Sequence record: MT932213.1
Strand: one strand, 5' to 3'
Source of the DNA: Escherichia phage VEc74
Length of the DNA stretch: 64,000 nucleotides
In this document: positions 1 through 64,000 of the stretch, piece after piece
Position numbering within the stretch: position 1 is the stretch's first letter
How the letters are laid out: each line of letters starts with the position of its first letter
Position numbers and translations under genes: made by a program
Notes under the pieces: model-generated
What the model was told of the DNA's origin: nothing
Databases searched by the model: none
The model's input: only the letters and a program-made list of their open reading frames with translations

Positions 1-218
1 CTGCCCAGTACTTACAGGGAATTAAAGCTCTCGGTGGAATTTATGAATATCGTGTAGTTTGCGATACAACAAATAATACTCCGTCAGTAATTGATAGAAA
101 TGAGTTTGTTGCAACATTCTACATCCAACCGGCTCGTAGTATAAATTATATCCAACTTAATTTCGTCGCAACTGCTACTGGTGCAGATTTTGATGAGTTA
201 ACTGGTCTTGCAGGTTAA
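1..218 (+). CDS. 18: Tail sheath protein gp18, C-terminal fragment (5' end outside window)
   Basis: In-frame translation ends ...YIQPARSINYIQLNFVATATGADFDELTGLAG then TAA at 216-218; matches remembered T4 gp18 C-terminus and synteny upstream of gene 19. Confidence 0.8.
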   Translation, partial: AQYLQGIKALGGIYEYRVVCDTTNNTPSVIDRNEFVATFYIQPARSINYIQLNFVATATGADFDELTGLAG

Positions 219-863
219 TTGATTATGGGGCTTCGGCCCCTATTCTCGAGGAATCAAGTGATTATTTCTAAGTTTGTTACAATAAAACCAAGAAATCATT
301 CAAAAATGTGGTCGACAATTCTGGGATATAAAGTATTATATCATGATACAGTATCTGTTCCAATAGAATTAATGCCAAAGAATAGTAATAAAATAGTTGA
401 CGCTAAATGTGATTTATGTGGTATTAAATTTAGTAGAAGCATTCAGCTTTTAAATAGAACACCCACGCATGCATGTAGAAAATGTAGCATTAAACAAGTT
501 GCTATTAAAAATTCGGAAGTTCAATCTGGAATAAGTAGACCATGGCAAAGAGGTGATAAACATCCTCGATGGACTGGTAAAAGAAAAGAGTTTGCATTAT
601 ATGCTAGTAGAGTTCATTCTATAACTAAGTCAGCTAAAATAAGAAAAATCTGGTCAAAATGGCCGAATGCTGATAAAATAGGAGTGTGTGGCGTAGAAGG
701 TGCTTACCAACTCGATCATAAAGTATCTATCAAATATGGATTTGATAATTTAATTCCGCCGGAAATTATAGCAAGCGTAAAAAATTTAGAAATAATCACT
801 TGGGAATCTAACCGAGAAAAGTCAAAAAGAAATAGCGTAGATCTTTGGGATTTACTAGAATGA
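219..863 (+). CDS. Putative free-standing HNH-type (His-Me finger) endonuclease with N-terminal Cys4 zinc-ribbon-like motif; candidate homing endonuclease
   Basis: ORF track 214 aa; CDLCG...CRKC cysteine pairs; C-terminal QLDHKVSIKYGFDN...KNLEIITWESNREK resembles HNH D-H...N...N; track start at 219 is TTG, first ATG at 225 (SD AGGT 212-215), alternative ATG at 306. Confidence 0.5.
   Translation: MIMGLRPLFSRNQVIISKFVTIKPRNHSKMWSTILGYKVLYHDTVSVPIELMPKNSNKIVDAKCDLCGIKFSRSIQLLNRTPTHACRKCSIKQVAIKNSEVQSGISRPWQRGDKHPRWTGKRKEFALYASRVHSITKSAKIRKIWSKWPNADKIGVCGVEGAYQLDHKVSIKYGFDNLIPPEIIASVKNLEIITWESNREKSKRNSVDLWDLLE
227..240 (+). terminator. GGGGC-UUCG-GCCCC tetraloop hairpin just after gene 18 stop; overlaps the 5' end of the HNH ORF
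   Basis: Perfect 5-bp stem with UUCG loop. Confidence 0.5.
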
Positions 864-870
864 TTCTAAA

Positions 871-888
871 GGCCTGTTTCGGCAGGCC
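871..888 (+). terminator. Hairpin GGCCTG-UUUCGG-CAGGCC downstream of HNH ORF
   Basis: Perfect inverted repeat 8 nt after the stop. Confidence 0.45.
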
Positions 889-889
889 A

Positions 890-897
890 TATAAATA
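890..897 (+). promoter_or_regulatory. T4 late promoter motif TATAAATA
   Basis: Exact consensus; 80 nt upstream of gene 19. Confidence 0.5.
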
Positions 898-948
898 CAC
901 TATATCCTTAATTCTTTAATTCTATATGCCCTAGGTTAAACATAGGGA

Positions 949-956
949 TATAAATA
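949..956 (+). promoter_or_regulatory. T4 late promoter motif TATAAATA (gene 19)
   Basis: Exact consensus ~15 nt upstream of gene 19 ATG. Confidence 0.6.
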
Positions 957-970
957 CTACAGAGGCTAAT

Positions 971-1462
971 ATGTTTGTAGATGATGTAACACGAGCGTTT
1001 GAATCTGGTGATTTTGCTCGACCTAACTTATTCCAAGTAGAAATTTCTTATCTTGGACAAAATTTTACGTTTCAATGTAAAGCCACTGCTTTACCAGCTG
1101 GTATTGTAGAAAAAATTCCAGTCGGATTTATGAACCGTAAAATTAACGTAGCAGGCGATCGTACATTCGATGACTGGACTGTTACAGTAATGAACGATGA
1201 AGCTCATGATGCTCGCCAGAAGTTTGTTGATTGGCAAAGCATTGCTGCGGGGCAAGGAAACGAAATTACTGGTGGAAAACCTGCAGAGTATAAAAAGAGC
1301 GCTATCGTCCGTCAATATGCTCGTGACGCTAAAACAGTAACAAAAGAAATTGAAATTAAAGGTCTGTGGCCTACTAACGTGGGTGAACTTCAATTAGATT
1401 GGGATTCAAACAATGAAATCCAAACATTTGAAGTAACTCTTGCTCTCGATTATTGGGAATAA
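971..1462 (+). CDS. 19: Tail tube protein gp19
   Basis: 163 aa, sequence matches remembered T4 gp19 (MFVDDVTRAFESGDFARPNLFQVEISY...); late promoter motif just upstream. Confidence 0.95.
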   Translation: MFVDDVTRAFESGDFARPNLFQVEISYLGQNFTFQCKATALPAGIVEKIPVGFMNRKINVAGDRTFDDWTVTVMNDEAHDARQKFVDWQSIAAGQGNEITGGKPAEYKKSAIVRQYARDAKTVTKEIEIKGLWPTNVGELQLDWDSNNEIQTFEVTLALDYWE

Positions 1463-1467
1463 AATGA

Positions 1468-1485
1468 ATGGGGAGAAATCCCCAT
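1468..1485 (+). terminator. Hairpin AUGGGGA-GAAA-UCCCCAU after gene 19
   Basis: 7-bp stem, GAAA tetraloop. Confidence 0.5.
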
Positions 1486-1494
1486 CCTGCTTAA

Positions 1495-3119
<1,625 letters not shown>

Positions 3120-3120
<1 letters not shown>

Positions 3121-3362
3121 TGGAAGGTTTAATTGAAGCTATTAAATCAAACGACCTCGTAGCCGCTCGTAAATTATTTGCTGAAGCCATGGCTGCAAGA
3201 ACGATTGATTTAATTAAAGAAGAAAAAATCGCTATCGCTCGTAATTTCTTAATCGAAGGTGAAGAACCTGAAGACGAGGATGAAGATGATGATGACGAAG
3301 ATAGCGATGATAAAGACGACAAAAAAGACAAAGACTCTGACGAAGACGAGGATGATGAATAA
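3120..3362 (+). CDS. 67: Prohead core protein gp67
   Basis: 80 aa with acidic Asp/Glu-rich C-terminus, matches T4 gp67 size and position. Confidence 0.9.
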
Positions 3363-3787
3363 TGCTTCTGATCCCTGAAACTCATGAATTAGTTCTCGAG
3401 AATGTCGAAGCACTTATTCCTGAAGCACAGGGTCGCTTTGACGAATTGTCTTCTGCTTTAAATAAAGACGATATAAATACAATTGTCGAGAATATGCTTG
3501 ATGATGAAACTGATTTAGCGGTTGCATTAGCTTCTATTAATGAAAATATGCCGTTAAATGAATTCATCGTTAAACATGTTTCTGCCCGTGGTGAAATTAC
3601 TCGCACTAAAGATCGCAAAACCCGCGAACGAAATGCATTTCAAACCACTGGGCTGTCTAAAGCAAAACGTAGACAAATTGCTCGTAAAGCTACCAAAACG
3701 AAGATTGCCAATCCAGCAGGTCAATCTCGTGCTCAGCGTAAGCGTAAAAAAGCTCTTAAACGCCGTAAAGCATTAGGATTAAGCTAA
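3362..3787 (+). CDS. 68: Prohead core protein gp68
   Basis: 141 aa, position between 67 and 21 as in T4. Confidence 0.85.
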
Positions 3788-4425
3788 TGAATGAACCCCA
3801 ATTACTAATTGAAACTTGGGGTCAACCTGGCGAAATTATTGATGGCGTACCAATGCTTGAATCTCATGATGGAAAAGACTTAGGTTTAAAACCGGGTTTA
3901 TACATCGAAGGAATATTCATGCAAGCGGAAGTCGTCAATAGAAATAAACGTCTTTATCCAAAACGTATATTAGAAAAAGCGGTAAAAGACTATATTAATG
4001 AGCAAGTTTTAACTAAACAAGCTCTCGGAGAATTAAATCATCCTCCACGCGCTAATGTTGACCCGATGCAAGCCGCTATCATTATAGAAGATATGTGGTG
4101 GAAAGGAAATGACGTATACGGACGAGCTCGTGTTATTGAAGGTGACCATGGTCCTGGAGATAAATTAGCAGCTAATATTCGTGCCGGATGGATTCCAGGA
4201 GTTTCTTCTCGTGGATTAGGTTCATTGACTGACACAAATAAAGGTTATCGTATCGTAAACGAAGGATTCAAATTAACTGTAGGTGTTGATGCAGTATGGG
4301 GTCCAAGTGCTCCAGATGCATGGGTAACTCCTAAGGAAATTACCGAATCACAGACGGCGGAAGCCGATACAAGTGCCGATGACGCCTATATGGCTCTCGC
4401 AGAGGCCATGAAAAAAGCGTTATAA
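3787..4425 (+). CDS. 21: Prohead core scaffold protein and protease gp21
   Basis: 212 aa, T4 gp21 size and synteny. Confidence 0.9.
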   Translation: MNEPQLLIETWGQPGEIIDGVPMLESHDGKDLGLKPGLYIEGIFMQAEVVNRNKRLYPKRILEKAVKDYINEQVLTKQALGELNHPPRANVDPMQAAIIIEDMWWKGNDVYGRARVIEGDHGPGDKLAANIRAGWIPGVSSRGLGSLTDTNKGYRIVNEGFKLTVGVDAVWGPSAPDAWVTPKEITESQTAEADTSADDAYMALAEAMKKAL

Positions 4426-4455
4426 ATATTATTATCTAAACAACAGGACTACAAA

Positions 4456-5265
4456 ATGCTTAAAGAACAACTGATTGCCGAAGCGCAGAAAATTGATGCT
4501 TCCGTTGCTCTTGATAGTATTTTCGAATCAGTTAATATTTCTCCGGAAGCAAAAGAAACTTTCGGCACTGTATTCGAAGCTACCGTCAAGCAGCACGCCG
4601 TTAAATTAGCTGAATCTCATATCGCTAAAATTGCTGAAAGGGCAGAAGAAGAAGTAGAAAAAAATAAAGAAGAAGCCGAAGAAAAAGCTGAGAAGAAAAT
4701 CGCTGAGCAAGCTTCTAAATTCATTGACCATCTTGCGAAAGAATGGCTCGCTGAAAATAAATTAGCAGTTGATAAAGGCATCAAAGCCGAACTGTTTGAA
4801 TCCATGCTTGGTGGATTAAAAGAGCTCTTTGTTGAACACAACGTTGTTGTTCCAGAAGAATCAGTTGATGTTGTGGCTGAAATGGAAGAAGAGCTGCAAG
4901 AACATAAAGAAGAATCAGCTCGTCTGTTCGAAGAACTCAATATGCGCGACGCATATATTAATTATGTGCAGCGTGAAGTGGCATTGAGCGAAAGTACTAA
5001 AGATCTGACTGAGTCTCAAAAAGAAAAAGTCTCTGCTCTGGTCGAAGGTATGGATTATTCAGATGCATTCTCAAGTAAATTGAGTGCAATCGTAGAAATG
5101 GTGAAGAAATCTAATAAAGATGAAAGCACTATTACTGAGAGTATAAATACTCCTGATACTGAAGCAGCCGGACTGAATTTCGTCACTGAAGCTGTAGAAG
5201 ATAAAGCTGCACAGGGTGCAGAAGATATTGTAAGTGTATATGCGAAAGTCGCATCTCGTTTCTAA
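4456..5265 (+). CDS. 22: Prohead core scaffold protein gp22
   Basis: 269 aa, coiled-coil, charged; T4 gp22 size and synteny. Confidence 0.9.
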   Translation: MLKEQLIAEAQKIDASVALDSIFESVNISPEAKETFGTVFEATVKQHAVKLAESHIAKIAERAEEEVEKNKEEAEEKAEKKIAEQASKFIDHLAKEWLAENKLAVDKGIKAELFESMLGGLKELFVEHNVVVPEESVDVVAEMEEELQEHKEESARLFEELNMRDAYINYVQREVALSESTKDLTESQKEKVSALVEGMDYSDAFSSKLSAIVEMVKKSNKDESTITESINTPDTEAAGLNFVTEAVEDKAAQGAEDIVSVYAKVASRF

Positions 5266-5283
5266 TTTTAAAGGTTAACACAA

Positions 5284-6849
5284 ATGACTATCAAAACTAA
5301 AGCTGAACTTTTGAACAAATGGAAGCCATTACTGGAAGGTGAAGGTTTACCGGAAATTGCTAATAGCAAACAAGCGATTATCGCTAAAATCTTTGAAAAC
5401 CAGGAAAAAGATTTCCAGACAGCTCCGGAATATAAAGACGAAAAAATTGCTCAGGCATTCGGTTCTTTCTTAACAGAAGCTGAAATCGGCGGTGACCACG
5501 GTTACAATGCTACTAACATCGCTGCAGGTCAGACTTCTGGCGCAGTAACTCAGATTGGCCCAGCTGTTATGGGTATGGTACGTCGTGCTATTCCTAACCT
5601 GATTGCTTTCGATATTTGTGGTGTTCAGCCGATGAACAGCCCGACTGGCCAGGTATTCGCACTGCGCGCAGTATATGGTAAAGATCCGGTGGCTGCCGGT
5701 GCTAAAGAAGCATTCCACCCAATGTATGGTCCAGATGCAATGTTCTCTGGTCAGGGTGCTGCTAAGAAATTCCCAGCTCTGGCTGCTAGCACGCAAACCG
5801 TTGTAGGTGATATCTATACTCACTTCTTCCAGGAAACTGGTACCGTGTATCTGCAAGCTTCCGCTGTAGTAACAATCGATGCTGGTGCGACTGATGCTGC
5901 TAAATTAGATGTCGAAGTTAAGAAACAAATGGAAGCTGGTGTACTGGTAGAAATCGCTGAAGGTATGGCTACTTCTATCGCTGAACTCCAGGAAGGTTTC
6001 AATGGTTCTACCGATAACCCATGGAATGAAATGGGCTTCCGTATCGATAAACAAGTTATCGAAGCTAAATCTCGCCAGCTGAAAGCTGCTTACTCTATTG
6101 AATTAGCACAAGACCTCCGCGCTGTTCACGGTATGGATGCTGATGCTGAACTGTCTGGTATTCTGGCTACAGAAATTATGCTGGAAATCAACCGTGAAGT
6201 TGTTGATTGGATTAACTACTCCGCTCAGGTTGGTAAATCTGGTATGACCCTGACTCCGGGTTCTAAAGCTGGTGTATTTGACTTCCAGGACCCAATCGAT
6301 ATTCGTGGTGCTCGCTGGGCAGGTGAATCCTTTAAAGCTCTGTTGTTCCAGATTGACAAAGAAGCAGTTGAAATTGCTCGTCAGACCGGTCGTGGTGAAG
6401 GTAACTTCATTATCGCTTCCCGTAACGTAGTTAACGTTCTGGCTTCAGTTGATACCGGCATTTCTTATGCTGCACAGGGTCTGGCTACCGGATTTAACAC
6501 TGATACTACCAAGTCAGTATTTGCTGGTGTTCTGGGTGGTAAATACCGCGTATATATCGACCAGTATGCTAAACAGGATTATTTCACTGTAGGTTATAAA
6601 GGTCCGAACGAAATGGATGCTGGTATTTACTATGCTCCATATGTAGCTCTGACTCCGCTGCGTGGTTCCGATCCGAAGAACTTCCAACCGGTAATGGGAT
6701 TCAAAACTCGTTACGGTATCGGTATCAACCCATTTGCAGAATCCGCTGCTCAGGCTCCGGCTTCTCGCATCCAGAGCGGTATGCCTTCTATTCTGAATAG
6801 CCTTGGTAAAAACGCTTACTTCCGCCGTGTATATGTTAAAGGTATCTAA
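5284..6849 (+). CDS. 23: Major capsid protein gp23
   Basis: 521 aa, MTIKTKAELLNKWKPLLEGEGLPEIANSKQAIIAKIFENQEKDFQ... matches T4 gp23. Confidence 0.97.
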   Translation: MTIKTKAELLNKWKPLLEGEGLPEIANSKQAIIAKIFENQEKDFQTAPEYKDEKIAQAFGSFLTEAEIGGDHGYNATNIAAGQTSGAVTQIGPAVMGMVRRAIPNLIAFDICGVQPMNSPTGQVFALRAVYGKDPVAAGAKEAFHPMYGPDAMFSGQGAAKKFPALAASTQTVVGDIYTHFFQETGTVYLQASAVVTIDAGATDAAKLDVEVKKQMEAGVLVEIAEGMATSIAELQEGFNGSTDNPWNEMGFRIDKQVIEAKSRQLKAAYSIELAQDLRAVHGMDADAELSGILATEIMLEINREVVDWINYSAQVGKSGMTLTPGSKAGVFDFQDPIDIRGARWAGESFKALLFQIDKEAVEIARQTGRGEGNFIIASRNVVNVLASVDTGISYAAQGLATGFNTDTTKSVFAGVLGGKYRVYIDQYAKQDYFTVGYKGPNEMDAGIYYAPYVALTPLRGSDPKNFQPVMGFKTRYGIGINPFAESAAQAPASRIQSGMPSILNSLGKNAYFRRVYVKGI

Positions 6850-6864
6850 TCTTTGACGATTTAA

Positions 6865-6880
6865 GGGACCTTCGGGTCCC
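6865..6880 (+). terminator. GGGACC-UUCG-GGUCCC hairpin plus U-tract after gene 23
   Basis: Perfect 6-bp stem, UUCG loop, followed by TTTAGTTGTTTTT. Confidence 0.7.
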
Positions 6881-6897
6881 TTTAGTTGTTTTTATGG

Positions 6898-6905
6898 TAT
6901 AAATA
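6898..6905 (+). promoter_or_regulatory. T4 late promoter motif TATAAATA (gene 24)
   Basis: Exact consensus ~28 nt upstream of gene 24 ATG. Confidence 0.6.
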
Positions 6906-6932
6906 AATCATATAAACCAAAAGGAAAGCGCA

Positions 6933-8216
6933 ATGGCTAAAATCAACGAACTTCTGCGCGAATCAACCACAACGAATAGCAACTCAATCGGTCGCCCAAA
7001 TCTCGTTGCTTTGACTCGCGCTACCACTAAATTAATATATTCTGACATTGTAGCAACACAAAGAACTAATCAACCTGTTGCTGCTTTTTATGGTATCAAA
7101 TACCTTAACCCAGACAATGAATTTACATTTAAAACTGGTGCTACTTACGCTGGCGAAGCTGGATATGTAGACCGAGAACAAATCACAGAATTAACAGAAG
7201 AGTCTAAATTAACTCTCAATAAAGGCGATTTATTCAAATATAATAATATCGTTTATAAAGTATTAGAAGATACTCCATTTGCTGATATTGAAGAAAGCGA
7301 CTTAGAGTTAGCTCTTCAGATTGCAATTGTTCTTTTAAAGGTTCGTCTATTTTCTGATGCAGCATCAACAAGTAAATTTGAAAGCTCCGATAGCGAAATT
7401 GCGGATGCTAGATTCCAGATTAATAAATGGCAAACCGCAGTTAAATCTCGCAAACTTAAAACTGGTATCACAGTTGAATTAGCACAAGATTTAGAAGCAA
7501 ATGGATTCGATGCTCCTAATTTCTTGGAAGATTTGCTTGCAACTGAAATGGCAGATGAAATTAATAAAGATATTCTGCAGTCTTTGATTACAGTGTCAAA
7601 ACGCTATAAAGTTACAGGAATTACTGATAGTGGATTCATCGATTTGAGTTATGCATCTGCTCCTGAAGCTGGTCGTTCATTATACCGAATGGTATGTGAA
7701 ATGGTTTCGCATATCCAAAAAGAATCAACTTATACAGCAACGTTCTGTGTTGCTTCAGCTCGTGCTGCTGCGATTCTTGCTGCATCAGGTTGGTTAAAAC
7801 ATAAACCAGAAGATGATAAATATCTTTCACAAAATGCCTACGGGTTCTTAGCTAATGGTTTACCGCTTTATTGCGATACTAACAGCCCATTAGATTATGT
7901 AATCGTTGGCGTAGTAGAAAATATCGGTGAAAAAGAAATTGTTGGATCAATTTTCTATGCGCCATATACAGAAGGTCTCGACTTAGATGACCCTGAACAT
8001 GTAGGTGCATTTAAAGTTGTTGTTGACCCAGAAAGCTTACAACCGTCTATCGGTTTATTAGTTAGATATGCTTTATCAGCAAATCCTTATACCGTAGCAA
8101 AAGATGAAAAAGAAGCAAGAATAATTGACGGTGGAGACATGGATAAAATGGCGGGTCGTTCAGATTTGTCTGTTTTATTAGGTGTTAAATTACCAAAAAT
8201 TATTATCGATGAATAA
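6933..8216 (+). CDS. 24: Capsid vertex protein gp24
   Basis: 427 aa, gp23 paralog, T4 gp24 size; late promoter TATAAATA upstream. Confidence 0.95.
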   Translation: MAKINELLRESTTTNSNSIGRPNLVALTRATTKLIYSDIVATQRTNQPVAAFYGIKYLNPDNEFTFKTGATYAGEAGYVDREQITELTEESKLTLNKGDLFKYNNIVYKVLEDTPFADIEESDLELALQIAIVLLKVRLFSDAASTSKFESSDSEIADARFQINKWQTAVKSRKLKTGITVELAQDLEANGFDAPNFLEDLLATEMADEINKDILQSLITVSKRYKVTGITDSGFIDLSYASAPEAGRSLYRMVCEMVSHIQKESTYTATFCVASARAAAILAASGWLKHKPEDDKYLSQNAYGFLANGLPLYCDTNSPLDYVIVGVVENIGEKEIVGSIFYAPYTEGLDLDDPEHVGAFKVVVDPESLQPSIGLLVRYALSANPYTVAKDEKEARIIDGGDMDKMAGRSDLSVLLGVKLPKIIIDE

Positions 8217-8222
8217 AACAAA

Positions 8223-8238
8223 GGGACCGAAAGGTCCC
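8223..8238. terminator. Bidirectional hairpin GGGACC-GAAA-GGUCCC between convergent genes 24 and rnlB
   Basis: Perfect stem flanked by A-run and T-run. Confidence 0.7.
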
Positions 8239-8245
8239 TTTTTAT

Positions 8246-9250
8246 TTAGCTCACCAACTCAATCCAAGCTGGACGAAGTACATCTTGCACCATTTTAACT
8301 AATTCCTTTTTAATCAAAGAAGGATTATCTGCTTGAGTTAGAGTAATACCTTCACGAGAAGTTTCTTCCAAAATATCTTGAACAGTTAACCCCATCACCT
8401 TTCCAAAATCCTTTGGACCAATTTCGCCAATTTTAGAAATAACGTTATTTACGCGGTTCAGTGTAACGTAACAAGCTAAAATTCCAACCAATTTGTTATC
8501 AGCTTCTGATAGCTCAACTTTAGCTTTAATAGGCTTATCAGACTTTTTCTTTTCACTAAATTTGGAATTCTTGCATTTGATGGCTACACGATTTCCATTA
8601 TGAAGCCAAGAAGGATAACACGGTTTCAATACATATCCTTCGGCAGTAAATACTTCACCTTTTGCTTCGGCATTCCAAACGCATTTATTTGCATCAACTA
8701 ATCCAGCATGGTCTACTGTAAAATTATAATCTTGGACGACAGAATCTAAATCATTTGGCAATTTAATAAGCTCTTCAAATTTACCGCGACCTAAAAGTGG
8801 AGCCATTTTAAATTTAAATGTATTACAGAATGATTCCATCATATAATCGTCGACATAAGTCACATCACCACTTTCTGTAGTGACAATAATGTCAAATACA
8901 TAAAAATCTTTATCGCCATAATCAACATTCTTCTGAATGCCAGGTCCAGCGAATTCGCCAAAGACTTGATAAGATACAACCGCTGAGGTTTCCATAATAT
9001 CTTGTACTGCTTTAATGGAATCAGCGTAATTCTTTAAAATAATTTCATACCCAAAGAAATCTTCAGCGGGAAGAATCGGTCCAGTACGTTTAGCGCAAGT
9101 TACTTTATCACGCTCAATAATCAATGAGAAATTTGTACCGTGAATCTTTTCACGAGCTACCCACTCCCCACCAGTCAATCCCAAGCTATAAAGTTTTTCA
9201 ATAAATTTAGAGTTGTAATGATTTTCAAGACTGCTATACTTTTTAAACAT
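8246..9250 (-). CDS. rnlB: RNA ligase 2 (Rnl2, gp24.1)
   Basis: 334 aa, [42 protein letters not shown]... contains ligase motif I KIHGTN; T4 Rnl2 size. Confidence 0.93.
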
Positions 9251-9259
9251 AATTAATCC

Positions 9260-9538
9260 TCAAAACGTAATTTCTAACCAATCACCATCACGCTGATCAC
9301 TATTGACTTTAAAGCTAAATCCTTCTTTTCTCAGCCAATCACCAATTTCTTCAGTAATCAATTTATCACGAGCAATACAATAATAACTAAAATGTGTTTT
9401 ACCTTGTTCAGCTGCTTTATTAGCAAGTTCCGAAAAATCTTTAATAAAGCACTCTAGTTTAAACTGTTTACTTTTGAATGCTTTTTCGCGTAATTGATTA
9501 GCAAAAGATTCATTTTCATAAAGATCATACTGTTCCAT
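9260..9538 (-). CDS. 24.2: Hypothetical protein 24.2
   Basis: 92-aa ORF in T4-syntenic position. Confidence 0.6.
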   Translation of the reverse strand: MEQYDLYENESFANQLREKAFKSKQFKLECFIKDFSELANKAAEQGKTHFSYYCIARDKLITEEIGDWLRKEGFSFKVNSDQRDGDWLEITF

Positions 9539-9740
9539 TTTTCACCTTTTTATTGATATGTCTTTTTCTATAGACAACTTTTTCTCGAGTTTCAAATTTA
9601 TTCTTAGCAGTCATAGCTCGAGCCCATAATACAGCCACTTCTTTTGCCTGTAAGTTTAATTCACGAGCAATTTCAATGAATGACTTTCCAGACTCATGAA
9701 GAGTAAACACCACAACCTCAGTTCTCATAATCAATCTCAT
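9525..9740 (-). CDS. 24.3: Hypothetical small protein 24.3, possible HTH DNA-binding
   Basis: 71-aa ORF; segment SGKSFIEIARELNLQAKEVAVLWARA resembles a helix-turn-helix. Confidence 0.55.
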   Translation of the reverse strand: MRLIMRTEVVVFTLHESGKSFIEIARELNLQAKEVAVLWARAMTAKNKFETREKVVYRKRHINKKVKNGTV

Positions 9741-9809
9741 GTTATCGAGTTGGTGCCATTATATACATCATTTTCTGATTGTGTTTTGTGTGCTTTCAAA
9801 ACGAAGAAA

Positions 9810-9823
9810 GGGGCCGAAGCCCC
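9810..9823 (-). terminator. GGGGC-UUCG-GCCCC hairpin downstream of hoc (minus strand)
   Basis: Perfect stem; T-rich tract follows on minus strand. Confidence 0.6.
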
Positions 9824-9829
9824 TTATGA

Positions 9830-11248
9830 TTATGGATAGGTATAGATGATACCAGTTTCTAAAGCAGTTTTATGAATGATGTATCCATTACGCGATTCTT
9901 GGACATCAACTTCTGGATAATCTTTCATCATCTTCTGAAGAGTGTAACGATGCAGGTAGTATTTACTATCTGGATCTTCAGTTTTCCAATCTTTACCTTC
10001 TTCAGTCATTTTTTGAATTTCATCCATAACCCACCAACCACACCAGATGTAAGCTGAGCTACGGTGTGGAAGAGGATGAACATAAGGTAATTCACCTTCT
10101 GGTTCTGGAGCAACTTTATCAGTTACCTGAACTTGACCTTCTGCCGTAATAGTTTTGCTATCATAATCAGCAGCAGTAACAGTTGCAGTAACTTCAATAG
10201 TTTGACTTCCAATAGATGAGGTATCAACGGTATATACATTAGTTGACCCTTCTACAGGAGAAGAATCTTTCTTCCATGAATATTCAATTTGCGCTTCTTC
10301 TGGAGCATCAGTGACATTAGCAGTAAATGTAGCCGAAGCATCTTGTTGAACGTTAATAGAAGGAGGAGTCAATGTAACCTGTGGATTCATTGTCTTCTTA
10401 TTAACCGTTAATGATACTTCATTAGAAGTAACTTCCTTTTCATTGTAATTTTCAGCAGTTACTTGAGCTACGCATTTAATTCTTTTTACTCCACTTGTAG
10501 TTGGAGTATAGTTAAATGTAGAGTTAGTTTCTCCACCAACTTGTGAATCATCTACATACCACTGATACGTAGCAGATGCTCCATCAGGTTGAGAAGCTAA
10601 GGCAGCAGTAAATTGAACTGGGGTTCCGATAACTCCCGCTGGAGGACTATCAGGAGTTACTGCCAAAGTAGTTGTCTGCTCCTTTTTATTAACAGTCAGT
10701 GATACTTCATTAGAAGTAACTTCTTTTGCATCATAATCTGTCGCGGTTACTTGAGCCACACACTTAATTGTTTTAACTCCGCTTGTGGTAGGAGTGTAAT
10801 TGAATGTAGCAGAAGTTGCTTCGCCCACAGGAGAACCGTCAACGTGCCATTGATACGTAGCAGATGCACCTGGTGGCTGCGAAGTTAAGGCAGCGGTAAA
10901 TTCAACAGCTGTTCCAATCACTCCAGCAGCAGGACTATCAGGAGTTACAGCTAAGGTGGTCGTTTGTGTCTTATTTTGAACTGTGATAGTTGTAGTAGCT
11001 TCTGCTGTTTCAGCATCAGTATCTGGGACTGGGTTTGTTGCAACTACTTTAATAGTCTTTTGACCGGCAGGTCCTTTTAGTACATAATTAAAAGTTGCTT
11101 CAGCTCCATCTTGTGGAACATCATCTACAGTCCAAGCATATGTAATAGGTCCATCTCCAGTTTGACCACTGGGTGTAGCAGTAAACTGCTGAGTCTGATC
11201 TATAACTCCAGTAGGTGTTTTAGGAGTTATATCAACTGTAAAAGCCAT
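9830..11248 (-). CDS. hoc: Highly immunogenic outer capsid protein Hoc, 4 Ig-like domains plus capsid-binding C-terminus
   Basis: 472 aa; N-terminus MAFTVDITPKTPTGVIDQTQQFTATPSGQTG and C-terminus ...YIIHKTALETGIIYTYP match T4 Hoc; two near-identical ~95-aa Ig-like units in tandem. Confidence 0.9.
   Translation of the reverse strand: MAFTVDITPKTPTGVIDQTQQFTATPSGQTGDGPITYAWTVDDVPQDGAEATFNYVLKGPAGQKTIKVVATNPVPDTDAETAEATTTITVQNKTQTTTLAVTPDSPAAGVIGTAVEFTAALTSQPPGASATYQWHVDGSPVGEATSATFNYTPTTSGVKTIKCVAQVTATDYDAKEVTSNEVSLTVNKKEQTTTLAVTPDSPPAGVIGTPVQFTAALASQPDGASATYQWYVDDSQVGGETNSTFNYTPTTSGVKRIKCVAQVTAENYNEKEVTSNEVSLTVNKKTMNPQVTLTPPSINVQQDASATFTANVTDAPEEAQIEYSWKKDSSPVEGSTNVYTVDTSSIGSQTIEVTATVTAADYDSKTITAEGQVQVTDKVAPEPEGELPYVHPLPHRSSAYIWCGWWVMDEIQKMTEEGKDWKTEDPDSKYYLHRYTLQKMMKDYPEVDVQESRNGYIIHKTALETGIIYTYP
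10390..10985 (-). repeat. Tandem ~300-bp intragenic repeat in hoc (two adjacent Ig-like domain units)
   Basis: Two consecutive ~297-bp units with long identical runs, e.g. gatacttcattagaagtaacttc and ttacttgagc in both. Confidence 0.75.
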
Positions 11249-11257
11249 AAGTTATCC

Positions 11258-11938
11258 TTATTTTAATGTTACGAAAGAAGAATTGCGTGTTTCACGAATT
11301 AAAACTGATCCGTCACGGTTAATGTAATAAATTAAGCTAAATAAAGTTTGGTGTGCTGACGCATGCTCAAAACTTGTTGGGTGAGATTTCCAATCCGGAG
11401 TTTCAGCGATCCATTGATAAATCCACCAAGGAACAGTGCAGAATCCTGGATTTTTTCCAATCAGCTGAAGATTCGGACTAAAGTTTTCCGGAAGAGTAAA
11501 TACAGACGGCTTTTCAGATTCAATAATCTCAGCTACAGCCTGTTCGAATTTTTCTTCAACAAAAGGAGTATCTTCAATCAAAACATCGGTATTTTCAGGA
11601 ATTTTATCCGTTTCTACTACTTCAATTTTAATGTCAGATTTAACTGGAGAATCAATCAGAAGTACTGCTTCTGGATTGACTTCTTCATCGTCATATTTTA
11701 ATCCCTCTGCGGCATCAGCAGCATCAATTAAGTCTTTAATAGATAACCCATCAGTCTCTGGCATAGGTTCACTAGCGAGCTTCTGGAGGGCTTCTTCAAT
11801 ATCAACAACGATATTATCAAAAGATTTATTCTTTTTGACCTTTATACCAAACTGTTCAGCATATTCAGCTAATTTAGCTTTAGCTTCTTTATTATCATCA
11901 AGAGCCTTCAGCTCTGCAATATAATCTTTATCTATCAT
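11258..11938 (-). CDS. inh: Inhibitor of prohead protease (Inh)
   Basis: 226 aa, acidic, position between hoc and segE as in T4. Confidence 0.7.
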   Translation of the reverse strand: MIDKDYIAELKALDDNKEAKAKLAEYAEQFGIKVKKNKSFDNIVVDIEEALQKLASEPMPETDGLSIKDLIDAADAAEGLKYDDEEVNPEAVLLIDSPVKSDIKIEVVETDKIPENTDVLIEDTPFVEEKFEQAVAEIIESEKPSVFTLPENFSPNLQLIGKNPGFCTVPWWIYQWIAETPDWKSHPTSFEHASAHQTLFSLIYYINRDGSVLIRETRNSSFVTLK

Positions 11939-11987
11939 AATATTTCCTCAGTATAAATATAGATATATTTATTACTCGGAAAATAGT

Positions 11988-12605
11988 ATGTACCACTTTG
12001 TATATGAAACAACAAATCTAATAAACGGTAAAAAGTATATAGGAAAACACTCTACTGATGACTTGAATGATGGTTACCTTGGTTCCGGTAAGGCAATTCA
12101 GCAGGCTATAAAGAAATATGGTGAAAACAATTTCTCTAGAACAATACTAAAAGAGTTTAAAACTTCCGAAGAAGCGTACATGTATGAAGAAGAAATTATA
12201 ACTCCTGAAATAATAAAAAGCAAAAATTATTATAATATGAAACCTGGTGGAATTGGTGGAATTGTTATGACTACAGAGGTTATAGCAAAGATGAAAGAAT
12301 CTTCCGCTAAGAGATTTGAAAACTCACCGGGCACGGTATTAGGTACAACTTGTTACACTAATGGAACTAAAAATATTTTTATTAAACCTGGAGAACTTGT
12401 TCCAGAAGGATTTGTAAAAGGAATGGTTCATCCTAATAGAAAGTCCAGAAAAGGATGTAAAGTCAAACCGACTACCACAGGAACTTTTTGGGTCAATAAC
12501 GGTGCAATAAATAAATTAATACAACCAGACGGTATTATTCCCGACGGATTTATTAAAGGTCGTCTCATGAAAAGAGATTCTAAAGGCAAATTTAGTAAGG
12601 CATAA
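11988..12605 (+). CDS. segE: GIY-YIG homing endonuclease SegE
   Basis: 205 aa; N-terminal YHFVYETTNLINGKKYIGKH...YLGSG is a GIY-YIG motif; position between inh and uvsW as in T4. Confidence 0.88.
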   Translation: MYHFVYETTNLINGKKYIGKHSTDDLNDGYLGSGKAIQQAIKKYGENNFSRTILKEFKTSEEAYMYEEEIITPEIIKSKNYYNMKPGGIGGIVMTTEVIAKMKESSAKRFENSPGTVLGTTCYTNGTKNIFIKPGELVPEGFVKGMVHPNRKSRKGCKVKPTTTGTFWVNNGAINKLIQPDGIIPDGFIKGRLMKRDSKGKFSKA

Positions 12606-12607
12606 TT

Positions 12608-14116
12608 ATGGATATTAAAGTACATTTTCACGACTTCAGCCATGTACGCATCGATTGTGAAGAGAGCACGTTCCACGAATTAAGAGATTTCTTTTCGTTT
12701 GAGGCCGATGGATATAGGTTTAATCCTCGCTTCAGATATGGCAACTGGGATGGACGAATCCGTCTTTTAGATTATAATCGTCTTCTTCCATTCGGCTTAG
12801 TCGGGCAAATTAAAAAGTTCTGTGATAATTTTGGCTATAAAGCCTGGATTGACCCGCAAATTAACGAAAAAGAAGAATTATCAAGAAAAGATTTTGATGA
12901 ATGGCTTTCTAAATTAGAAATCTATTCAGGAAATAAAAGAATTGAACCGCACTGGTATCAAAAAGATGCAGTGTTCGAAGGATTAGTTAATCGTCGTAGA
13001 ATTCTTAATCTTCCAACATCTGCAGGTAAATCTTTAATTCAAGCTTTGCTTGCGCGATATTATTTGGAAAATTATGAAGGTAAAATTCTTATCATTGTTC
13101 CAACAACTGCTCTGACAACTCAGATGGCTGATGACTTCGTTGACTATCGTTTATTCAGTCATGCAATGATAAAGAAAATTGGCGGCGGAGCATCAAAAGA
13201 TGATAAATATAAAAATGATGCACCAGTCGTTGTTGGTACATGGCAAACTGTAGTTAAACAACCAAAAGAATGGTTCTCACAGTTTGGAATGATGATGAAT
13301 GATGAATGCCATCTTGCTACAGGAAAAAGTATTTCATCTATCATATCAGGTTTAAACAACTGCATGTTTAAATTTGGTCTATCAGGTTCATTACGTGATG
13401 GCAAAGCCAATATCATGCAGTATGTTGGAATGTTTGGTGAAATATTTAAACCAGTAACGACTTCTAAATTAATGGAAGATGGACAAGTAACTGAGCTAAA
13501 AATTAATAGTATTTTTCTTCGCTATCCCGATGAGTTCACTACTAAATTAAAGGGAAAAACTTACCAAGAAGAAATAAAAATTATTACTGGGCTTAGTAAA
13601 AGAAATAAATGGATCGCTAAATTAGCTATTAAGCTTGCGCAAAAAGATGAAAACACTTTTGTCATGTTTAAACATGTATCACATGGTAAAGCTATTTTCG
13701 ATTTAATTAAAAATGAATACGATAAAGTTTATTACGTATCAGGGGAAGTTGATACCGAAACCCGCAATATAATGAAAACCTTAGCTGAAAATGGTAAAGG
13801 AATAATTATAGTAGCTAGTTATGGTGTATTTTCTACTGGTATTTCAGTTAAAAATCTGCATCACGTTGTTTTAGCGCACGGTGTTAAATCAAAAATCATT
13901 GTATTACAAACAATCGGTCGTGTATTACGTAAGCATGGTTCTAAGACAATAGCAACCGTCTGGGACCTCATAGATGATTGTGGTGTTAAGCCAAAATCTG
14001 CTAATACGAAAAAGAAATATGTTCATTTGAATTATCTTTTAAAACACGGCATTGATCGTATTCAGCGCTACGCAGATGAAAAATTTAATTACGTAATGAA
14101 AACAGTTAATTTATAA
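12608..14116 (+). CDS. uvsW: UvsW DNA/RNA helicase
   Basis: 502 aa; superfamily 2 helicase features (Walker A region LPTSAGKS, DECH box); T4 UvsW size and synteny. Confidence 0.92.
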   Translation: MDIKVHFHDFSHVRIDCEESTFHELRDFFSFEADGYRFNPRFRYGNWDGRIRLLDYNRLLPFGLVGQIKKFCDNFGYKAWIDPQINEKEELSRKDFDEWLSKLEIYSGNKRIEPHWYQKDAVFEGLVNRRRILNLPTSAGKSLIQALLARYYLENYEGKILIIVPTTALTTQMADDFVDYRLFSHAMIKKIGGGASKDDKYKNDAPVVVGTWQTVVKQPKEWFSQFGMMMNDECHLATGKSISSIISGLNNCMFKFGLSGSLRDGKANIMQYVGMFGEIFKPVTTSKLMEDGQVTELKINSIFLRYPDEFTTKLKGKTYQEEIKIITGLSKRNKWIAKLAIKLAQKDENTFVMFKHVSHGKAIFDLIKNEYDKVYYVSGEVDTETRNIMKTLAENGKGIIIVASYGVFSTGISVKNLHHVVLAHGVKSKIIVLQTIGRVLRKHGSKTIATVWDLIDDCGVKPKSANTKKKYVHLNYLLKHGIDRIQRYADEKFNYVMKTVNL

Positions 14117-14128
14117 GGGCTTCGGCCC
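14117..14128 (+). terminator. GGGC-UUCG-GCCC hairpin after uvsW
   Basis: Short stem, UUCG loop, immediately after uvsW stop. Confidence 0.4.
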
Positions 14129-14141
14129 TTTGGAGAAAAAG

Positions 14142-14372
14142 ATGTTACTAGAATTTAAACAATTTCTTTATGAAGCTTCTATTGATGAATTTATGGGTAA
14201 AATTGCCTCTTGTCAAACATTAGAAGGTTTAGAAGAACTTGAAGCTTATTATAAGAAAAGAGTCAAAGAAACTGAATTAAAAGATACTGATGACATCTCT
14301 GTGAGAGATGCTTTGGCAGGAAAAAGAGCTGAATTAGAAGATTCAGACGATGAAGTAGAAGAAAGCTTTTAA
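14142..14372 (+). CDS. uvsW.1: UvsW.1 small acidic protein
   Basis: ATG at 14142 preceded by GGAG; track ORF 14130 is an extension across the upstream hairpin. Confidence 0.7.
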   Translation: MLLEFKQFLYEASIDEFMGKIASCQTLEGLEELEAYYKKRVKETELKDTDDISVRDALAGKRAELEDSDDEVEESF

Positions 14373-14427
14373 ATTAAAAAAGGCCCAACCAAAAAGGAAG
14401 GGCCAAAACTATAGACTAAAGGTCACA

Positions 14428-14595
14428 CTATAGCAAAAGTTGTGTTTCATTTAATTGTTCTTCCGAACTTTCTGAAACTGGTAGTTCTTTAATGTAATTA
14501 TAGCAAGGCCCAGGATGTACAGGACCTTTGTCTGTTTCAACAACCAATGCAGAATCGATTGGAGTTTTACAGACAACACAAATCTTATCTGACAT
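14428..14595 (-). CDS. Small hypothetical protein (uvsY.-2-like), ~55 aa with CxxC
   Basis: Hand-translated minus-strand ORF MSDKICVVCKTPIDSALVVETDKGPVHPGPCYNY...; preceded by minus-strand TATAAATA late-promoter motif at ~14621-14628; below ORF-track length cutoff. Confidence 0.35.
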   Translation of the reverse strand: MSDKICVVCKTPIDSALVVETDKGPVHPGPCYNYIKELPVSESSEEQLNETQLLL

Positions 14596-14620
14596 GATTG
14601 TCTCCTCTGAATTATATATC

Positions 14621-14628
14621 TATTTATA
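14621..14628 (-). promoter_or_regulatory. Late promoter motif (TATAAATA on minus strand)
   Basis: Forward-strand TATTTATA upstream of small ORF 14428..14595. Confidence 0.4.
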
Positions 14629-14718
14629 ACCCCATCTTAAAACGCATTTCTTGTACACGCTTTAAACATGCTTCCATTTCTGCTAAAAGTCTAAATACTT
14701 CTTTATAATTTGTCATAT

Positions 14719-14946
14719 TTACCCCATATCTCTCATATGCATATCAATGCCCATATCTTTAGAATAAAAATATTCATCAAGATATCCGGCAAATTTTCCT
14801 TTAATATAAAGGACATCTTCACCACACGGGTGGTCGGCCAGGATACGAATATCCTGACGCTTGAGATTATACTTTTTCATTAAGAATTGAATTTCCGTTT
14901 CAAATTCTTCTTCATAATTAAAAGCATCATCAATGCTATATCTCAT
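14719..14946 (-). CDS. Hypothetical protein (uvsY.-1-like)
   Basis: 75-aa ORF immediately downstream of uvsY, start overlaps uvsY stop. Confidence 0.55.
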   Translation of the reverse strand: MRYSIDDAFNYEEEFETEIQFLMKKYNLKRQDIRILADHPCGEDVLYIKGKFAGYLDEYFYSKDMGIDMHMRDMG

Positions 14947-15359
14947 TATTTTCCAGCCTCAAATGCTCGCATGTCTTGAATATGCTTAATAGCAAATCCA
15001 CGTGATTTAATAGCATCAAGAGCTCCGCTACAGAAATCTAATAAAATCCCCCAATACTGTAACGAGGTATCAACCTTTAAAACATCCTTATCAGCTGATA
15101 GAACTGTCTTCATTTCTGATTTCTCGTAACGATCCATACTAAATTCATCACCATCTCCTCGTCCCGAGTAGTAGTCTAATTTAGCTTTAAGAGCAACTTT
15201 TTTCTGTGCTTCAATTCTAAGCATTTCCTTTTTAATACTTGAATGCTTATTAAGCCATTTACTATATAACATCACATTATTAGCTGCTTCATATTGTAAT
15301 TTAGTCGAATCTATAAACACATCTTTCTTCAATTCTTCTTGAAGATCTTCTAATTTCAT
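14946..15359 (-). CDS. uvsY: UvsY recombination mediator protein
   Basis: 137 aa, MKLEDLQEELKKDVFIDSTKLQYEAANNVMLYSKWLNKH... matches T4 UvsY. Confidence 0.95.
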   Translation of the reverse strand: MKLEDLQEELKKDVFIDSTKLQYEAANNVMLYSKWLNKHSSIKKEMLRIEAQKKVALKAKLDYYSGRGDGDEFSMDRYEKSEMKTVLSADKDVLKVDTSLQYWGILLDFCSGALDAIKSRGFAIKHIQDMRAFEAGK

Positions 15360-15399
15360 ACTGTTCTCTATTCAATTGTTATTGGATGGACTTAGATTC

Positions 15400-15427
15400 A
15401 TTATACCACGTTTATACGTGAAGCATT
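15400..15427 (-). promoter_or_regulatory. Putative MotA-dependent middle promoter for uvsY
   Basis: On minus strand: AATGCTTCA (MotA box) - 12 nt - GTATAAT, ~40 nt upstream of uvsY ATG. Confidence 0.5.
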
Positions 15428-15824
15428 ATACTCTATTACTGGAAGCCAGTTGCAGTTTTATCTGCTCAATATCATCAGGGTTATCAATGACCGAAAAGCG
15501 TATTTCTACTATCAGAGTATAATCATCATAAACCGGTATTACATTAACTGCTAATTTATCAATACGTGGCTCATAGTTTCTTACTGCGCTTTCGATATTG
15601 CGCTCGACTGTGTCAGCAGTAAGAGGAGTCATATTTTCAAAAAGCTGGTCTGATAAATCACATCCAAATTCAGGGTCAAACGGTCTTGAACCTTTTCTTG
15701 TTGTAATAATTCCCAAAAGACTGTTTTTAATTGACCTTAATCCAAGCGATCTGGAAACGTCTTTGTTCCAATCCATTTTCATTTCCGGGTCAATATCAGA
15801 ATAAAGCTTATTAATATTTGCCAT
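15426..15824 (-). CDS. 25: Baseplate wedge protein gp25
   Basis: 132 aa, [54 protein letters not shown] matches T4 gp25. Confidence 0.95.
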   Translation of the reverse strand: MANINKLYSDIDPEMKMDWNKDVSRSLGLRSIKNSLLGIITTRKGSRPFDPEFGCDLSDQLFENMTPLTADTVERNIESAVRNYEPRIDKLAVNVIPVYDDYTLIVEIRFSVIDNPDDIEQIKLQLASSNRV

Positions 15825-16450
15825 TATAGTAACTCAAAGAACTCTTTGAGGCCTCTTATTACGTGAGCATGGGTTTTTCCACACTCTGGACACTTAATTG
15901 GAACAGCCAAATAAACGGTAGGCTTTAAAAGCATATCTTTTATAGCTACAATATCTGACTCTGTGATGATAGAATATAAATCTTCTAGTTCCTTTTCATT
16001 TAAGTCTTCAACTGGAATGCTTTCCCCGTTAGCATGAATCGTTTCTATGCATGATACTATCATGTGGGCTATATTTTTATCATCAAAAATTTTAGGGTAT
16101 CGGAATTTAATTTTAATGTCACCCAGTGTATACCAGAGGTCTTCTGGTGCATCTATTTGTGTATGTAATAGATTTATATGGGTTGGTATTTCAGTTCCAC
16201 AGGTGCACTTCCAGGAGTTTTCGTGATTAACTTCACCGAGAGAATGTGCCCATAAATGAATCAACAATAGTTCTGATTCTTGGCGGTTTAAATCTTTTGC
16301 ATTTGTGCAGTCTTTGATTAGCTTTTTAACAATTACTTCTACGGAACCATTATTTTTGGCAGTAATAAGTTCTAGATATTCTTTAAGCGTGAATGCGCGA
16401 CAATTGATTATTTTAGAACCAACTCTCACGTCAAATTTGTATTCATACAT
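15824..16450 (-). CDS. 26: Baseplate hub protein gp26
   Basis: 208 aa, T4 size and synteny. Confidence 0.85.
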
Positions 16451-16471
16451 ATTTAGCTCCTTTATTTATCA

Positions 16472-16483
16472 TATTTATAAATA
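16472..16483. promoter_or_regulatory. Overlapping divergent late promoters for gene 26 (minus) and gene 51 (plus)
   Basis: Forward TATTTATA (16472-16479) overlaps TATAAATA (16476-16483) in the 50-bp divergent intergenic region. Confidence 0.55.
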
Positions 16484-16500
16484 GAATAAAAGGAGCATCT

Positions 16501-17250
16501 ATGGCAAACATTATTCGTTGTAAATTACCAGATGGTGTTCATCGTTTTAAACCATTTACGGTAGAAGATTATCGAGATTTTTTGTTAGTTCGAAACGATA
16601 TAGAACATCGGTCACCACAAGAACAAAAAGAAATAATTACTGATTTAATTGATGATTATTTTGGAGACTATCCGAAGACTTGGCAACCATTTATATTTTT
16701 GCAGGTATTTGTAGGGTCGATAGGTAAAACTAAAGTACCGGTCACATTTGTATGTCCAAAATGTAAAAAAGAAAAGACAGTTCCATTTGAAATATACCAA
16801 AAAGAATTAAAGGAACCTGTTTTTGATGTAGCTAATGTTAAAATTAAATTAAAGTTTCCTTCTGAGTTTTATGAAAATAAAGCAAAGATGATTACTGAAA
16901 ATATTCATTCTGTTCAAGTAGATGAAATTTGGTATGATTGGAAGGAAATTAGTGAATCAAGCCAAATAGAACTTGTTGATGCCATCGAGATAGAAACATT
17001 AGAAAAAATTCTCGATGCAATGAATCCTATTAATTTAACTCTACATATGTCATGTTGTAATAAGTACATTAAAAAATACACTGATATAGTAGACGTGTTT
17101 AAGCTATTAGTTAACCCGGATGAGATATTTACTTTTTATCAAATTAATCACACACTCGTAAAAAGTAATTATAGCTTAAATTCAATAATGAAAATGATTC
17201 CTGCCGAGCGCGGATTCGTATTAAAACTGATTGAGAAGGATAAACAATAA
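16501..17250 (+). CDS. 51: Baseplate hub assembly protein gp51
   Basis: 249 aa, T4 size and synteny, divergent from gene 26. Confidence 0.85.
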
Positions 17251-18425
17251 TGAGTATGTTGCAACGCCCCGGATATCCAAATCTCAGCGTTAAATTATTT
17301 GATAGCTACGACGCTTGGAGTAATAATAGATTTGTTGAATTAGCTGCTACTATTACCACATTAACTATGCGGGATTCTCTTTATGGCCGAAATGAAGGAA
17401 TGCTGCAGTTTTATGATTCTAAAAACATCCATACAAAAATGGATGGAAATGAAATAATTCAGATTTCTGTAGCTAATGCAAATGATATTAATAATGTTAA
17501 AACACGAATTTATGGATGTAAGCATTTTTCCGTGTCAGTAGATTCAAAAGGTGATAACATCATTGCTATTGAATTAGGAACTATTCATTCTATAGAAAAT
17601 CTTAAATTCGGTAGACCATTTTTCCCTGATGCAGGTGAATCTATAAAGGAAATGCTTGGCGTCATTTATCAGGATCGCACATTATTAACTCCAGCAATAA
17701 ATGCTATAAATGCTTATGTTCCTGATATTCCATGGACTAGCACATTTGAAAACTATTTGTCATATGTAAGAGAAGTTGCTCTAGCTGTAGGAAGCGACAA
17801 ATTTGTATTTGTATGGCAAGACATCATGGGAGTTAACATGATGGACTATGATATGATGATAAATCAAGAACCATATCCAATGATTGTCGGTGAGCCATCT
17901 TTAATAGGTCAATTTGTCCAAGAATTAAAATATCCATTAGCATATGATTTCGTTTGGTTGACTAAATCGAATCCTCACAAACGTGACCCAATGAAAAATG
18001 CTACTATCTATGCTCATTCATTTTTAGATTCTTCACTGCCAATGATTACTACAGGAAAGGGTGAAAACTCTATTGTAGTGTCAAGGTCAGGTGCTTATTC
18101 TGAAATGACTTATAGGAATGGATATGAAGAAGCTATTCGTCTTCAAACTATGGCACAATATGACGGCTATGCTAAATGTTCTACTGTCGGTAATTTTAAC
18201 TTGACTCCTGGTGTTAAAATTATTTTTAATGATAGTAAAAACCAATTTAAAACAGAATTTTACGTTGATGAAGTTATCCATGAATTATCCAATAATAATT
18301 CAGTAACTCATCTATATATGTTCACTAATGCAACGAAACTGGAAACAATAGACCCAGTTAAGGTTAAAAATGAATTTAAATCTGATACTACCACTGAAGA
18401 AAGTAGTTCTTCCAATAAGCAATAA
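17250..18425 (+). CDS. 27: Baseplate hub protein gp27
   Basis: 391 aa, T4 size and synteny. Confidence 0.9.
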
Positions 18426-18903
18426 AGAAGTTTCTATTCCTAAAATGGGTCTTAAACATTATAACATTTTAAAAGATGTTAAAGGTCCTGATGAAAATTT
18501 AAAACTTCTTATTGATTCTATTTGTCCGAATTTATCACCGGCAGAAGTTGATTTCGTTTCTATTCATTTATTGGAATTTAATGGAAAGATTAAATCTCGT
18601 AAAGAAATAGATGGTTATACTTATGACATTAATGATGTTTATGTGTGCCAAAGATTAGAATTTCAATACCAAGGAAATACATTTTATTTTAGACCTCCTG
18701 GAAAATTTGAACAATTTTTAACGGTGAGCGATATGTTATCTAAATGCTTACTTAGGGTCAACGATGAAGTTAAAGAAATTAATTTTCTTGAGATGCCAGC
18801 ATTCGTTTTAAAATGGGCAAATGATATTTTTACAACTTTAGCAATTCCTGGCCCTAATGGTCCAATAACTGGAATTGGCAATATTATTGGATTATTTGAA
18901 TGA
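18370..18903 (+). CDS. 28: Baseplate hub distal subunit gp28
   Basis: 177 aa; start overlaps gene 27 end by ~56 nt. Confidence 0.8.
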
Positions 18904-20672
18904 AAAAGCCACAAGAAATGCAAACGATGCGTAGAAAAGTTATTTCAGATAATAAACCAACACAGGAAGCGGCTAAATCCGCTTCTAACACTTTATCTGG
19001 ACTTAATGATATATCTACGAAATTGGATGATGCTCAAGCTGCTTCTGAATTAATAGCTCAAACTGTCGAAGAAAAATCGAATGAAATAGTTGGAGCAATT
19101 GGTAACGTAGAAAGCGCAGTGAGTGATACTACTGCTGGTTCTGAGTTAATTGCTGAAACTGTTGAAATTGGCAACAATATTAATAAAGAAATAGGTGAAT
19201 CGCTCGGAAGCAAATTAGATAAATTAACAAGTTTACTAGAGCAAAAAATTCAGACAGCTGGAATTCAACAGACAGGAACCAGTTTAGCCACTGTTGAAAG
19301 CGCTATTCCTGTTAAAGTCGTTGAGGATGATACTGCCGAATCTGTGGGTCCTTTATTACCAGCTCCTGAAGCAGTTAATAATGATCCTGACGCTGATTTT
19401 TTCCCTACCCCTCAACCAGTTGAACCCAAACAAGAATCGCCAGAAGAAAAACAGAAAAAAGAAGCATTTAACTTAAAATTATCTCAAGCTTTAGATAAAT
19501 TAACAAAGACTGTTGATTTTGGATTTAAGAAATCTATTTCAATTAGTGATAAAATATCAAGCATGTTATTTAAGTACACCATCAGTGCTGCTATTGAAGC
19601 CGCTAAAATGACTGCAATGATATTGGCTGTTGTTGTTGGAATAGATCTGCTGATGGTTCACTTTAAATATTGGTCAGATAAATTTTCAAAAGCCTGGGAT
19701 TTATTTAATACTGACTTTACTAAATTCTCTAGCGAAACCGGAACATGGGGTCCTTTATTACAGAGCATCTTTGATTCTATTGATAAAATTAAACAACTTT
19801 GGGAAGCGGGAGATTGGGGCGGATTGACAGTAGCTATTGTTGAAGGGCTTGGAAAGGTTCTTTATAATTTAGGAGAACTTATTCAATTAGGTATGGCTAA
19901 ATTATCTGCGGCAATTCTTCGAGTTATTCCTGGAATGAAAGATACCGCTGATGAAGTAGAAGGAAGAGCGCTGGAAAATTTCCAAAATACTACAAATGCT
20001 TCTCTTAGCAAAGAAGATCAAGAAAAAGTTGCAAATTATCAATATAAAAGAATGAATGGCGATCTTGGTCCAATAGCAAAAGGATTAGACAAAATTGCGA
20101 ACTGGAAAACTCGTGCTTCTAACTGGATTCGTGGTGTTGATAATAAAGAAGCACTAACGACTGATGAAGAGAGAGCAGAGGAAGAAGAAAAATTAAAGCA
20201 ACTTTCTCCGGAAGAAGCTAAAATTGCTTTAATGAAAGCTAATGAAGCTCGTGCTGCTATGAATCGTTTTGAACAATATGCCGATTCAGCTGATATGAGT
20301 AAAGACTCAACAGTTAAATCAGTTGAATCTGCCTATGAAGACCTTAAAAAACGGATGGATGACCCGGATTTAAATAATTCACCGGCAGTTAAAAAAGAAC
20401 TTGCTTCTAGATTTGCTAAAATTGATGCTACTTATCAAGAGCTCAAGAAAAATCAGCCTAATGCCAAACCTGAAACTTCTGCTAAATCACCAGAAGCGAA
20501 ACAGGTTCAGGTGATTGAAAAGAACAGAGCACAGCAAGCTCCTGTTCAACAAGCATCTCCTTCAATCAATAATACTAATAATGTTATTAAGAAAAATACT
20601 GTCGTTCATAATATGACACCTGTCACAAGCACAACTGCTCCTGGTGTATTTGGCGCGACTGGAGTTAATTAA
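18900..20672 (+). CDS. 29: Baseplate hub / tail length determining protein gp29
   Basis: 590 aa, T4 size and synteny. Confidence 0.9.
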   Translation: MKKPQEMQTMRRKVISDNKPTQEAAKSASNTLSGLNDISTKLDDAQAASELIAQTVEEKSNEIVGAIGNVESAVSDTTAGSELIAETVEIGNNINKEIGESLGSKLDKLTSLLEQKIQTAGIQQTGTSLATVESAIPVKVVEDDTAESVGPLLPAPEAVNNDPDADFFPTPQPVEPKQESPEEKQKKEAFNLKLSQALDKLTKTVDFGFKKSISISDKISSMLFKYTISAAIEAAKMTAMILAVVVGIDLLMVHFKYWSDKFSKAWDLFNTDFTKFSSETGTWGPLLQSIFDSIDKIKQLWEAGDWGGLTVAIVEGLGKVLYNLGELIQLGMAKLSAAILRVIPGMKDTADEVEGRALENFQNTTNASLSKEDQEKVANYQYKRMNGDLGPIAKGLDKIANWKTRASNWIRGVDNKEALTTDEERAEEEEKLKQLSPEEAKIALMKANEARAAMNRFEQYADSADMSKDSTVKSVESAYEDLKKRMDDPDLNNSPAVKKELASRFAKIDATYQELKKNQPNAKPETSAKSPEAKQVQVIEKNRAQQAPVQQASPSINNTNNVIKKNTVVHNMTPVTSTTAPGVFGATGVN

Positions 20673-20680
20673 GGAATAAT

Positions 20681-21775
20681 ATGGCAATTGTTAAAGAAAT
20701 AACTGCTGATTTAATTAAAAAGTCTGGTGAGAAAATTTCAGCCGGACAGAGTACTAAATCGGAAGTAGGAACTAAAACATACACTGCCCAGTTTCCAACT
20801 GGGCGTGCTAGTGGTAATGACACTACAGGGGACTTCCAGGTAACAGATCTGTATAAGAATGGATTATTATTTACTGCATACAATATGTCATCTAGGGATT
20901 CTGGAAGTCTTAGATCGATGAGATCTAACTACTCTTCTTCATCTTCGAGTATTTTACGTACAGCAAGAAACACTATTAGTAGTACAGTATCAAAACTATC
21001 AAATGGATTAATATCAAATAATAATTCAGGAACAATAAGTAAAGCTCCTATCGCAAACATTCTTTTACCGAGATCTAAATCTGATGTTGATACATCATCA
21101 CATAGATTTAATGATGTTCAAGAAAGCCTTATCAGTAGAGGCGGAGGTACTGCTACTGGAGTGCTAAGTAATATTGCTTCAACCGCAGTATTTGGGGCGC
21201 TGGAAAGTATAACACAAGGTATAATGGCTGATAATAATGAACAGATTTATACGACAGCCAGAAGTATGTATGGTGGTGCTGAAAATAGAACTAAAGTGTT
21301 TACATGGGATTTGACTCCACGTTCAACAGAAGATTTAATGGCTATTATTAATATCTATCAATATTTTAATTATTTTTCTTATGGTGAAACGGGTAAATCT
21401 CAATATGCTGCTGAAATAAAGGGGTATTTAGATGATTGGTATCGTTCTACGTTAATTGAACCTTTATCTCCGGAAGACGCAGCTAAAAATAAAACACTAT
21501 TTGAGAAAATGACATCGAGTTTAACTAACGTTCTAGTAGTTTCAAACCCGACAATTTGGATGGTGAAAAACTTTGGTGCAACATCTAAGTTTGATGGAAA
21601 AACGGAAATATTTGGCCCATGTCAAATCCAGAGTATCAGATTTGATAAAACACCCAATGGTAACTTTAACGGATTAGCTATTGCTCCAAACCTCCCTAGT
21701 ACATTTACTCTCGAGATTACTATGAGAGAAATTATCACGTTAAACCGTGCTTCTTTATATGCGGGGACTTTTTAA
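20681..21775 (+). CDS. 48: Baseplate tail tube cap gp48
   Basis: 364 aa, T4 size and synteny. Confidence 0.9.
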   Translation: MAIVKEITADLIKKSGEKISAGQSTKSEVGTKTYTAQFPTGRASGNDTTGDFQVTDLYKNGLLFTAYNMSSRDSGSLRSMRSNYSSSSSSILRTARNTISSTVSKLSNGLISNNNSGTISKAPIANILLPRSKSDVDTSSHRFNDVQESLISRGGGTATGVLSNIASTAVFGALESITQGIMADNNEQIYTTARSMYGGAENRTKVFTWDLTPRSTEDLMAIINIYQYFNYFSYGETGKSQYAAEIKGYLDDWYRSTLIEPLSPEDAAKNKTLFEKMTSSLTNVLVVSNPTIWMVKNFGATSKFDGKTEIFGPCQIQSIRFDKTPNGNFNGLAIAPNLPSTFTLEITMREIITLNRASLYAGTF

Positions 21776-22740
21776 TGTATTCTTTAGAGGAATTTAATAA
21801 TCAAGCAATAAACGCAGATTTCCAACGTAATAATATGTTTAGCTGCGTTTTTGCAACAACTCCATCAACTAAAAGCTCTTCGTTGATAAGTTCAATTAGC
21901 AACTTTTCTTATAATAACTTGGGCCTAAATTCAGATTGGTTAGGATTAACTCAAGGCGATATTAATCAGGGAATTACCACGCTAATTACAGCTGGCACAC
22001 AAAAACTGATAAGAAAATCAGGGGTTAGTAAATATCTTATTGGTGCCATGAGTCAACGTACAGTTCAAAGTTTATTAGGCTCATTTACAGTTGGTACATA
22101 TTTAATTGACTTCTTTAACATGGCATATAACTCATCTGGATTGATGATATACTCTGTAAAAATGCCAGAGAATAGATTATCATATGAAACTGACTGGAAC
22201 TATAATTCTCCTAATATTCGTATAACTGGGAGAGAATTAGACCCTTTGGTTATTTCATTTAGAATGGACTCAGAAGCTTGTAACTATCGTGCAATGCAAG
22301 ACTGGGTTAACTCTGTTCAAGACCCAGTAACTGGATTACGTGCTTTGCCACAAGATGTCGAGGCAGATATTCAGGTTAATCTTCATTCTCGTAATGGATT
22401 GCCTCATACTGCGGTGATGTTCACCGGATGCATTCCAATATCAGTTAGCGCTCCTGAGTTATCATATGATGGAGATAACCAAATAACTACATTTGATGTT
22501 ACTTTTGCGTACAGAGTGATGCAGGCTGGAGCAGTTGATAGGCAAGCTGCGCTTGAATGGCTTGAATCTGCTGCTATAAATGGTATTCAAAGCGTTCTCG
22601 GAAATAGTGGAGGTGTTACTGGACTATCTAATTCGCTTTCACGACTCAGTAGATTAGGGGGAACTGCAGGAAGCATTTCAAACATTAATACTATGACAGG
22701 AATTGTCAATTCGCAAAGTAAAATATTAGGAGCAATATAA
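21775..22740 (+). CDS. 54: Baseplate tail tube initiator gp54
   Basis: 321 aa, T4 size and synteny; followed by hairpin terminator. Confidence 0.9.
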   Translation: MYSLEEFNNQAINADFQRNNMFSCVFATTPSTKSSSLISSISNFSYNNLGLNSDWLGLTQGDINQGITTLITAGTQKLIRKSGVSKYLIGAMSQRTVQSLLGSFTVGTYLIDFFNMAYNSSGLMIYSVKMPENRLSYETDWNYNSPNIRITGRELDPLVISFRMDSEACNYRAMQDWVNSVQDPVTGLRALPQDVEADIQVNLHSRNGLPHTAVMFTGCIPISVSAPELSYDGDNQITTFDVTFAYRVMQAGAVDRQAALEWLESAAINGIQSVLGNSGGVTGLSNSLSRLSRLGGTAGSISNINTMTGIVNSQSKILGAI

Positions 22741-22744
22741 CAAT

Positions 22745-22762
22745 GGGGACCGAAAGGTCCCC
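22745..22762. terminator. Bidirectional hairpin GGGGACC-GAAA-GGUCCCC between gene 54 and the alt operon
   Basis: Perfect 7-bp stem, GAAA loop, T-run follows on plus strand. Confidence 0.7.
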
Positions 22763-22768
22763 ATATTT

Positions 22769-23059
22769 TTATTTACGGAATGAAATGAAAGCAGCAACTG
22801 AAGCAACTAAACTGTCTTCAATATAAACTTCAATTTTTACCGGAGCTTCTGACTCAAATTTACCTGTTACTACACCCTGGAAAATACTTTCAGTCTGTTC
22901 TGGCTTTGAAAAATTTTCAGAAGGAAAAATTCCGAACTTTTTATCTGTTCCAAAAATTTTAATAAATTCATCGTAAACTGCTTCATTAAAAGCGTTATCA
23001 GCAGGAATAACGCCTTCAACTACAAGTTCTTGACCTAAAAAGCGCAAAGAAGATTTCAT
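22769..23059 (-). CDS. Hypothetical protein (alt-downstream ORF)
   Basis: 96-aa ORF with its own early-type promoter and SD GAGGA. Confidence 0.55.
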   Translation of the reverse strand: MKSSLRFLGQELVVEGVIPADNAFNEAVYDEFIKIFGTDKKFGIFPSENFSKPEQTESIFQGVVTGKFESEAPVKIEVYIEDSLVASVAAFISFRK

Positions 23060-23090
23060 TTTGTGTTCCTCATGTTATGTCAGTAAGACT

Positions 23091-23120
23091 ACTATAACAC
23101 AACATAAGGAACTTGTAAAC
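23091..23120 (-). promoter_or_regulatory. T4 early promoter (GTTTACA -35, N17, TATAGT -10), part of a repeated promoter/leader cassette
   Basis: Minus strand GTTTACA-17 nt-TATAGT; leader and GAGGA SD before 96-aa ORF; near-identical copy upstream of alc. Confidence 0.6.
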
Positions 23121-25177
23121 TACATTTTGAACTTTTTAGACATTCCGTTGATGTTAACCAAAGAAGCTAAGATTTGAGAAACTTCGTTTTCCTCTTCTTT
23201 TGATTCTTCTACAAGGAATTGATTAAATCCAACCATTGGACGAACTTCACCAGTTTCCATTAGATGGTCGCCATCATATACTGATTCTTCTAATTGTTCA
23301 GAAGGAGGAACGATTGTACCTTCGATTAGATACTTGTTATAAGCCGTTTCTTTCATAAAGTACGTACTTACTTTATTAATCTTCAGTAAAATTCCACGAG
23401 GTAGAATAACTTCAGCTTCTGATGGAAATCCTGATAAATGACCTGGAACGATAACTTTGATTCGCTCAGCTCCTTTAATTACCATACCCACGCTAGTTTC
23501 AGCATCTTCATTGGCATATGTAGAATGACTACCCATATGCATCAAATGTTCTGCATCAACGGAACCTTCTCCTTCACCAGAAAATACTGCGCCGGAATCA
23601 TCTAGAGCCATATAGTTTTTACCATGCTCACCGAAGATATTTGGTTTAAGCGATGTCGATACGAAGTTCTTGAAATAGAACATTTTGTTTTCAATGTTAT
23701 GACGCAAAGTTTTAAAGGTAACTTCTTGTCCACGGTAAAGTGTAGTTCCTGGAGGAAGAACTGAACCTTTAGCGAATGCAGAATCCAACGTCTCGATGTG
23801 CTTAATAGCTCGTTCCATATATTCTTCACGGGTAGAATCTGGTTTACCCAAAAGGAACGAGTTCATTTCAACATATGAATCTGCACAATAATCTTCAATT
23901 ACATCAGACTCAGCCTGAGTCAGTCCTTTTGGAGTTACTTCAGTACTTGCATATTCATATGCCTGAGCAGCAGATTCATTAATCAATTTATAAATGCCAT
24001 TCATGACAAATTGAATAATAGCTGTCTTTTCATCTGGCGTAGCATTAGAACCTTTAACCAAATCATTGATAATTTTCTTAATAACATCAAAGCTATTAGA
24101 AATATTAATGTCAGCAAGATCGCTTAAAATTTTATCAGTTTTATAATCAAAGAATTCTTTATTCTTTAAATATTCTTGAGAACCTTGATATGTTATATCG
24201 CTTTGCAACTTGATAGATGGATCACGTAAACGTGCATGGGCTAATGCAATATGATTTCGGAAGTTTTCTAGTTCATAATCGCTAGATTTAAAACGAGAAG
24301 CACTTCTCATACCACCAATAGCTCCTTTGTTGAAGTTTGAACCAATCTGAATAACGCCAGAGTTCATTGGTCCTTCTGCTTTATATACCGGAACTTTAGA
24401 TTCAAACTCTTGATATTTCTTAGCAGCGAAGCTATCACCCTGAAGTGAAGCATCAACAGTAGAATATTGAGCTTGTGCTGCTAATCGACGACTAATTTTA
24501 GTTTTCTGAATAACAGCTTGATCCGTGCGCTTATCATTTTCTAAAGCAATAGAAGCAGCAACAGCGACAGCTTTAGGAACAGCATTACCTGTTTTAACGT
24601 CTACATAAACATCACCGACCTTTGATTCAACTTTTGTGAATAACTCAGTTGAAATAGGAGGTACACCTGGAATGTCTTCTAAATTGGCATTTTTACGGTA
24701 AACCATAATATATGCGTACTTTTTATCATAGTCCCAGATTTCCTTTAAAAGAACATATCGACCTGCTCCTTTAGTACGTACTAAACGGTCAGCAATAACT
24801 TGCATTTGACGAGCTGCGCCATTTGTTTTACTTTTTAGTACGCGGAATAAGCATGCGTCGATTTTATACTGCTTCATTGTTTGAAGAGCAGTATCAAAAA
24901 CCGCATTAATGACGCCAATTGGATTTCCACCCAAGTTTCTAAGCTTAACCAGCGATAATTTCTCGTTGACGCCTATCATTACGATATGCATCATTTTGTC
25001 GCCTGGCTTAACGTTTTTATTTGTATCACCGCCAGAGGTGTATGTACAAAATCTAAATCCAGGAAGCACACTTTCTTCGCCGGCTTGAATAGCAAAAATT
25101 TGTGGTATTTTATGCTTAGGATTTAAGTTAACAACCGGCGCCGAAGCGCCGTCAAATAATTCTGTAATAAGTTCCAT
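23120..25177 (-). CDS. Alt-family mono-ADP-ribosyltransferase paralog (copy 1)
   Basis: 685 aa; N-terminus MELITELFDGASAPVVNLNPKHKIPQIFAIQ parallels adjacent Alt; ART motifs present (R in TLYRGQ, STS in FVSTSL, acidic EAEVILPRG). Confidence 0.8.
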   Translation of the reverse strand: MELITELFDGASAPVVNLNPKHKIPQIFAIQAGEESVLPGFRFCTYTSGGDTNKNVKPGDKMMHIVMIGVNEKLSLVKLRNLGGNPIGVINAVFDTALQTMKQYKIDACLFRVLKSKTNGAARQMQVIADRLVRTKGAGRYVLLKEIWDYDKKYAYIMVYRKNANLEDIPGVPPISTELFTKVESKVGDVYVDVKTGNAVPKAVAVAASIALENDKRTDQAVIQKTKISRRLAAQAQYSTVDASLQGDSFAAKKYQEFESKVPVYKAEGPMNSGVIQIGSNFNKGAIGGMRSASRFKSSDYELENFRNHIALAHARLRDPSIKLQSDITYQGSQEYLKNKEFFDYKTDKILSDLADINISNSFDVIKKIINDLVKGSNATPDEKTAIIQFVMNGIYKLINESAAQAYEYASTEVTPKGLTQAESDVIEDYCADSYVEMNSFLLGKPDSTREEYMERAIKHIETLDSAFAKGSVLPPGTTLYRGQEVTFKTLRHNIENKMFYFKNFVSTSLKPNIFGEHGKNYMALDDSGAVFSGEGEGSVDAEHLMHMGSHSTYANEDAETSVGMVIKGAERIKVIVPGHLSGFPSEAEVILPRGILLKINKVSTYFMKETAYNKYLIEGTIVPPSEQLEESVYDGDHLMETGEVRPMVGFNQFLVEESKEEENEVSQILASLVNINGMSKKFKM

Positions 25178-25180
25178 GAT

Positions 25181-27271
25181 TTATCCTTGAACGAACTTGT
25201 AAGGCATGTTTGTAATATCTATGCAAGACGCAATAATTCCAAGAGATGATTCTACTTTCTGTTTAACATTTGATGAAACAAATGATGCAAAGTCAACTCT
25301 ATCTTCTATATCACCTGTCATTGTAACCAATTCACCAGTTTCCATTAAATGGTCTCCGTCATAGATTACCGATTCAGTGAGTTCTTCTGTGGTCATAACT
25401 TCAGCTTGAATGAGTTTTGTATTATTAGACGTGGTTCCGTCATTATTAGAAGCATCAATTATTTTATTAACTTTGACCATCAATCCGCGCGGTAGAATAA
25501 CTTCAGCTTCTGTTGCTATTCCGAGACTTCCTGGATATACAACATTAACTTTATGAGCTCCATCAATTGCCCATCCTATTTGAACTTTAACGTATTCAGG
25601 ATTTTCTTTATACGCTCTTATTTCGTTTGGATTAATAGTTATTCCTTCTTCATTTTTATCAACTGTTAATTCATTACGAGCTTCTGGTTCTAAAAGACCA
25701 ATACCAGCATGTGTAATTCCAAAACGTCCAAAAATGATAGGAGTTAAAGAAGTAGATACAAAATTTCTGAAATAGAACACTTTATTTTTAACTAGTGCTT
25801 CGTATATAGGAGCAGTCATACTTTGAGCACGATAAACTGTAATGCCTTCCGGTATGCGGTCACCATTTTCAAAAGCTGAATCTAAATTATTTATAGCAGA
25901 TTCAATTTCTTTTTCACTCATTACATCATATCGTTCTGGATTGTAACGACCTAAAAGAAGATTATTAATGTCTGTATATCCTGAACCGCAATATTCTCTA
26001 ATGCCACGCTTTTGTGATGGAGTATATTTAGAACCATCACGGGCAATAGTAATATCAATCATTGGACCAGCACCAATTCCAGAAAAGCTATAAATCATTC
26101 GTTTGAGGAATTTAGTTTTTGCTGCATTCCAGGCATTTTTAGTTATTTCTCCCCAGACTTCATCTGGCTGCCCTTTACGAGTTTTATTATGTTTATCAAG
26201 CCAATTATCTTTATATTCTTCAAAGAGTTGATTAACAGCTGCTGCGTATTTCTCTAAACATTTTATTGAAGTAGTTGGTTCATTTTTAATCGCATTAAGA
26301 ATTACATCTTTAATTTTTTCAGAAACTTCATCAACCTCACTTTTTGAAAAGAATTTATATTCATAGTGAAGTTCATTTGCAGTTCCTTCAGCAATAATTT
26401 TTGCTGCCTTAGTTTTAGAAGCTAATGAATTAATTCCAAGCTTCATTTCTTCTGCTTCGGGAATTAAAGGAGCAGTAGCAGGTTTATTAAAATTAGCTGC
26501 GGTAGATTCATACTTCTGGAATAATTCACTTTCAAATCTAGAAGATTCTAATGATTGACTTTGCGCAATTGCTCTACGGGAAATTTTAACTTTAACGATT
26601 ACAGCTTGATCAGAACGTTTATCATTTTCTTGCGCAATAGATGCTGCAATTGCCTCATTTTTAGTTACTTGAGCTCCAGTATCTTTATTGATATAAACAT
26701 CACCGACCTTCGATTCAACTTTAGTAAAGAGTTCGGTACTAATTTCCGGAACTCCTGGAATGTCTTCTAGTGATACATTTTTGCGATGTATAAGAATATA
26801 TGCATACTTTTTATCATAATCCCAGAGTTCCTTAAGAAGGACGTATCTGCCACCTGAACGACTACGGATAAGTCTATCAGCAATAACTTGAATTTGTCGA
26901 GCTTGACCAGCAGTTTTAGACTTAAGAATACGGAGCATACAAGCATCAATTTTATATTGACGCATTGTTTGCATTGCAACAGTAAAAACTGAATTGATAT
27001 AATTAATTGGACTTGGACCAAGACCTTTCAATTTAGCAATTGAACCTTTAGCAGTTAATGTAAAAGGAACAATATGCATCATTTTATCGCCCATCTTTAA
27101 ATCACGATTAGTATCACCTCCAGATGTATAGGTACATAAACGAAAGCCTGGTTGTTCAATTGCATCATCAACGTGAACTGAAAAAATTTGCGGTATTTTC
27201 TTCTTTGGATTTAAGTTTGTAATCGGAAGAGTAGTATCTTCGTCAAATAATTCTGTAATGAGTTCCATCAT
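25181..27271 (-). CDS. alt: Alt mono-ADP-ribosyltransferase (virion-packaged, modifies host RNA polymerase)
   Basis: 696 aa; ART motifs (TVYRAQ, FVSTSL, EAEVILPRG); adjacent to ligase gene 30 as T4 alt; minus-strand late-promoter motif ~20 nt upstream. Confidence 0.85.
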   Translation of the reverse strand: MMELITELFDEDTTLPITNLNPKKKIPQIFSVHVDDAIEQPGFRLCTYTSGGDTNRDLKMGDKMMHIVPFTLTAKGSIAKLKGLGPSPINYINSVFTVAMQTMRQYKIDACMLRILKSKTAGQARQIQVIADRLIRSRSGGRYVLLKELWDYDKKYAYILIHRKNVSLEDIPGVPEISTELFTKVESKVGDVYINKDTGAQVTKNEAIAASIAQENDKRSDQAVIVKVKISRRAIAQSQSLESSRFESELFQKYESTAANFNKPATAPLIPEAEEMKLGINSLASKTKAAKIIAEGTANELHYEYKFFSKSEVDEVSEKIKDVILNAIKNEPTTSIKCLEKYAAAVNQLFEEYKDNWLDKHNKTRKGQPDEVWGEITKNAWNAAKTKFLKRMIYSFSGIGAGPMIDITIARDGSKYTPSQKRGIREYCGSGYTDINNLLLGRYNPERYDVMSEKEIESAINNLDSAFENGDRIPEGITVYRAQSMTAPIYEALVKNKVFYFRNFVSTSLTPIIFGRFGITHAGIGLLEPEARNELTVDKNEEGITINPNEIRAYKENPEYVKVQIGWAIDGAHKVNVVYPGSLGIATEAEVILPRGLMVKVNKIIDASNNDGTTSNNTKLIQAEVMTTEELTESVIYDGDHLMETGELVTMTGDIEDRVDFASFVSSNVKQKVESSLGIIASCIDITNMPYKFVQG

Positions 27272-27291
27272 ATCCTCTCTAGTGTTTATTC

Positions 27292-27299
27292 TATTTATA
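27292..27299 (-). promoter_or_regulatory. Late promoter motif (TATAAATA on minus strand) upstream of alt
   Basis: Forward TATTTATA ~20 nt upstream of alt ATG; consistent with late expression of a head-packaged protein. Confidence 0.55.
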
Positions 27300-27307
27300 A
27301 AATTAAA

Positions 27308-27319
27308 GGCCCGAAGGCC
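27308..27319 (-). terminator. Hairpin GGCC-CGAA-GGCC flanked by AAA/TTT
   Basis: Small palindromic hairpin abutting the stop of the 62-aa ORF. Confidence 0.35.
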
Positions 27320-27320
27320 T

Positions 27321-27509
27321 TTAATAATCTATAGGTAAGAGAGTACGATATATTTCAAACTTTGGACCTTTTTCATAAGCATCAAAAGTTTCTGTGAATT
27401 TATTATAAGCATATGCATCGATAAATTCAATCATGATTTGTGATACAGAAGTAGAAACATCTCCACCTTCTTTTTGAGCCACGACAATTGTTTCTAAGTA
27501 AGCTTTCAT
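27321..27509 (-). CDS. Hypothetical small protein between ligase and alt
   Basis: 62-aa ORF, start overlaps ligase stop (ATGA-type coupling). Confidence 0.5.
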   Translation of the reverse strand: MKAYLETIVVAQKEGGDVSTSVSQIMIEFIDAYAYNKFTETFDAYEKGPKFEIYRTLLPIDY

Positions 27510-28969
27510 AAACCAGTTACCTCATGAAAATCACCAAATACATCTTCGAACGTATTAGCTTTAGTTTTATCTTCGCGTAAACGAATCGCAATTGGAAGAA
27601 ATAATTTAACGTAATCAGTGCGGCCATCAGATTTTAACCAACCGTTGCATTCGCACTCTAGAATTTTTCCAATATAATAATTTTGGTTTTCCATAATGCG
27701 AGTACGGTCAAGTTCATGCGATTTTACACCGGCTTTATCTTTTAAGCCTGAACCAGCATTTACTTTAATTTTTCCACACTCTGACTCAAGAATAAATCCA
27801 CCTGCTTTAGTAGGGTCTTTACGGTGAGGATAAATTCCTACAATTTTTAAATCAACATCAATTACTTCTTTAAATTTATAGAGATTTTTTGAACGAGCAT
27901 TTTCCCATAATCCATCGATATTTTTGAGAATAATACCTTCAAGACCTTGGTCAATATACTTTTTATAAATTACCTTAGCTTCATCTAGGTTATTTACTAC
28001 CTGGTTTTCAATTAAAATTACTTTATCATATCCCGATGTCATTTGTTCTAGTTTAGAAAAACGTACATCATATTTCAAACGAAATGCTGGAAGACCGTAT
28101 ATTTCTACTAATGGAACATAATCCCAGACCTGAAACTTCATGCATTGTGCTTCTTTTTCTGAAATAGTTCCCTTTAAAGATTTATTGGCGATTCCATTAG
28201 AAGCAGTACGTGATTCAGCTACTTCAGCGAATTCTTTAACTTTACTGTTTTCAGGATGAGCATCAAAAAGAAAATCTAGGCCTTCTGGCTCCTTTTTAAC
28301 TTGCTCATGGTATACCAATTCGCCATCAATTAACACACCTTCTGGATGAATCTGGCGGGCTTCAGCGGTCATTTTGATTAACTCTTCTTTAAGAAGATCT
28401 AATCCTAGATATTCATTACCAGCTCGTGATAAAAGACGAACATCATCTAATTCATCGCCTCGGACTTCAGCAAAACACCGAGCTCCATCAGCTTTTAACT
28501 GCGCAAAAGCTGGAAACTTGATATTCTTACTAATGCCTTTTTCATCATAAGAACTTGCCAGCATTTGAGGTTGTTCAGGAATTAAACCTGGCCAAACTTT
28601 GTTTGCAATAGATACTGAAGCACCGCATTCAAGGTCTCGCATCATCACTCGACGCAAAACTTCAACATCATCTTTTTTACCATCGGTGATATATCCAGTT
28701 AATTCCTCAATTGCTGCATTTCCAGTCAATTTCCGAGTAGCTAATGTAAATTCAATGAAGTCAAGCATATCGGTAAGAGTCAACATTCCAAAACTCTGGG
28801 TAGCAATACCCGGTTTAGGCCATTTCTTGATATAATACTGTAACCCACGAGAATAAGTCAGACGATATACTCGTTTAAGCAATTCATTATCTTTATTCTT
28901 TTCAAGAATTGCTTGCTTCTGCTTAGTTGAACCAATAGATGCTATTTCGTTCAGAATTTTAAGAATCAT
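27506..28969 (-). CDS. 30: ATP-dependent DNA ligase gp30
   Basis: 487 aa, MILKILNEIASIGSTKQKQAILEKNKDNELLKRVYRLTYSRGLQYYIKKWPKPG... matches T4 DNA ligase; adenylation motif KADGAR. Confidence 0.97.
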   Translation of the reverse strand: MILKILNEIASIGSTKQKQAILEKNKDNELLKRVYRLTYSRGLQYYIKKWPKPGIATQSFGMLTLTDMLDFIEFTLATRKLTGNAAIEELTGYITDGKKDDVEVLRRVMMRDLECGASVSIANKVWPGLIPEQPQMLASSYDEKGISKNIKFPAFAQLKADGARCFAEVRGDELDDVRLLSRAGNEYLGLDLLKEELIKMTAEARQIHPEGVLIDGELVYHEQVKKEPEGLDFLFDAHPENSKVKEFAEVAESRTASNGIANKSLKGTISEKEAQCMKFQVWDYVPLVEIYGLPAFRLKYDVRFSKLEQMTSGYDKVILIENQVVNNLDEAKVIYKKYIDQGLEGIILKNIDGLWENARSKNLYKFKEVIDVDLKIVGIYPHRKDPTKAGGFILESECGKIKVNAGSGLKDKAGVKSHELDRTRIMENQNYYIGKILECECNGWLKSDGRTDYVKLFLPIAIRLREDKTKANTFEDVFGDFHEVTGL

Positions 28970-29235
28970 TGTTCATCCTTTAGAGTTTGGTTTACAGCTC
29001 TATTATAAATCAATTCATCATTAAGCTCAGTCAAAGACCTGTGGTACGTGGTTCTAACTTTATTTCCTTGCATCCAGTGCTTGACGTAAATGAAACCTTG
29101 CTCTACACATTTTTTAAAAATTCGTTCGTCTTTTTGAGCTCGGAATTCTGGATTGCATCTAAAAAATTGATTTACGTGACCGTAATCACGTGTAGTATTA
29201 CCTTCATTTTCATAAATAGTATGAACGACAAACAT
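28966..29235 (-). CDS. 30.1: Hypothetical protein 30.1
   Basis: 89-aa ORF, T4-syntenic. Confidence 0.6.
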   Translation of the reverse strand: MFVVHTIYENEGNTTRDYGHVNQFFRCNPEFRAQKDERIFKKCVEQGFIYVKHWMQGNKVRTTYHRSLTELNDELIYNRAVNQTLKDEQ

Positions 29236-30089
29236 TAGAATGCTCCTTGGAAAATATTATCACCACTACCACTAGTAAGTCTATTAAAATACCCTGCGTC
29301 GCCAGGCTTAATATAACTCCACGTATGGAATGGATGCATCTGATGTGAGTGTGTATAATATGGATGATATGGATTATAAGGATTAAATCCAGGAGTTCTC
29401 CAGGTAGTGTTCCAACGAAAAGAATCATTTTTAATCATCTTTTCAATTACATCTTTTATAGCTTTTTCACTATCAAAACTTTCTTTATTTTCCTTCGGTG
29501 AAAAAAGCTTATTCTCTACATCGTTCCATGTATAAACTCGCTGAGCGATTTTTGGAATACTGTCACGTTCCCCTCGAGCCATCCAATACACAGGAACACG
29601 TAATATTTCACTCGCATGATCGCAGTGGTGAGCGAGATCGTCAATATAACAAATTACGTTATATTTCTCTTTTGCCTTTTTGAACAACTCTTCTTTTGAA
29701 GAATCATGACCACACATCATTACTTCTGAGAAGGCACCAGGAAAAAGAGCATTCAAATTAAATTGGCGATTCAACAGAGCGTCAATAGAATCACCCAATG
29801 CTGTAACAGCTACAAAATTATAATCTTCTTTTAATTTGTTAATTACACACAGAGCATCTTTATATGGAGACAAGTAACGAATAAAATCTGATCGATTGTA
29901 TTTTTCAATTAACTTGACGCCAAGTTCTTCATCACAGTTAAAGAGTTTACCAGGAGAAATAAATTTCTCATCCTGGATCATTTTTAAAATATGTTCTAAC
30001 GGAAGATTATATTTCTGAGCAAAATAAGGAAGGCCTGATTGCCAGCTTAAACATACTCCATCAATATCAGTTAAAATAGTAGGCTTCAT
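29235..30089 (-). CDS. 30.2: HAD-superfamily-like hydrolase 30.2
   Basis: 284 aa; N-terminal LTDIDGV resembles HAD motif I (DxDG). Confidence 0.65.
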   Translation of the reverse strand: MKPTILTDIDGVCLSWQSGLPYFAQKYNLPLEHILKMIQDEKFISPGKLFNCDEELGVKLIEKYNRSDFIRYLSPYKDALCVINKLKEDYNFVAVTALGDSIDALLNRQFNLNALFPGAFSEVMMCGHDSSKEELFKKAKEKYNVICYIDDLAHHCDHASEILRVPVYWMARGERDSIPKIAQRVYTWNDVENKLFSPKENKESFDSEKAIKDVIEKMIKNDSFRWNTTWRTPGFNPYNPYHPYYTHSHQMHPFHTWSYIKPGDAGYFNRLTSGSGDNIFQGAF

Positions 30090-30550
30090 AGAGAGTCTCT
30101 TAATAGGTTTAACACATCAATAAATTCAGCTTCGGTTAGTATTGTATCATCTTTTGTTAGACCACTAGCCATGCTGTGCTTCAAAACTTTTCCTTTCGAG
30201 GCTTGTAATGCATCACGAAAGCCCTTGTTTTGGATCGCTGCTTCAAAATATGCATTTGTGTATAATTCTTTCCACGCTGGGGAGTATCTTGAAAACGGAA
30301 CTCCAAGCCAGAAGAGGGTCCCACGGTCCTGAGCTCTAGCATAAGACCTTCCAGCTTGTTGGGCGGCAAGCCCGGATAACCCAAATATACGACGTTGTTG
30401 TTCAACATTTTTCACCTTACACCCTTGGAGGAATCCTTCGAGACCTCCAAATTGAATACCATCCATAACGAAAGGCCAATGGGCGAAATTACTTAATGCG
30501 CATGATGGCCATCTAAAATTGCTTCTAATCTCTAACTCAGACATTTTCAA
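30086..30550 (-). CDS. 30.3: NADAR (YbiA-like) domain protein 30.3
   Basis: 154 aa; FRWPSCALSNFAHWPFVMDGIQFGGLEGFLQGCKV... resembles NADAR/DUF1768 family. Confidence 0.65.
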   Translation of the reverse strand: MKMSELEIRSNFRWPSCALSNFAHWPFVMDGIQFGGLEGFLQGCKVKNVEQQRRIFGLSGLAAQQAGRSYARAQDRGTLFWLGVPFSRYSPAWKELYTNAYFEAAIQNKGFRDALQASKGKVLKHSMASGLTKDDTILTEAEFIDVLNLLRDSL

Positions 30551-30743
30551 TGCTTATAATTTCAACATCAGCCCAATGACCATAGCAAGGAAGACGAAAT
30601 TCAACTGGCCAGTCACTGCCTTTTTCTAATATAATAGACTTAACTTGTGGTTCTTCGTGTTCATCGGTATACGGATTTTTATCTGTTACTTTATATGTGA
30701 CCTTAATGTACTGAATTCCAAAAATCTTATTAATTATATTCAT
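30537..30743 (-). CDS. Hypothetical protein (30.x)
   Basis: 68-aa ORF in operon-like array. Confidence 0.45.
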   Translation of the reverse strand: MNIINKIFGIQYIKVTYKVTDKNPYTDEHEEPQVKSIILEKGSDWPVEFRLPCYGHWADVEIISIENV

Positions 30744-30937
30744 ACTAATTCCTTTAATCCGTAAATAGGAGATAATTCATCACCCATACGAAGGTCTTCA
30801 TTTCCATCTACCCAGGAAACAATATAAGCCTCTTTTATTTGAATACCACTCCATTTAAATGGAGGTAGAACCTTAGAAATTAATCCAGGTATACCAACTC
30901 CCTTTAATTCAACAGTTTGACCTAAAAAGAATTTCAT
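30740..30937 (-). CDS. Hypothetical protein (30.x)
   Basis: 65-aa ORF, overlapping start/stop with neighbours. Confidence 0.45.
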   Translation of the reverse strand: MKFFLGQTVELKGVGIPGLISKVLPPFKWSGIQIKEAYIVSWVDGNEDLRMGDELSPIYGLKELV

Positions 30938-31224
30938 TAGAACCTCATCTGAAAACCGTGCGATTTAACATTACCGCCGCCAATATCAGAAATGTTAATT
31001 TCACGCGCAATTGAAGGGTCAATGTCAATTTCGCGATTGAGTTTAGTGATAGCTAAAGTATCACGCCCATTTACTGTACGGAATTCTAAAGGACAAACCA
31101 CATCAACGTAGTTTTTAATCGATTCGCTAGTAGGTTGCAAATGTGCAGGAAGGTCTTTAGGTGCCTTTGAGAAAACCACTTCACAGAAATTTTTGCGGGT
31201 ATCAAAATAAGTAGTCATAAACAT
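30937..31224 (-). CDS. Hypothetical protein (30.x)
   Basis: 95-aa ORF. Confidence 0.5.
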   Translation of the reverse strand: MFMTTYFDTRKNFCEVVFSKAPKDLPAHLQPTSESIKNYVDVVCPLEFRTVNGRDTLAITKLNREIDIDPSIAREINISDIGGGNVKSHGFQMRF

Positions 31225-31241
31225 AATATTTTCCTCAGTAA

Positions 31242-31255
31242 GGGGCCGAAGCCCC
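31242..31255 (-). terminator. GGGGC-UUCG-GCCCC hairpin between 30.x ORFs
   Basis: Perfect stem, UUCG loop on minus strand. Confidence 0.45.
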
Positions 31256-31265
31256 TCATTTATTT

Positions 31266-31643
31266 TTAAATATCAAATTCGTTAAGAACTACATCAAAGA
31301 TTGCTTCAAGATGCTCAGGTTTAGCTCTGTTACTCAGAATATGACGAATCCAAGTTTTAACTAAGAGTTTACGATTAACACCATTCCAGCAAGGATGAGT
31401 CCCTAAATCACGTTGACGGAAATCATCATCCAGAGCGATTTTAAAGTTGGAACCTTCCATCGTGATTGAAACCGTGATACCGTTTTCAAATCGCATATAA
31501 ACGTAGTTAGGAATCATATACTGTTCAATTTCGCATACTGATCCGTTTTGATGTTTCCAGAGGCAAATAGTATCAATAGAACCTGCAATACCATTAGAAA
31601 CATATTTACGTTCAAAGTTGATGTAGTTCATTTTATTCTCCAA
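31266..31643 (-). CDS. Hypothetical protein (30.x)
   Basis: 125-aa ORF, hairpin downstream. Confidence 0.5.
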   Translation of the reverse strand: MENKMNYINFERKYVSNGIAGSIDTICLWKHQNGSVCEIEQYMIPNYVYMRFENGITVSITMEGSNFKIALDDDFRQRDLGTHPCWNGVNRKLLVKTWIRHILSNRAKPEHLEAIFDVVLNEFDI

Positions 31644-31698
31644 GATGTTTAATTACGGTACAGGTATATAATATCATATCCTGTACCAAAGTAAACAA

Positions 31699-32031
31699 TT
31701 ATTTTACTACTTTCCAATGCTGCATGTCAAGTTTACCAACTTTTTTCATCTTCTCAATTAAGCGTTCGGCACGTTGGCGAGCTGTAACATAATACCATTC
31801 ACCTAATTCATTTTGTTCAATTTTTCCAACGATTACTGTATTCAATTCATAAATCCAACCAGTAAAGAAATTATGAACTTGAATTGTAAAGGTGAAATCT
31901 GTTCCCATACCTTCTGTTGTTTCTACTTCAATAATATCACCTTCAACCGCCATTAAGAACCACATAGTTTCATCATATTTACCATTGAAGCATTTAGTTT
32001 TAACTGTAGCGTTCAGATTAATCGTTTTCAT
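31699..32031 (-). CDS. Hypothetical protein (30.x)
   Basis: 110-aa ORF. Confidence 0.5.
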   Translation of the reverse strand: MKTINLNATVKTKCFNGKYDETMWFLMAVEGDIIEVETTEGMGTDFTFTIQVHNFFTGWIYELNTVIVGKIEQNELGEWYYVTARQRAERLIEKMKKVGKLDMQHWKVVK

Positions 32032-32118
32032 TTTATTCTCCTTTGTTTGTGTAAGATAATACTATCACAAAGGAACCGTACTGTAAACAACTTTGTGCAA
32101 TCTTTGGAAAATAAAAAA

Positions 32119-32136
32119 GGACTCCCGAAGGAGTCC
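32119..32136 (-). terminator. Hairpin GGACUCC-UUCG-GGAGUCC plus U-tract
   Basis: Perfect 7-bp stem followed by T-run on minus strand. Confidence 0.6.
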
Positions 32137-32141
32137 TCAAC

Positions 32142-32318
32142 TTATGCTTTCTGCTTACCAAAACGAGAAGCATCATCTCGAAGAACCGCACGTGCTCGGC
32201 GCATGATCTTCTCAACAGTTTGATTGATACGAGAGTTCGACCCACGCTTGTAACCAGCGCGTTTAGAATCACCAACTTTCTTTTCAACTGCTTTCTTTGC
32301 TTTAGCTTGTTTTGCCAT
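32142..32318 (-). CDS. Small basic protein (30.9-like)
   Basis: Lys/Arg-rich MAKQAKAKKAVEKKVGDSKRAGYKRG...; likely start at internal Met of the 72-aa track ORF; hairpin plus T-run downstream. Confidence 0.45.
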   Translation of the reverse strand: MAKQAKAKKAVEKKVGDSKRAGYKRGSNSRINQTVEKIMRRARAVLRDDASRFGKQKA

Positions 32319-32606
32319 TATAAATTCTCTTTTAAATGAAAATGCAGGACTTATTGGCATTGCCTGCGCAAGCCCTCAAGGGGGTACTTAGGTTTTGAAT
32401 ATTTACCGACAGGATAACCATAAACCTCGTCATCATACCACCAAGACTTACACAGATAACACTTTTCTGACGCATGATAGTAACATTCAAGAGGTACACC
32501 GTAAAACTGCCGGGGTCTTAAAACTATAATGATTCGCAAATCATTAATCAGACAGTTCGACGGCTCCTCGATTTAGCTCACACTAAGGCAGTGAATCTCC
32601 AATAAA

Positions 32607-32855
32607 TTACTTCAATGTTACCACAAAGTGACGAACTGCTTTTCGTGCAGCAGAAGCCAGAGGCTTAGCATACTTAAGTTCATCTTTTTCCTGAAGCTCA
32701 GCAGCTAATGCAGTTTGAGCAGGATTCAGATGTTTGAAATAACGCAGGATTTCAAGAGCTTCGGCTTCAACATCAATAGATGCGCCATAGTTTTCGTGAC
32801 CATTATTCCATGCGTTTCGTTGCAGTTCAAGAGCGTGTTGTAATTGTTTAATCAT
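32607..32855 (-). CDS. rIII: rIII lysis inhibition accessory protein
   Basis: 82 aa, T4 rIII size, position between 30.x and gene 31. Confidence 0.8.
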   Translation of the reverse strand: MIKQLQHALELQRNAWNNGHENYGASIDVEAEALEILRYFKHLNPAQTALAAELQEKDELKYAKPLASAARKAVRHFVVTLK

Positions 32856-33002
32856 TTAAAAATTCTCGTTAGAGATTAAAACTCGGTAGTCACGTTCTTC
32901 TGAATTTCATCTTCTTTCGACAGATCTCTCAGTTGTAGACTACCACATAGAATTGTTCGGTTAACTTATTATTCCGACACCCAATTCATATTATTATTTA
33001 TA

Positions 33003-33338
33003 TCACTTATAAAGACACGGAATAGCTTTATAGTGACAAGTAACGAATTTTTGTTTAATTTCTTTTGGCTGCTTAAGACCCAGAGCTACAAAAGGATGCG
33101 GAACATTTCGAATTTGACCAACTGGAAGAGAAGTCAAATCACCAACTTCGCAGAAACCTTCAGGAACATCAGGACCGACAGAGTGAACTACACACAGTTC
33201 AGGAACTTCACCTTGAACACGTTTACCGATAATAAGTCCTGATTCTGTGACTTCTTCATCGCCAGCTTGTGCAGGTTCAGAAACTAAAATAACATATTCA
33301 CCGACAGCACGAATTGGTAGCTGTTGTACTTCAGACAT
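33003..33338 (-). CDS. 31: Co-chaperonin gp31 (GroES analogue)
   Basis: 111 aa, [62 protein letters not shown] matches T4 gp31. Confidence 0.95.
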
Positions 33339-33394
33339 CGTTTTTCCTTTTTGTTAACAGATGAATTAATAATAACAAATAATTCTTAAAGCAT

Positions 33395-33703
33395 TTATTT
33401 ACCAATAAATTGGAGCAAATGCTCAACTTTCATACCATTAACGGAAATCAATTTGTCAATAGAAAAACCTCGCCATGCACCAAGTTCAACATCAAATACT
33501 GGAATCATGTCAGTAGATTCTTTCCTAGTAGATTCAGTCAATTTACCAGTTTGCATGGTTGGCATAAAGTCTGCATCACGAGTACCTTTCATAGTACGAA
33601 TAGTACCATCAGACTTTTCAAAAACTACGTTTGAAACACCCATGGACAATTTAGTTTTCAAAATTTCACGAATTGCTACTTTCTGCTCAGTTGTCAGTTT
33701 CAT
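33395..33703 (-). CDS. 31.1: Hypothetical protein 31.1
   Basis: 102-aa ORF, T4-syntenic. Confidence 0.6.
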   Translation of the reverse strand: MKLTTEQKVAIREILKTKLSMGVSNVVFEKSDGTIRTMKGTRDADFMPTMQTGKLTESTRKESTDMIPVFDVELGAWRGFSIDKLISVNGMKVEHLLQFIGK

Positions 33704-33940
33704 TTATTTACCTATCACAGTTTTAATATGAGTTGTTCCACGTTCTTTAAGGGTGGAAAGTAATTTTTGGCATTTTTCTAAATCAGATTTCCAACTATAT
33801 GGTCTATCAATACTAGTCCAATCAGTTTTATAATACTGTTTCCATTTAGAGAAAAAATATTTCTTATACTCTACAGCAAATGAGATGTTCTCGTTAGAAT
33901 AAGAACTAATTGCTGTGAGCTTTACCAAACGAAATTTCAT
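33704..33940 (-). CDS. 31.2: Hypothetical protein 31.2
   Basis: 78-aa ORF. Confidence 0.55.
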   Translation of the reverse strand: MKFRLVKLTAISSYSNENISFAVEYKKYFFSKWKQYYKTDWTSIDRPYSWKSDLEKCQKLLSTLKERGTTHIKTVIGK

Positions 33941-34521
33941 TATTCACCACAGAATTCGTTGATATTTTCCCAGTTTAACTTATTCAAGTTTTTCTTAGGA
34001 ACATTAAACACTTCAATACCTGCATTTCGCAGAATATCATCCCAACCGGGTTTATTTTTATCGTATGTTTCACAATAAACCAGCTTTTTAATACCAGATT
34101 GAGCTATCGCTTTTGCGCAATCTGGACAGGGAGAAAGTGTTACATACATAGTAGCACCTTCAATAGAAGAACCATTTCGTGCAGCAAACAAAATTGCATT
34201 TAGTTCAGCATGAATTTCATTTTTAGATGACCATTCCGAGTGAGCACTACGATGTTCTTTCGCCAAAACAAAACGATCAGTTGAACCAAATGATACGCAT
34301 TCAGGCTTATGACCTTTAATGATAGTATGTTTAGGCTTATTCAACAACCAACCTTGCTCAGCAGCATAATCACAACAGTTCACTCCCCCTGCGGGTGAAC
34401 CATTATACCCAGTAGAAATAATACGTCCATTCTTTTCAATTACTGCTCCTACCTTCCAGGAGCAACATTTTGATTCCTGCGATACTAAATATGCAATTTG
34501 AAGTACTGTACTCGCTTTCAT
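33940..34521 (-). CDS. cd: dCMP deaminase
   Basis: 193 aa; zinc-binding deaminase motifs HAELNAI and SPCPDCAKAI. Confidence 0.93.
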   Translation of the reverse strand: MKASTVLQIAYLVSQESKCCSWKVGAVIEKNGRIISTGYNGSPAGGVNCCDYAAEQGWLLNKPKHTIIKGHKPECVSFGSTDRFVLAKEHRSAHSEWSSKNEIHAELNAILFAARNGSSIEGATMYVTLSPCPDCAKAIAQSGIKKLVYCETYDKNKPGWDDILRNAGIEVFNVPKKNLNKLNWENINEFCGE

Positions 34522-34856
34522 TTCATAATCACCAGATAAGCAGATTTAGTAGTTTCAACACGATAAATTTCGTGACGAAGTTTAGTTATACTTTTAATAA
34601 CAGAACTAATTATATTCTGCCCATCTTTAAAGCGGTTTTTCTTATCAATAAAAACTGCGCCAGTCATCTTTTTGTGAAGCTCAACTGGATACTTCGTCAC
34701 AATAATAGCATCATACACAGAAGGATGAATACTATTCACCAGAGTATCATTCATTAAAGTTATTCTAATGAACTGTGCTGTTTCAGAATCAAGCGCTCTA
34801 TGATCGCCAGTATCATTTTCAAGACAATTATCAATTATATCAGTTAAATTCATCAT
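34518..34856 (-). CDS. Hypothetical protein cd.1
   Basis: 112-aa ORF. Confidence 0.55.
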   Translation of the reverse strand: MMNLTDIIDNCLENDTGDHRALDSETAQFIRITLMNDTLVNSIHPSVYDAIIVTKYPVELHKKMTGAVFIDKKNRFKDGQNIISSVIKSITKLRHEIYRVETTKSAYLVIMK

Positions 34857-35089
34857 AGTACGCCATACACCCTTTGTGCTTCAACTAATCCATCAAAATC
34901 CAGTTTAAGATGCGATATTTGATCGCCATCGCCTGGATTCACAATTACTAATACTGAACGAGGAGTTTCGGTAATAACACGAACCGATGTTTCAGGAAAT
35001 CGTTCAGAAACCTTATTTACTAATTCCTGTGCAAATAGTTTAACTTTTTCTTGGAATTCTTTAACAGTAATTGGTTTTTCACTTAGCAT
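34853..35089 (-). CDS. Hypothetical protein cd.2
   Basis: 78-aa ORF. Confidence 0.5.
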   Translation of the reverse strand: MLSEKPITVKEFQEKVKLFAQELVNKVSERFPETSVRVITETPRSVLVIVNPGDGDQISHLKLDFDGLVEAQRVYGVL

Positions 35090-35610
35090 GTTGATCCCAG
35101 CTCCTTACTTTCAACATTTTTAACTAATTTGACAGAAACTAATTCAGCATCTTGAGTAATCATTACCGGACCTTCTTCATACTCTTCAAGATATTCTAGA
35201 GCTTTCTTTTTAGCTTCTTCCTTCGTATCAGTTTGAGCATAGATATAAAACATACAACCAGTAATACCTACTACTTTCCACTTAATTTCTTTATCAGTTT
35301 TAATTTCAAATTTACTGGCAGAATCATCTTTTTGAACTTCTTCGAAAAAAGAATATTCTAACATATAAGCAATTGAAAATAACGGGCTAACTTTATAGGA
35401 TTCGCCCATTACATCAACAGCTTTATACCAACAGTCATCAATTTCGCGTTTAATGCTAATAACATTTTTCGCAGGATCTATTTTTACTTTAAATGAATTT
35501 TCTCCAATAAACTGAGCAATTCGTTTATTAGCCCCGCAAGTTTCATTAAAAATATCTTTATATCCAGCTTTAAAGCGATAAACCTTATCTTCTTCAAACC
35601 ATTCGCTCAT
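35083..35610 (-). CDS. Hypothetical protein cd.3
   Basis: 175-aa ORF. Confidence 0.55.
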   Translation of the reverse strand: MSEWFEEDKVYRFKAGYKDIFNETCGANKRIAQFIGENSFKVKIDPAKNVISIKREIDDCWYKAVDVMGESYKVSPLFSIAYMLEYSFFEEVQKDDSASKFEIKTDKEIKWKVVGITGCMFYIYAQTDTKEEAKKKALEYLEEYEEGPVMITQDAELVSVKLVKNVESKELGSTC

Positions 35611-35672
35611 TTCAATTTCCTCATTTGTTTTGGTAGAGCTATAATATCACAACTCTACCGTAAAGTAAACCA

Positions 35673-35948
35673 TTAAATCGCTTTGAATTCCGCAGTTTGA
35701 GATTCAAAACGAATGTCGCCTTTGATAACTAGCTCAGCATCAAGACCGAATACAACAATGATATGCGCGGAACCTGGATACAACGTGATGGCAACAGAAT
35801 CCACCTGGTCTGGAAGCAAAGTGTTCAATACATGAGTCACTTGAGCGTGGATTCGAAGCTCAGCTGCGTTATCAAGTTTTTCAAACATATTATTAGCGAT
35901 AATTTGGCTAAACACTACTTCTACGATTTTAGAGTAAGTCGGAAACAT
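35673..35948 (-). CDS. Hypothetical protein cd.4
   Basis: 91-aa ORF. Confidence 0.5.
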   Translation of the reverse strand: MFPTYSKIVEVVFSQIIANNMFEKLDNAAELRIHAQVTHVLNTLLPDQVDSVAITLYPGSAHIIVVFGLDAELVIKGDIRFESQTAEFKAI

Positions 35949-36012
35949 ATTTACCTCACATAATTTTCTTCAAGCCAATTAATAATATCCCAAGTTTCAT
36001 GGTGCAAAGCCA

Positions 36013-37234
<1,222 letters not shown>

Positions 37235-37238
<4 letters not shown>

Positions 37239-37465
37239 TTATTTTTCTCAACCAATGATTGAATATAATCATGCAGGTCTTTAGATGCTTTGCCCCACTT
37301 ATTTTGGTATTCATTTTTAAGATTAGCACGTGATTGAGCTAATAAAACATCATTAGTTGGAGGTAAAGATTCCAACCGCTGAATTTGGCGTCCATAAATC
37401 ATTGCAGCCATCTCGGATTCATAAATCAATCCTTTGAGATGTTCAAATTGATGCCATGAAATCAT
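37235..37465 (-). CDS. Hypothetical protein
   Basis: 76-aa ORF. Confidence 0.45.
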
Positions 37466-37761
37466 TTACATTTATCCTCTTTTAACTCTTGACGATAATA
37501 ACATATCATAGTTTTCTGGTCATGTACATATCGTTTTACATCATTAAGCCAAATACGAAATTCCTGAGAATCTTCAAATGGCATACCGACCCAAGCTTTA
37601 CCATCAATAACTTTAACTTGCCAAGATAATTTAGCTTCGTCATATGACTTTATTTGTACAGGCCAATTAGGATGAACTGTTTCTTTCTTTACTTCTAGAG
37701 GCTTTGTCGAACAACCAACTAGAAGACCAATAGATAATATTACTGCTGATAGTTTAATCAT
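37462..37761 (-). CDS. pseT.2: Outer-membrane lipoprotein, o-spanin
   Basis: 99 aa; signal peptide with lipobox LLVGC; T4 o-spanin position. Confidence 0.7.
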   Translation of the reverse strand: MIKLSAVILSIGLLVGCSTKPLEVKKETVHPNWPVQIKSYDEAKLSWQVKVIDGKAWVGMPFEDSQEFRIWLNDVKRYVHDQKTMICYYRQELKEDKCK

Positions 37762-38111
37762 TTAGAAAGGTCCTGGATGTCTTCTGCGAACTTGTTGAAG
37801 GAGTTGTTGATTTGTTTTTCAACCAATCCTGGCTTATGAGCCACCACATCCGCCTTCTTTGCATCTTTGCGCAGTTTTTCATTTTCACGCTCAATAGCAG
37901 CAATTGCCTCACGATTTTTATTATTCATCGCATCAATATAATTATACTGAATTTGCAAATTATTTAACGCTAAGGCGTTTTCATTGGCCGTTTTTGTAAT
38001 TTCAGTAACTGATGTTTCTAATCTTTCTACCTTATTTTTTAAAATAATAGATGTTCCGCCAAATGCTATTACAAGTAATAGCAATCCAGCTGTAAAATTA
38101 CTTACATGCAT
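37758..38111 (-). CDS. pseT.3: Inner-membrane i-spanin
   Basis: 117 aa; N-terminal transmembrane helix (FTAGLLLLVIAFGGTSIIL) then coiled-coil periplasmic domain. Confidence 0.7.
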   Translation of the reverse strand: MHVSNFTAGLLLLVIAFGGTSIILKNKVERLETSVTEITKTANENALALNNLQIQYNYIDAMNNKNREAIAAIERENEKLRKDAKKADVVAHKPGLVEKQINNSFNKFAEDIQDLSK

Positions 38112-38608
38112 AAAGTTTTAATAACCTCTATAATATCGTCTTGGGAAAGACCGTTAATTAAAATATGATGCTCAGCTGGAGATTTAGAAATTTTAAAGCA
38201 TGCCTCAACATCTTCTGCCATATCCGATGCACTACGATTTGGATTACTAATTCCAAGACGATGCTTTCCAGTCAAAGGATTAACAATAATGTAGCATTTA
38301 CAGCTATTGATATGAACATTAGGTTGAGTCTGATTAATGAACACTTCACAATCATACTTAGCGAGTTGATTTTCTAAAAAGACTTTCATCTCTTCAACCG
38401 CATCAGGAAGCATATCACGGGCTTGCTCAAGACGACGATTTCGATATTCTTTAATGGTCGTTTTCCGCTTGACTTGCTTAGCTAAATCTTTCTTAAGATC
38501 GGTGATATATCCAACTCGACGATTTCCTTTAAATACAGAAATCCCATCTGTAGTATCACCGTATGCTTCAACGACCATTTCAGTAGTAATGAGCTGCAAA
38601 TCCATCAT
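38102..38608 (-). CDS. alc: Alc, inhibitor of host transcription on cytosine DNA
   Basis: 168-aa ORF in T4 alc position between spanins and rnlA; early promoter upstream. Confidence 0.65.
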   Translation of the reverse strand: MMDLQLITTEMVVEAYGDTTDGISVFKGNRRVGYITDLKKDLAKQVKRKTTIKEYRNRRLEQARDMLPDAVEEMKVFLENQLAKYDCEVFINQTQPNVHINSCKCYIIVNPLTGKHRLGISNPNRSASDMAEDVEACFKISKSPAEHHILINGLSQDDIIEVIKTLCM

Positions 38609-38636
38609 AAAGTCCTCATGTTATGTCAGTAAGACT

Positions 38637-38666
38637 ACTGTAACACAACACGAGGGACTTGTAAAC
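38637..38666 (-). promoter_or_regulatory. T4 early promoter (GTTTACA -35, N17, TACAGT -10) for alc; second copy of the repeated promoter/leader cassette
   Basis: Minus strand GTTTACA-17 nt-TACAGT; ~50 bp nearly identical to 23063..23120. Confidence 0.6.
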
Positions 38667-38669
38667 AGC

Positions 38670-40257
<1,588 letters not shown>

Positions 40258-40264
40258 AATAAAA

Positions 40265-40280
40265 TGGGCCTTGCGGCCCA
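40265..40280 (-). terminator. Hairpin UGGGCC-GCAA-GGCCCA between nrdB and denA
   Basis: Perfect 6-bp stem in the 27-bp intergenic gap. Confidence 0.45.
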
Positions 40281-40284
40281 CTCC

Positions 40285-41454
40285 TTAAAAGTATTTTTTA
40301 AAACTCATCATAACTTTATCATCAACATCATTATCAATCTGCGCTACAAGATAAGATGACAGTTCTACTTCTTGCGGTGCAGATTGAACATTATCAGAAT
40401 TAAGATATTCACGAATCCAAGGATATGGATGTTTAACCGGAGCATCGGTAATTGGGCATGGAAGACCACACTGTTTCATACGAGATACAGTTAAGTAATC
40501 AATAAAGCTCCACATGCTATTTGTATTTAATCCAGGAACATCGCCATCTTTAAATAAATGAACTGCCCAATCTTTTTCTTGGCGGTTAACTTCCATGAAA
40601 ATATCAACTGCTTCTTGTTCACACTCTTGAGCAATTTTAACCCATTCATCGCCATCAGTACCGGATTGAAGCTGACGAATAATATATTGGGTGCCTTTAA
40701 GGTGAAGCTGCTCATCACGTGCAATGAACTTCATAATCTTGGCATTACCTTCCATGATTTCCATGTTCTTATGGAAGTTAAAGGTACATGCAAAAGATAC
40801 ATAAAAACGAATAGCTTCTAAGGCATTAATAACGTGCAAACAGAGGTAAAGAGATTTCATTAAAGCACGTTTAGTACATGCAACAACTTTGCCTAACTCT
40901 TCTTTACGAAATCCTTCTGATAAAATTCCTTCATATTCTTCTTTAGCATTTTCCCAATAACGAGTTTTAACCAGAACATCATCATAATATCGTCCGATAG
41001 ATTCAGCGCGCTTCATAATTGCGTCATCTAATACAATCTCATCAAATACCTTCGATGGATCTGTATAAAGATTTCGCATAATATGAGTATATGAACGAGA
41101 GTGAATAGTTTCACTGAAAGTCCATGTAGCAACCCATGTATCTAATGAAGGGTCTGAAAGCAATGACATAAGTACAGCAGACGGCGCACGACCCTGAATG
41201 CTATCCAAAAGTGATTGATACTTCAGATTATTAGTAAAAATATTTTGCTGATACTGAGGAAGTTTATTAAATTGTGCAGCATCCATCATTAAGTTTACTT
41301 CTTCAGGCCGCCAGAAAAATGACAATTGCTTTTCGGTCAAATCTTCAAAAACTTTATGGCGTTGAATATCATAACGCGCAATACCAAGACCTGAACCAAA
41401 AAACATAGGTTCTTTTAAAACATCAACTGGATTTGTATTAAAAACTGTGCTCAT
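40285..41454 (-). CDS. nrdB: Ribonucleotide reductase small subunit NrdB (uninterrupted, no intron)
   Basis: Continuous 389-aa ORF matching T4 NrdB from MSTVFNTNPVD to ...MMSFKKYF. Confidence 0.95.
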   Translation of the reverse strand: MSTVFNTNPVDVLKEPMFFGSGLGIARYDIQRHKVFEDLTEKQLSFFWRPEEVNLMMDAAQFNKLPQYQQNIFTNNLKYQSLLDSIQGRAPSAVLMSLLSDPSLDTWVATWTFSETIHSRSYTHIMRNLYTDPSKVFDEIVLDDAIMKRAESIGRYYDDVLVKTRYWENAKEEYEGILSEGFRKEELGKVVACTKRALMKSLYLCLHVINALEAIRFYVSFACTFNFHKNMEIMEGNAKIMKFIARDEQLHLKGTQYIIRQLQSGTDGDEWVKIAQECEQEAVDIFMEVNRQEKDWAVHLFKDGDVPGLNTNSMWSFIDYLTVSRMKQCGLPCPITDAPVKHPYPWIREYLNSDNVQSAPQEVELSSYLVAQIDNDVDDKVMMSFKKYF

Positions 41455-41505
41455 AAATTTTCCACTTAGTTAATAGATAGTGACTCGTCCATGAGTCAAA
41501 TTATA

Positions 41506-43770
41506 TCATAATTTACAGGATGAACAATCTTCAGCTTTTGGAGTTTCTATTTCATAATCATCAGTACCAGAACCATCACGGGTATTATGATAATAGAAAT
41601 TTTTTCCGCCAAAATACCAGAAATACAAAAGGTCATCAATCATTATTGACATTGGAACCTTTCCCTTTGGAAAAATCTGCGGATCATAGTATGTATTTGC
41701 TGAAGCTGATTGACATACCCATTTCAGCATAATAGCTACCTGCGTAAGATAAGGTTTATTACCTTTCTTAGCTAATTTCCATGTATAATCATATAGGTCT
41801 ATGTTATGCTCAATATTGGGCACGACTTGATTAAAGGAGCCCTCTTTTGATTCTTTAACAGAGACTGGTCCACGTGGAGGCTCGATACCGTTTGTACTGT
41901 TAGAAACTTGGGAAGATGACTCACATGGCATAAGTGCTGATAATGTGCTATTACGGATGCCAAAGAGCTTAAGGTCTTCCCGCAGCGACGACCAGTCACA
42001 AACGTATTTTGGAGCTGCGATTTGGTCAATCTTTTTATTGTACCAGTCGATAGGTAATTCGCCTCGAGACCAACGAGTGTCTGAATAATATTCGCAAGGT
42101 CCTTTTTCTTTGGCGAGCTTAATGGATGCTTTAATGAGTCCATACTGTAATCTCTCAAATAGTTCATGTGTTAAATCGTTAGCATCTTCATAAGAAGCAA
42201 AGTTACTTGCCAGCCAAGCTGCATAGTTAGTAACACCTACACCGAGGTTACGACGCTTTTTAGCTTTTTCTGCTTCAGGAACTGGATATCCTTGGTAATC
42301 CAACAGATTATCAAGAGCACGAACTTGAACTTCTGCCAATTCATTAATTTTATCTTGGTCTTGCCAGTCAAAATTATCTAGTACGAATGCAGAGAGAGTA
42401 CACAATCCAATTTCAGCATCAGGACTATTTACATCATTTGTTGGAATAGCAATTTCACAACACAAGTTACTCTGACGAATAGGTGCCTTTTCACGAATAA
42501 ACGGAGTATAGTTATTCGTATTATCAATGAACTGTACATAAATCCTTGCTGTTCCTGAACGTTCAGTCATGAGCAATTCAAATAATTCACGGGCTTTAAT
42601 ACGCTTTTTACGAATATTAGGGTCTTTTTCTGCTGCTTCGTATAATTCACGGAAACGGTCTTGGTCTTTAAAATAAGAATAATAAAGCTCTCCACCCATT
42701 TCATGCGGACTGAACAAAGTAATGTAATCGTTCTTTCCAAAACGTTCCATCATTAGGTCATTCAGTTGAACACCATAATCCATATGACGGATACGGTTTT
42801 CTTCTACGCCTTTGTTATTTTTCAAAACGAGAAGATTTTCAACTTCCAAATGCCAAATAGGATAATAAGCAGTAGCAGCGCCGCCACGAATTCCACCCTG
42901 TGAACATGATTTAACTGCAGTCTGAAAATGTTTCCAAAAAGGAATAACACCAGTATGGCGTACTTCACCCATGCCAATCTTAGAACCTTCGGCACGAATC
43001 ATACCAACGTTAATACCAATTCCAGCGCGTTTAGAGATATATTCAACAATTGAAGCGGAAGCCTTATTGATAGACTTTAATGAATCACCTGCCTCAATAA
43101 CAACACATGAACTAAACTGTCGAGTCGGAGTACGGCAACCAGCCATAATAGGAGTTGGCAATGAAATCTGTCGAGTAGATACTGCTTCATAAAAACGGAT
43201 AACATGTTTTAATCTATCAACAGGTTCATCTTGATGTAATGCCATTCCAATAGTCATAAATGCAAACTGTGGAGTTTCATAAATTTGACCAGTGGTTTTA
43301 TCTTTAACTAGATATTTTTCTTTTAATTGCATCGCCCCGGAATAAGTAAATTCCATATCCCGCTCGTGCTTAATTTTTGATTCTAAAAATGTAATTTCTT
43401 CTGCTGAATATTTTGACAATAATTCAGGGTCATATTTACCTTCATTTACACAGTAAGAAATATGGTCAATAAATGAACGTGGTTCATACTGCCCATAAAC
43501 ATGCTTACGAAGAGCAAACATTAAACAGCGTGCAGCTACATATTGATAATCAGGCTCTTCAACCGAAATAGAATTCGCAGCGGCCTTAATGACAATAGTC
43601 TGAATATCATCAGTTGTCATTCCATCACGGAGATAAGATTTAATATTTTCATATAATTCATAAGGATCTACTGATGTTCCCTCAGCTGCCCAAGATAAAA
43701 CTTTAATAATTTTTTGTGGGTCAAAGCTCTGAGAAACACCACTACTTTTGATAACATTAATTAATTGCAT
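41506..43770 (-). CDS. nrdA: Ribonucleotide reductase large subunit NrdA
   Basis: 754 aa, class Ia RNR alpha features, T4 size. Confidence 0.95.
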   Translation of the reverse strand: MQLINVIKSSGVSQSFDPQKIIKVLSWAAEGTSVDPYELYENIKSYLRDGMTTDDIQTIVIKAAANSISVEEPDYQYVAARCLMFALRKHVYGQYEPRSFIDHISYCVNEGKYDPELLSKYSAEEITFLESKIKHERDMEFTYSGAMQLKEKYLVKDKTTGQIYETPQFAFMTIGMALHQDEPVDRLKHVIRFYEAVSTRQISLPTPIMAGCRTPTRQFSSCVVIEAGDSLKSINKASASIVEYISKRAGIGINVGMIRAEGSKIGMGEVRHTGVIPFWKHFQTAVKSCSQGGIRGGAATAYYPIWHLEVENLLVLKNNKGVEENRIRHMDYGVQLNDLMMERFGKNDYITLFSPHEMGGELYYSYFKDQDRFRELYEAAEKDPNIRKKRIKARELFELLMTERSGTARIYVQFIDNTNNYTPFIREKAPIRQSNLCCEIAIPTNDVNSPDAEIGLCTLSAFVLDNFDWQDQDKINELAEVQVRALDNLLDYQGYPVPEAEKAKKRRNLGVGVTNYAAWLASNFASYEDANDLTHELFERLQYGLIKASIKLAKEKGPCEYYSDTRWSRGELPIDWYNKKIDQIAAPKYVCDWSSLREDLKLFGIRNSTLSALMPCESSSQVSNSTNGIEPPRGPVSVKESKEGSFNQVVPNIEHNIDLYDYTWKLAKKGNKPYLTQVAIMLKWVCQSASANTYYDPQIFPKGKVPMSIMIDDLLYFWYFGGKNFYYHNTRDGSGTDDYEIETPKAEDCSSCKL

Positions 43771-44087
43771 AAGTCCTCAACTTGAAAATCGTCTTTAAAC
43801 AATCGGTTAACTATATGAGCTATTATATCACCATGACACGGCTTTGGTTTACATGTGCATCCTAGCCTCATTCCACGTAAAGGCTCTAAATGCGCTTTAG
43901 TTATTTCTCCGGATTTAATTCGACGTATAAAATCTTTTTTAAATAATTCAATGGCAGCCTCCCGGCTGCCAGCATCTTTACCGACGTAATTTCCCCAAAA
44001 TGTACCGCGGTGAATATTAACATCAAAGTCGGATTTATATTTATTCACTACCCGGCATAGACGGCCCGCGCGGTGATAATTCAGCAT
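43761..44087 (-). CDS. nrdA.1: Hypothetical protein nrdA.1 (Cys/His-rich)
   Basis: 108-aa ORF with [12 protein letters not shown] motif. Confidence 0.55.
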
Positions 44088-44316
44088 ATTGTTTTTCCGT
44101 CAAAACAGTAATATCGTAGTAACAGTCAGAAGAAGTTTTAACTGTGGAAATTTTATTATCAAAATACTCACGGGTCATTTTATGAGTATAATATTTTTTA
44201 CCATAAATGATAATAGGCTGATTTGGTCCTGGAACTTCTAACTCACTTGGGTTAGGAAGTGTAAAAAGAACGGCACCAGAAGTATCTTTAAATCGTAAAA
44301 TCATATATCCTCTCAA
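44041..44316 (-). CDS. nrdA.2: Hypothetical protein nrdA.2
   Basis: 91-aa ORF. Confidence 0.5.
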
Positions 44317-44327
44317 TTAAATTAAAA

Positions 44328-45188
44328 TTATACCGCCATCTTTCCTTTAATTGGCGGGTGAGATACATAGTTGTTAAGAACGAAATCTTTAGGTCTAAGT
44401 TTAAGAACATATTTTAATTGTTCTTTAGTAGAAAGATATCGGAATTTATAAGGTAGACCACTTATTACCAGCTCACAAAGCTCTTTAGGTTCACGCCTCA
44501 AAATTTCTTTACACTGTTCTACGTGATTCATATAGATATGAGTATTACCACCAGAAAATATCAAATCTCCTGGAATAAGATTACACATCTTAGCTACAAT
44601 ATGAACTAACGTAGCATATGATGCAATATTAAATGGAAGACCGAGAAAAACATCTACCGAACGTTGATACCACTGCAAATCCAAATAGCCATTACGCACA
44701 TTAAACTGATAGAACATATGACAAGGCGGTAATGCCATATATTTAAGTTCAGCTGGATTCCATGCTGAAACAATTTGACGCCTATCATTTGGCAGTTTTT
44801 TAATACGATCAACAACTTCTATAATTTGGTCTACACCACCAAAATCACGCCACTGTTTTCCATAAATTGGACCAAGTTCACCGCTATGATACCCTAAATC
44901 TTTTGCCTGATTTTCGTAATTTTCATCCCAAACTGTTTTGCCTTGGATTAACGAATCGTGTTGAATTAATCGTAAATCATTGACATTTGTGCTTCCCGAT
45001 AAAAACCATATTAGCTCAGCGATGCAAGCTTTCCAAGCGAGTTTCTTAGTCGTTACTGCAGGAAAACCTTTAGTTAAATCCCAGCGTAATTTAGTACCGA
45101 ACAAAGCAATTGTTCCTGTGCCTGTTCGGTCATCGGTTTCATAGCCATTTTCAAAAATGTCTTTAATTAAATCTTGGTATTGTTTCAT
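44328..45188 (-). CDS. td: Thymidylate synthase (uninterrupted, no intron)
   Basis: Continuous 286-aa ORF MKQYQDLIKDIFENGYETDDRTGTGTIALFG... with catalytic PPCH motif. Confidence 0.96.
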   Translation of the reverse strand: MKQYQDLIKDIFENGYETDDRTGTGTIALFGTKLRWDLTKGFPAVTTKKLAWKACIAELIWFLSGSTNVNDLRLIQHDSLIQGKTVWDENYENQAKDLGYHSGELGPIYGKQWRDFGGVDQIIEVVDRIKKLPNDRRQIVSAWNPAELKYMALPPCHMFYQFNVRNGYLDLQWYQRSVDVFLGLPFNIASYATLVHIVAKMCNLIPGDLIFSGGNTHIYMNHVEQCKEILRREPKELCELVISGLPYKFRYLSTKEQLKYVLKLRPKDFVLNNYVSHPPIKGKMAV

Positions 45189-45191
45189 TTA
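45183..45191. repeat. 9-bp direct repeat TAAATGAAA (minus-strand sense), right copy at td start
   Basis: Forward tttcattta; includes the td ATG. Confidence 0.6.
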
Positions 45192-45233
45192 GTACCTTAT
45201 ATAAATTATAATACATTTTATGAAGCTAAATAA

Positions 45234-45593
45234 TCAATACGGTTTAGCATCAAATTTTCTTTCGATTTCAGGAGTGAAATATAATTCTTTACCGCGTTTA
45301 GAAAAGCGACCAATAATATGATAATTATTCTCATCAAACGTAATATTGCCAATATCCATGGCTTTCAACCAAATATCGATATTTCTATCCAGTTTTATAT
45401 CAAAATTCCAATACGGAGAACTATTACCGAAAATACTGCAAGCGGATTCAGTGAAACAACTACTATAAATCTTGTCTTTAGGAACTACTAATTGATAGAC
45501 GCCTTTAATAAACTGAGGACCCTGCCATTTAGGTTGTTTCGCGTCTTTTTCTAATAGAATAGGGTAATAATTAAAATTCATATTTTCCGCCAC
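45234..45593 (-). CDS. Hypothetical protein encoded by an insertion between frd and td
   Basis: 115-119 aa ORF (GTG at 45593 or ATG at 45581); no recognisable motif; lies inside a ~408-bp segment flanked by 9-bp direct repeats. Confidence 0.55.
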   Translation of the reverse strand: MAENMNFNYYPILLEKDAKQPKWQGPQFIKGVYQLVVPKDKIYSSCFTESACSIFGNSSPYWNFDIKLDRNIDIWLKAMDIGNITFDENNYHIIGRFSKRGKELYFTPEIERKFDAKPY

Positions 45594-45599
45594 GTGTTA

Positions 45600-46428
<829 letters not shown>

Positions 46429-46438
46429 ATTATTTTCC

Positions 46439-46681
46439 TTAAACAGACTTTTTCACAATTTTCCAATCAGCTTTAAACTGCTCGACGTCAGAATGGTAAA
46501 TCCAGAATCCTGCGCTTTCTCCGTCTTCATAAAGAGGACATCCATCACATTCATCTTCCCACCCCATGTCACGTAAAAGATGTTCAGCTTTTTCAACAAG
46601 TTCAGAATCTTTACCGATGATATTAAAATACCATTTACCTCTAACTTCCGAATCTTTGATGCTATGGCGTTGTAATCTCAT
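46439..46681 (-). CDS. frd.2: Hypothetical protein frd.2
   Basis: 80-aa ORF with early promoter upstream. Confidence 0.55.
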   Translation of the reverse strand: MRLQRHSIKDSEVRGKWYFNIIGKDSELVEKAEHLLRDMGWEDECDGCPLYEDGESAGFWIYHSDVEQFKADWKIVKKSV

Positions 46682-46707
46682 TTTATTCTCCTCAAGTTGA
46701 TAAGGCT

Positions 46708-46737
46708 ATAGTATCATTACAATAGCCTGTTGTAAAC
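46708..46737 (-). promoter_or_regulatory. T4 early promoter (GTTTACA-N17-TACTAT) with overlapping stem-loop, upstream of frd.2
   Basis: Minus strand GTTTACAACAGGCTATTGTAATGATACTAT; inverted repeat AGGCTAT...ATAGCCT spans the spacer/-10. Confidence 0.55.
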
Positions 46738-46739
46738 AT

Positions 46740-46967
46740 TTATTTTTGAATTAAGCCCATATAAAATTTAGCATCTTCAGGATACATGCCATCACAATAC
46801 TCATTGGTCATAAAACTGATAAGGTCTTCAAGAGGACCTTGGACTTCAATTTGAATACTAAAGAATTGGGTATCTTTAATGTAAGCCATACTCAAAGAAG
46901 GATAACGATTGCGGATAACTTCATAAGTGTATTCAAAATCAACAATATCAATATTAACCTTAGCCAT
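46740..46967 (-). CDS. Small hypothetical protein, paralog A (frd.3-like)
   Basis: ~75 aa from [13 protein letters not shown]...; SD GAGGAAAA; early promoter upstream; paralogous to 47436..47666. Confidence 0.55.
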
Positions 46968-46996
46968 TTTATTTTCCTCATGTAGTTGATAGGGTA

Positions 46997-47026
46997 ATAG
47001 TATCACACTATTACCATGATGTAAAC
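46997..47026 (-). promoter_or_regulatory. T4 early promoter (GTTTACA-N17-TACTAT) with stem-loop, upstream of paralog A
   Basis: Minus strand GTTTACATCATGGTAATAGTGTGATACTAT; inverted repeat GGTAATAG...CTATTACC. Confidence 0.55.
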
Positions 47027-47391
47027 TACTTTTTGAAAGTTTTTCGCAAAAGTTCAATGATTTCATCTACATTGTTTTCGTCTACAATGCAGTGAATTTT
47101 TGTTACGCCAGAAACTGTGTCTTCGGCTCCATCTTCTTCAGAAGTCGGTTCTTTATACTCGCGAAAACAATGAAATTCGTCTTCACAAACGTTAAAGTAA
47201 AAATGCTTTCCATTTGCGCATTCAATGTGTTTTATTACTCTAAATCCATCAACAAAGAAAGCTTCTTTAACTTCAAACCATCCACCATTTTCTTGAATAA
47301 TTTTAACTATTGATGAATTAGAACGTGGGCGATAATTAATAAATGTATCAATAAGTCTTGGAACAAGCTCATACTTTTTGCCAATATACAT
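47026..47391 (-). CDS. Hypothetical protein
   Basis: 121-aa ORF between the two paralogs. Confidence 0.5.
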
Positions 47392-47435
47392 TACGTTTTC
47401 CTCATTTTAACGGGGCTGTAATAGCCCCTTGATAA

Positions 47436-47666
47436 TTATTGTTCAATCAATCCCATGTAAAATTCTGCGTCTTCAGAATCCATACCATCACAATATTCAT
47501 TAGCCATAAAGCGGGTGAGGTCTTCAAGAGGACCTTCAATGACAATAGAAAAATTGCAATAATTGGGATCATCGTGAATACTTGTGATACTAAGTTCAGG
47601 ATAACGATTACGAATAATCTCTTCAATATATTCAAAATCAACGATGTCAATATCAACTTTAGCCAT
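47436..47666 (-). CDS. Small hypothetical protein, paralog B
   Basis: ~76 aa from [13 protein letters not shown]...; SD GAGGAAAA; early promoter upstream. Confidence 0.55.
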
Positions 47667-47709
47667 ATTATTTTCCTCTTTAATCATCAGCAGTATTGCC
47701 GATAGTTGT

Positions 47710-47739
47710 ATAGTACCACAGCATGCTTTGGTTGTAAAC
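47710..47739 (-). promoter_or_regulatory. T4 early promoter (GTTTACA-N17-TACTAT) upstream of paralog B
   Basis: Minus strand GTTTACAACCAAAGCATGCTGTGGTACTAT. Confidence 0.55.
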
Positions 47740-47769
47740 CGTTTTGTGAAAAAATTTTTGAAATAAAAA

Positions 47770-47788
47770 AGGGGACCTCTAGGGTCCC
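47770..47788 (-). terminator. Hairpin GGGGACC-loop-GGUCCCC plus U-tract downstream of gene 32
   Basis: Perfect 7-bp stem; A-run on forward strand equals T-run on minus strand after the stem. Confidence 0.7.
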
Positions 47789-47811
47789 CAATTAATTAGT
47801 AATATAATCTA

Positions 47812-48720
47812 TTAAAGGTCATTCAAAAGGTCATCCAGGTCCGTGTCATCAGCACTAGATGAACTGCCAGAGCTTGAGCTCATAAAATCATCTTCAGTTT
47901 TTGTTTTGAAGTCATCAACATTGAATGCATCCAAATCATCAGCAACTTTATCAGCTTTCTTAGCGGCAGTTGCTGCGGCACCACCCATAGCAGCAGTTCC
48001 CATAACTTGACTGAACTTAGTGCTCAGTTCTTCAAACGATTTGAATTTATCTTTAGAAGTCATTTCAGAAAGGTCAACCATTTGTTCGAACAGTTCTTTC
48101 TGGAAAGATTCATCATCAATGTTTGGAATCGCAGATTGATTCAGGAATTTAGATTCATCGTAGTTACTAAAACCAGAAACTTGTTTAACTTTCAGTACAA
48201 AGTTAGCACCTTCCCACGGACAAGTTACATCAACTGGAGTTTCACCCATTTCAACATCAACCGCAATCATTGCATTGATTTTATCCCAGATTTTCTTACC
48301 GAAACGGTATTTAAATACTTTACCTTCGTTTTCTGGAGCAGCTGGGTCTTTTACAACAAGAATATTAGCCCAGTAAGAAGTTTTACGTTTAACAAGACTG
48401 TACTCTTTATTGTCAGTGTTGTACAGATCATTTTTACTAATGTATTGACATACTGGGCAAGAATCGTAATCACCGTGGGTAGATGAACAATTTTCGATAT
48501 ACCATTTACCGTTTTTCTTGAAACCGTGATTTACAAGAATTGCGAATGGTGCTTGTTCATCATTTTTAGACGGAAGAAAACGAATTACTGCTTGACCGTT
48601 ACCCGCATTGTCGAGTTTCAGTTTCCACTCGCCTTTATCTTCAGAAGAAAAACCACCTTTATTTCCAGCCAGTTTAGCCATTTGTGCAGCGAGTTCAGCA
48701 GTAGATTTACGTTTAAACAT
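47812..48720 (-). CDS. 32: Single-stranded DNA-binding protein gp32
   Basis: 302-aa [55 protein letters not shown]... matches T4 gp32. Confidence 0.97.
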
Positions 48721-48790
48721 TTTTATTTCCTTTTTAATTTAATTAACAGTTGGTGCTATGACGATGTATGACCTCATAGCTGGTCAGTGA
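48721..48790 (-). promoter_or_regulatory. Gene 32 mRNA leader / translational operator (autogenous repression site)
   Basis: Minus-strand leader ends UUAAUUAAAUUAAAAAGGAAAUAAAA-AUG, the unstructured A/U-rich operator known for T4 gene 32. Confidence 0.65.
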
Positions 48791-48819
48791 GATAATTATA
48801 ATCTATTTATAATAAGCAA

Positions 48820-49473
48820 TTAATACTTGCAAGATTTCACAGTTTCAATGAAAACATTTTTAGCTTTCTGTGAATCAATATTTAAAATTTTTCTATAAGC
48901 CTTTAACTTTATAGAATAATTATTCCAGACTAAATTATCAGTCTGTTCATCATGTTTATCAATTATATTTAAAAATGAATCAAGCAAGATAAACGTCTCA
49001 AACGAAATTATGTTCGATTGCAGAAGTTTAAAAATATAACTTGATTGAACTTTTGGATTATACTCAAAAATTTCTTTAAAAGCAGAAACTTCAACTTTTT
49101 TACTAAAATAATAAATGTTGCGAATATCTTCTTCAAACTTAAATTTAATTTGCTTTAAGCGTCCGATATATTCACGATAAAACACAAGTGCATCAGCGTC
49201 AGAGATGTCACCAATCCAAGCATCTTGGTTAGCAACAAGATTGCTTATAAAGATTAAAGCAAGTTCCTTTAATTTATATTTTTCTGATAACTTCTGGAAA
49301 AAATACTTATCCCTTCGCTTTTGATAAGCGGCATCAGACACCCGCATGCACCAATTATACTTAATTACATCATACTTTCCATTCATATGTTGTTTTATCA
49401 TTAAGTATAATTTATAAACTGATTTACCATCAATGTATCTTTCACCACCAGCAGGCATGCGGAGTTTAATCAT
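48820..49473 (-). CDS. 59: Helicase loader gp59
   Basis: 217 aa, T4 size and synteny. Confidence 0.9.
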   Translation of the reverse strand: MIKLRMPAGGERYIDGKSVYKLYLMIKQHMNGKYDVIKYNWCMRVSDAAYQKRRDKYFFQKLSEKYKLKELALIFISNLVANQDAWIGDISDADALVFYREYIGRLKQIKFKFEEDIRNIYYFSKKVEVSAFKEIFEYNPKVQSSYIFKLLQSNIISFETFILLDSFLNIIDKHDEQTDNLVWNNYSIKLKAYRKILNIDSQKAKNVFIETVKSCKY

Positions 49474-49808
49474 AGTAGAAAATCTAATGTATTAGTTTTT
49501 TCACAACGAACAACAGAAGGACGTAAAAGATTTTCGTCAATAGCTTCTGACTGAATTTTTTCAATTATACCCGAAGGAATAAATTTAGCAAATTGAGTTT
49601 CAGGAATAGAATTTTCTTCTAAGAATGCTGTTGTAGCTTCAAGATAACTCATACCAAACTCTTCTACCATTTTTTCAATAATAAATCCATTTTCTTGACG
49701 ATCAAGAAGCTTTGCTATTTCATCCTTTTCTTTCTTAATTGAAAGTTCTTTTTCTGAAAGACCGGTCTCATCGACCGGACGAATATCATTTAGAGAAAAC
49801 TGTGTCAT
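49470..49808 (-). CDS. 33: Late transcription co-activator gp33
   Basis: MTQFSLNDIRPVDETGLSEKELSIKKEKDEIAKLLD...; 112 aa from internal Met. Confidence 0.88.
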   Translation of the reverse strand: MTQFSLNDIRPVDETGLSEKELSIKKEKDEIAKLLDRQENGFIIEKMVEEFGMSYLEATTAFLEENSIPETQFAKFIPSGIIEKIQSEAIDENLLRPSVVRCEKTNTLDFLL

Positions 49809-50055
49809 AAAGTTCAACTACCTCTTCAGTTTCAGCTTCAAACACATCACGGTTATCTTTATGATACAAAGCTAATAGACGATTAAACATCTTACCATCA
49901 ACGCCAAGTTCATCTTTGGCACGAATTCGAATATCTTTAATCAGTTCATTATAACCGGAAATTTTCAGTTTATGATCAGATGCTTCTTTAATAAATTTAG
50001 CCAAGTCTTCGCCATGGATAGCTTCATCAAATTCAACCATTTCTTTTTTAGCCAT
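49786..50055 (-). CDS. dsbA: Double-stranded DNA-binding protein DsbA
   Basis: 89 aa, T4 size and position. Confidence 0.8.
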   Translation of the reverse strand: MAKKEMVEFDEAIHGEDLAKFIKEASDHKLKISGYNELIKDIRIRAKDELGVDGKMFNRLLALYHKDNRDVFEAETEEVVELYDTVFSK

Positions 50056-50063
50056 TATTCACC

Positions 50064-50981
50064 TCAAAATTCATTAATGCTATTAGTTAATTTAGAAAGA
50101 CCCGCTTTTACAAAATATGAATAAATTTTGCCACGCGGTGGTAATTTATATGAATTATAGTAATTCACAATGTTTGAAGCAATATTATCAGGAATATAAT
50201 CAAAATCAATTAGAACTAAATTTTCTTTATAACGATTATATTCAGATTCTGTGAGAAGCACCTTAGCTTGCTCACGGTCATTAGCAATAGCTTCAACGAT
50301 TGAAGTTTTCATTGAAGGAGTTCGTTCACCTTCAACTCTGGTAAACCAAAAGTCAGATCGTACTTTAACTGAAGCAACGTTATCCTTTTTGTCGCCTTTA
50401 AGAATTTTAGTCATACAGTCAATTTCAGCAGAACCGCTTTTAATTTTAACCCATTTCTTATGCATCGGAGACCATTGCTTAACATTTGGATATTTGTGAA
50501 GCTGTGTAAAGTCACCATCAGATGAAATGATTAAAATTTTATGTCCTTCTAAAGAGAACTTTTTAACAAGAACAGCAATGTGGTCATCTGCTTCATACTT
50601 ATCAATATCCATAACAATGTATGGCATATAAGCTTTTAATTCATCTATAACTTTATGGCTGGATTCAAAATAACCTTCCCAGTCCCAAGTAGATTCTTCT
50701 CGCGCTTTTCCACGGTTTTTCTTATAGTAATAAGCGAAATCACGACGCCAGTATCCAGATTTCGCGTTATCAATACACAGTACAATTTTAGTGTATCCAA
50801 GCGTTTTTGCTTTTTTGACATTAAACTTAATTGAGTTCAATATCAAATGACGAACCATTGATAAATTAATTTTTTCTTTATCTGGGAAGTTTACAAGAGC
50901 AGTTGAAAGCGCAATTTGACTAAAGTCAATAAAGCAAATTCCTTCTTTGTAGTCTTCATCCAGCATCATTTCTAAATCCAT
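50064..50981 (-). CDS. rnh: RNase H (5'-3' exonuclease / flap endonuclease)
   Basis: MDLEMMLDEDYKEGICFIDFSQIALSTALVN...; 305 aa from internal Met. Confidence 0.92.
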   Translation of the reverse strand: MDLEMMLDEDYKEGICFIDFSQIALSTALVNFPDKEKINLSMVRHLILNSIKFNVKKAKTLGYTKIVLCIDNAKSGYWRRDFAYYYKKNRGKAREESTWDWEGYFESSHKVIDELKAYMPYIVMDIDKYEADDHIAVLVKKFSLEGHKILIISSDGDFTQLHKYPNVKQWSPMHKKWVKIKSGSAEIDCMTKILKGDKKDNVASVKVRSDFWFTRVEGERTPSMKTSIVEAIANDREQAKVLLTESEYNRYKENLVLIDFDYIPDNIASNIVNYYNSYKLPPRGKIYSYFVKAGLSKLTNSINEF

Positions 50982-51043
50982 ATGAACCTCGTTCAATTAG
51001 TGAGATTTCTATTATATACCATCCAAATCTTAAAGTAAACAAG

Positions 51044-51051
51044 TATAAATA
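51044..51051 (+). promoter_or_regulatory. T4 late promoter motif TATAAATA (gene 34)
   Basis: Exact consensus ~35 nt upstream of gene 34 ATG. Confidence 0.6.
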
Positions 51052-51085
51052 CTTATTATTGAAAACACAATAGGAGCCCGGGAGA

Positions 51086-54000
51086 ATGGCCGAGATTAAA
51101 AGAAAGTTCAGAGCAGAAGATGGTCTGGACGCAGGTGGTGATAAAATAATCAACGTAGCTTTAGCTGATCGTGCCGTAGGAACTGACGGCGTTAACGTTG
51201 ATTACTTAATTCAAGAAAACACAGTTCAACAATATGATCCAACTCGTGGATATTTAAAAGATTTTGTAATCATTTATGATAACCGCTTTTGGGCTGCTAT
51301 AAATGATATTCCAAAACCAGCAGGAGCTTTTAATAGCGTACGATGGAGAGCGTTACGTACTGATGCAAACTGGACAACTGTTTCATCAGGACCTTATCAA
51401 TTAAAGTCAGGCGAATCAATTTCAGTTGATACTGCAGCCGGTAATGACATTACATTTACTTTACCATCTTCCCCAATTGATGGAGATACTATCGTTCTCC
51501 AAGATATTGGAGGAAAACCTGGAGTTAATCAAGTTTTAATTACAGCACCGGTACAAAGCATTGTAAATTTTAGAGGTCAGCAAGTACGTTCAGTACTAAT
51601 GACTCATCCAAAATCACAGATAGTTTTAATTTTTAGTAATCGTCTGTGGCAAATGTATGTCGCTGATTATAGTAGAGAAGCTGTAGTTGTAACGCCTGCG
51701 AGTCTCTATCAGGCGCAATCAAACGATTTTATCGTACGTAGATTTACTTCTGCTTCAGCAATTAATATTAAACTTCCAAGATTTGCCAATCATGGCGATA
51801 TTATTAATTTCGTTGATTTGGATAAATTAAATCCTCTTTATCACACAATTGTTACTACATATGATGAAACAACTTCAGTACAAGAAGTTGGAACTCATTC
51901 CATTGAAGGTCGTACATCGATTGACGGTTTCTTGATGTTTGATGATAATGAGAAATTGTGGAGATTGCTTGACGGGGATAGTAAAGCACGTTTACGCATT
52001 ATAACAACTAATTCTAATATTCGTCCAAATGAAGAAGTTATGGTATTTGGTGCGAATAACGGAACAGCTCAGACAATTGAACTTCAGCTTCCGACTGATA
52101 TTTCTGTTGGTGATACTGTCAAAATTTCCATGAATTACATGAGAAAAGGACAAACGGTTAAAATCAAAGCTGCAGGTGAAGATAAAATTGCTTCTTCAGT
52201 TCAATTACTGCAATTCCCAAAACGCTCAGAATATCCACCTGAAGCTGAATGGGTTACAGTTCAAGAATTAGTTTTTAATGGTGAAACTAATTATGTTCCA
52301 GTTTTGGAGCTTGCTTATATAGAAGATTCTGATGGAAAATACTGGGTTGTACAGCAAAACGTTCCAACCGTAGAAAGAGTAGATTCTTTAAATGATTCTA
52401 CTAGAGCAAGATTAGGCGTAATTGCTTTAGCGACACAAGCTCAAGCTAATGTCGATTTAGAAAATTCTCCACAAAAAGAATTAGCAATTACTCCAGAAAC
52501 ATTAGCTAACCGTACTGCTACAGAAACTCGTAGAGGTATCGCAAGAATAGCAACTACTGCTCAAGTTAACCAGGATACTACATTCTCTTTTGCTGATGAC
52601 CTTATCATTACTCCTAAAAAGCTGAATGAAAGAACGGCTACTGAAACTCGTAGAGGTGTTGCTGAAATTGCTACGCAGCAAGAAACTAATACAGGAACCG
52701 ATGATACTACAATCATTACTCCTAAAAAGCTTCAAGCTCGTCAAGGTTCTGAATCATTATCTGGTATTGTAACCTTTGTATCTACTGCAGGTGCTACTCC
52801 AGCTTCTAGCCGTGAATTAAATGGTACGAATGTTTATAATAAAAACACTAATAATTTAGTTGTTTCGCCTAAAGCTTTGGATCAGTATAAAGCTACTCCA
52901 ACGCAGCAAGGTGCAGTAATTTTAGCAGTTGAAAGTGAAGTAATTGCTGGACAAAGTCAGGAAGGATGGGCAAATGCGGTTGTAACGCCAGAAACGTTAC
53001 ATAAAAAGACATCAACTGATGGAAGAATTGGTTTAATTGAAATTGCTACGCAAAGTGAAGTTAATACAGGAACTGATTATACTCGTGCAGTCACTCCTAA
53101 AACTTTAAATGATCGTAGAGCAACTGAAAGTTTAAGTGGTATAGCTGAAATTGCTACACAAGTTGAATTCGACGCAGGCGTCGACGATACTCGTATCTCT
53201 ACACCATTAAAAATTAAAACTAGATTTAATAGTACTGATCGTACTTCTGTTGTTGCTCTATCTGGATTAGTTGAATCAGGAACTCTCTGGGACCATTATA
53301 CCCTTAATATTCTTGAAGCAAATGAGACACAGCGTGGTACACTTCGTGTAGCTACACAGGTCGAAGCTGCTGCAGGAACACTAGATAATGTTTTAATAAC
53401 TCCTAAAAAGCTTTTAGGTACTAAATCTACCGAATCGCAAGAAGGTGTTATTAAAGTTGCAACTCAGTCTGAAGCTGTGGCTGGAACGTCAGCAAATACT
53501 GCTATATCTCCAAAAAATTTAAAATGGATTGTGCAGAGTGAACCTACCTGGGCAGCTACTACTACGATAAGGGGATTTGTTAAAACTTCATCTGGTTCAA
53601 TTACGTTCGTTGGTAATGATACAGCTGGTTCTACCCAAGATTTAGAACTGTATGAGAAAAATAGCTATGCAGTATCACCATATGAATTAAACCGTGTATT
53701 AGCAAATTATTTGCCGTTAAAAGCAAAAGCTGTAGATAGTAATTTATTGGATGGTCTAGATTCATCTCAGTTCATTCGTAGGGATATTGCACAGACGGTT
53801 AATGGTTCACTAACCTTAACCCAACAAACGAATCTGAGTGCCCCTCTTGTATCATCTAGTACTGGTGAATTTGGTGGTTCATTGGCCGCTAATAGAACAT
53901 TTACCATCCGTAATACAGGAGCCCCGACTAGTATCGTTTTCGAAAAAGGTCCTGCATCCGGGGCAAATCCTGCACAGTCAATGAGTATTCGTGTATGGGG

Positions 54001-54955
54001 TAACCAATTTGGCGGCGGTAGTGATACAACACGTTCGACAGTGTTTGAAGTTGGCGATGACACATCTCATCACTTTTATTCTCAACGTAATAAAGACGGT
54101 AATATAGCGTTTAACATTAATGGTACTGTAATGCCAATAAATGTTAATGCTTCAGGAACATTGAATGCAAATGGTGTAGCAACATTTGGTAATTCAGTCA
54201 CTGCAACTGGTGAAATTATTTCTCGAAGCGCAAATGCTTTCCGTGCTATTAACGGAAATTATGGTTTCATTGTTCGCAATGATGGACCAGTAACGAATTT
54301 TATGCTTACTGCATCGGGTGATCAGACTGGCGGATTTAATGGATTGCGTCCTTTAGCTATCAATAATGCATCTGGTCAAGTAACGATTGGTGAAAGCTTA
54401 ATTATTGCCAAAGGTGCTACTATAAATTCAGGCGGTTTGACTGTTAACTCGAGAATTCGTTCTCAGGGTACTAAAACATCTGATTTATACACCCGCGCTC
54501 CAACATCTGACACAGTAGGATTCTGGTCAATTGATATTAACGATTCAGCCACTTATAATCAATTCCCTGGTTATTTTAAAATGGTTGAAAAAACTAATGA
54601 AGTGACTGGACTTCCATATTTAGAACGTGGCGAAGAAGTTAAATCTCCTGGTACATTGACTCAGTTTGGTAACACACTTGATTCGCTTTACCAAGATTGG
54701 ATTACTTATCCAACGACCCCAGAAGCGCGCACCACTCGCTGGACACGTACATGGCAGAAAACCAAAAACTCTTGGTCAAGTTTTGTTCAGGTATTTGACG
54801 GAGGTAACCCTCCTCAGCCATCTGATATCGGTGCTTTACCATCTGATAATGCTATAATGGGTAATCTTACTATTCGTGATTTCTTACGAATTGGTAATGT
54901 TCGCATTGTTCCTGACCCAGTGAATAAAACGGTTAAATTTGAATGGGTTGAATAA
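51086..54955 (+). CDS. 34: Long tail fibre proximal subunit gp34
   Basis: 1289 aa, T4 gp34 size; internal repeated T-E-T-R-R-G-I-A-x-I-A-T motifs; late promoter upstream. Confidence 0.95.
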   Translation: MAEIKRKFRAEDGLDAGGDKIINVALADRAVGTDGVNVDYLIQENTVQQYDPTRGYLKDFVIIYDNRFWAAINDIPKPAGAFNSVRWRALRTDANWTTVSSGPYQLKSGESISVDTAAGNDITFTLPSSPIDGDTIVLQDIGGKPGVNQVLITAPVQSIVNFRGQQVRSVLMTHPKSQIVLIFSNRLWQMYVADYSREAVVVTPASLYQAQSNDFIVRRFTSASAINIKLPRFANHGDIINFVDLDKLNPLYHTIVTTYDETTSVQEVGTHSIEGRTSIDGFLMFDDNEKLWRLLDGDSKARLRIITTNSNIRPNEEVMVFGANNGTAQTIELQLPTDISVGDTVKISMNYMRKGQTVKIKAAGEDKIASSVQLLQFPKRSEYPPEAEWVTVQELVFNGETNYVPVLELAYIEDSDGKYWVVQQNVPTVERVDSLNDSTRARLGVIALATQAQANVDLENSPQKELAITPETLANRTATETRRGIARIATTAQVNQDTTFSFADDLIITPKKLNERTATETRRGVAEIATQQETNTGTDDTTIITPKKLQARQGSESLSGIVTFVSTAGATPASSRELNGTNVYNKNTNNLVVSPKALDQYKATPTQQGAVILAVESEVIAGQSQEGWANAVVTPETLHKKTSTDGRIGLIEIATQSEVNTGTDYTRAVTPKTLNDRRATESLSGIAEIATQVEFDAGVDDTRISTPLKIKTRFNSTDRTSVVALSGLVESGTLWDHYTLNILEANETQRGTLRVATQVEAAAGTLDNVLITPKKLLGTKSTESQEGVIKVATQSEAVAGTSANTAISPKNLKWIVQSEPTWAATTTIRGFVKTSSGSITFVGNDTAGSTQDLELYEKNSYAVSPYELNRVLANYLPLKAKAVDSNLLDGLDSSQFIRRDIAQTVNGSLTLTQQTNLSAPLVSSSTGEFGGSLAANRTFTIRNTGAPTSIVFEKGPASGANPAQSMSIRVWGNQFGGGSDTTRSTVFEVGDDTSHHFYSQRNKDGNIAFNINGTVMPINVNASGTLNANGVATFGNSVTATGEIISRSANAFRAINGNYGFIVRNDGPVTNFMLTASGDQTGGFNGLRPLAINNASGQVTIGESLIIAKGATINSGGLTVNSRIRSQGTKTSDLYTRAPTSDTVGFWSIDINDSATYNQFPGYFKMVEKTNEVTGLPYLERGEEVKSPGTLTQFGNTLDSLYQDWITYPTTPEARTTRWTRTWQKTKNSWSSFVQVFDGGNPPQPSDIGALPSDNAIMGNLTIRDFLRIGNVRIVPDPVNKTVKFEWVE

Positions 54956-54963
54956 GAGGTATT

Positions 54964-56082
54964 ATGGAAAAATTTATGGCAGAGTTTGGACAAGGATATG
55001 TCCAAACGCCATTTTTATCGGAAAGCAATTCAGTAAGATACAAAATAAGTATAGCGGGTTCTTGCCCGCTTTCTACTGCAGGACCACCATATGTTAAATT
55101 TCAGGATAATCCTGTAGGAAGTCAAACATTTAGCGCAGGCCTTCATTTAAGAGTTTTTGACCCTTCCACCGGAGCATTAGTTGATAGTAAGTCATATGCT
55201 TTTTCGACTTCAAATGATACTACATCTGCTGCCTTTGTTAGTTTCATGAATTCTATTTCAAGCAATAGACTTGTTGCTATATTAACTAGCGGAAAGGTTA
55301 ATTTTCCTCCTGAAGTAGTATCTTGGTTAAGAACAGCAGGAACGTCTGCTTTTCCATCTGACTCTGTATTGTCAAGATTTGATGTATCATATGCTGCTTT
55401 TTACACTTCTTCTAAAAGAGCTATCGCATTAGAGCATGTTAAACTGAGCAACAGAAAAAGCACGGATGATTATCAAACTATTTTAGATGTTGTATTTGAC
55501 AGTTTAGAAGACGTCGGAGCTACCGGGTTTCCAAGAAGAACATATGAAAGCGTTGAGCAGTTTATGTCAGCTGTTGGTGGAACTAATAACGAAATTGCAC
55601 GTCTACCAACTTCATCCGCGATAAGTAAACTTTCTGACTACAATTTAATTCCTGGCGATGTTCTTTATCTTAAAGCACAACTATATGCTGATGAAGATTT
55701 ACTCGCTCTTGGAACTACGAATATATCTATTAGATTTTATAATGAATCGGATGGATATATTTCTTCAACACACGCTGAGTTTACTGGTCAAGCTGGGTCA
55801 TGGGAATTAAAGGAAGACTATGTAGTTGTTCCTGAAAATGCAGTAGGATTTACGATATATGCACAAAGAACTGCACAAGCAGGTCAAGGTGGCATGAGGA
55901 ATTTAAGTTTTTCTGAAGTATCAAGAAATGGCGGAATTTCAAAACCTACAGAATTTGGCGTCAATGGTATTCGAGTTAATTATGTCTGTGAATCTGCTTC
56001 ACCTCCAGATATAATGGTACTTCCTACACAAGCATCGTCTAAAACTGGTAAAGTGTTTGGACAAGAATTTAGAGAAGTATAA
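54964..56082 (+). CDS. 35: Long tail fibre hinge protein gp35
   Basis: 372 aa, T4 size and synteny. Confidence 0.9.
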   Translation: MEKFMAEFGQGYVQTPFLSESNSVRYKISIAGSCPLSTAGPPYVKFQDNPVGSQTFSAGLHLRVFDPSTGALVDSKSYAFSTSNDTTSAAFVSFMNSISSNRLVAILTSGKVNFPPEVVSWLRTAGTSAFPSDSVLSRFDVSYAAFYTSSKRAIALEHVKLSNRKSTDDYQTILDVVFDSLEDVGATGFPRRTYESVEQFMSAVGGTNNEIARLPTSSAISKLSDYNLIPGDVLYLKAQLYADEDLLALGTTNISIRFYNESDGYISSTHAEFTGQAGSWELKEDYVVVPENAVGFTIYAQRTAQAGQGGMRNLSFSEVSRNGGISKPTEFGVNGIRVNYVCESASPPDIMVLPTQASSKTGKVFGQEFREV

Positions 56083-56087
56083 ATTGA

Positions 56088-56105
56088 GGGAGCCTTCGGG
56101 TTCCC
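56088..56105 (+). terminator. Hairpin GGGAGCC-UUCG-GGUUCCC plus U-tract after gene 35
   Basis: 7-bp stem with one G-U pair, followed by TTTTTCTTT. Confidence 0.6.
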
Positions 56106-56113
56106 TTTTTCTT

Positions 56114-56121
56114 TATAAATA
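56114..56121 (+). promoter_or_regulatory. T4 late promoter motif TATAAATA (gene 36)
   Basis: Exact consensus ~24 nt upstream of gene 36 ATG. Confidence 0.6.
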
Positions 56122-56144
56122 CTATTAAAATAAAGGGGCATACA

Positions 56145-56810
56145 ATGGCTGATTTAAAAGTAGGTTCAACAACTGGAGGCTCTGTCATTTGGCATCAAGG
56201 AAATTTTCCATTGAATCCAGCCGGTGACGATGTACTCTATAAATCATTTAAAATATATTCAGAATATAATAAACCACAAGCTGATGATAACGATTTCGTT
56301 TCTAAAGCTAATGGTGGTACTTATGCATCAAAGGTAACATTTAACGCTGGCATTCAAGTCCCATATGCTCCAAACATCATGAGCCCATGCGGTATTTATG
56401 GGGGTAACGGTGATAATGCTACTTTTGATACAGCAAATATCGATATTGTTTCATGGTATGGCGTAGGATTTAAATCGTCATTTGGTACAACAGGCCGAAC
56501 TGTTGTAATTAATACACGCAATGGTGATATTAATACAAAAGGTACAGTGACTGCATCAAAACAAGTAAGAAGCGATGCGGCTGCTCCTATAGCAGCGAAT
56601 GACCTTACTAGAAAGGACTATGTTGATGGAGCAATAAATACTGTTACTGCAAATGCAAACTCTAGGGTGCTACGGTCTGGTGACACCATGACAGGTAATT
56701 TAACAGCGCCAAACTTTTTCTCGCAGAATCCTGCGTCTCAACCTTCACATGTTCCACGATTTGACCAAATCGTAATTAAGGATTCTGTTCAAGATTTCGG
56801 CTATTATTAA
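56145..56810 (+). CDS. 36: Long tail fibre distal connector gp36
   Basis: 221 aa, late promoter upstream. Confidence 0.9.
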   Translation: MADLKVGSTTGGSVIWHQGNFPLNPAGDDVLYKSFKIYSEYNKPQADDNDFVSKANGGTYASKVTFNAGIQVPYAPNIMSPCGIYGGNGDNATFDTANIDIVSWYGVGFKSSFGTTGRTVVINTRNGDINTKGTVTASKQVRSDAAAPIAANDLTRKDYVDGAINTVTANANSRVLRSGDTMTGNLTAPNFFSQNPASQPSHVPRFDQIVIKDSVQDFGYY

Positions 56811-56818
56811 GAGGACTT

Positions 56819-59800
56819 ATGGCTACTTTAAAACAAATACAATTTAAAAGAAGCAAAACTGCAGGAGCACGTCCTGCCGCTTCAGTATTAGCCGAAGGTG
56901 AATTGGCTATAAACTTAAAAGACCGTGTACTTTTTACTAAAGATGACCAAGGAAATATTATTGATCTGGGTTTTGCTAAAGGCGGTAGTATTGACGGGAA
57001 TGTTATTCATATAGGAAACTATAACCAAACTGGTGATTATACTTTAAATGGCGCATTAACTCAGACAGGTAATTTTAATTTAACTGGTATTGCTCGAGTA
57101 ACTCGCGATATTATTGCCGCTGGGCAGATTATGACTGAAGGCGGTGAACTTATTACAAAAAGTTCAGGTACAGCACATGTTCGTTTTTTCGATGGCAATA
57201 GTCGCGAACGTGGAATCATTTATGCCCCGGCTAATGATGGTTTAACTACACAAGTACTTAATATCAGGGTTCAAGACTATGCCGCTGGTAGCGAAAGCAC
57301 TTATGCATTTTCAGGCAGTGGCCTATTTACTTCACCTGAAGTATCAGCATGGAAATCTATTTCGTCTCCACAAATTCTGACCGATAAAGTTATTACAAAT
57401 GGGAAGAAGACAGGCGATTATGATATCTATTCATTATCAAATAACACTCCAATGGCAGAAGGCGAAACGGCTATTAACCACCTCCGTGTTATGCGAAATG
57501 CTGTAGGAGCAGGTATTTTCCACGAAGTTAATGTTAATGACGGAATAACCTGGTATTCCGGAGATGGCTTAGACACTTATCTTTGGTCGTTTAACTGGGC
57601 CGGTGGATTGAAAGCGGGTCGTTCTATTGCTGTTGGCCTTCCTCACGGTTCTAAAAATTATTCAGAAATGGGCACGGCTTCTATTGCTTTAGGAGATAAT
57701 GATACCGGATTTAAATGGCATCAGGATGGATATTATTTCAGCGTCAATAATGGAACGAAAACATTTTTATTTAGTCCTAGTGAAACAACTAGTCTAAGAA
57801 AATTTGTAGCTGGATATTCTACTAACGGAACCGATTTAACGACTCCTCCAACTGAAAACTATGCTCTTGCTACTGTCGTGACATATCACGATAATAACGC
57901 GTTTGGAGATGGTCAGACTCTTTTAGGATATTATCAAGGCGGTAATTATCATCACTATTTCCGCGGTAAAGGTACTACAAACATTAATACTCACGGCGGT
58001 TTGTTAGTTACTCCAGGTAATATTGATGTTATTGGCGGTTCTGTTAATATTGATGGTAGAAATAATGCTTCTACACTGATGTTTAGAGGTAACACGACCG
58101 GAGCTAGTTCAGTTGATAATATGACAATTTCTGTGTGGGGCAATACGTTTACTAATCCTAGTGTAGGTGATCGTAAAAACGTCATGGAAATTTCTGATGC
58201 AACTAGTTGGATGAGCTATATTCAAAGACTTACAACAGGTGAAGTAGAAATGAACGTTAACGGTTCATTTGAATCATCTGGTGTTACTGCTGGAAATAGA
58301 GGAGTTCACACAACGGGCGAAATTTCATCTGGGGCTGTGAATGCACTTCGTATTTGGAATGCAGATTATGGAGCCATTTTTAGACGTTCAGAAGGAAGTC
58401 TTCATATTATTCCAACTGCTTATGGTGAAGGCAAAAATGGTGATATCGGTCCACTTCGTCCGTTTAGTATGGCTTTAGATACCGGTAAAGTTACTATTCC
58501 AGATTTACAATCAAGTTACAATACGTTTGCTGCTAACGGTTATATTAAATTTGTTGGTCATGGAGCAGGTGCCGGCGGTTATGACATTCAATATGCTCAA
58601 GCAGCTCCCATTTTCCAGGAAATCGATGATGATGCCGTAAGTAAATATTACCCAATTGTTAAGCAAAAATACCTTCAAGGTAAAGCTGTTTGGTCTTTAG
58701 GTACTGAAATTAATTCGGGAACATTTGTTTTACACCATATCAAAGAAGATGGTTCACAAGGCCATACATCAAGATTTAACGCTGACGGTACAGTTAACTT
58801 CCCGGATAACGTTCAGGTCGGTGGTGGTGAAGCTACTATTGCTCGTAATGGTAATATTTTCTCGGATATTTGGAAATCGTTTACTTCTGCCGGTGATACT
58901 ACAAATATTCGCGATGCTATTGCGACTCGTGTTTCGAAAGAAGGCGACACGATGACCGGTAAGTTGACTTTATCTGCTGGAGATGATGCCCTTGTTTTAA
59001 CTGCAGGCGTGGGTGCTTCATCACACATCCGTAGTGATGTAGGTGGTATAGGTAACTGGTATATAGGCAAAGGCGGCGGCGACAATGGTCTAGGTTTTTA
59101 CAGTTACATTACACAAGGCGGTGTATACATAACAAATAACGGCGAAATAGCGCTTTCTCCTCAAGGTCAAGGAACATTTAATTTTAATAGAGACCGCCTT
59201 CATATAAACGGTACACAATGGACTGCGCACCAGGCCGGCGATTGGGGAAATCAATGGCGCCAGGAAGCTCCTGTATTTGTGGATTTTGGTAATGTTGGTA
59301 ATGATAGTTATTATCCTATTATTAAAGGAAAATCTGGTATTACTAATGAAGGTTATATATCTGGTGTAGATTTTGGTATGCGCCGTATCACTAATACATG
59401 GGCCCAAGCTATTATCCGTGTTGGTAACCAGGAAAACGGTCATGACCCACAAGCTGTCTACGAATTCCACCACAATGGAGTTATGTATGCTCCTAACATG
59501 GTTAAAACTGGAGCAAGATTATCAGCTGGCGGTGGTGACCCGGTATGGACTGGGCCATGTCTTGTTATTGGTGATAATGATACTGGATTAGTTCATGGTG
59601 GTGATGGACGAATTAACATGGTTGCAAATGGAGTGCATATTGCTTCATGGTCAGCTGCTTATCAGATCCATGAAGGTCTTTGGGATTCAACTGGTGCTTT
59701 ATGGACTGAAACAGGAAGAGCTATTATTTCTTATGGGCATTTAGTCCAACAAAGTGATGCCTATTCCACATATGTTCGAGATGTTTATGTCCGTTCTGAT

Positions 59801-60130
59801 ATTCGTGTTAAAAAAGACCTTGTTAAATTTGAAAATGCTTCTGAGAAACTTTCCAAAATTAATGGTTACACTTATATGCAGAAGCGAGGCCTAGATGAAG
59901 AAGGCAATCAGAAATGGGAACCTAACGCCGGTTTAATTGCTCAAGAAGTTCAAGCTATTTTACCAGAATTAGTTGAAGGCGACCCGGATGGTGAAGCTTT
60001 ACTTCGTTTGAACTATAACGGTGTAATTGGTTTAAATACAGCTGCAATCAATGAGCATACCGCAGAAATTGCAGAACTTAAGTCAGAGATTGAAGAACTT
60101 AAAGCATTAGTTAAATCATTGTTAAAATAA
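56819..60130 (+). CDS. 37: Long tail fibre distal subunit gp37 (T2/T6-type with C-terminal coiled-coil extension)
   Basis: 1103 aa; gp36-like N-terminus, tail-fibre repeat body; C-terminus ...[26 protein letters not shown]. Confidence 0.9.
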
Positions 60131-60135
60131 TAAGA

Positions 60136-60149
60136 GGGGCTTCGGCCCC
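60136..60149 (+). terminator. GGGGC-UUCG-GCCCC hairpin between genes 37 and 38
   Basis: Perfect stem directly after gp37 stop and just upstream of the gp38 SD. Confidence 0.45.
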
Positions 60150-60161
60150 TTGGAGGTTTAT

Positions 60162-60935
60162 ATGGCAGTTGAAGGACCGTGGGTAGGATGGTCTGCAAGG
60201 GTACAGACTGGAGACCCTTGGATGGCAGGAGCAGCCGTAAGATTAAGAATGGGTGTTCCATTTTGGATGAGTAATATGATAGGTCGATCTGTTGAAGTAA
60301 TTCACACGCTTGGAGCAGACCATAACTTCAATGGTCAGTGGTTCCGAGATAGATGTTTTGAGGCAGGTAGTACACCTATAGTGTTTAATATCACTGGAGA
60401 TTTAGTATCATATTCTAAAGATGTTCCTTTATTCTTCATGTACGGAGATACACCGAATGAATATGTTCAACTGAATATACATGGTGTAACGATGTATGGC
60501 CGTGGCGGGAATGGCGGTAGCAATAGTCCTGGCTCAGCTGGGGGTCATTGTATTCAAAATGATATTGGCGGGAGACTAAGAATTAATAATGGCGGAGCTA
60601 TTGCTGGAGGCGGCGGAGGCGGTGGCGGCGGTAACAGGGGTAGACTAGTATTTGGTGGTGGCGGTGGTCGCCCATTCGGTAGTGGCGGGTCTTCCTCTCA
60701 TATGAGTGCTGGTGCAACCGCCGGCACTATTTACGCTCCGGGTGCAGGATCTGTCGGTGAGGGGTCTCTTAGTGCATATACAGGCGGGAATGGCGGTGAA
60801 GTTGGCTCCGCAGGAGGTAGATGTAATACTCACGGTACCGGTGCAGAATATGACGGCGGCGCTGGTGGTTATGCCGTCATAGGGTCTGCTCCAACGTGGA
60901 TAAATGTTGGAGCAATATATGGTCCAAGAGTATAA
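60162..60935 (+). CDS. 38: Receptor-recognising adhesin gp38 (T2-type, glycine-rich motifs)
   Basis: ~257 aa from ATG at 60162 (GGAGG SD); poly-Gly stretches [12 protein letters not shown] and [12 protein letters not shown] typical of T2-type adhesins rather than the T4 gp38 chaperone. Confidence 0.8.
60590..60690 (+). repeat. Imperfect GGN triplet repeats encoding poly-glycine in gp38
   Basis: ggaggcggcggaggcggtggcggcggt... and ggtggtggcggtggt... Confidence 0.7.
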
Positions 60936-60965
60936 TTTGAATAAATATCCTTAAAAGGAGGGTCT

Positions 60966-61622
60966 ATGGCAGCACCTAGAATATCATTTTCGCCCTCTGA
61001 TATTCTGTTGGGTGTTCTAGATCGCTTGTTCAAAGATAACGCTACCGGGAAAGTTCTTGCTTCCCGGGTAGCTGTCGTAATTCTTTTATTTATGATGGCG
61101 ATTGTTTGGTATAGGGGAGATAGTTTCTTTGAGTACTATAAGCAATCAAAGTATGAAACATACAGTGAAATTATTGAAAAGGAAAGAAATGCACGCTTTG
61201 AATCTGTCGCCCTGGAACAACTCCAGATAGTTCATATATCATCTGAGGCAGACTTTAGTGCGGTGTATTCTTTCCGCCCTAAAAACTTAAACTATTTTGT
61301 CGATATTATAGCATATGAAGGAAGATTACCTTCAACAATAACAGAAAAATCACTTGGAGGATATCCTGTTGATAAAACTATGGATGAATATACGGTTCAT
61401 TTAAATGGACGTCATTATTATTCCAACTCAAAATTTGCTTTTTTACCAACTAAAAAGCCTACTCCCGAAATAAACTACATGTATAGTTGTCCATATTTTA
61501 ATTTGGATAATATCTATGCTGGAACGATAACCATGTACTGGTATAGAAATGATCATATAAGTAATGACCGCCTTGAATCAATATGTGCTCAGGCGGCCAG
61601 AATATTAGGAAGGGCTAAATAA
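60966..61622 (+). CDS. t: Holin T
   Basis: 218 aa, MAAPRISFSPSDILLGVLDRLFKDNATGKVLASRVAVVILLFMMAIVWY... single TMD plus large periplasmic domain; matches T4 T. Confidence 0.95.
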   Translation: MAAPRISFSPSDILLGVLDRLFKDNATGKVLASRVAVVILLFMMAIVWYRGDSFFEYYKQSKYETYSEIIEKERNARFESVALEQLQIVHISSEADFSAVYSFRPKNLNYFVDIIAYEGRLPSTITEKSLGGYPVDKTMDEYTVHLNGRHYYSNSKFAFLPTKKPTPEINYMYSCPYFNLDNIYAGTITMYWYRNDHISNDRLESICAQAARILGRAK

Positions 61623-61895
61623 TTATTTGTTCGTATACATCTCTAGATATCGATATACACCCTCAAAACCCTCGTTGAATTCGTCGATGAGGGTTTTCTT
61701 ATCTTCTTGGGTTAATTCAGAAACAATTTTACGGAATGAATTCTGATTTAACTTTCTACCTTCATGCGTTACTCCAATCTCATTCAGAAATGCAATAAAA
61801 TTAACACGATTCTCAACAATATCTTCTCTGGAAAATTTAATCAAAATAGACGCAACAGTAATAATTTCACGAACTGTATCAATGTTTTTATTCAT
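61623..61895 (-). CDS. asiA: Anti-sigma70 factor AsiA
   Basis: 90 aa, MNKNIDTVREIITVASILIKFSREDIVENRVNFIAFLNEIGVTHEGRKL... matches T4 AsiA. Confidence 0.95.
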   Translation of the reverse strand: MNKNIDTVREIITVASILIKFSREDIVENRVNFIAFLNEIGVTHEGRKLNQNSFRKIVSELTQEDKKTLIDEFNEGFEGVYRYLEMYTNK

Positions 61896-61907
61896 TAACT
61901 ATACCAC

Positions 61908-62060
61908 TCAATTAGTTGACTTTGTTATAATATCATCAGACGCTTGATTTGTAAACTGGTCTGTGTTATTTTCTTCAAAAATTTTTTCTACGAATTCCTT
62001 GAACGACTCACGTTCCTGAGCTACATTATGCTCGATTACCTTTTCAAGATTATGACTCAT
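61908..62060 (-). CDS. Small hypothetical protein (asiA.1-like)
   Basis: Hand-translated 50-aa ORF MSHNLEKVIEHNVAQERESFKEF...; start overlaps arn stop; below track cutoff. Confidence 0.35.
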   Translation of the reverse strand: MSHNLEKVIEHNVAQERESFKEFVEKIFEENNTDQFTNQASDDIITKSTN

Positions 62061-62335
62061 TCGAAATAATCTTCAATTTCGTAATCATGGACGTAAATCA
62101 TTATAGTTTTTAATACATCATCAATACTTTTTCCTGGAGCTGGAATTACGTAGAAATATCCTTCTTTTGAGAGGTCTTTATAAGTTCCAATTAAGAAATC
62201 ATTATTCTCAAGATGTAGTTCTTCAACTAATTCATTAACAATTGAATGGTATAAATTTGGTAGAAACTTATATAGCTTTTCTAGAATATCAATTTTGATT
62301 GTGTATTGAACCACGGACTGAGAATCAATAATCAT
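62057..62335 (-). CDS. arn: Arn, anti-restriction protein (inhibitor of McrBC)
   Basis: 92 aa, MIIDSQSVVQYTIKIDILEKLYKFLPNLYHSIVNELVEELHLENNDFLIG... matches T4 Arn. Confidence 0.9.
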   Translation of the reverse strand: MIIDSQSVVQYTIKIDILEKLYKFLPNLYHSIVNELVEELHLENNDFLIGTYKDLSKEGYFYVIPAPGKSIDDVLKTIMIYVHDYEIEDYFE

Positions 62336-62418
62336 AGACCTTCCCCTTATGTTTCTGTTTGCGATTAGATTCTTTAAACGCTTTCTTCTTATCCTTATGA
62401 ACAGAAGCTTTATTAAAA

Positions 62419-62637
62419 TTATGTTTTGCGACTAAATTGTTCATAGTGCTGAATCACCTCTCTCAAACATTTGCATGTGAATGAAAACTTTTTAGCTACA
62501 CCACATTCAAATATATGTTCTCTTAAATCGCGTGTATCGGTATATCCCATCTCAACAATAAAATGCCGTATTAGATTTTTATCTTTATCATTGAGAGAAT
62601 TAAAATAATCAGATTTTGAATTAATTTCCCTGGCCAA
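62419..62637 (-). CDS. Hypothetical protein arn.1
   Basis: 72-aa ORF. Confidence 0.5.
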   Translation of the reverse strand: MAREINSKSDYFNSLNDKDKNLIRHFIVEMGYTDTRDLREHIFECGVAKKFSFTCKCLREVIQHYEQFSRKT

Positions 62638-62917
62638 ATTGAATCACCTTCAGTTGACGTTTTAATTCTTTTATCATTTCTTCGTTCATCGCAATATAAA
62701 GATCACGTAAAGCGGGTTTTAGCATTCCATTTACTGGAGAACTAAATGGACATACATAATCTTTTCCTACGAGCTTTTTAGTGAATTCCATATCACAGAA
62801 CTGAAATGCCGGTTCATTAGCATAAATTCCCCAATTAGTTGACATCATTTTATTGGCATATTCCAACGCCTGGATTTGATTCTTAATTCCATCAATTTGA
62901 AACTTTTTAATATTCAT
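62621..62917 (-). CDS. Hypothetical protein arn.2
   Basis: 98-aa ORF. Confidence 0.5.
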   Translation of the reverse strand: MNIKKFQIDGIKNQIQALEYANKMMSTNWGIYANEPAFQFCDMEFTKKLVGKDYVCPFSSPVNGMLKPALRDLYIAMNEEMIKELKRQLKVIQFGQGN

Positions 62918-63378
62918 TAGTAAAGGTCCTCAGAGTAAAGTTCTTTTTCATTACCACCACGTTCAATACGTACTTGTCCAGCGTAAGTTGCAATAATCAT
63001 TGCTTCTTCACGTGTCCAATAATTACTATATTGGTCAATAAACCCTTGGTCATCATCACAAACTTGTTGAGTAACTAATTGAGGTTTAACTACATCTAAA
63101 ACTTCTGCCATATCTTTAGAATAATGACGAGCACCAGGAATAACAAGAGTTCGTCCATCTTTTAATTTAAAACGATTAGCTGCGCAAACAATCCGTCGTT
63201 GATACTTTTGGTTTTCATCCCAGTATGCAGACTGCCAACAGATTTCAGGAACTTCTTTTAGAATATCTTCTTCTGTGCATTTATAACCATGCGCTTTAAA
63301 TTTTTCAGCAAGACTTTCTGGAGTTTCACGAGATAAAGGAACATTCAGCATTTTTAAACGATTGATAAATGGGTTCAT
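62917..63378 (-). CDS. Hypothetical protein arn.3
   Basis: 153-aa ORF. Confidence 0.55.
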
Positions 63379-63704
63379 TTAAACCATCCTTTAATACGTT
63401 GCCACAAAGTTTTCTGTTGAGCTTTGTTAACACCAATTGAGCGAATAACTGGTTGAGATTCCTGGAATTCTTTATAATCAGCAAGGTAAATTTCGTAAGC
63501 TGAATCTGTAAAGGAACTTATAGCTGCCATGAAATTATTGCGAATACCTACTGGAGCATCTTTACTTTCACGAATAATCATGTATTTGCCAGTCTTAATC
63601 TTTACAATAGTTCCAAGATAAGCCCCATGGTACCAGATGTCCCATCCCTCTTGAGTAGGTTCTGCGCAACGACGAAGTTCATTAACAATTTCTAACTTGT
63701 TCAT
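63375..63704 (-). CDS. Hypothetical protein arn.4
   Basis: 109-aa ORF. Confidence 0.55.
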
Positions 63705-63714
63705 TATTTATTCC

Positions 63715-64000
63715 TCACAGTTCAGATGCTACAGCGATTACTACTTCAATGTTTTCTGCCGAGCGTTTAATGTCAAGATACACATTACCGTTTTTAGCGA
63801 TTTTACATGACATTCCGATGTCAGTAAATTTCTGAATATGATGTTCCATCATTTTGTATCCAAAAATTCGCATATTTCCATTGTTGTTAATTTCAAAATT
63901 ACGAATTCCGTGAGTGCGTTTTTCTAAAATAGCAAGATAGTTACTGCGATAAGTTTCAACCTTTTTAAGAACAAATCCATTTTCATCTAAAAGTTTTAAC
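63715..64000 (-). CDS. motA: MotA middle-transcription activator, C-terminal DNA-binding domain (5' end outside window)
   Basis: Hand translation of minus strand: ...LKLLDENGFVLKKVETYRSNYLAILEKRTHGIRNFEINNNGNMRIFGYKMMEHHIQKFTDIGMSCKIAKNGNVYLDIKRSAENIEVVIAVASEL*, matches remembered T4 MotA C-terminus. Confidence 0.8.
   Translation of the reverse strand, partial: LKLLDENGFVLKKVETYRSNYLAILEKRTHGIRNFEINNNGNMRIFGYKMMEHHIQKFTDIGMSCKIAKNGNVYLDIKRSAENIEVVIAVASEL

Follow-up and report, generated by a model that had tools for sequence, protein, structure and literature searches.

The junction between genes 18 and 19

We analysed a window of 64,000 nucleotides from Escherichia phage VEc74 (MT932213.1), the first 1500 bases of which share 98–99% identity with T6, PP01, PST and other Tequatrovirus genomes. 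The window opens in the tail sheath gene 18, which is separated from the tail tube gene 19 by a small open reading frame and a set of putative expression signals (Table 1). A preceding reading of the letters alone (hereafter the sequence-only reading) had placed an HNH-type homing endonuclease gene at this position and had taken the corresponding T4 region to be short. The T4 spacer indeed measures 116 bp (NC_000866 100516-100631), compared to 752 bp in VEc74, which is a net gain of 636 bp. The reading frame also lies where it had been seen, starting directly after the gene 18 stop and ahead of gene 19. When aligned with VEc74, T4 has 8 bp after the gene 18 stop (TACGGTGC) that are replaced by window positions 219-862, and from ATTCTAAAGG onward both sequences are identical. 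That is, a 644-bp insert stands in place of the 8 bp TA(C/T)GGTGC of the empty junction.

Table 1. Features of the VEc74 18-19 junction (window coordinates)
Feature	Position	Strand	Remarks
3' end of gene 18 (tail sheath)	1..218	+	stop TAA 216-218; flanks the insert on its left; its translation agrees with the end of gp18 in T4 and RB6
Insert absent from T4, T2 and the other empty-site phages	219..862	+	644 bp; from T4/RB6 alignment, 11 empty versus 5 filled junctions
Hairpin 1, GGGGC-UUCG-GCCCC	227..240	+	predicted fold; insert-borne, just past the gene 18 stop
Shine-Dalgarno-like GAGGA	248..252	+	5 nt before GTG 258; read from the sequence
CDS of the 201-aa protein (T6 ORF19.1 homolog)	258..863	+	GTG start, TGA 861-863; mean AlphaFold2 pLDDT 89.4
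N-terminal domain, about residues 1-90	258..527	+	predicted beta strands and four-cysteine zinc ribbon or treble clef; modelled with confidence by AlphaFold2
Block differing completely between type A and type B (RB6/RB3/sb3)	279..633	+	30-60% nucleotide identity; from binned identity and two-piece blastn matches
Predicted C-terminal catalytic module, about residues 109-190	582..827	+	helices, strand (YQLDH), strand (NLEII), helix (WESNREK)
Hairpin 2, GGCCUGU-UUCG-GCAGGCC	871..888	+	native to the 18-19 spacer, outside the insert; identical in T4 and RB6; fold z-score -3.0
Two native late-promoter motifs TATAAATA	890-897, 949-956	+	5' of gene 19, 3' of the insert
Gene 19 (tail tube), right-hand neighbour	971..1462	+	ATG at 971; 100% identical to T4 gp19

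Called mechanically, the reading frame extends on the plus strand from TTG 219 to TGA 863 and encodes 214 amino acids, the length given by the sequence-only reading. While the frame is real, the protein most likely starts at GTG 258 and comprises 201 rather than 214 residues, because a GAGGA motif lies shortly upstream, the PHROG 5104 alignment begins at this codon, homologs start with MII(S/T)K at the same position (often with ATG) and hairpin 1 falls within the 13 upstream codons. The same gene was recorded at the same site of T6 in 1994 as ORF19.1, with a protein 97.5–99% identical and the same GTG start chosen by the depositor; no function is given in that record. Later records (AP018814 / NC_054907 (T6), MW883059, OP168898, PQ657792 and others) differ in their labels, which include 'putative head morphogenesis protein', 'holin', 'type II restriction endonuclease', 'HNH endonuclease' and 'hypothetical protein', and many of them place the start at an ATG inside hairpin 1. 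'HNH endonuclease' (PQ863253) or 'homing endonuclease' is used in a few recent records, and our literature search found no functional study of an ORF19.1-type gene.

The insert had been described as bracketed by two tetraloop hairpins and two late-promoter motifs, as if a terminator/promoter unit had been duplicated or supplied by the incoming DNA. Two UUCG-tetraloop hairpins do flank the reading frame and two TATAAATA motifs exist, but both motifs lie 3' of it. The upstream hairpin comes from the insert, whereas the downstream hairpin and both promoters are native to the empty site: all three are sequence-identical in the alignment of the empty T4 junction and the RB6-type junction. The insert itself carries no promoter. 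Among the junctions compared, hairpin 1 was found in all filled sites and in no empty site. It was not called in a terminator scan and has no U-run behind it, so that a function in RNA stability or at an RNA 3' end is more likely than efficient termination. A possible weak hairpin over the Shine-Dalgarno-like motif and the GTG (248-268) was no better than shuffled sequence (z -1.16).

Filled and empty sites in Tequatrovirus

Using the T4 junction flanks as query, we obtained 653 matching records from the phage collection, about 500 of them with at least 90% identity. The VEc74-type insert (allele A) was found in 69 records and a second allele (type B) in about 49, so that about 118 of the roughly 500 Tequatrovirus-level junctions, or about a quarter, are filled and about 380 are empty. 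The empty form, TAA-TA(C/T)GGTGC-ATTCTAAAGG, occurs in T4, T2, G8, SHFML-11, IME537 and OMNI12 as well as in five IMG/VR contigs, and the filled form, with the insert at exactly the same point, in VEc74, Ptacy1496, T6, RB6 and sb3. When IMG/VR was scanned for the native hairpin together with the promoter, only five loci were returned, all of them empty sites. The comparison of junctions that the sequence-only reading had proposed thus reveals a presence/absence polymorphism at one precise point, with most relatives empty.

The two alleles are alike at both ends (window 219-278 and 634-863, 80-100% nucleotide identity) and unrelated in the block between them, which encodes the zinc-finger half of the protein and the linker. 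Since the ends and the catalytic half are common to both alleles, the presumed recognition half has been replaced at this one site while the catalytic frame stayed constant. In phages of type A and type B gp19 is 100% identical, while the proteins at the 18/19 site share 53% identity. The type A protein is closest to a Karamvirus copy (62%) and the type B protein to a Jiaodavirus copy (64%). Residues 1-201 are covered by the alignment in every type A copy listed, and by this measure the copies appear intact.

The gene 18 flank of VEc74 is common to empty-site phages, and the insert was found on several gene 18 flank haplotypes; the flanks of sb3, for instance, are T4-like and those of RB6 T2-like. 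Lateral spread of the gene is indicated by these haplotypes together with the mosaic alleles and the disagreement between the identity matrices of the inserted gene and of gp19. No flank variant tracking the insert, as a co-conversion haplotype would, was detected in about 16 junctions, a small sample from phages in which recombination is frequent.

One cluster of synonymous differences in gene 18 was considered as a cleavage or immunity site, or as a late promoter supplied with the insert. At window 139-150 (S-I-N-Y), VEc74 reads AGT ATA AAT TAT where T4 reads AGC ATT AAC TAC, which creates TATAAATT. We rejected this candidate because both codon types occur in empty and filled genomes alike: the empty T2, G8, SHFML-11, IME537 and OMNI12 have the VEc74-type codons and the filled sb3 has those of T4.

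Domains of the encoded protein

The VEc74 protein matches PHROG 5104 over its full length (3.9e-82). Two profiles were used for its analysis, a full-length profile of 42 homologs (A1) and a profile of the catalytic module from 39 broader relatives (A3). The two CxxC pairs noticed by the sequence-only reading are present in the N-terminal half (C51/C54 and C73/C76 in GTG numbering, nt 408-419 and 474-485), and all four cysteines are invariant or nearly so in the 42-homolog alignment. We presume that the zinc ribbon or treble clef built around them is the DNA-recognition module. This domain gave a weak match to DUF4379, a probable treble-clef zinc finger (15.7 bits, E=0.018, below the Pfam gathering cut-off of 24.5 bits). 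DUF4379 was matched at E<=1 by 16 of the 42 homologs, and one relative, L075, passes the cut-off with 27.1 bits; we take the resemblance as a lead only.

The D-H...N...N segment noticed in the C-terminal half is likewise present. Its residues D153-H154 (714-719), N176 (783-785) and N185 (810-812) form the putative active site and are invariant both in the 42 homologs and in the 39 broader relatives. Further invariant columns among the 42 homologs are L177, R186 and K188. Across the 39 catalytic modules, which extend down to about 30% identity, only Y115 and Y150 are invariant besides D153, H154, N176 and N185. The motif is spaced as D-H, 21 residues, N-L, 7 residues, N, 2 residues, K, and a spacing of this sort is that of the HNH motif. 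The protein thus carries the conserved D/H-H...N...N/H pattern of the HNH / His-Me finger superfamily. The AlphaFold2 model, computed on the alignment, places a strand at residues 150-154, a second strand at 177-181 and a helix at 182-190, and this predicted element (pLDDT 89), with H154 at the end of its first strand, corresponds to the beta-beta-alpha-metal fold of the same superfamily.

Foldseek searches against viral models returned neighbours named HNH endonuclease or homing endonuclease (E down to 7e-5), and no significant match was found against the PDB. The Pfam profile search advocated by the sequence-only reading was negative: neither the HNH models (PF01844, PF13391, PF13392, PF13395 and PF14279) nor HNH_3 or NUMOD matched the VEc74 protein, and among the 42 homologs a single one matched HNH_4 (E=0.078). 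Sequence profile searches of the PDB with A1 and A3 gave no HNH match either; the matches were to zinc fingers, to the mitoribosomal protein mS66 and to leucine-rich repeats, with weak C2H2 and treble-clef matches in the zinc-finger half. We consider the leucine-rich-repeat matches spurious, because the family consensus IPPEIIGxIxNLQIIPWxxN imitates that of such repeats. The stretch concerned lies at window 762-812 (residues 169-185, IPPEIIASVKNLEIITWESN), where the family profile produces these false PDB matches at E=2.9e-6.

Taken together, the residue pattern, the predicted secondary structure and the nearest structural neighbours support, by computation only, that the C-terminal half is an HNH / His-Me finger nuclease module of a cysteine-free D-H...N...N type, as the sequence-only reading had proposed. 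That reading had named two outcomes as speaking against it, namely the lack of any nuclease fold and an ORF universally present at the site without empty alleles and without activity. We found a predicted nuclease fold and a site that is empty in most close relatives.

Relatives and their genomic positions

Among 1.84 billion proteins, the homolog profile detected 6405 cluster representatives (50% identity) at E<=1e-3. We inspected 80 viral-contig loci, 33 of which had near full-length matches; 30 of these 33 lie in the 18/19 gap, 27 of them between recognisable gp18 and gp19 and two more as far as the contig allows. The contigs with the same gap include phages with a gp18 only 33-47% identical to the coliphage protein. 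In one of the 30 (L032, 3231-3695) the homolog is encoded on the strand opposite to gp18 and gp19. Cultured phages with a copy at the same junction belong to Karamvirus, Dhakavirus, Jiaodavirus and Winklervirus and include Acinetobacter phage Melin and Vibrio phage VmeM-32, and in Sinorhizobium phage phiM12 the gene directly follows gp18. The 18/19 location also spans Twarogvirinae, Emmerichvirinae, Emdodecavirus and distant environmental T4-like contigs. In Vibrio phage vB_VmeM-32 (L103, 2277-3288), the protein match at 3001-3288 extends past the annotated CDS end (3101), and here the gene may contain a frameshift or be in decay.

Other relatives have only the catalytic module in common with the VEc74 protein, combined with different N-terminal modules. 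They sit elsewhere, that is between gp44 and gp62 (clamp loader), between gp47 and gp46, after gp23 (major head), and downstream of a gene for a gp41-like helicase or for a baseplate wedge protein. Further phage proteins combine the module with NUMOD3 (2.3e-8, passing the Pfam cut-off), HTH, DUF4379 or DUF7487 modules, and every relative tested matches PHROG 5104 through the catalytic module. Small genes wedged between conserved genes and equipped with swappable DNA-binding modules are the usual picture of free-standing homing endonuclease genes in T4-like phages (PMC2988022, PMC2993671). Judged by their modular build and varied sites, the relatives appear to behave like such genes, which agrees with the mobile element that the sequence-only reading had suspected.

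Two further arrangements were observed in the surveyed loci. Enterobacter phage KMB17 (Karamvirus; L005, 3748-4329) and phage IME540 (Dhakavirus; L006, 3267-3848) carry an extra 193-aa ORF between gp19 and gp20 with sub-threshold matches to SegE GIY-YIG (E=0.0046) and NUMOD3 (E=0.011); judged by these matches, the two phages probably have another free-standing endonuclease gene, displaced by one gene from the first. Four IMG/VR loci (L073, L075, L079 and L085) encode ORFs of 540-580 aa in which the catalytic module is followed by a long C-terminal domain that matches PHROG 559 and 3339 (HNH / homing endonuclease) and is weakly Mom-like and GNAT-like. In L075, a second gene with the same long C-terminal domain adjoins.

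Comparison with known endonucleases

Like T4 Mob and MobE (PMC2790892; PMC2988022), the VEc74 gene is small, lies between conserved genes, is patchily distributed among close relatives, encodes a His-Me finger motif and is not associated with an intron. The mechanism expected for it is the same as for Mob, with a cut or nick in the gene-free genome and repair from the gene-bearing one. The kinship to the T4 mob genes that the sequence-only reading had suggested was not borne out: hhalign of A3 against MobE, the only member compared, revealed no detectable sequence relationship (probability 0.06%, E 0.73), and the PHROG matches include no Mob families. On the basis of this one comparison we reject membership in the Mob family. 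In MobE, the HNH motif is found near the N-terminus (residues 21-44) and scores 21.5 bits with Pfam HNH (cut-off 21.4), whereas in the VEc74 protein the module lies at the C-terminus, has no cysteines flanking it and escapes Pfam.

I-HmuI has a zinc-free H-N-N active site. Both HNH nickases of the I-HmuI type and the present family join a catalytic module to separate DNA-binding modules, relatives of the VEc74 protein carry NUMOD3, and one structural neighbour in BFVD is named after the annotation of the I-HmuI structure. In the VEc74 protein, however, the order is reversed, with the presumed DNA-binding part at the N-terminus; this part is a zinc ribbon rather than a NUMOD, and there is no match at the sequence level.

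F-CphI and the DHHRN (Endo VII-motif) proteins (PMC6083498) are phage homing endonucleases that, like the predicted one of VEc74, have a C-terminal His-Me type domain missed by standard HNH models. One relative (L066) gave a weak match to a PHROG of endonuclease VII (1.8e-4). Proteins of the DHHRN family have as their defining motif a central DHDH between CX2-4C and CX2C, together with a conserved Arg and Asn (PMC6083498). Since the VEc74 family has DHK(V/I)S in place of DHDH and no cysteine pairs flanking the motif, we reject membership in this family as well. The protein is a full member of PHROG 5104, but this PHROG bears no functional label, so that the nuclease assignment goes beyond it. 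It is best placed in an uncharacterised branch of the HNH superfamily, of a cysteine-free D-H-N-N type and with a zinc ribbon at the N-terminus.

A probable homing endonuclease gene

We consider it probable that the element in the 18/19 spacer is a free-standing gene for a homing endonuclease of the HNH (His-Me finger) superfamily. Presence or absence at a precise site and a gene history in conflict with that of the flanking genes are two marks of such genes, and both are observed here. The insert has defined borders and empty alleles, its product has the residues and fold type of a nuclease, and the family to which it belongs is modular, changes sites and is incongruent with its neighbours.

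If the protein is such an enzyme, catalysis, expression and homing might proceed as follows. The insert lacks a promoter and the gene would therefore probably be transcribed late, by read-through from the gene 18 promoters across hairpin 1. Translation from the GTG would be weak; this start codon and the modest Shine-Dalgarno-like motif suggest low expression. When a related phage without the insert infects the same cell, the enzyme would introduce a nick or a break into its 18-19 junction. In the simplest model, the target would span the insertion point and be split by the insert: the flanks of filled and empty genomes are identical up to this point, which makes the intact empty junction the simplest target. 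Recombinational repair would then copy the gene, along with some of the flanking gene 18 and 19 sequence, into the cut genome.

Three results count against this explanation, namely the lack of a Pfam HNH match, the lack of an HNH match among PDB sequences and the lack of an insert-linked haplotype in about 16 junctions. In addition, the concentration of 30 out of 33 homologs in one gap, even where gp18 is only distantly similar, could reflect long vertical residence with a benefit for the phage instead. The gene would then encode a resident nuclease that does not, or never did, propagate itself and descends vertically at 18/19 with occasional loss; it might act in the exclusion of co-infecting relatives or against other DNA at a late stage of infection. 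Such a history would suit the constant location from Tequatrovirus to distant environmental T4-like contigs as well as the invariant catalytic residues and intact copies. But the gene is missing from about three quarters of the Tequatrovirus junctions, including those of T4 and T2, and is therefore dispensable. Moreover, the copies are related to one another in a way that conflicts with gp19, and a single site accommodates two unrelated central blocks, which argues for lateral replacement rather than vertical descent, and PADLOC found no match to its models of known defence systems. We thus regard a resident nuclease as unlikely.

Even less can be said for a catalytically dead relic or a zinc-finger protein that binds DNA or RNA, for instance one that adjusts how strongly genes 18 and 19 are expressed relative to each other, in which the HNH-like motif is merely structural. 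The strict retention of D-H, N and N across thousands of relatives, also in quite different gene contexts, is the pattern expected of a working active site and counts against this explanation, as does the absence of the protein from most close relatives, whose tails are normal. In its favour are the missing HNH profile match, the weak C2H2 and treble-clef matches of the zinc-finger half and the position in a late structural operon, between two genes required in a fixed ratio; we nevertheless hold it to be very unlikely. Most improbable of all is an HNH helper of the terminase, as known from HK97-like cos phages: the gene does lie two genes past the terminase gene 17, but T4-type phages package by the headful mechanism with gp17 itself as the nuclease, T4 and most relatives lack the gene, and relatives of the module also adjoin replication and recombination genes.

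Implications for T-even phages and the PHROG 5104 family

The gene was already known as an ORF, and a homing endonuclease gene is an element of a known kind; what is new is the large unnamed family, the conserved site and the cassette-swapped alleles. PHROG 5104 would represent a large predicted nuclease family, comprising thousands of clusters, that annotation in the style of Pfam and NCBIfam has left 'hypothetical' or that has been mislabelled as holin or head morphogenesis protein. For annotation, the gain is a corrected start codon and a predicted functional label.

A more far-reaching view seems possible, if on balance doubtful. A single nuclease lineage may have been tied to the sheath/tube junction across the T4 superfamily, from coliphages to Sinorhizobium, Acinetobacter and Vibrio phages and environmental contigs, with its catalytic half fixed and its zinc-finger half swapped as a cassette, or it may have gained a role beneficial to the phage there, such as the exclusion of competitors; the module would then represent a very large His-Me finger family unnamed in curated profile libraries. 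If the single-lineage view is true, these swaps would amount to a natural means of directing one nuclease scaffold to new targets. The two alleles, which combine one catalytic half with different presumed recognition halves, provide a natural experiment on whether the target is retained or changed.

To return to the reading as a homing endonuclease gene, if the protein is active, the classic T-even system would gain a further, uncharacterised enzyme of this kind, located in the late tail operon. The inheritance of tail sheath and tail tube alleles could then be biased in mixed infections, and this bias may contribute to the partial exclusion between T-even phages.

Follow-up and report, generated by a model that had tools for sequence, protein, structure and literature searches.

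Adherence to mucus and mammalian surfaces is attributed to Hoc more often than to any other phage protein, and T4 nanoparticles rely on Hoc as their main display scaffold. The Hoc of phage T4 (1131 bp, 376 aa; PDB 5vf3 and 8t1x) carries three Ig-like domains and forms a fibre of about 180 Å (PMC10385173). In the 650 Hoc homologues surveyed, a conserved anchor bears a string of 1–10 Ig-like domains (Fokine et al. 2023, PMC10385173). The Hoc of Serratia phage Muldoon has 10 Ig domains and 1174 aa (PMC10385173), and that of phiPNJ-9 is without domain 3 (PMC11853027). Residues S183, L184 and T185 of domain 2 of the PNJ-9 Hoc were reported as MUC2 contacts (PMC11853027). A copy-number series of domain 2 in Tequatrovirus is absent from both PMC10385173 and PMC11853027, and a full-text literature search returned no paper on such a series, although it may be mentioned in older Hoc papers.

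The window analysed here is a stretch of 64,000 nucleotides from Escherichia phage VEc74 (MT932213.1), of which the first 25 kb are ~97% identical to several Tequatrovirus genomes. The gene order rnlB, 24.2, 24.3, hoc, inh, segE (GIY-YIG endonuclease) and uvsW matches that of T4 exactly, and hoc, flanked by 24.3 and inh, keeps the place that it has in the late structural region of T4. The minus-strand open reading frame at 9830..11248 specifies a protein of 472 aa, exactly 96 aa more than T4 Hoc, and both lengths were given correctly in the earlier note (about 376 aa for T4). The protein matched PHROG 1149, "Hoc-like head decoration", with an E value of 1e-144, and in a phmmer search against PDB it aligned with T4 Hoc chain 5vf3_Z through residue 472 (E 2e-219). 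Like the Hoc proteins of Muldoon and phiPNJ-9, which are distant or differently truncated relative to VEc74, it combines a conserved C-terminal anchor with a variable string of Ig-like domains. The features of the locus are as follows.

9830..11248, minus strand: hoc coding sequence, 472 aa, coordinates including the stop codon; four Ig-like domains and a capsid-binding domain
10970..11248, minus strand: Ig-like domain 1, aa 1–93; AF2 beta-sandwich with block pLDDT 81–93; 88% DNA identity to T4 domain 1, dS 0.28
10682..10969, minus strand: repeat unit U1, aa 94–189; first domain-2 paralogue, "extra" relative to T4; high-confidence Ig-like fold (AF2)
10394..10681, minus strand: repeat unit U2, aa 190–285; second copy, to which most of T4 domain 2 is orthologous; PKD/Ig Pfam matches
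10106..10393, minus strand: capsid-proximal Ig-like domain, aa 286–381; orthologue of T4 domain 3; Pfam Ig_3 and I-set at aa 289–373; AF2 support
9833..10105, minus strand: C-terminal capsid-binding domain, aa 382–472; PHROG 21694; low AF2 confidence
9808..9825, minus strand: intrinsic-terminator-like hairpin, GGGGC-TTCG-GCCCC followed by a T-run, just 3' of the hoc stop codon

In phage ATK47, the site of the hairpin carries a terminator annotation. The minus strand from hoc to uvsW (11249-11990, upstream of inh-hoc) contained no exact copy of the T4 late-promoter motif TATAAATA, and the sole nearby copy of TATAAATA is at 11952-11959 on the plus strand, preceding segE.

The N-terminal part of the protein was recognized as a linear string of Ig-like domains by Pfam, AF2 and Foldseek. 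An AF2 model built on 31 aligned Hoc proteins (mean pLDDT 83.7) showed four beta-sandwich domains at approximately aa 1–93, 94–189, 190–285 and 286–378, mostly with pLDDT >90, followed by an alpha/beta C-terminal domain of lower confidence. The Pfam PKD match scored 35.9 bits against a cut-off of 23.5, and Ig_3 and I-set were also matched. The top Foldseek matches in PDB were four-Ig fragments of Sidekick, Dscam and ICAM-5, that is, generic multi-Ig proteins and not RB49 Hoc, so that this search supports the fold class only. The capsid-proximal Ig domain is distant kin of U2 (40% over 65 aa, E 2e-9). The C-terminal domain is homologous to T4 Hoc residues ~281–376 (phmmer, PHROG 21694 and 1149), differs from T4 by one non-synonymous difference in 91 codons (dN/dS 0.03) and is invariant in the 31 aligned Hoc proteins.

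A repeat search identified two 288-nt (96-aa) copies, at 10394-10681 and 10682-10969, with 76% identity, and TRF reported a period of 288, 1.9 copies and a score of 707. The span of 10390..10985 proposed in the earlier note was therefore right within a few bases. U1 and U2 are identical at 220 of 288 nt (76.4%), and the 68 differences fall 13/10/45 at codon positions 1/2/3. At the protein level, BLASTP gave 78/95 identities (82%, E 6e-55), well above chance, or about 81% overall, despite near-saturated synonymous sites across 10394-10969. Two adjacent units of about 95 aa are indeed present, as had been claimed; the accompanying figure of ~80% DNA identity was slightly high, and "nearly identical in protein" was too strong. 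The longest in-register exact run between the two units is 24 nt, and near-identical copies with long exact matches, the mark of a recent or slippage-prone repeat, were not what was found here.

The age of the repeat was estimated from dS and dN calculated by the Nei-Gojobori method. U1 and U2 differ from each other with dS 1.35, which is near saturation, pS 0.63, dN 0.115 and dN/dS 0.085, and in the central third of the unit pS reaches 0.75 and is saturated. The corresponding dS values between VEc74 and T4 are 0.28 for domain 1, 0.35 for the last Ig domain and 0.15 for the C-terminal domain. These values indicate that the split of U1 and U2 long predates the divergence of VEc74 hoc and T4 hoc, and that both units are under strong purifying selection. 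The saturated synonymous sites may simply reflect age, or the DNA divergence may let the repeat persist in a highly recombinogenic phage.

Domains 1, 2 (U2 in VEc74) and 3 of T4 Hoc are orthologous to those of VEc74, with 86-90% DNA identity. U2 is 91% identical in DNA to T4 domain 2 (dS 0.23), whereas U1 is 80% identical (dS 0.76). T4 domain 2 is mostly a U2 orthologue, which makes U1 (aa 94–189, lying after domain 1 and before the T4-like domain 2) the extra domain relative to T4. The claim of an extra Ig-like domain, a tandem paralogue of domain 2, was upheld by the T4 comparison, AF2 and BLASTP, and the possibility that T4 Hoc might have the same length and the same four units did not materialize, T4 Hoc being a protein of 376 aa with three Ig domains. 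Unlike the separate units of VEc74, T4 domain 2 is a mosaic of both: U1-like at nt 1–57, U2-like at 60–216, with a U1-like patch at 225–246, and then U2-like again.

A megablast of hoc against 50,697 phage records matched 682 of them. Of 50 full-length hoc genes sampled at even spacing, 20 measured 1419–1425 bp and 30 about 1131 bp. A search with a single unit matched 890 places in 616 records, and 22 of 60 records in an evenly spaced sample of these matches had at least two units. From these samples, about 37–44% of the roughly 616 public Tequatrovirus-type hoc genes can be estimated to be multi-unit, among them those of the long-known phages RB27, AR1 and PST. Hoc length does vary among related isolates, a comparison that the earlier note had proposed, and the two-unit form is not peculiar to VEc74, being carried by ~40% of them. 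The following copy-number series was obtained from hoc genes extracted from 27 genomes.

One unit, 1131 bp: T4, RB14, RB32, PhiZZ23 and CM8
Two units, 1419 bp: VEc74 and nine others
Three units, 1707 bp, 568 aa: KMB26 (L039, 1022-2728) and ESh16 (L041, 732-2438)
Four units, 1995 bp, 664 aa: slur03 (L040, 734-2728)

Among the best 120 protein clusters in a large protein collection, 78 are of 376 aa, 29 of 472 aa and 7 of 568 aa, and the nearest 472-aa cluster, with 167 member sequences, shows 96% identity. The 472-aa Hoc proteins of vB_Eco_Some, G2540, SHFML-11, slur02, RB27, AR1 and PST have the same arrangement as VEc74 (domain 1, U1, U2, domain 3 and the C-terminal domain) with 90-98% DNA identity. 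VEc74 belongs to this group, within which only allelic differences are seen, including a 6-nt indel in AR1 hoc and a frameshift in the PST record. The Hoc proteins of 568 aa (KMB26, ESh16, UGKSEcP1) and 664 aa (slur03) share the unit family and the order of unit types with VEc74 and contain three or four 96-aa units, including a type, U3, which VEc74 is without.

Some records and neighbouring genes deserve separate mention. The hoc reading frame is interrupted by frameshifts in T6 (L031), T2 (L032) and PST (L037) and by an internal stop in SCS4 (L024), and the annotation of T2 splits hoc into three fragments. Either true pseudogenes or errors of sequencing could account for these interruptions. 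T2 is known to lack Hoc. ATK47 (L030), pEK20 (L043) and mar005p1 (L042), which are classified as Mosigvirus, carry a Tequatrovirus-type hoc with ~87-91% DNA identity. Both one-unit and two-unit forms are present among the Mosigvirus-classified phages, and the distribution suggests exchange of hoc between the two genera. The segE gene at 11988-12605 on the plus strand adjoins inh-hoc and encodes a protein 99% identical to T4 SegE, against only ~89% DNA identity between the hoc genes of VEc74 and T4; in KMB26, no gene lies between inh and the helicase gene. It is a matter of speculation that breaks made by this mobile endonuclease ~1 kb from hoc might promote recombination there.

The units fall into types whose order is constant. 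In ten two-unit genes, the first slot was of U1 type and the second of U2 type in 10/10. Only 12 differences between U1 and U2 are strictly fixed in these ten genes, all at unit nt 90–208; towards the unit ends polymorphisms are shared, and breakpoints can be mapped there only to a limited extent. The third type, U3, emerged from protein-level clustering of all 96-aa units. The multi-unit architectures are ordered subsets, namely U1-U2 (29 clusters), U1-U3, U2-U3, U1-U2-U3 and one four-unit gene; U1 preceded U2 and U2 preceded U3 in 48/48 multi-unit proteins, and a reversal was never seen. Adjacent units showed 74–79% DNA identity in all 13 multi-unit genes examined, and none of these 13 had near-identical adjacent units.

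Single-unit genes carry U1, U2, U3 or a chimeric unit. Those of U1 type are found in CM8 (97.6% identical in DNA to VEc74 U1; a Shigella phage), SCS4 and L005, those of U2 type in PhiZZ23 (98.9% to VEc74 U2) and Sa45lw, and 5'U1-3'U2 chimeras in T6 and IME339. Removing U1 from the VEc74 gene gives almost exactly the hoc of PhiZZ23 (25 differences in 1131 nt), and the CM8 gene is close to that of VEc74 without U2. The 78 single-unit protein clusters include 30 chimeras of 5'U1-3'U2 polarity and 10 of the reverse polarity, with only 9 and 6 distinct breakpoints, respectively. At the DNA level, every clear interior breakpoint in 15 single-unit genes was 5'U1-3'U2. As proof of the direction of change, the polarity of the chimeras is suggestive, not decisive. 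The earlier note had named the repeat as a likely hotspot of recombination or slippage. Across the phage population this holds for recombination, given the forms with 1–4 units, the chimeras and the genes of PhiZZ23 and CM8; slippage within one phage stock is unlikely and stability is expected, given the mere 76% identity of the units and the lack of any in-register exact run longer than the 24 nt mentioned above.

Several explanations of the four-domain Hoc were considered. The reading that accords best with the data, to which we assign a probability of roughly 0.7, is that the gene encodes a functional Hoc fibre in which old U1 and U2 paralogues have been reshuffled by recombination, and that the T4 form is most likely a reduced one. 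The anatomy, age, distribution and recombinant patterns behind this reading were observed directly, and the loss in T4 and an effect on adherence would follow by inference. One competing idea, a recent tandem duplication of a T4-like domain 2 in VEc74 or its immediate ancestor, possibly adaptive, accounts for two adjacent similar 96-aa units and for the 96-aa excess over T4, and for nothing more. It is very improbable: a dS of 1.35 between the units stands against 0.15–0.35 in the flanking domains, both U1 and U2 have orthologues in many phages, as seen in ten genes, and the architecture occurs in ~40% of related genomes. The synonymous divergence and the orthology of the units across phages rule it out, and with it the notion that the duplication is recent or specific to this isolate. 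Assemblies are known to go wrong at tandem repeats, and for this general reason a mis-assembled repeat adding 288 bp to hoc was also weighed. The 68 of 288 differing positions would place reads unambiguously, the open reading frame is intact, and dozens of independent assemblies, including those of RB27, AR1, slur02 and SHFML-11, show the 1419-bp architecture with 90–98% identity. An artefact, which the earlier note had itself raised, was rejected on the diverged copies and the agreement of many independent genomes, and is the least probable of all the explanations.

A more serious contender reverses the direction of change. U1-type and U2-type units would be long-diverged alleles of a single-unit gene, and one out-of-register, largely illegitimate crossover between them would have made the two-unit gene, so that the T4 form would be ancestral and that of VEc74 derived. 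Pure U1-type (CM8, SCS4, L005) and pure U2-type (PhiZZ23, Sa45lw) single-unit genes do exist, chimeric single units of both polarities are known, and the more distant Klebsiella T4-like hoc has one domain 2. However, such an origin leaves unexplained why deep divergence (dS 1.35) is confined to domain 2 between flanks with dS 0.15-0.35, and it needs further illegitimate events to account for the U1-U2-U3 and four-unit arrays, in which the order never varies. The bias of the chimeras of 30:10 to 5'U1-3'U2 is the polarity expected from deletion. In addition, PhiZZ23 and CM8 are 98-99% identical to VEc74 U2 and U1, respectively, and many two-unit genes only 86-92%, so that these two single-unit genes look like recent derivatives of a two-unit gene. 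We consider a gain by crossover between alleles unlikely, though with a real claim on attention.

According to the preferred reading of reshuffled old paralogues, one or a few tandem duplications of domain 2 would have occurred early in the Tequatrovirus-type hoc lineage, after which the copies U1 and U2 would have diverged under strong purifying selection. U1, U2 and U3 would now form an ordered array in the phage population, out-of-register crossovers in mixed infections would shift the number of units between 1 and 4, and in-register homologous recombination would yield mosaic units. VEc74 carries the common two-unit allele, and the three-Ig Hoc of T4 would most likely derive from a crossover between U1 and U2 close to the unit's 5' end. 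Loss of a unit by T4 is more probable than gain of one by VEc74, a direction that is not proven by the comparisons made here. The more far-reaching proposal, that domain 2 is generally an ordered array of ancient U1, U2 and U3 modules shuffled in 1–4 copies by unequal recombination between co-infecting phages, with T4 Hoc as a reduced chimera, is offered tentatively and at somewhat under even odds. The chimeric single units occur in both polarities, so that much of the mosaicism could have come from in-register recombination among single-unit alleles of U1 type and U2 type that already existed. Under deletion, the pure U1-only and U2-only genes need crossovers within ~20 nt of the end or the start of the unit. 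Moreover, the Klebsiella T4-like hoc, the closest other group examined, has a single domain 2, which makes the one-unit state ancestral at a deeper level.

The T4-like Hoc proteins of Klebsiella phages belong to the same family, with an overall protein identity to VEc74 of ~48%, and they too have gained or lost Ig modules of ~95 aa (471 aa in Marfa, 377 and 282 aa in its relatives). In Marfa (L007, 1501-2916), the capsid-proximal Ig domain is duplicated and not domain 2, with a period of ~282 nt and 74% identity. This is an independent event, and separate lineages have repeatedly changed the number of their Hoc domains. Another Klebsiella T4-like record, L006 (1501-2919), also has the capsid-proximal Ig domain in tandem duplicate, the copies in L006 and L007 being 69–74% identical; L008 belongs with L006, L007 and L012 (1501-2349) to the Klebsiella cases of differing Hoc domain number, and the 282-aa form is without domain 2. 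Position 31-3150 of L015 (IMG/VR UViG 2706796453) holds an open reading frame of 1039 aa with many Ig-like repeats and then a Hoc capsid-binding domain at the end, and is thus an exceptionally long Hoc like that described from Muldoon.

The C-terminal domain of VEc74 Hoc is one residue off that of T4, so its binding at the centre of gp23 hexamers should be unchanged, and by homology one VEc74 Hoc monomer would be expected per gp23 hexamer centre, dispensable for growth. Four Ig-like domains, one more than in T4, would project outward from the capsid. Since the T4 fibre with three Ig domains is about 180 Å long, the fourth should add roughly the length of one Ig domain, and we infer a correspondingly longer fibre with a second domain-2 surface. 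The S-L-T motif of the MUC2 contacts is found at aa 183–185 in U1 and again at aa 279–281 in U2, a correspondence of sequence only. The fourth Ig domain may alter adherence or have an adaptive role.

The four-Ig Hoc of VEc74 is an ordinary and already catalogued allele; such proteins are in public databases, and variable Ig number has been published. As a discovery it is minor, and the population-genetic aspect, in which old paralogous modules are reshuffled in 1–4 copies, is modestly interesting. The numbering and domain names of "T4 Hoc" are not directly transferable to ~40% of therapeutic T4-like isolates. If the ordered-array proposal is true, the saturated synonymous divergence of the modules would let multi-unit alleles survive the very active recombination of T4, and the array would act at the population level as a "length and valency dial" for the capsid fibre. 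Natural T4-type phages carry Hoc fibres of 3, 4, 5 and 6 domains made from the same few modules, and these natural length variants are ready for testing fibre length and valency against mucin binding, immunogenicity and display.

Follow-up and report, generated by a model that had tools for sequence, protein, structure and literature searches.

The analysed window, i.e., the whole 64,000-nt stretch of Escherichia phage VEc74 (MT932213.1), derives from a Tequatrovirus (T4/RB32-like). The 2.5-kb stretches around each of the two sites described below are found in approximately 500 Tequatrovirus records at 95–99% identity, including RB32, RB33, T4 variants and slur02. The genes around both sites were named by comparison with the RB32 and T4 annotations, and lie on the minus strand. 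At each site a promoter cassette takes up the entire intergenic gap, between alt.-2 and alt.-3 (copy A) and between rnlA and alc (copy B). The two loci contain the following features:

22743–22764, no strand assigned: bidirectional intrinsic terminator (terminator scan) between the convergent gene 54 and alt.-3, which ends the alt.-3 transcription unit
22769–23059, minus strand: alt.-3 ORF (96 aa), downstream of copy A, with its ATG at 23059
23067–23120, minus strand: copy A, the full alt.-2/alt.-3 intergenic cassette, from the G of the alt.-2 stop codon TAG through the -35, spacer, -10 and leader to the SD
23120–23122, minus strand: alt.-2 stop codon TAG, whose G is common with the GTTTACA of copy A
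23120–25177, minus strand: alt.-2, a full-length Alt-like ADP-ribosyltransferase paralogue (685 aa), upstream of copy A
27292–27299, minus strand: late-promoter motif TATAAATA, approximately 20 nt upstream of the alt ATG
38102–38608, minus strand: alc ORF (host transcription inhibitor), downstream of copy B, with ATGs at 38608 and 38605
38613–38666, minus strand: copy B, the rnlA/alc intergenic cassette, which begins 3 nt past the rnlA stop codon
38670–38672, minus strand: rnlA stop codon, 3 nt before the GTTTACA of copy B
38670–39830, minus strand: rnlA (RNA ligase 1), upstream of copy B

The T4 annotation puts the start of alc at the second ATG (38603–38605).

An earlier note, made by eye, had described two near-identical promoter-leader segments lying 15.5 kb apart upstream of unrelated genes. 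A repeat search (family D11) confirmed the observation: positions 23067–23120 and 38613–38666, both on the minus strand, are identical at 50 of 54 nucleotides (93%) without gaps, at a distance of 15,546 bp, and the identity is thus not much below the eye count. In the pairwise alignment of the two copies, the identity extends from the G of GTTTACA to GAGGA, and the flanks are unrelated on either side. The 38-nt core has two occurrences in the window at up to 3 mismatches, with 0.00 expected from 100 dinucleotide shuffles. The proteins encoded downstream (the 96-aa alt.-3 product and Alc) gave no BLASTP alignment at E ≤ 100 and are unrelated, as claimed.

The similarity of the copies could be ascribed to chance or to a long T4 early-promoter consensus only, since an extended consensus beyond the -35 and -10 is common to T4 early promoters (PMC2988021) and unrelated early-promoter cassettes are already 50–75% identical. 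The identity of copies A and B covers the non-consensus spacer and leader as well. The two cassettes are 84% identical over their whole length and 93% over the 54-nt repeat, whereas the other eight GTTTAC promoters of the window share 31–73% identity with copies A and B over the whole cassette, none of them coming near. In T4 itself, the copies are identical at 53 of 54 positions (one differing position), and in several genomes at all 54. The repeat identity, the comparison with other promoters and the shuffles together rule out similarity by consensus or by chance, whose probability we regard as negligible; the repeat is not confined to the -35 and -10.

The elements of the two promoters and leaders are located as follows:

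23114–23119, minus strand: -35 (TTTACA, within GTTTACA) of copy A, promoter scan
23091–23096, minus strand: -10 (TATAGT) of copy A, with TGn before it and a 17-nt spacer, promoter scan
23084, minus strand: predicted transcription start of copy A, an A 7 nt past the -10, from sequence geometry
23067–23071, minus strand: SD (GAGGA) of alt.-3, paired in the hairpin according to RNA folding
38660–38665, minus strand: -35 (TTTACA) of copy B, promoter scan
38637–38642, minus strand: -10 (TACAGT) of copy B, with TGn before it and a 17-nt spacer, promoter scan
38630, minus strand: predicted transcription start of copy B, from sequence geometry
38613–38617, minus strand: SD (GAGGA) of alc, paired in the hairpin according to RNA folding

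The promoter scan (spans 23119–23091 for copy A and 38665–38637 for copy B) agrees with the GTTTACA -35, 17-nt spacer and -10 that had been read by eye in each copy. By consensus match, each copy is a predicted strong sigma70-type T4 early promoter, and both agree with the UP/-35/TGn/-10 architecture described for this promoter class (PMC2988021). The -10 of copy B is TACAGT in the window and TATAGT in T4 and most relatives. The late-promoter motif TATAAATA was looked for in both cassettes and is absent from them. In both copies the predicted +1 is the A of ACUGAC, and the leaders end in GAGGA-N7-ATG (alt.-3) and GAGGA-N4-ATG-ATG (alc). Our literature search found no published study mapping T4 transcription starts genome-wide.

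Both cassettes are predicted to fold, in the sense RNA, into a long hairpin in which the promoter is embedded:

23065–23112, minus strand: hairpin A, 21 pairs (17 outer and 4 inner), -25.7 kcal/mol, z = -5.2
38610–38660, minus strand: hairpin B, 22 pairs with one bulged C; -28.6 kcal/mol for the 71-nt fold (z = -5.2) and -25.7 kcal/mol for the cassette alone

None of 200 shuffles folds as well as either hairpin. The 5′ arm corresponds to the 17-nt promoter spacer, to which copy B adds the final A of its -35; the tip contains the -10 and a 4-nt loop, and the 3′ arm, whose first nucleotide is the predicted +1, consists of the leader including the SD GAGGA. In both copies all four nucleotides of the SD core GAGG are paired with the spacer. 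All three 5′-arm substitutions between the window copies keep or improve the pairing (C-G to U.G, G.U to A-U, and a C/A mismatch to U-A), and the last of these suits the 3′ flank specific to alt.-3. The earlier note had suggested folding of the leader; a stable hairpin is indeed predicted, but it is not a leader feature, and RNA from the cassette's own promoter would lack the 5′ arm, i.e., the spacer. No significant structure is predicted for RNAs cut back to the expected 5′ end of own-promoter transcripts. According to the partition function, the mean unpaired probability of the SD in the two copies is 0.001–0.026 in read-through RNA vs. 0.18–0.67 in own-promoter RNA, the SD of alt.-3 being still partly paired in the latter (0.18). 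This contrast is similar in most of ten other lineages and small in two (L051 and L058).

The hairpin at alc is not restricted to Tequatrovirus. Alc homologues were found by tblastn in 1,136 phage records from many genera. For the comparison of rnlA-alc junctions we used 8 phage records and 41 IMG/VR loci carrying an Alc relative, 39 of which were readable; these loci came from a profile-based search, which reached other genera, while a search of IMG/VR for close Alc relatives gave Tequatrovirus contigs only. Among the 31 distinct cassettes obtained, 24 pair at least three of the four SD nucleotides with the promoter spacer. In all 24, GTTTACA is followed by a spacer that supplies the 5′ arm, the loop contains the -10, and the SD (GGAG, GAGG or GGGG) lies in the 3′ arm. 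They contain approximately 10 unrelated stem sequences, e.g., UCUCCAUUUGGUUG/CAACCAAAUGGAGA, AUCCUCAUCAG/CUGAUGAGGAU, AACCUCUCAUUUU/AAAAUGAGAGGUU and CCUCGUUUGUU/AACAAACGAGG. Across 18 stem positions, per-sequence folds anchored on the ungapped -35 and spacer revealed 31 additional canonical pair types. In a MAFFT alignment of 12 cassettes that was not fitted to the structure, 86.6% of cells are paired, compared with 36–48% when the partners are slid; double changes occur in 13 cells, and the covariation score was reached by none of 500 shuffles. The layout at alc is therefore kept across Tevenvirinae genera with compensatory changes.

RNAalifold returned no structure for plain MAFFT alignments of all alc cassettes. 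This result does not argue against the fold, because the 3′ arms are out of register in a sequence-only alignment (an alignment artefact), and for that reason the unfitted 12-sequence subset and the spacer-anchored folds were used. A covariance model (R1) picked up other promoters and, at these palindromic sites, the reverse strand as well; its alignment A6 was left out of the pair counts. The layout has exceptions at alc: (i) in Tegunavirus and L055 the stem covers the spacer and -10 and leaves the SD free, (ii) Mosigvirus and the lineages L067, L068 and L070 are without a spacer-to-SD hairpin, and (iii) in Gaprivervirus, rnlA and alc are separated by an extra ORF that has a terminator-promoter and an SD-pairing stem of its own.

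Several possible roles of the hairpin were considered, the first of which has been put forward for cassettes of this kind. Promoter-early stem-loops (PeSLs) were defined by an upstream stop codon, an AT-rich stretch, -35 and -10 elements, a stem-loop possibly overlapping the -10, an SD and an ATG, with G-T pairs noted in the stems (Arbiol et al., 2010; PMC2839356). A later paper (Comeau et al., 2014; PMC4122927) extended them to the PST/T4 pair, with the consensus TTTACW-N17-TAYWAT and with stems that immediately precede the promoter. In both papers the stems are read as terminators or attenuators and as recombination sites. Both window copies have the corresponding structure, comprising a full intergenic span, a sigma70-like consensus promoter and a stable stem-loop over the spacer, -10 and leader. 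If the terminator or attenuator half of this proposal applied here, the hairpins would stop or damp transcription coming from rnlA and alt.-2, leaving alc and alt.-3 to be driven by their own promoters alone, and the pairing of the SD would be incidental. Stem-loops overlapping the -10 are among the commonest PeSL subclasses, and one RB49 stem-loop lowered lacZ expression to a degree similar to that of the rrnB T1 terminator (PMC2839356); moreover, SD-free stems over the -10 are frequent in the window and in T4, and a hairpin without the SD is kept in some alc lineages. The tested RB49 stems are, however, G/C-rich, unlike those of cassettes A and B, and neither hairpin is followed by a U-tract: the tails are ACACAAAATG and CTTTATGATG (also given as ACACAAAAUG and CUUUAUGAUG), and the homologous alc hairpins of other genera are likewise without U-tracts. 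The terminator scan is silent at both cassettes, while finding true intrinsic terminators elsewhere in the window (22743–22764 and 32117–32138). A terminator role is thus not evident at copies A and B, an intrinsic terminator was rejected for lack of a U-tract, and we consider attenuation, which is conceivable without a U-tract, an unlikely main function of the hairpin.

The hairpin could instead act in mRNA processing or stability, either by protecting the 3′ end of the upstream message (rnlA or alt.-2) or by offering an endoribonuclease such as RNase III a double-stranded site at which to separate the cistrons. It begins 0–10 nt past the upstream stop codon and forms a nearly perfect stem of about two helical turns. 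Secondary structure is also known to protect T4 intergenic GGAG sites from RegB (PMC3014915; PMC1702504), and GGAG lies in the stem of most non-Tequatrovirus alc cassettes. Against this, no recognisable nuclease motif was found, neither cassette has an Rfam match at E ≤ 1, by which a known RNA family was rejected, and processing leaves unexplained why a promoter is nested in the stem with its start at the base of the 3′ arm. Such a role appears improbable as the principal one; it is compatible with occlusion of the SD and does not exclude it.

A third possibility places the function in DNA, where a cruciform or single-strand hairpin would modulate promoter opening, or serve as a hotspot for recombination or endonuclease VII and so explain the copying of the cassette. 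Folded as single-stranded DNA, the two cassettes reach -12.9 and -13.1 kcal/mol, which is more stable than shuffles (z = -3.8 and -4.3), and crossovers inside PeSLs, loop included, have been reported (PMC2839356). Across genera, the two strands fold equally well on average (-20.7 kcal/mol for sense vs. -20.5 for antisense). Within Tequatrovirus, in contrast, the complementary strand is worse both as DNA (z = -1.7 and -3.0) and as RNA (8–10 kcal/mol weaker), because several sense-strand pairs are G.T wobbles (G.U in the RNA) with no counterpart on the other strand, and it is wobble/Watson-Crick interchanges that vary between the copies. The advantage of the sense strand, confined to Tequatrovirus, points to an RNA-level role within that genus only. 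In addition, approximately 500 genomes are free of rearrangement between the two direct copies. We therefore consider a DNA-level role very unlikely.

Comparison of the alt.-3 locus between genera indicates how the second copy arose. In six phages of five other genera (Gaprivervirus, Dhakavirus, Mosigvirus, Marfavirus and Karamvirus), the region upstream of alt.-3 contains a different cassette, with GTTTACA, a small hairpin wholly inside the spacer (e.g., CACCACAAGGAUGUGG) and a free SD. The alc cassette can be taken as ancestral because its architecture is conserved across Tevenvirinae, and the alt.-3 copy as derived from it, given the different cassette found at this locus in other genera. 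In Tequatrovirus, the alc-type cassette upstream of alt.-3 is thus probably a novelty, transplanted once from alc in an ancestor of the genus. Both ancestral cassettes already had GTTTACAA on the left and ACATGAGGA on the right; most likely, a core of approximately 37 nt replaced the original alt.-3 promoter core by short-patch recombination between these blocks, and such an exchange would be enough to give the present state. In the alt.-3 copy, a C to T change at cassette position 11 repairs the C/A mismatch, which exists only because the 3′ flank at alt.-3 is different (GGAAC, not GGACUU). The changes in this copy look like an adaptation of the transplanted cassette to its new site. It is highly probable that the two segments are duplicates of one PeSL-type cassette, with an early promoter embedded in a hairpin, and that this cassette came from alc.

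The earlier note had assigned the segments to the mobile PeSL cassettes of T4-type phages and taken them to mark recombination breakpoints. The structural part of this assignment stands, and the core has apparently moved once, from alc to alt.-3, but for this exact sequence no multi-copy mobile family was found: a blastn search with a 69-nt query gave 997 places in 499 phage records, i.e., two per genome. All of the listed alc-type matches lie between rnlA and alc, and all extracted copies are at the same two loci. The cassette sequence is therefore not a multi-copy mobile element, occupying two fixed loci in approximately 500 genomes, with no sign of ongoing mobility. An exact-pattern scan of IMG/VR yielded 8 loci from four contig sets, too few and too similar to serve as a test of ongoing gene conversion between the copies.

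Evidence for breakpoints at the cassettes proved weak. At alc, 496 of 504 records cover at least 80% of the 2.5-kb flanks, as do 401 of 503 at alt.-3; an alt.-2 polymorphism such as that of T4 plausibly accounts for some or all of the deficit at alt.-3. T4 is without window positions 23140–24829 (alt.-2), and the junctions of this deletion are 9-bp direct repeats, ACTTTTTAG (plus strand). The right-hand junction repeat is situated outside the 54-nt repeat, 11 nt upstream of the -35, and the other lies inside alt.-2. On these grounds recombination between two PeSLs was rejected as the cause, and the deletion looks microhomology-mediated. As regards flanking genes in related phages, the extra ORF between rnlA and alc in Gaprivervirus is the sole change of gene content at the site. 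In sum, the core was apparently transferred once in the past, a single microhomology deletion lies next to a cassette, and in one other genus an ORF has been inserted at the corresponding junction.

The arrangement of promoter and hairpin suggests a mechanism in which the origin of a transcript would decide its translation. The early promoter is nested in an RNA hairpin of approximately 21 bp, with the spacer as the 5′ arm, the -10 and the start near the tip, and the leader with the SD as the 3′ arm. An RNA initiated upstream would carry both arms and fold, and its ribosome-binding site would be hidden. Read-through of this kind, expected at both cassettes because no U-tract terminator was found, would enter alc from rnlA and the genes beyond it, and alt.-3 from alt and alt.-2, including late transcripts from the TATAAATA motif before alt. 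RNA from the cassette's own promoter would start at the base of the 3′ arm, could not form the hairpin because the 5′ arm is the promoter spacer, and would be translatable. Each of the two genes, alc and alt.-3, would thus be translated only from transcripts of its own immediate-early promoter, with read-through making no contribution, and the near-identity of the copies would follow from the historical copying of the alc core to alt.-3. In this scheme we infer the start site, hairpin formation in vivo, the translational effect and the mechanism of transfer.

We give about an even chance to the proposal that the selected function of the hairpin is this predicted hiding of the SD on read-through RNA. 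Where the intergenic region measures only 60 nt, a long hairpin with the -10 at its centre reaches the SD anyway, and inclusion of the SD could be a by-product of compactness. Given the SD-free alc lineages and the SD-free stems of the window, the primary selected function of such stems may be something else, and both attenuation and RNA processing or stability could coexist with occlusion of the SD.

Other early promoters bear on this question. In the window, seven of ten GTTTAC promoters have stems pairing the spacer to sequence at or after the -10; the stem includes the SD at alc, at alt.-3 and at P32088, which corresponds to the T4 30.8 promoter, and makes no SD contact at the four others. 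The broader family of GTTTAC promoters, with its 10 members in the window, has 38 in the regions of T4 surveyed (1–77 kb and 117.5–168.9 kb), which contain 33 compact early-promoter cassettes. The whole SD core is paired to the spacer in 10 of these 33, compared with 4.2 ± 1.5 (maximum 8) after shuffling of spacers and 6.1 ± 1.9 (maximum 11) after swapping them among promoters. The enrichment of SD occlusion in T4 is real but moderate overall, and modest when spacers are swapped. Strong T4 cases were found upstream of motB.2, nrdC.8, regB, denV, alt.-3, 30.8 and alc and in the ndd.4/5 region. Those of alc and alt.-3 are among the strongest of the class, rivalled only by the motB.2 cassette; the motB cassette (-24.4 kcal/mol) leaves its SD free.

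A wider, tentative generalization, which we hold to be possible but somewhat short of probable, is that an early promoter nested in a hairpin hiding the ribosome-binding site acts across Tevenvirinae as a general “transcript-origin filter” kept by selection. It would operate at alc in most genera and at roughly one in five to one in three T4 early promoters (among them those upstream of regB, denV, motB.2, nrdC.8 and 30.8), and would confine translation to the first minutes despite persisting read-through. The cassettes would be transplantable by short-patch recombination between their consensus ends, as from alc to alt.-3 and possibly in reverse in Mosigvirus.

In comparison with known systems, the kind of cassette described here, a phage regulatory cassette of PeSL type, is already known. 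What the analysis adds is the nested promoter/SD hairpin, the covariation at alc across genera and the inferred transplant from alc to alt.-3, a clean case of a regulatory cassette copied between loci within one phage genome. Copies A and B resemble PeSLs in (i) the stop-to-ATG layout, (ii) the sigma70-like early promoter, (iii) a stem with G-T pairs that overlaps the -10, and (iv) consensus ends that could serve as homology for exchange, which fits the transfer of the alc core to alt.-3. Unlike PeSLs, they occupy two fixed, conserved loci instead of flanking ORFans in many copies. Their stem, at approximately 21 bp, is much longer and extends to the SD; it is not rich in G/C, and no U-tract follows it. 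Nor do their stems lie upstream of the promoter, where the stems of PST/T4 were placed (PMC4122927). The words “translation” and “ribosome” have zero occurrences in the 2010 PeSL text (PMC2839356). If the proposed mechanism is true, it would supply a concrete post-transcriptional function for PeSL stem-loops, so far described only as terminators and recombination sites. Intrinsic terminators share with the cassettes a stable intergenic stem-loop directly after a stop codon, but copies A and B are without a U-run, have a stem rich in A/U and G.U pairs, and carry a promoter inside it. For engineering and annotation of T4-like phages, promoter spacers constrained by RNA pairing with a downstream SD should be expected.

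The closest parallel in translational control is provided by T4 genes e, soc, 49 and I-TevI, in which hairpins occlude the ribosome-binding site, late promoters are nested, and the short transcripts are translatable (Uzan and Miller, 2010; PMC3014915). As in those genes, the SD and/or AUG of the long RNA lies in a helix, a promoter is situated in or over the 5′ arm, and proximal transcripts are without that arm; at copies A and B, pairing of the SD in upstream RNA and a +1 past the 5′ arm are both predicted, and the late promoter is absent. The promoters of e, soc, 49 and I-TevI are gp55-dependent late promoters (TATAAATA), and translation is delayed to late infection. In contrast, the promoter nested in copies A and B is of the immediate-early sigma70 type, the fold is a predicted one, and translation would be confined to the earliest transcripts. 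Neither PMC3014915 nor the part of the related T4 literature that was covered contains an early-promoter example of a nested hairpin occluding the ribosome-binding site. If true, the mechanism would add a layer of temporal control to T4 immediate-early genes, including that for Alc, with translation only from own-promoter transcripts and not from the abundant later read-through, and would be a mirror image of the classic control of lysozyme gene e.

Downstream of alt.-3, which is on the minus strand, lies a terminator, and upstream of it lie two tandem genes:

22743-22764, both strands: bidirectional terminator in the gap where genes 54 and alt.-3 converge
23120-25177, minus strand: alt.-2, full-length paralogue in tandem with alt
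25181-27271, minus strand: alt, full-length paralogue in tandem with alt.-2

The G+C-rich hairpin of the terminator has a 9-bp stem with no mismatch, and T-runs border it on both strands. The paralogy of alt and alt.-2 is visible as six repeat families of the window (D1, D3, D9, D10, D15 and D19), whose copies share 70-94% identity and lie approximately 2088 nt apart. In T4, only the fragments alt.-1 and alt.-2 are left, because the segment corresponding to window positions 23140-24829 is missing. Both ends of this deletion carry 9-bp direct repeats (ACTTTTTAG), one of which lies 11 nt upstream of the alt.-3 promoter -35. A further repeat of the window, a 288-nt tandem direct repeat (10394-10969; family D2, 76% identity), presumably represents internal repeats of a structural gene.

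At the start of alc, two in-frame ATG codons stand side by side (38603-38608). Judged from the spacing to the SD, the second is favoured (GAGGA-N7-ATG vs. N4 for the first); it is also the start annotated in T4 (167 aa), the mechanical ORF call being 168 aa.

The region upstream of alc differs among related genera. In Gaprivervirus (loci L020, L042 and L043; phages VR25 and VR20), an additional 77-aa ORF is located between rnlA and alc, preceded by a terminator-like hairpin with the -35 in its loop (AAAAGGGGTGTACAAGCCCCTTCTTT) and then by a 10-bp stem pairing the SD of this ORF; alc follows after a gap of just 10 nt, without a promoter of its own. The Mosigvirus alc promoter (L023 of Mosigvirus PhAPEC2, 341-401; and L053) lacks the SD-pairing hairpin and instead resembles the alt.-3 type of cassette, with a small CACC..GGTG hairpin within the spacer and the leader TATCAACAACA. 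This cassette shares 76% identity with the Mosigvirus alt.-3 cassette (L028, AV112), but 61-67% with other alc cassettes, and a cassette swap may have occurred in Mosigvirus in the direction opposite to that in Tequatrovirus.

Nesting of the promoter and SD in a hairpin was also found elsewhere in the window, at an early promoter of the 32026-32138 region (minus strand; -35 at 32087) located 28 nt downstream of the following element:

32117-32138, minus strand: intrinsic terminator of textbook form, GAGGACTCCTTCGGGAGTCCTT then TTTTATTTT

The spacer of this promoter, whose T4 counterpart is the gene 30.8 promoter, likewise pairs its own SD (AAGGAG), and with a covariance model built from alc cassettes it even outscored the alc copy of Tequatrovirus (33.2 bits).

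Two small paralogous ORFs of 75 and 76 aa, each with a MAKV start, occupy 46680-47740 (minus strand); they share ~80% DNA identity (families D4 and D6) at a spacing of 696-699 nt. A separate GTTTAC early promoter stands in front of each ORF (P47026 and P47739), and a third, P46737, is located next to them. The arrangement has the appearance of a tandem duplication in which the unit is a promoter with its ORF, as treated in the papers on promoter-early stem-loop (PeSL) cassettes.

In T4 (NC_000866), the nested hairpin layout, in which the SD pairs with the promoter spacer, is present at further early promoters (z -3.4 to -6.2), listed by -35 position:

62797: regB
65413: denV
8218: motB.2
53943: nrdC.8
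166807

At the regB and denV promoters the paired SD is GGAG, the RegB cleavage motif; protection of GGAG sites by secondary structure has been reported (PMC3014915; PMC1702504).

Follow-up and report, generated by a model that had tools for sequence, protein, structure and literature searches.

Two tandem genes for diverged Alt-family ADP-ribosyltransferases in Escherichia phage VEc74, the second of them a broken remnant in T4

The DNA of Escherichia phage VEc74 analysed here (the window, 64,000 nucleotides of sequence record MT932213.1) contains two adjacent genes of the Alt family, which raises the question of whether the phage carries one Alt function in two copies or two different functions. 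T4 Alt is a head protein present in about 40 copies, which is cleaved by gp21 and ejected into the host (PMC9958956; PMC9026906), and ADP-ribosylation of the host RNA polymerase alpha subunit is known for T4 Alt only (PMC9958956; PMC10468400); indeed, all published Alt biochemistry concerns the T4 allele. It should be noted that tandem intact alt genes are already known and annotated in T-even phages, and their presence is modest as a discovery. Functional work on the second copy was searched for in the literature and not found; all that exists are remarks at the level of annotation (Nolan 2006) and a genome note of 2026, which already suggests that the diverged paralog reflects functional divergence or an expanded set of targets (PMC13600099). 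The two genes are:

25181..27271, minus strand: altA, positional ortholog of T4 alt, T2-type allele
23120..25177, minus strand: altB (alt.-2 in RB32 and T6), 685 aa, second Alt-family ADP-ribosyltransferase

The two ORFs (696 and 685 aa) lie on the same strand with 3 bp between them. The altA ORF opens with MMELITELFD, and its ribosome-binding site suits the second ATG (27268) better; counted from this MELITE methionine, the product has 695 aa (the 696-aa numbering is used for AltA below). The two proteins are 41% identical overall (BLASTP, E = 1e-162), both match PHROG 802 over their full length (E = 2.8e-273 for altA, 6.1e-256 for altB), and both score above the Pfam gathering cut-off of 23.4 bits for PF03496 ADPrib_exo_Tox (AltA 126 bits, AltB 71.9 bits), while a search of NCBIfam gave no family for either. 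Judging from these scores and from the catalytic signature described below, their resemblance is far above chance. The sequence-only reading had proposed two tandem, apparently intact Alt-family genes, and these are indeed found at exactly 23120-27271. It had also described the N-terminal half as closely shared; the close similarity is real (68% identity in residues 1-238), but it extends over one third of the protein rather than half. The divergence that it had placed in the central and C-terminal regions is confirmed, with identities of 12-16% in the centre (residues 239-412), 35% in the catalytic domain (residues 413-625) and 42% in residues 626-685.

The domains and catalytic residues of AltB, as deduced from sequence comparison and from an AlphaFold model, map as follows:

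24464..25177, minus strand: N-terminal domain, codons 1-238, PF26846 Tevenvirinae_ADPRT, proposed capsid-core delivery module
23942..24463, minus strand: central helical region, codons 239-412, the most diverged part (sequence comparison and model)
23303..23941, minus strand: ADP-ribosyltransferase domain, codons 413-625
23732-23734 (R482), 23657-23659 (S507), 23417-23419 (E587) and 23411-23413 (E589), minus strand: catalytic residues

The N-terminal domain is modelled with a pLDDT of 88.9. Its assignment to PF26846, which a local Pfam search of AltB did not return, rests on near-identical proteins for which this match is precomputed (P0001, 98% identical to AltB, and the called genes of loci L017-L021), and is supported by the PHROG 802 match and by the 68% identity to AltA over residues 1-238. 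The centre is all-helical in the model, and the predicted fold of the enzymatic part is that of an ADP-ribosyltransferase with an NAD-binding core, of the arginine-specific type; the model is poor at residues 518-539, and residues 630-636 are of low confidence. The AltB sequence found no match in the PDB, and it appears that no Alt structure has been solved.

The R, STS and EAE signature is kept in both proteins (Y481-R482, S507-T-S509 and E587-A-E589 in AltB; YR at 480-481, STS from 506 and EAE from 588 in AltA), as the sequence-only reading had noticed, and neither protein looks catalytically dead. In an alignment of the family, R482, S507, E587 and E589 are invariant in 78 of 78 members, and the catalytic Arg, Ser-x-Ser and Glu-x-Glu residues were found in all ten altB orthologs examined. 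For the C3-type and iota-type toxins it is established that E-x-E goes with an arginine acceptor and Q-x-E with an asparagine acceptor; both AltA and AltB have E-x-E (EAE), not Q-x-E. An E-to-A change at the second Glu of this motif inactivates T4 Alt (PMC11404850). In the ARTT (substrate-recognition) loop, three residues before the first catalytic Glu, an alignment across this variable region places F584 in AltB, I in AltA and P in T4 Alt.

The alt locus, preceded by a late promoter box, has gene 30/alt.1 on one side and gene 54 on the other, and is flanked by the following elements:

27321..27509, minus strand: alt.1, 62 aa, Pfam Phage_blade, upstream neighbour
27303..27321, minus strand: GC-rich hairpin AAGGCCTTCGGGCCTTT after alt.1, read from the sequence, predicted terminator
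27292..27299, minus strand: T4-type late promoter box TATAAATA, exact match, 21 nt 5' of the altA start
22769..23059, minus strand: alt.-3, DUF5498, 96 aa, last gene of the unit
22743..22764, no strand assigned: bidirectional terminator hairpin between alt.-3 and gene 54, first terminator 3' of the alt late promoter

The hairpin AAGGCCTTCGGGCCTTT was found in 14 of the 14 Tequatrovirus loci compared and carries a terminator annotation in phages Ac3 and fPS-2; it is read as a putative terminator between the unit of gene 30/alt.1 and that of alt. The TATAAATA box, which would be a late promoter according to the T4 late-promoter consensus, is likewise at the same position in all 14 loci, and Dhakavirus AnYang carries CATAAATA in its place. 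No terminator-like site was found on the minus strand from 27292 down to the 22743..22764 hairpin. The junction between the altA stop and the altB start is conserved too. A ribosome-binding site of its own precedes altB, which has no separate promoter. The sole internal TATAAATA box, inside altA (25888-25895), is not conserved: it was rejected as a required separate late promoter for altB because several T2-type alleles lack it, as do all T4-type alleles with intact altB. A scan of the region for sigma-70-like promoters showed no enrichment (18 found, 18.9 expected from shuffles). Both genes would then be transcribed late, from the single TATAAATA promoter 5' of altA.

In the T4 prohead, Alt is described as belonging to the core (PMC11404850; PMC9958956), and its cleavage sites have been located by mass spectrometry at ITE-6 and LTE-619 (PMC5694885). 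AltB has counterparts of both:

25160..25168, minus strand: I-T-E, codons 4-6, gp21 L/I-x-E motif, identical to T4 Alt ITE-6 (PMC5694885)
23285..23293, minus strand: L-E-E, codons 629-631, L-x-E motif, at the position homologous to T4 Alt LTE-619

Both motifs (ITE-6 and LEE-631), at which cleavage of AltB is predicted, are conserved across the family, with (L/I)-x-E present at the ITE-6 column in most of the 78 members, and disorder is predicted for the stretch around residue 631. The predicted mature AltB (residues 7-631) has a mass of 69.2 kDa; the same calculation applied to T4 Alt gives the published 68.2 kDa. The literature searched yielded neither virion proteomics nor an enzyme assay nor a mutant phenotype for AltB. 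We propose that the genus-specific N-terminal domain takes an Alt protein into the prohead core, so that both AltA and AltB would become part of the scaffolding core. Trimming of both by the prohead protease gp21 would occur at ITE-6 and at the L-x-E motif about 55-63 residues from the C-terminus, the C-terminal propeptide coming after the catalytic domain in either case. Both enzymes would be ejected with the DNA and would then ADP-ribosylate arginines of host proteins using NAD+.

Whether the T4 reference has the same paralog had been left uncertain by the sequence-only reading. The T4 alt region does hold a remnant of the second gene, but there is no intact paralog: what is left of altB are the ORFs alt.-1 and alt.-2 (NP_049810 and NP_049809), with 94-96% identity to residues 1-117 of AltB. 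Two lesions separate the T4 gene from an intact altB: the loss of one nucleotide from an A-run near codon 52, which shifts the frame, and a 1699-bp deletion between two CTAAAAAGT repeats, whose copies in the window are:

24830..24838, minus strand: upstream CTAAAAAGT copy, 9-bp direct repeat, altB nt 340-348, left end-point of the T4 deletion
23131..23139, minus strand: downstream CTAAAAAGT copy, altB nt 2039-2047, right end-point of the T4 deletion

When the T4 junction was used as a query against intact phages, it matched in two pieces that overlapped by exactly 9 nt (CTAAAAAGT). The T4 annotation labels alt.-1/alt.-2 a duplication of the first part of alt, and those of RB32 and T6 label the intact gene an 'apparent insertion in alt.-2'. 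Comparison of the sequences shows that the change ran in the opposite direction, the full altB being ancestral and T4 a deletion derivative.

The two-gene arrangement is the majority state in Tequatrovirus. GenBank phage records were used for the population analysis, as a scan of IMG/VR with AltB gave five loci, too few for this purpose; altB is present at ≥95% identity in about 396 of these records (T2, T6 and RB32 among them), annotated as Alt-like or alt.-2, and the alt.-2 genes of RB32 and T6 are full length and 99% identical to it. The altA of the window is 97-99% identical to the alt of T2, T6 and RB32, and 71% to T4 Alt. As for the broken state, the T4 deletion junction is common to 91 records, and altB is split by a frameshift in 16 metagenome contigs; altB is dispensable in some backgrounds, and could for this reason be redundant rather than specialised.

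The first gene differs from that of T4 as well, and only in one segment:

25379..26549, minus strand: variable centre-plus-catalytic cassette of altA, replaced with respect to T4 alt (DNA comparison)

At the DNA level, identity between altA and T4 alt is 97-99% in nt 1-720, drops to 39-79% in nt 720-1890 and returns to 99-100% in the remainder of the gene; correspondingly, the proteins agree in 237 of 238 residues of the N-terminal domain and 67 of 68 of the C-terminal tail, with 32% identity in the centre and 65% in the catalytic part. The catalytic part of AltA is 94% identical to that of copy 1 in Dhakavirus AnYang, and AltB has its counterpart in AnYang copy 3 (catalytic domain 55%, centre 46%), while the N-terminal domain of AltB is only 41-46% identical to those of the AnYang copies, i.e. 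it is genus-specific. On these identities, the AltA-type and AltB-type effector lineages are maintained as separate orthologs across genera. In ECML-134, SCS4 and Yersinia phage PST, a single alt gene joins an altA N-terminus to the remainder of AltB, and such genes may be counted for the AltB effector being sufficient. The possibility that similar chimeric proteins from metagenomes (P0003-P0006) are assembly artefacts was rejected, because these three complete isolate genomes carry a like single hybrid and because exact runs shared by altA and altB there are ≤18 nt, too short to mislead a k = 99 assembler.

The conserved N- and C-terminal segments may serve as recombination handles, between which effector cassettes are swapped, fused or deleted, T4 being a derivative that lost altB. 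In its broadest form the proposal is tentative, and we rate it at slightly less than an even chance: the alt locus would be a cassette system for injected effectors, with at least three types of centre-plus-catalytic module in Tequatrovirus (T4-, T2- and AltB-type) recombining at conserved flanks, namely the genus-specific N-terminal head-delivery domain and a conserved C-terminal propeptide. Each phage would have a particular complement of one to three such enzymes to inject, whose host targets would differ and might include defence proteins, T4 representing a reduced state. If this is true, the 50-year picture of 'Alt' covers one of several effector types.

Three other explanations of altB need to be weighed. 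The loss of the gene in T4, in the 91 records with the T4 junction and in the frameshifted metagenome contigs might suggest that the copy in the window is only apparently intact, a decaying pseudogene heading for the same loss. This is hardly credible. The frame is full length, the gene recurs at ≥95% identity in the roughly 396 records, an ortholog is kept in Dhakavirus, and pairwise differences summed over 10 intact copies comprise 3144 synonymous against 652 non-synonymous changes (dN/dS 0.051 at dS 0.18), which effectively refutes decay. By region, dN/dS is 0.016 in the N-terminal domain, 0.080 in the centre and 0.053 in the catalytic domain; a value of 0.49 for the C-terminal tail of altA was an artefact of a 2-codon indel in an ungapped comparison, and was discarded. 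AltB looks like a functional enzyme, considering its dN/dS of 0.05, the family-invariant catalytic residues, the predicted fold, the kept cleavage motifs and the late promoter of altA. A mainly structural role, in which AltB is a core or scaffold protein whose catalysis is irrelevant, or a late enzyme acting within the producing cell without being injected, would agree with the location of Alt in the T4 prohead core and with the late expression predicted here. However, the catalytic domain is constrained like the rest of the protein and all its catalytic residues are invariant, T4 and its relatives build heads without altB, and propeptide motifs at both ends fit the processing of the injected T4 Alt; we regard such a role as very improbable.

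AltB might also be a redundant dosage copy, packaged, active and directed to the same targets as AltA (the RNA polymerase alpha subunit and others), so as to increase dose or robustness. AltA and AltB do have the delivery domain, cleavage motifs and catalytic residues in common, T4 Alt is described as modifying many host proteins (PMC10468400), and altB has been lost repeatedly in phages that remain viable. Nevertheless, a dosage copy should stay similar or be homogenised, and this is at variance with the identities of the centre and catalytic domain given above; moreover, both effector lineages are held as orthologs across genera under strong purifying selection, and the hybrid phages retain the effector of AltB, not that of AltA. 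This explanation is therefore unlikely, if less so than a structural role. Because the centre and the substrate-recognition loops diverge strongly, the host proteins modified by AltA are most likely not those modified by AltB, or the two sets overlap only in part. The sequence-only reading, which had suggested an additional target specificity for the second copy, is partly supported. The reading that we prefer, with a probability of about 0.7, is that altA and altB encode two functional Alt-family enzymes, each made of a delivery domain, a helical centre and a C3/VIP2-type arginine-specific mono-ADP-ribosyltransferase, which would be expressed late, packaged, trimmed by gp21 and injected, and would be likely to have different or partly overlapping targets, in a cassette locus from which T4 has lost altB.

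Knowledge of injected phage ADP-ribosyltransferases comes almost entirely from T4, where a single Alt allele is accompanied by a dead remnant of altB. Most T4 relatives, T2 and T6 included, would inject a second enzyme, and many also have an Alt catalytic cassette unlike that of T4; consequently, what T4 teaches about 'Alt' may not hold for T-even phages used in therapy or found in the environment. AltB is a candidate for roles in host takeover or anti-defence that T4 cannot reveal.

Among known systems, T4 Alt (gpAlt, NP_049811 / UniProt P12726) shares with AltB the locus, late promoter box, domain order, R-S-ExE residues, ITE-6 motif and C-terminal L-x-E motif; AltB differs in its sequence (41% identity overall) and in the loop residue F584, where T4 Alt has P. 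T4 ModA and ModB are also phage R-S-E ADP-ribosyltransferases of the same wider clade involved in host takeover (PMC5512222; PMC10468400), but they are small, early, unpackaged and encoded elsewhere, and lack the N-terminal delivery domain and the propeptides. The C3, Vis, Certhrax, iota and VIP2 toxins, at a sequence identity of 14-26%, rely on secretion or binary toxin pores, whereas AltB would rely on the phage head. Finally, polymorphic toxins and MuF-fused or polyvalent head-packaged effectors likewise combine a fixed delivery module with swappable enzymatic modules (PMC5512222; PMC9503650), a pattern to which the genus-specific N-terminus and the shuffled cassettes of the alt locus correspond. 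Unlike these systems, the alt locus is without a MuF domain or an immunity gene, its cassette is flanked on both sides by conserved segments, and its genes form a tandem array of one to three.

The window comes from a T4-like phage genome (Tequatrovirus), and its alt locus comprises two adjoining genes, altA and altB, which are found in the following arrangement:

18900-22740, plus strand: genes 29, 48 and 54
22769-23059, minus strand: alt.-3 (DUF5498)
23120-25177, minus strand: altB, ORF of 685 aa
25181-27271, minus strand: altA, ORF of 696 aa, positional ortholog of T4 alt
27321-27509, minus strand: alt.1, 62 aa
27506-28969, minus strand: DNA ligase gene 30

The presence of two tandem Alt-family ORFs of 685 and 696 aa, proposed in the sequence-only reading, was confirmed by these coordinates, by the ADPrib_exo_Tox Pfam threshold, which both AltA and AltB pass, by end-to-end matches of both proteins to PHROG 802 ('Alt-like RNA polymerase ADP-ribosyltransferase'), and by their full-length alignment (41% identity, E = 1e-162). 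The signature of ADP-ribosyltransferases (Arg, Ser-Thr-Ser, Glu-Ala-Glu) is, as had been claimed, retained in each copy. The shared N-terminus is indeed closely similar (68% identity, residues 1-238), but it extends over the N-terminal third of the proteins and not over half of them; divergence in the central and C-terminal regions was borne out, with identities of 12-16% for residues 239-412, 35% for residues 413-625 and 42% for the final 60. It should be noted that the 696-aa ORF does not begin with MELITELFD but actually opens MMELITE, a small correction, and that the second ATG sits better behind a GAGG ribosome-binding site. On every feature that can be checked in silico, altB is a member of the Alt family. 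The neighbouring alt.1 is assigned to PF24647, a recent Pfam family named 'Phage blade protein' (E = 7.5e-29), and shares 4 nt with the end of the ligase gene.

The tandem altA-altB arrangement is real, correctly identified and ordinary for T-even phages; it is already known, with hundreds of annotated records showing it. A paper of 2006 noted duplicated alt paralogs (PMC1524935), and a 2026 genome paper described a Tequatrovirus with two paralogous Alt-like proteins sharing 43% identity, for which an expanded target range was proposed (PMC13600099). Megablast with the 4.9-kb region found 544 phage records, 353 of which, including T2, T6, RB32 and RB33, covered at least 80% of the query in one place with 97-99% identity. 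The second gene is labelled 'alt.-2 ... similar to alt' in RB32 and T6; in RefSeq, each of the two genes bears the name 'Alt-like RNA polymerase ADP-ribosyltransferase'. In a tblastn search, AltB was found with at least 95% identity in about 396 records, and the next matches dropped to less than 60%.

Whether reference T4 has the same two genes, left uncertain in the sequence-only reading, was checked: T4 (NC_000866) lacks the two-gene arrangement and holds a frameshifted and deleted altB remnant. There, the small ORFs alt.-1 (61 aa) and alt.-2 (67 aa) come after alt; the T4 annotators took them for an ancient duplication of part of that gene. Alignment showed that both are of AltB type (94-96% identity to AltB versus 58-62% to AltA). 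Two changes aside, T4 and the window are collinear at the DNA level: T4 lacks one nucleotide of an A-run close to codon 52 of altB, and 1699 bp have been deleted, with a copy of CTAAAAAGT at each end-point (window 24830-24838 and 23131-23139). A probe of 121 nt spanning the T4 junction was contiguous in 91 records, while in phages with intact altB it split into two pieces overlapping by exactly 9 nt, i.e. the CTAAAAAGT repeat. It follows that full-length altB is the ancestral as well as the majority state and that T4 carries a deletion allele, which also circulates in environmental isolates. In 16 metagenome contigs from several samples, altB is split into ORFs of 273 and 415 aa; this appears to be a disruption independent of, and different from, the T4 deletion, either a frameshift or a recurrent sequencing error. 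The record of Escherichia phage HP3 (NC_041919) gives its taxonomy as Rosemountvirus; its alt region is typical of Tequatrovirus, with an AltB 98.5% identical, and the record has probably been misclassified.

The altA gene of the window also differs from its T4 counterpart. At the DNA level, the first 720 nt are 97-99% and the last 200 nt 99-100% identical to T4 alt, with 39-79% identity in between; at the protein level, the centre shows 32% and the catalytic domain 65% identity. These comparisons indicate that the window altA is a non-T4 allele in which the cassette, i.e. the central and catalytic part of the gene, was replaced. The same T2-type cassette was found with at least 90% identity in 318 records, and with 80-90% identity in 34, including the Dhakavirus phage Bp7. 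The two altA alleles (T2- and T4-type) and the two altB states (intact and T4-type remnant) exist in all four combinations.

Another Dhakavirus phage, AnYang, has three tandem alt genes with the same type of junction (stop, 3 nt, start). These genes, encoding Alt-like proteins of 694, 681 and 707 aa, lie at 1864-8124 in the same locus and are separated by conserved CAAGGGTAAATAATGGAA junctions. The AnYang N-terminal domains are 66-89% identical among themselves and 41-46% identical to the window copies. The effector parts pair across genera: AltA of the window matches AnYang copy 1 (catalytic domain 94%, centre 64%) and AltB matches copy 3 (catalytic domain 55%, centre 46%). The catalytic domain of the middle copy reaches no more than 32-40% identity with any of those compared, and this copy may represent a fourth effector type. 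Genus-specific N-termini combined with cross-genus pairing of effectors suggest that the delivery domain follows the phage, presumably its head core, and that the effector cassettes are older lineages moving between phages.

Hybrid genes were found as well. Four metagenome proteins (P0003-P0006) are of altA type for the first ~40 to 200 residues and of AltB type thereafter, and their contigs contain one alt gene only, between alt.1 and alt.-3. A single hybrid of this kind is also present in the complete genomes of the isolates ECML-134, SCS4 and Yersinia phage PST, where the crossover points lie close to nt 450 and nt 300. Such altA::altB hybrids are unequal-crossover products, and the isolates imply that viable phages exist with an AltB-type protein as the sole Alt effector.

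T4 Alt belongs to the prohead core, where it is present in about 40 copies; the prohead protease gp21 trims it, and it is ejected along with the DNA (PMC9958956, PMC9026906). Mass spectrometry located its cuts at ITE-6 and LTE-619, giving a mature protein of 68.2 kDa (PMC5694885), the same mass that we computed from the sequence. The gp21 motif (L/I)-x-E occurs in AltA at ITE-6 and LTE-632, and in AltB at ITE-6 and, in the homologous column, LEE-631, with predicted mature sizes of 70.0 and 69.2 kDa; most of the 78 proteins of the family carry it in both positions. AltB residues 630-636 form a low-confidence segment of the structural model, and are probably exposed. On the 5' side of altA, a hairpin is followed by TATAAATA, a putative T4 late-promoter box, and both elements are kept in all 14 Tequatrovirus loci compared. 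Because only 3 bp separate the altA stop from the altB start, with a conserved AAGGA ahead of altB, and no terminator-like site was found on the minus strand before the hairpin downstream of alt.-3 (22743-22764), we infer a single late transcript across altA, altB and alt.-3, from which AltB would be made while heads are built. Between altB and alt.-3, immediately after the altB stop, lies an early-type promoter-like site (23091-23119, minus strand; GTTTACA, a 17-nt TG-preceded spacer, TATAGT), whose sequence is conserved in T4; because of this site, alt.-3 may have its own early expression in addition to late read-through.

The best-supported reading of these sequence data is that AltB would be a second arginine-specific mono-ADP-ribosyltransferase to be packaged into the head, processed by gp21 and injected, and that its set of targets would differ from that of AltA. 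Different targets are suggested by the almost complete divergence of the helical centre, by a catalytic domain only 35% identical to that of AltA, by the separate conservation of both effector lineages across genera, and by a differing residue in the substrate-recognition loop, where the position three before the first catalytic Glu is F in AltB, I in AltA and P in T4 Alt (Y or F in the family majority). This loop is linked to substrate choice by established work on the C3 and iota toxins and, by analogy, might steer the choice of AltA and AltB.

That altB is a decaying pseudogene is excluded by the dN/dS result: among 10 intact copies (window, T2, T6, RB32, HP3, Ac3, WL-3, VIPECOOM03 and two IMG/VR contigs) the differences are mostly synonymous (mean dS 0.18, dN 0.009, dN/dS 0.051), with dN/dS of 0.016 in the N-terminal and 0.053 in the catalytic domain. 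A structural or non-injected AltB is unlikely, considering that its propeptide motifs are conserved and its catalytic site is constrained. In a 78-sequence family alignment, drawn from searches of 5.8 billion proteins and 1.8 billion representatives, the sole invariant columns are Y430, D465, R482, S507, E587, E589, R594 and G595 (AltB numbering); mutation of the second Glu of the ExE motif, named E577A as counted from the MM start, inactivates T4 Alt (PMC11404850). It is possible that altB is a redundant dosage copy, and its repeated loss would agree with this.

In the literature searched, we did not find it stated that T4 is the phage that lost the gene, by a deletion between 9-bp repeats; nor did we find there the exchange of a cassette within alt itself, the contrast between a genus-specific delivery domain and exchanged effectors, or the natural altA::altB hybrids. 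These are modest but useful additions, and together they indicate that the T4 version of the alt locus is not typical of its relatives. The distal tail-fibre genes of the window (56819-60935) are also of T2/T6 type and not of T4 type, in agreement with the T2-like alt locus; gp37 (1103 aa) carries a Peptidase_S74 chaperone domain at its C-terminus, and the next gene encodes gp38, an adhesin of 261 aa (Pfam GP38, Gp38_N).

Follow-up and report, generated by a model that had tools for sequence, protein, structure and literature searches.

The frd interval and its early promoters

The window, i.e. the whole 64,000-nucleotide stretch of DNA that was analysed, comes from a Tequatrovirus (T4-like phage) and contains the hyperplastic td-frd-32 interval. 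The following features were delineated there, all on the minus strand:

47771..47789, minus strand: intrinsic terminator hairpin (GGGGACC CUAGA GGUCCCC plus a U tract) after gene 32, ~30 nt upstream of P1; terminator scan; RNA fold -14.3 kcal/mol, z = -2.09
47710..47739, minus strand: P1, upstream of frd.3a: putative early promoter of T4 type (GTTTACA-N17-TACTAT plus TGn) whose spacer forms an imperfect palindrome
47436..47666, minus strand: frd.3a, 76 aa (PF05798, E = 6e-38), in the Tequatrovirus position adjoining gene 32
47412..47428, minus strand: GGGGCU-loop-AGCCCC hairpin in the frd.3a/frd.2 gap (-11.4 kcal/mol, z = -2.04), with neither promoter nor U tract
47026..47391, minus strand: frd.2, 121 aa (PF03197, E = 3e-32), unrelated to Frd.3 and probably co-transcribed from P1
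46997..47026, minus strand: P2, putative early promoter overlapping the frd.2 stop codon; its -35 to -10 part is T4-like
46690..46990, minus strand: probably imported module of ~300 bp (leader with Shine-Dalgarno sequence, frd.3b, P3), delimited in a four-way alignment of the window, VR7, EH2 and T4
46740..46967, minus strand: frd.3b, 75 aa (PF05798, E = 5e-36), a Dhakavirus/Gaprivervirus-type copy of frd.3
46708..46737, minus strand: P3, putative early promoter of donor type, upstream of frd.1
46439..46681, minus strand: frd.1, 80 aa (DUF5417; PF17438, E = 3e-33), T4-like (97.5%), the gene that P3 probably drives

Compared with T4, frd.3a, frd.2 and frd.1 are 91-97.5% identical at the nucleotide level to the T4 genes, and P1 and P2 have direct T4 counterparts, but T4 carries a single frd.3 and has a 22-aa hydrophobic ORF where the window has frd.3b and P3. 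Also missing from T4 are two ORFs of 81 and 119 aa that are present in the window.

Three minus-strand promoters sharing one motif had been described here by an earlier note, and a scan of the 64-kb window indeed gave three exact GTTTACA-N17-TACTAT matches, each on the minus strand, against 0.01 expected from dinucleotide shuffles (0 of 100 shuffles reached three sites). Each of the three has a TGn extended -10 element and an A/T-rich upstream tract, and they share the UP/-35/TGn/-10 class of T4 early promoters (NC_000866 annotation; Hinton 2010 review, PMC2988021). Judging from this identity with T4 early promoters, P1, P2 and P3 are probably active. The further claim that the three drive the paralogous pair holds in part: P1 lies before frd.3a and P2 before frd.3b, but P3 would drive the non-paralogous frd.1. 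No early promoter belongs to frd.2 itself; this gene comes after frd.3a, past the GGGGCU/AGCCCC hairpin, and would thus be read from P1. Directly next to the -35 elements of P2 and P3 lie the stop codons of frd.2 and frd.3b, respectively. Over 55 nt, P2 and P3 are only 71% alike; the P1 spacer exists in at least four unrelated alleles among relatives, three of them palindromic; a P3-type promoter also occurs in VR7, QL01 and AnYang; and the frd.1 promoter of EH2 is a P3/P2 hybrid.

Two of the three promoters had been said to carry an inverted repeat, which was borne out by folding. The P2 repeat (GGTAATAGT/ACTATTACC, 46993-47015, -10.3 kcal/mol) spans the spacer and the -10 element, and that of P3 (AGGCTAT../..ATAGCCT, 46703-46728, -10.4 kcal/mol) overlaps the -10 element. 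Both stems are more stable than shuffles of their own spacer plus downstream sequence (P2, p = 0.013; P3, p = 0.008), with z-scores of -1.73 and -2.80, respectively, against dinucleotide shuffles, and a fold as good as that of P2 is reached by only 1.4% of 35-mers drawn at random from the genome. P1 was rejected as a stem-loop promoter of the P2/P3 kind, its imperfect palindrome being no better than shuffles (p = 0.20, z = +0.45). Of 18 early promoters that fit the strict motif in the window and T4 1-50 kb together, 6 have hairpins at p ≤ 0.05 (binomial P = 1.7e-4); the remaining 12 have none and the stem is thus not universal. In QL01 and AnYang, the stem is no longer present in the orthologous frd.3 promoter (-1 kcal/mol), indicating that these phages can dispense with it. 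Lacking U tracts, the hairpins of P2 and P3 are not canonical intrinsic terminators. Since they lie upstream of their own start sites, they would appear only in read-through RNA from an upstream promoter, and they most likely serve as attenuators or 3'-end stabilisers that insulate neighbouring modules.

Two other RNA signals in the region were dismissed. An intragenic AAGGUC...GACCUU "terminator-like" match in frd.3b encodes the invariant GPLEDL, and a synonymous change breaks the stem in VR7. An Rfam scan of positions 46000-49000 at E ≤ 1 returned only a chance snoRNA-like match (21.7 bits versus a cut-off of 42).

The Frd.3 pair and Frd.2

The two small proteins, described by the earlier note as paralogs of ~75 aa and roughly 60% identity, proved to be 76 and 75 aa long and identical at 48 of 76 residues (63%, E = 2e-34). 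Both belong to the Pfam family Phage_FRD3 (PF05798) and cover profile positions 1-75 of 75, with 129.6 bits for copy a and 123.4 bits for copy b against a cut-off of 28.1. At the DNA level, the genes are 72% identical overall and contain direct repeats of 101 nt (82%) and 92 nt (80%) at a spacing of 696-699 nt. The shared Shine-Dalgarno sequence, GAGGAAAA, was confirmed before both copies and also precedes frd.2; the SD-ATG box was found five times (repeat family D3). The 121-aa ORF between the paralogs is Frd.2, as unrelated to Frd.3 as had been stated (Pfam FRD2, PF03197; 111.5 bits versus a gathering score of 29). The literature places Frd.2 in the GoF-MotB.1-Frd.2 family, for which it describes an LSm-like fold with an N-terminal LSm-like beta-barrel (PMC12152347), and in the T4 CRISPRi-ART screen frd.2 is reported to have been alone among genes of unknown function in scoring as 'Fit' (PMC11879866).

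The predicted fold of Frd.3 is a generic ferredoxin-like domain (AF2 model of Frd.3b, pLDDT 94.7). A search with the Frd.3 profile against the PDB gave no match at E ≤ 1, and Foldseek against BFVD recovered only uncharacterised homologs annotated as "8.8 kDa protein in frd-Gp32 intergenic region" from Serratia, Erwinia and Klebsiella strabovirids. Among 1.84 billion representative proteins, the profile found only seven matches, indicating that the family is confined to T4-like phages and that a deeper alignment is not obtainable. A PADLOC scan of Frd.3a, Frd.3b and Frd.2 gave no match, and the PADLOC, PDB and fold searches together yielded no sequence or informative fold match to characterised anti-defence or defence families. 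Nothing positive was found that links Frd.3 to defence.

Diversifying pressure, which the pair had been thought to experience, is unsupported overall: dN/dS is 0.17 between frd.3a and frd.3b and 0.11 between frd.3b and VR7 frd.3, within an overall Frd.3 range of 0.11-0.43. A weak hint towards it comes from a patch of 18 codons (codons 26-43, the beta2-beta3 hairpin) that is hypervariable and mosaic among alleles, with pN of 0.19-0.57 versus 0-0.22 elsewhere in Frd.3.

Origin of the second frd.3 copy

The pair had been read as a local duplication, an interpretation that the comparison with other phages contradicts, because the copies are not each other's closest relatives. Whereas frd.3b shares 72% of its nucleotides with frd.3a, it is 90.7% identical to frd.3 of Gaprivervirus VR7 (dS 0.41), which at 90.7% amino acid identity is also the best GenBank phage match to the Frd.3b protein, and over the module the identity reaches 93% in Dhakavirus records. 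The module at 46690..46990 as a whole is 88-93% identical to 81 Dhakavirus/Gaprivervirus records, all from ~170-kb phages (best identity 92-93%), and to no Tequatrovirus record, whereas gp32, frd.2, frd.1, frd and td of the window are only 48-74% identical to those of VR7, with dS at least 1.5 or saturated. frd.3a is 98.7-99.6% identical to the same gene in EH2 and G4498.

The position of copy b points the same way. T4 and T2 have the order 32 - frd.3 - frd.2 - frd.1, and VR7, NC-G, CLB_P2 and QL01 the order frd.2 - 84/86-aa ORF - frd.3 - frd.1, so that frd.3b occupies the slot upstream of frd.1 where the Dhakavirus/Gaprivervirus frd.3 sits. The frd region of these four phages thus matches the window in its frd.3 allele, leader and frd.1 promoter, in the same slot, but has no frd.3 next to gene 32, carries the extra gene between frd.2 and frd.3, and is flanked by diverged genes throughout. 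Given this affinity, the donor-genus position and the diverged flanks, copy b appears to be an imported allele rather than an in situ duplicate. The best donor match of only ~93% implies that the true donor is unsampled or that the transfer was not very recent. In the alignment of the window, VR7, EH2 and T4, the left junction falls in CCTATCAA (about 46986-46993), between the -10 element of P2 and the Shine-Dalgarno sequence, and the right junction in AGGAGAATAAAATGA (about 46679-46693), the SD-ATG box of frd.1.

T-even phages differ in the gene content and copy number of this interval, so the uniform arrangement that the earlier note named as refuting its reading is not observed, and the frd.2/frd.1 slot takes four states among the phages compared. 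Besides frd.3b, it holds a 22-aa ORF in T4 (T4-type filler at ≥80% coverage in 197 records) or an unrelated 84-aa gene in EH2 (present in 349 records), or is empty, as in T2; T2, T4, EH2 and G4498 all lack copy b and have other content or nothing in the slot. The two-copy layout was found in no GenBank phage record, and copy b in none of about 630 GenBank Tequatrovirus-like records. The layout was present in all 10 metagenome or assembly contigs examined, and the exact Frd.3b protein is encoded on at least 23 contigs. Across the ten contigs, copy b is paired with any of three frd.3a alleles, in genomes that have or lack segG and the td intron, and is 98.2-99.6% conserved, whereas frd.3a ranges from 80 to 99.6%. 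L017, a single short-read contig, carries an a/b chimera, and frd.2 is absent from it.

Taken together, we consider it likely that the frd interval consists of PeSL-type (promoter-early stem-loop) early cassettes and that the second frd.3 was imported from a Dhakavirus/Gaprivervirus-like phage by recombination at promoter/leader boxes. The promoter-gene cassettes recognised by the earlier note are self-contained modules of T4 early type, whose general plan would comprise an A/T-rich tract, a strong sigma-70 early promoter (TTTACA-N17-TGnTACTAT), in many cases with an internal or adjacent hairpin, a GAGGA(A/G)AAUAAAAUG translation start and a small gene; P1 would serve frd.3a and frd.2, P2 frd.3b, and P3 frd.1 plus the genes that follow. 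As near-identical sequences, the promoter and leader boxes may offer short homology patches to the phage recombination system, through which a ~300-bp module consisting of leader, frd.3 and P3 would have been inserted between frd.2 and frd.1 in a Tequatrovirus with a resident frd.3 by gene 32, producing the 'paralogous pair'. The two copies would now act as direct repeats around frd.2, able to recombine and delete it. Crossovers at these boxes would also fit ordinary homologous recombination, because the boxes are the only conserved patches between the diverged genomes, and 'PeSL-mediated' may accordingly denote where exchange is possible rather than a dedicated mechanism.

The spacing of 696-699 nt, the common orientation, the same Shine-Dalgarno sequence and the same promoter type would all suit a tandem duplication of the promoter-frd.3 cassette within this lineage, followed by divergence. 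Such an origin is very improbable and already contradicted: besides the closer kinship of copy b with VR7 and of the module with Dhakavirus/Gaprivervirus records, dS between the copies is saturated at 1.3, P2 and P3 differ as noted above, the P3 travelling with copy b is of donor type, and copy b is missing from T2, T4, EH2 and G4498. A duplication could instead be ancient, having occurred in an ancestor of the Tevenvirinae and been followed by reciprocal loss, so that Tequatroviruses kept the copy on the gene 32 side and Dhaka- and Gapriverviruses the one on the frd.1 side, with this lineage keeping both vertically. The a type always lies by gene 32 and the b type always by frd.1, and they have diverged as far as the genera themselves have (dS about 1.1-1.4), so that the two could be old positional paralogs. 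We regard this scenario as unlikely, however, because the divergence of copy b from VR7 should then match that of the flanking genes, which it falls far short of, and because copy b is nearly invariant across backgrounds whose copy a differs by up to 20% and is missing from the GenBank Tequatrovirus-like records.

Two further explanations concern how the module arrived and whether it is real. SegG is associated with co-conversion of nearby markers in T2/T4, and a break made by a homing endonuclease (SegG near gene 32, or I-TevI in td), followed by co-conversion in a mixed infection, could have started the transfer with the promoters playing no special part. Two-copy genomes differ in whether they have segG (between 59 and 32) and the td intron with I-TevI, both occur in T4, and VR7 has a segG-like gene, 32.1; the window itself contains neither segG nor the td intron with I-TevI. 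This route is improbable as the sole account, since the imported tract is only ~300 bp and a T4-like frd.2 lies between it and gene 32, where a continuous conversion tract would be expected; nor is it exclusive of import at promoter/leader boxes, as resolution would still fall in those patches. Several contigs in support of the layout derive from metagenomes that could contain phages of both genera together, which raises the question of whether the second copy is a chimeric join of Tequatrovirus and Dhakavirus reads. The same junctions were nevertheless found in 10/10 contigs from independent samples and sources, including contigs of 166 and 168 kb and two NCBI assemblies, and both flanks of copy b are Tequatrovirus-like, making an assembly artefact extremely improbable.

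Relation to PeSL cassettes and implications

PeSL cassettes and their shuffling have been described for T4-type phages (Arbiol et al. 2010, PMC2839356; Comeau et al. 2014, PMC4122927). The published PST/T4 PeSL consensus is TTTACW-N17-TAYWAT, with stems between the boxes or overlapping the -10 element, and the three window promoters match it, all with TGn. Stems lie within or over P2 and P3, and the gene 32 terminator hairpin stands just upstream of P1; the upstream stop codon sits in the A/T-rich tract at the 5' end of each cassette, and the Shine-Dalgarno sequence and start codon of the small gene at its 3' end. The region is likewise hyperplastic, with indels and replacements between close relatives that are bounded by promoter/leader boxes, including the EH2 hybrid promoter. 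Mini-circle crossovers were mapped by Arbiol et al. between the -10 element and the SD/ATG (PMC2839356), and the window junctions fall in the same places, from -10 to SD and in the SD-ATG box. There are also differences. The window stems are A/T-rich and variable in sequence, whereas RB49/phi1 stems are of the GGGG...CCCC type; the PST/T4 stems lie just upstream of the promoter (2014 figure legend), whereas those of P2 and P3 lie inside it, as in the RB49/phi1 subclasses; and the window cargo is a second, probably xenologous copy of a resident gene that gave a paralog pair. A further parallel is the internal-protein (IP) locus (Repoila et al. 1994, cited in PMC2839356), at which T-even phages exchange small genes of early or accessory type that have T4 early promoters with weak, A/T-rich stem-loops on their flanks; as far as that citation goes, the frd interval is similar in its swapping of small genes flanked by promoters and stem-loops, but differs in locus and cargo.

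What Frd.3 does can be proposed more tentatively. Conceivably, though we think it rather unlikely, Frd.3 acts as a small, acidic, early-expressed protein whose beta2-beta3 hairpin binds a target of host (or phage) origin and is a surface engaged in an arms race. If so, Tequatroviruses with a second, Dhakavirus-type frd.3 allele would gain a wider target or host range, and the promoter-embedded hairpins would be a device that lets frd.3 alleles be stacked and swapped. Two points lend themselves to testing: the pairing of a hypervariable hairpin with stacked alleles in Frd.3, and the apparent lack of frd.2 from a natural contig.

The frd case is a further instance of a known process and leaves the current understanding of T4 biology unchanged. 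For the T-even group proper, it adds support to the published PeSL shuffling model, at a locus that the portions of the papers considered here do not single out. It also indicates that a phage gene "duplication" can be a stacked import from another genus with both junctions inside promoter/leader boxes, and that the follow-on deletion product, an a/b chimera, is visible in nature, where at least one natural contig appears to lack frd.2, reportedly the one fitness gene of unknown function in a T4 CRISPRi-ART screen.

Gene content of the frd interval

The window derives from a Tequatrovirus (T4-like) genome. A stretch of 1.45 kb around the feature matches 628 phage records, mostly Escherichia/Shigella T-even phages, at 80-97% identity, with coverage of this stretch at ≤85% in every one of them. 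The minus-strand order is 59, 32, frd.3a, frd.2, frd.3b, frd.1, an 81-aa ORF, frd, a 119-aa ORF and td.

Features of the frd interval in the window and, in the last line, in T4
47812-48720, minus, gene 32
47436-47666, minus, frd.3a (copy a, near gene 32)
47026-47391, minus, frd.2, with an FRD2 Pfam match
46740-46967, minus, frd.3b (copy b, near frd.1)
46439-46681, minus, frd.1/DUF5417
46183-46428, minus, 81-aa ORF (phrog_3183) between frd and frd.1
45234-45593, minus, 119-aa ORF between td and frd, no Pfam match
3016-3084 of L004 (NC_000866), minus, T4 22-aa ORF between frd.1 and frd.2 (T4 145,015-146,083 region)

The td-frd and frd-frd.1 gaps are two more variable slots of the same interval: in T4, td and frd overlap, whereas the window has the 119-aa ORF between them, and T4 lacks the 81-aa ORF, which is present, unannotated, in T2 record AY310907. 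Unlike T4, the window has an uninterrupted td (44328-45188, 286 aa) without the I-TevI intron, and it lacks segG in the 32-59 gap (48720-48820).

Origin and distribution of the second frd.3 copy

Frd.3a and Frd.3b are 63% identical and each gives a full-length Pfam Phage_FRD3 match, which bears out the paralogous pair described in the earlier note; copy number does vary, with one frd.3 in T4 and T2 and two in the window. The same note had explained the pair by local duplication and suggested a host-takeover or anti-defence role under diversifying pressure; it was wrong on the origin, and the analysis lends an anti-defence role no support. Among 50,697 GenBank phage records, the best match to copy b was frd.3 of Gaprivervirus VR7 (90.7% aa identity), and the ~300-bp module comprising a leader, frd.3b and the promoter P3 gave 81 near-matches (88-93% identity), all in ~170-kb Dhakavirus/Gaprivervirus phages and none in a Tequatrovirus. 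Gene order in these genera is 32 - frd.2 - (84/86-aa ORF) - frd.3 - frd.1, as against 32 - frd.3 - frd.2 - frd.1 in T4 and T2, so that their frd.3 occupies the position of copy b in the window. Copies a and b are separated by a dS of 1.3, a depth equal to that between T4 frd.3 and VR7 frd.3, and their dN/dS of 0.17 lends no support to overall diversifying selection.

An ancient frd.3 pair kept by plain vertical descent is argued against by the neighbouring genes: copy b lies at a dS of only 0.41 from VR7 frd.3, whereas gp32, frd.2, frd.1, frd and td share 48-74% nt identity with VR7, at dS ≥1.5 or saturated. This contrast with the flanks, together with the VR7 affinity of copy b, the dS between a and b and the donor-genus position, rules out recent in situ duplication. 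Judged from these sequence comparisons, copy b is most probably an import from a Dhaka/Gaprivervirus-like lineage.

The exact copy b protein was found on at least 23 contigs (metagenomes, SRA assemblies and two NCBI assemblies), with the two-copy layout in 10/10 contigs examined. Copy b varies little between the two-copy contigs (98.2-99.6% conserved). Copy a comes in three allele classes there (80-99.6% nt), and the contigs differ in whether they carry segG, the I-TevI td intron and DUF7247. One Logan contig (L017, SRR29999948, 2501-2749) has the order 32 - Frd.3 - frd.1 and appears to lack frd.2; its Frd.3 is a chimera, a-type to TRFM and b-type thereafter, with the crossover at TTTATG within the two frd.3 copies. 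Recombination between the two copies would be expected to yield this product, seen here in a single short-read contig.

The frd.2-frd.1 slot and the Frd proteins

The slot between frd.2 and frd.1 is a variable site. It is empty in T2, holds the T4-type 22-aa filler in about 197 phage records and carries an unrelated 84-aa gene in EH2-type genomes (EH2, L001, 950-1204); the gene itself occurs in 349 records. The frd.1 promoter of EH2 combines a P3-like 5' part with a P2-like stem and leader in a hybrid. The T4 filler is an unannotated hydrophobic ORF, MFAPYIMAAVMLVCLYLLIKAC, with its own start, GGAGAAAAGAAAATG, behind a P2-type early promoter. The 84-aa gene, common to EH2-type Tequatroviruses and Dhaka/Gapriverviruses, was found by tblastn at 40% identity in ~50-kb Klebsiella phages (KOX1, IMGroot) and more weakly in a Pantoea phage, and appears to be widely mobile cargo. 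In Dhakavirus AnYang (L021, MK234886, 389-992) a ssDNA-binding protein gene is annotated directly upstream of frd.3, and neither frd.2 nor the 86-aa ORF was found in the 1-kb stretch examined; this layout may be a further arrangement of the interval or an annotation problem.

The Frd.3 model is a beta-alpha-beta-beta-alpha-alpha ferredoxin-like domain (pLDDT 94.7), for which the structural matches were generic neighbours and uncharacterised strabovirid homologs, with no PDB or PADLOC match; the family had only 7 matches among 1.84 billion representative proteins. Allele differences cluster in the beta2-beta3 hairpin (codons 26-43). For a1 against a2, pS and pN are 0.44 and 0.29 in these codons versus 0.06 and 0 elsewhere, and since both jump, the patch is a mosaic segment; pN/pS near or >1 in some allele pairs is suggestive only, because the patch holds ~10 synonymous sites. 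Otherwise close Tequatroviruses (L006-L015) carry at least three allele classes of frd.3a (47436-47666), differing mainly in this 18-codon patch (residues 26-43). In T4, frd.3 mRNA ranks with the most abundant NAD-capped RNAs of the phage (bioRxiv 10.1101/2024.04.04.588121), consistent with frd.3 being expressed. Frd.2 has been assigned to a family with a predicted LSm-like fold (PMC12152347), and in a CRISPRi-ART screen of T4 frd.2 was the sole gene of unknown function to be scored "Fit" (PMC11879866).

Early promoters, hairpins and module junctions

The exact motif GTTTACA-N17-TACTAT occurs three times in the window (0.01 expected), all within 1.1 kb: P1 (47710-47739), P2 (46997-47026) and P3 (46708-46737). 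Each has a TGn extended -10 and an A/T-rich tract upstream, both features of T4 early promoters (Hinton review, PMC2988021). In P2 and P3 the spacer holds the 5' arm of a hairpin and the 3' arm extends over the -10, with folding energies of about -10.3 to -10.4 kcal/mol. Both are more stable than controls in which each promoter's own spacer and downstream sequence was shuffled (p = 0.013 and 0.008, respectively), and the stability of P2 is reached by only 1.4% of random genomic 35-mers. P1 lies just downstream of the gene 32 terminator hairpin; its own palindrome is imperfect and no better than shuffles. The earlier observation of promoters, hairpins and paralogs is confirmed, with two corrections: P3 is predicted to drive frd.1, not a paralog, and frd.2 lacks a promoter, so that P1 would transcribe it jointly with frd.3a.

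Hairpins at p ≤ 0.05 were found in 6 of the 18 strict-motif early promoters of the window and T4 1-50 kb (binomial P = 1.7e-4), and are thus recurrent but not universal. The orthologous promoters of QL01 and AnYang have lost the hairpin, which would make it dispensable in at least some of them. Given this loss, and stems without U tracts in P2 and P3, an attenuator or insulator role is one that we infer from experiments in RB49/phi1. Stems also bracket the -10 of minus-strand early-promoter-like sites at window positions 35670 (GGTAGAG/CTCTACC, -16.3 kcal/mol, p = 0.001), 31695 (GGTACAGG/CCTGTACC) and 51040 (AGATTT/AAATCT), and comparable stems occur in T4 at 7215 (motB) and 2458. The 17-nt spacer of P1 (47710-47739 compared with L002-L015) has at least four unrelated alleles in close relatives, between identical -35, -10 and flanks; three are palindromic, e.g. 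CATAAAGCTTTATG in T4.

In a four-way alignment with VR7, EH2 and T4, the window is T4-like from frd.2 through the P2 -35, stem and -10, VR7-like from CCTATCAACTACATGAGGAAAATAAAATG through frd.3b and P3, and T4-like again in the frd.1 SD-ATG box. T2-type recipients and donors share identical patches of about 11-24 nt at both module ends. The junctions fall in the same places as the mini-circle crossovers that Arbiol et al. (PMC2839356) report having sequenced, between the -10 and the SD or ATG, for promoter-early stem-loop (PeSL) cassettes of T4-type phages. As described by Arbiol et al. (2010) and Comeau et al. (2014), PeSLs also share the consensus (TTTACW-N17-TAYWAT for PST/T4), stems that lie over the promoter boxes or between them, the location in a hyperplastic region and the architecture, in line with the promoter-gene cassettes proposed in the earlier note. 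The differences are minor: stems here are A/T-rich and variable, as against GGGG/CCCC, and the cargo is a second, xenologous version of a gene that the phage already carries. We read the feature as one more well-resolved case of this published mechanism.
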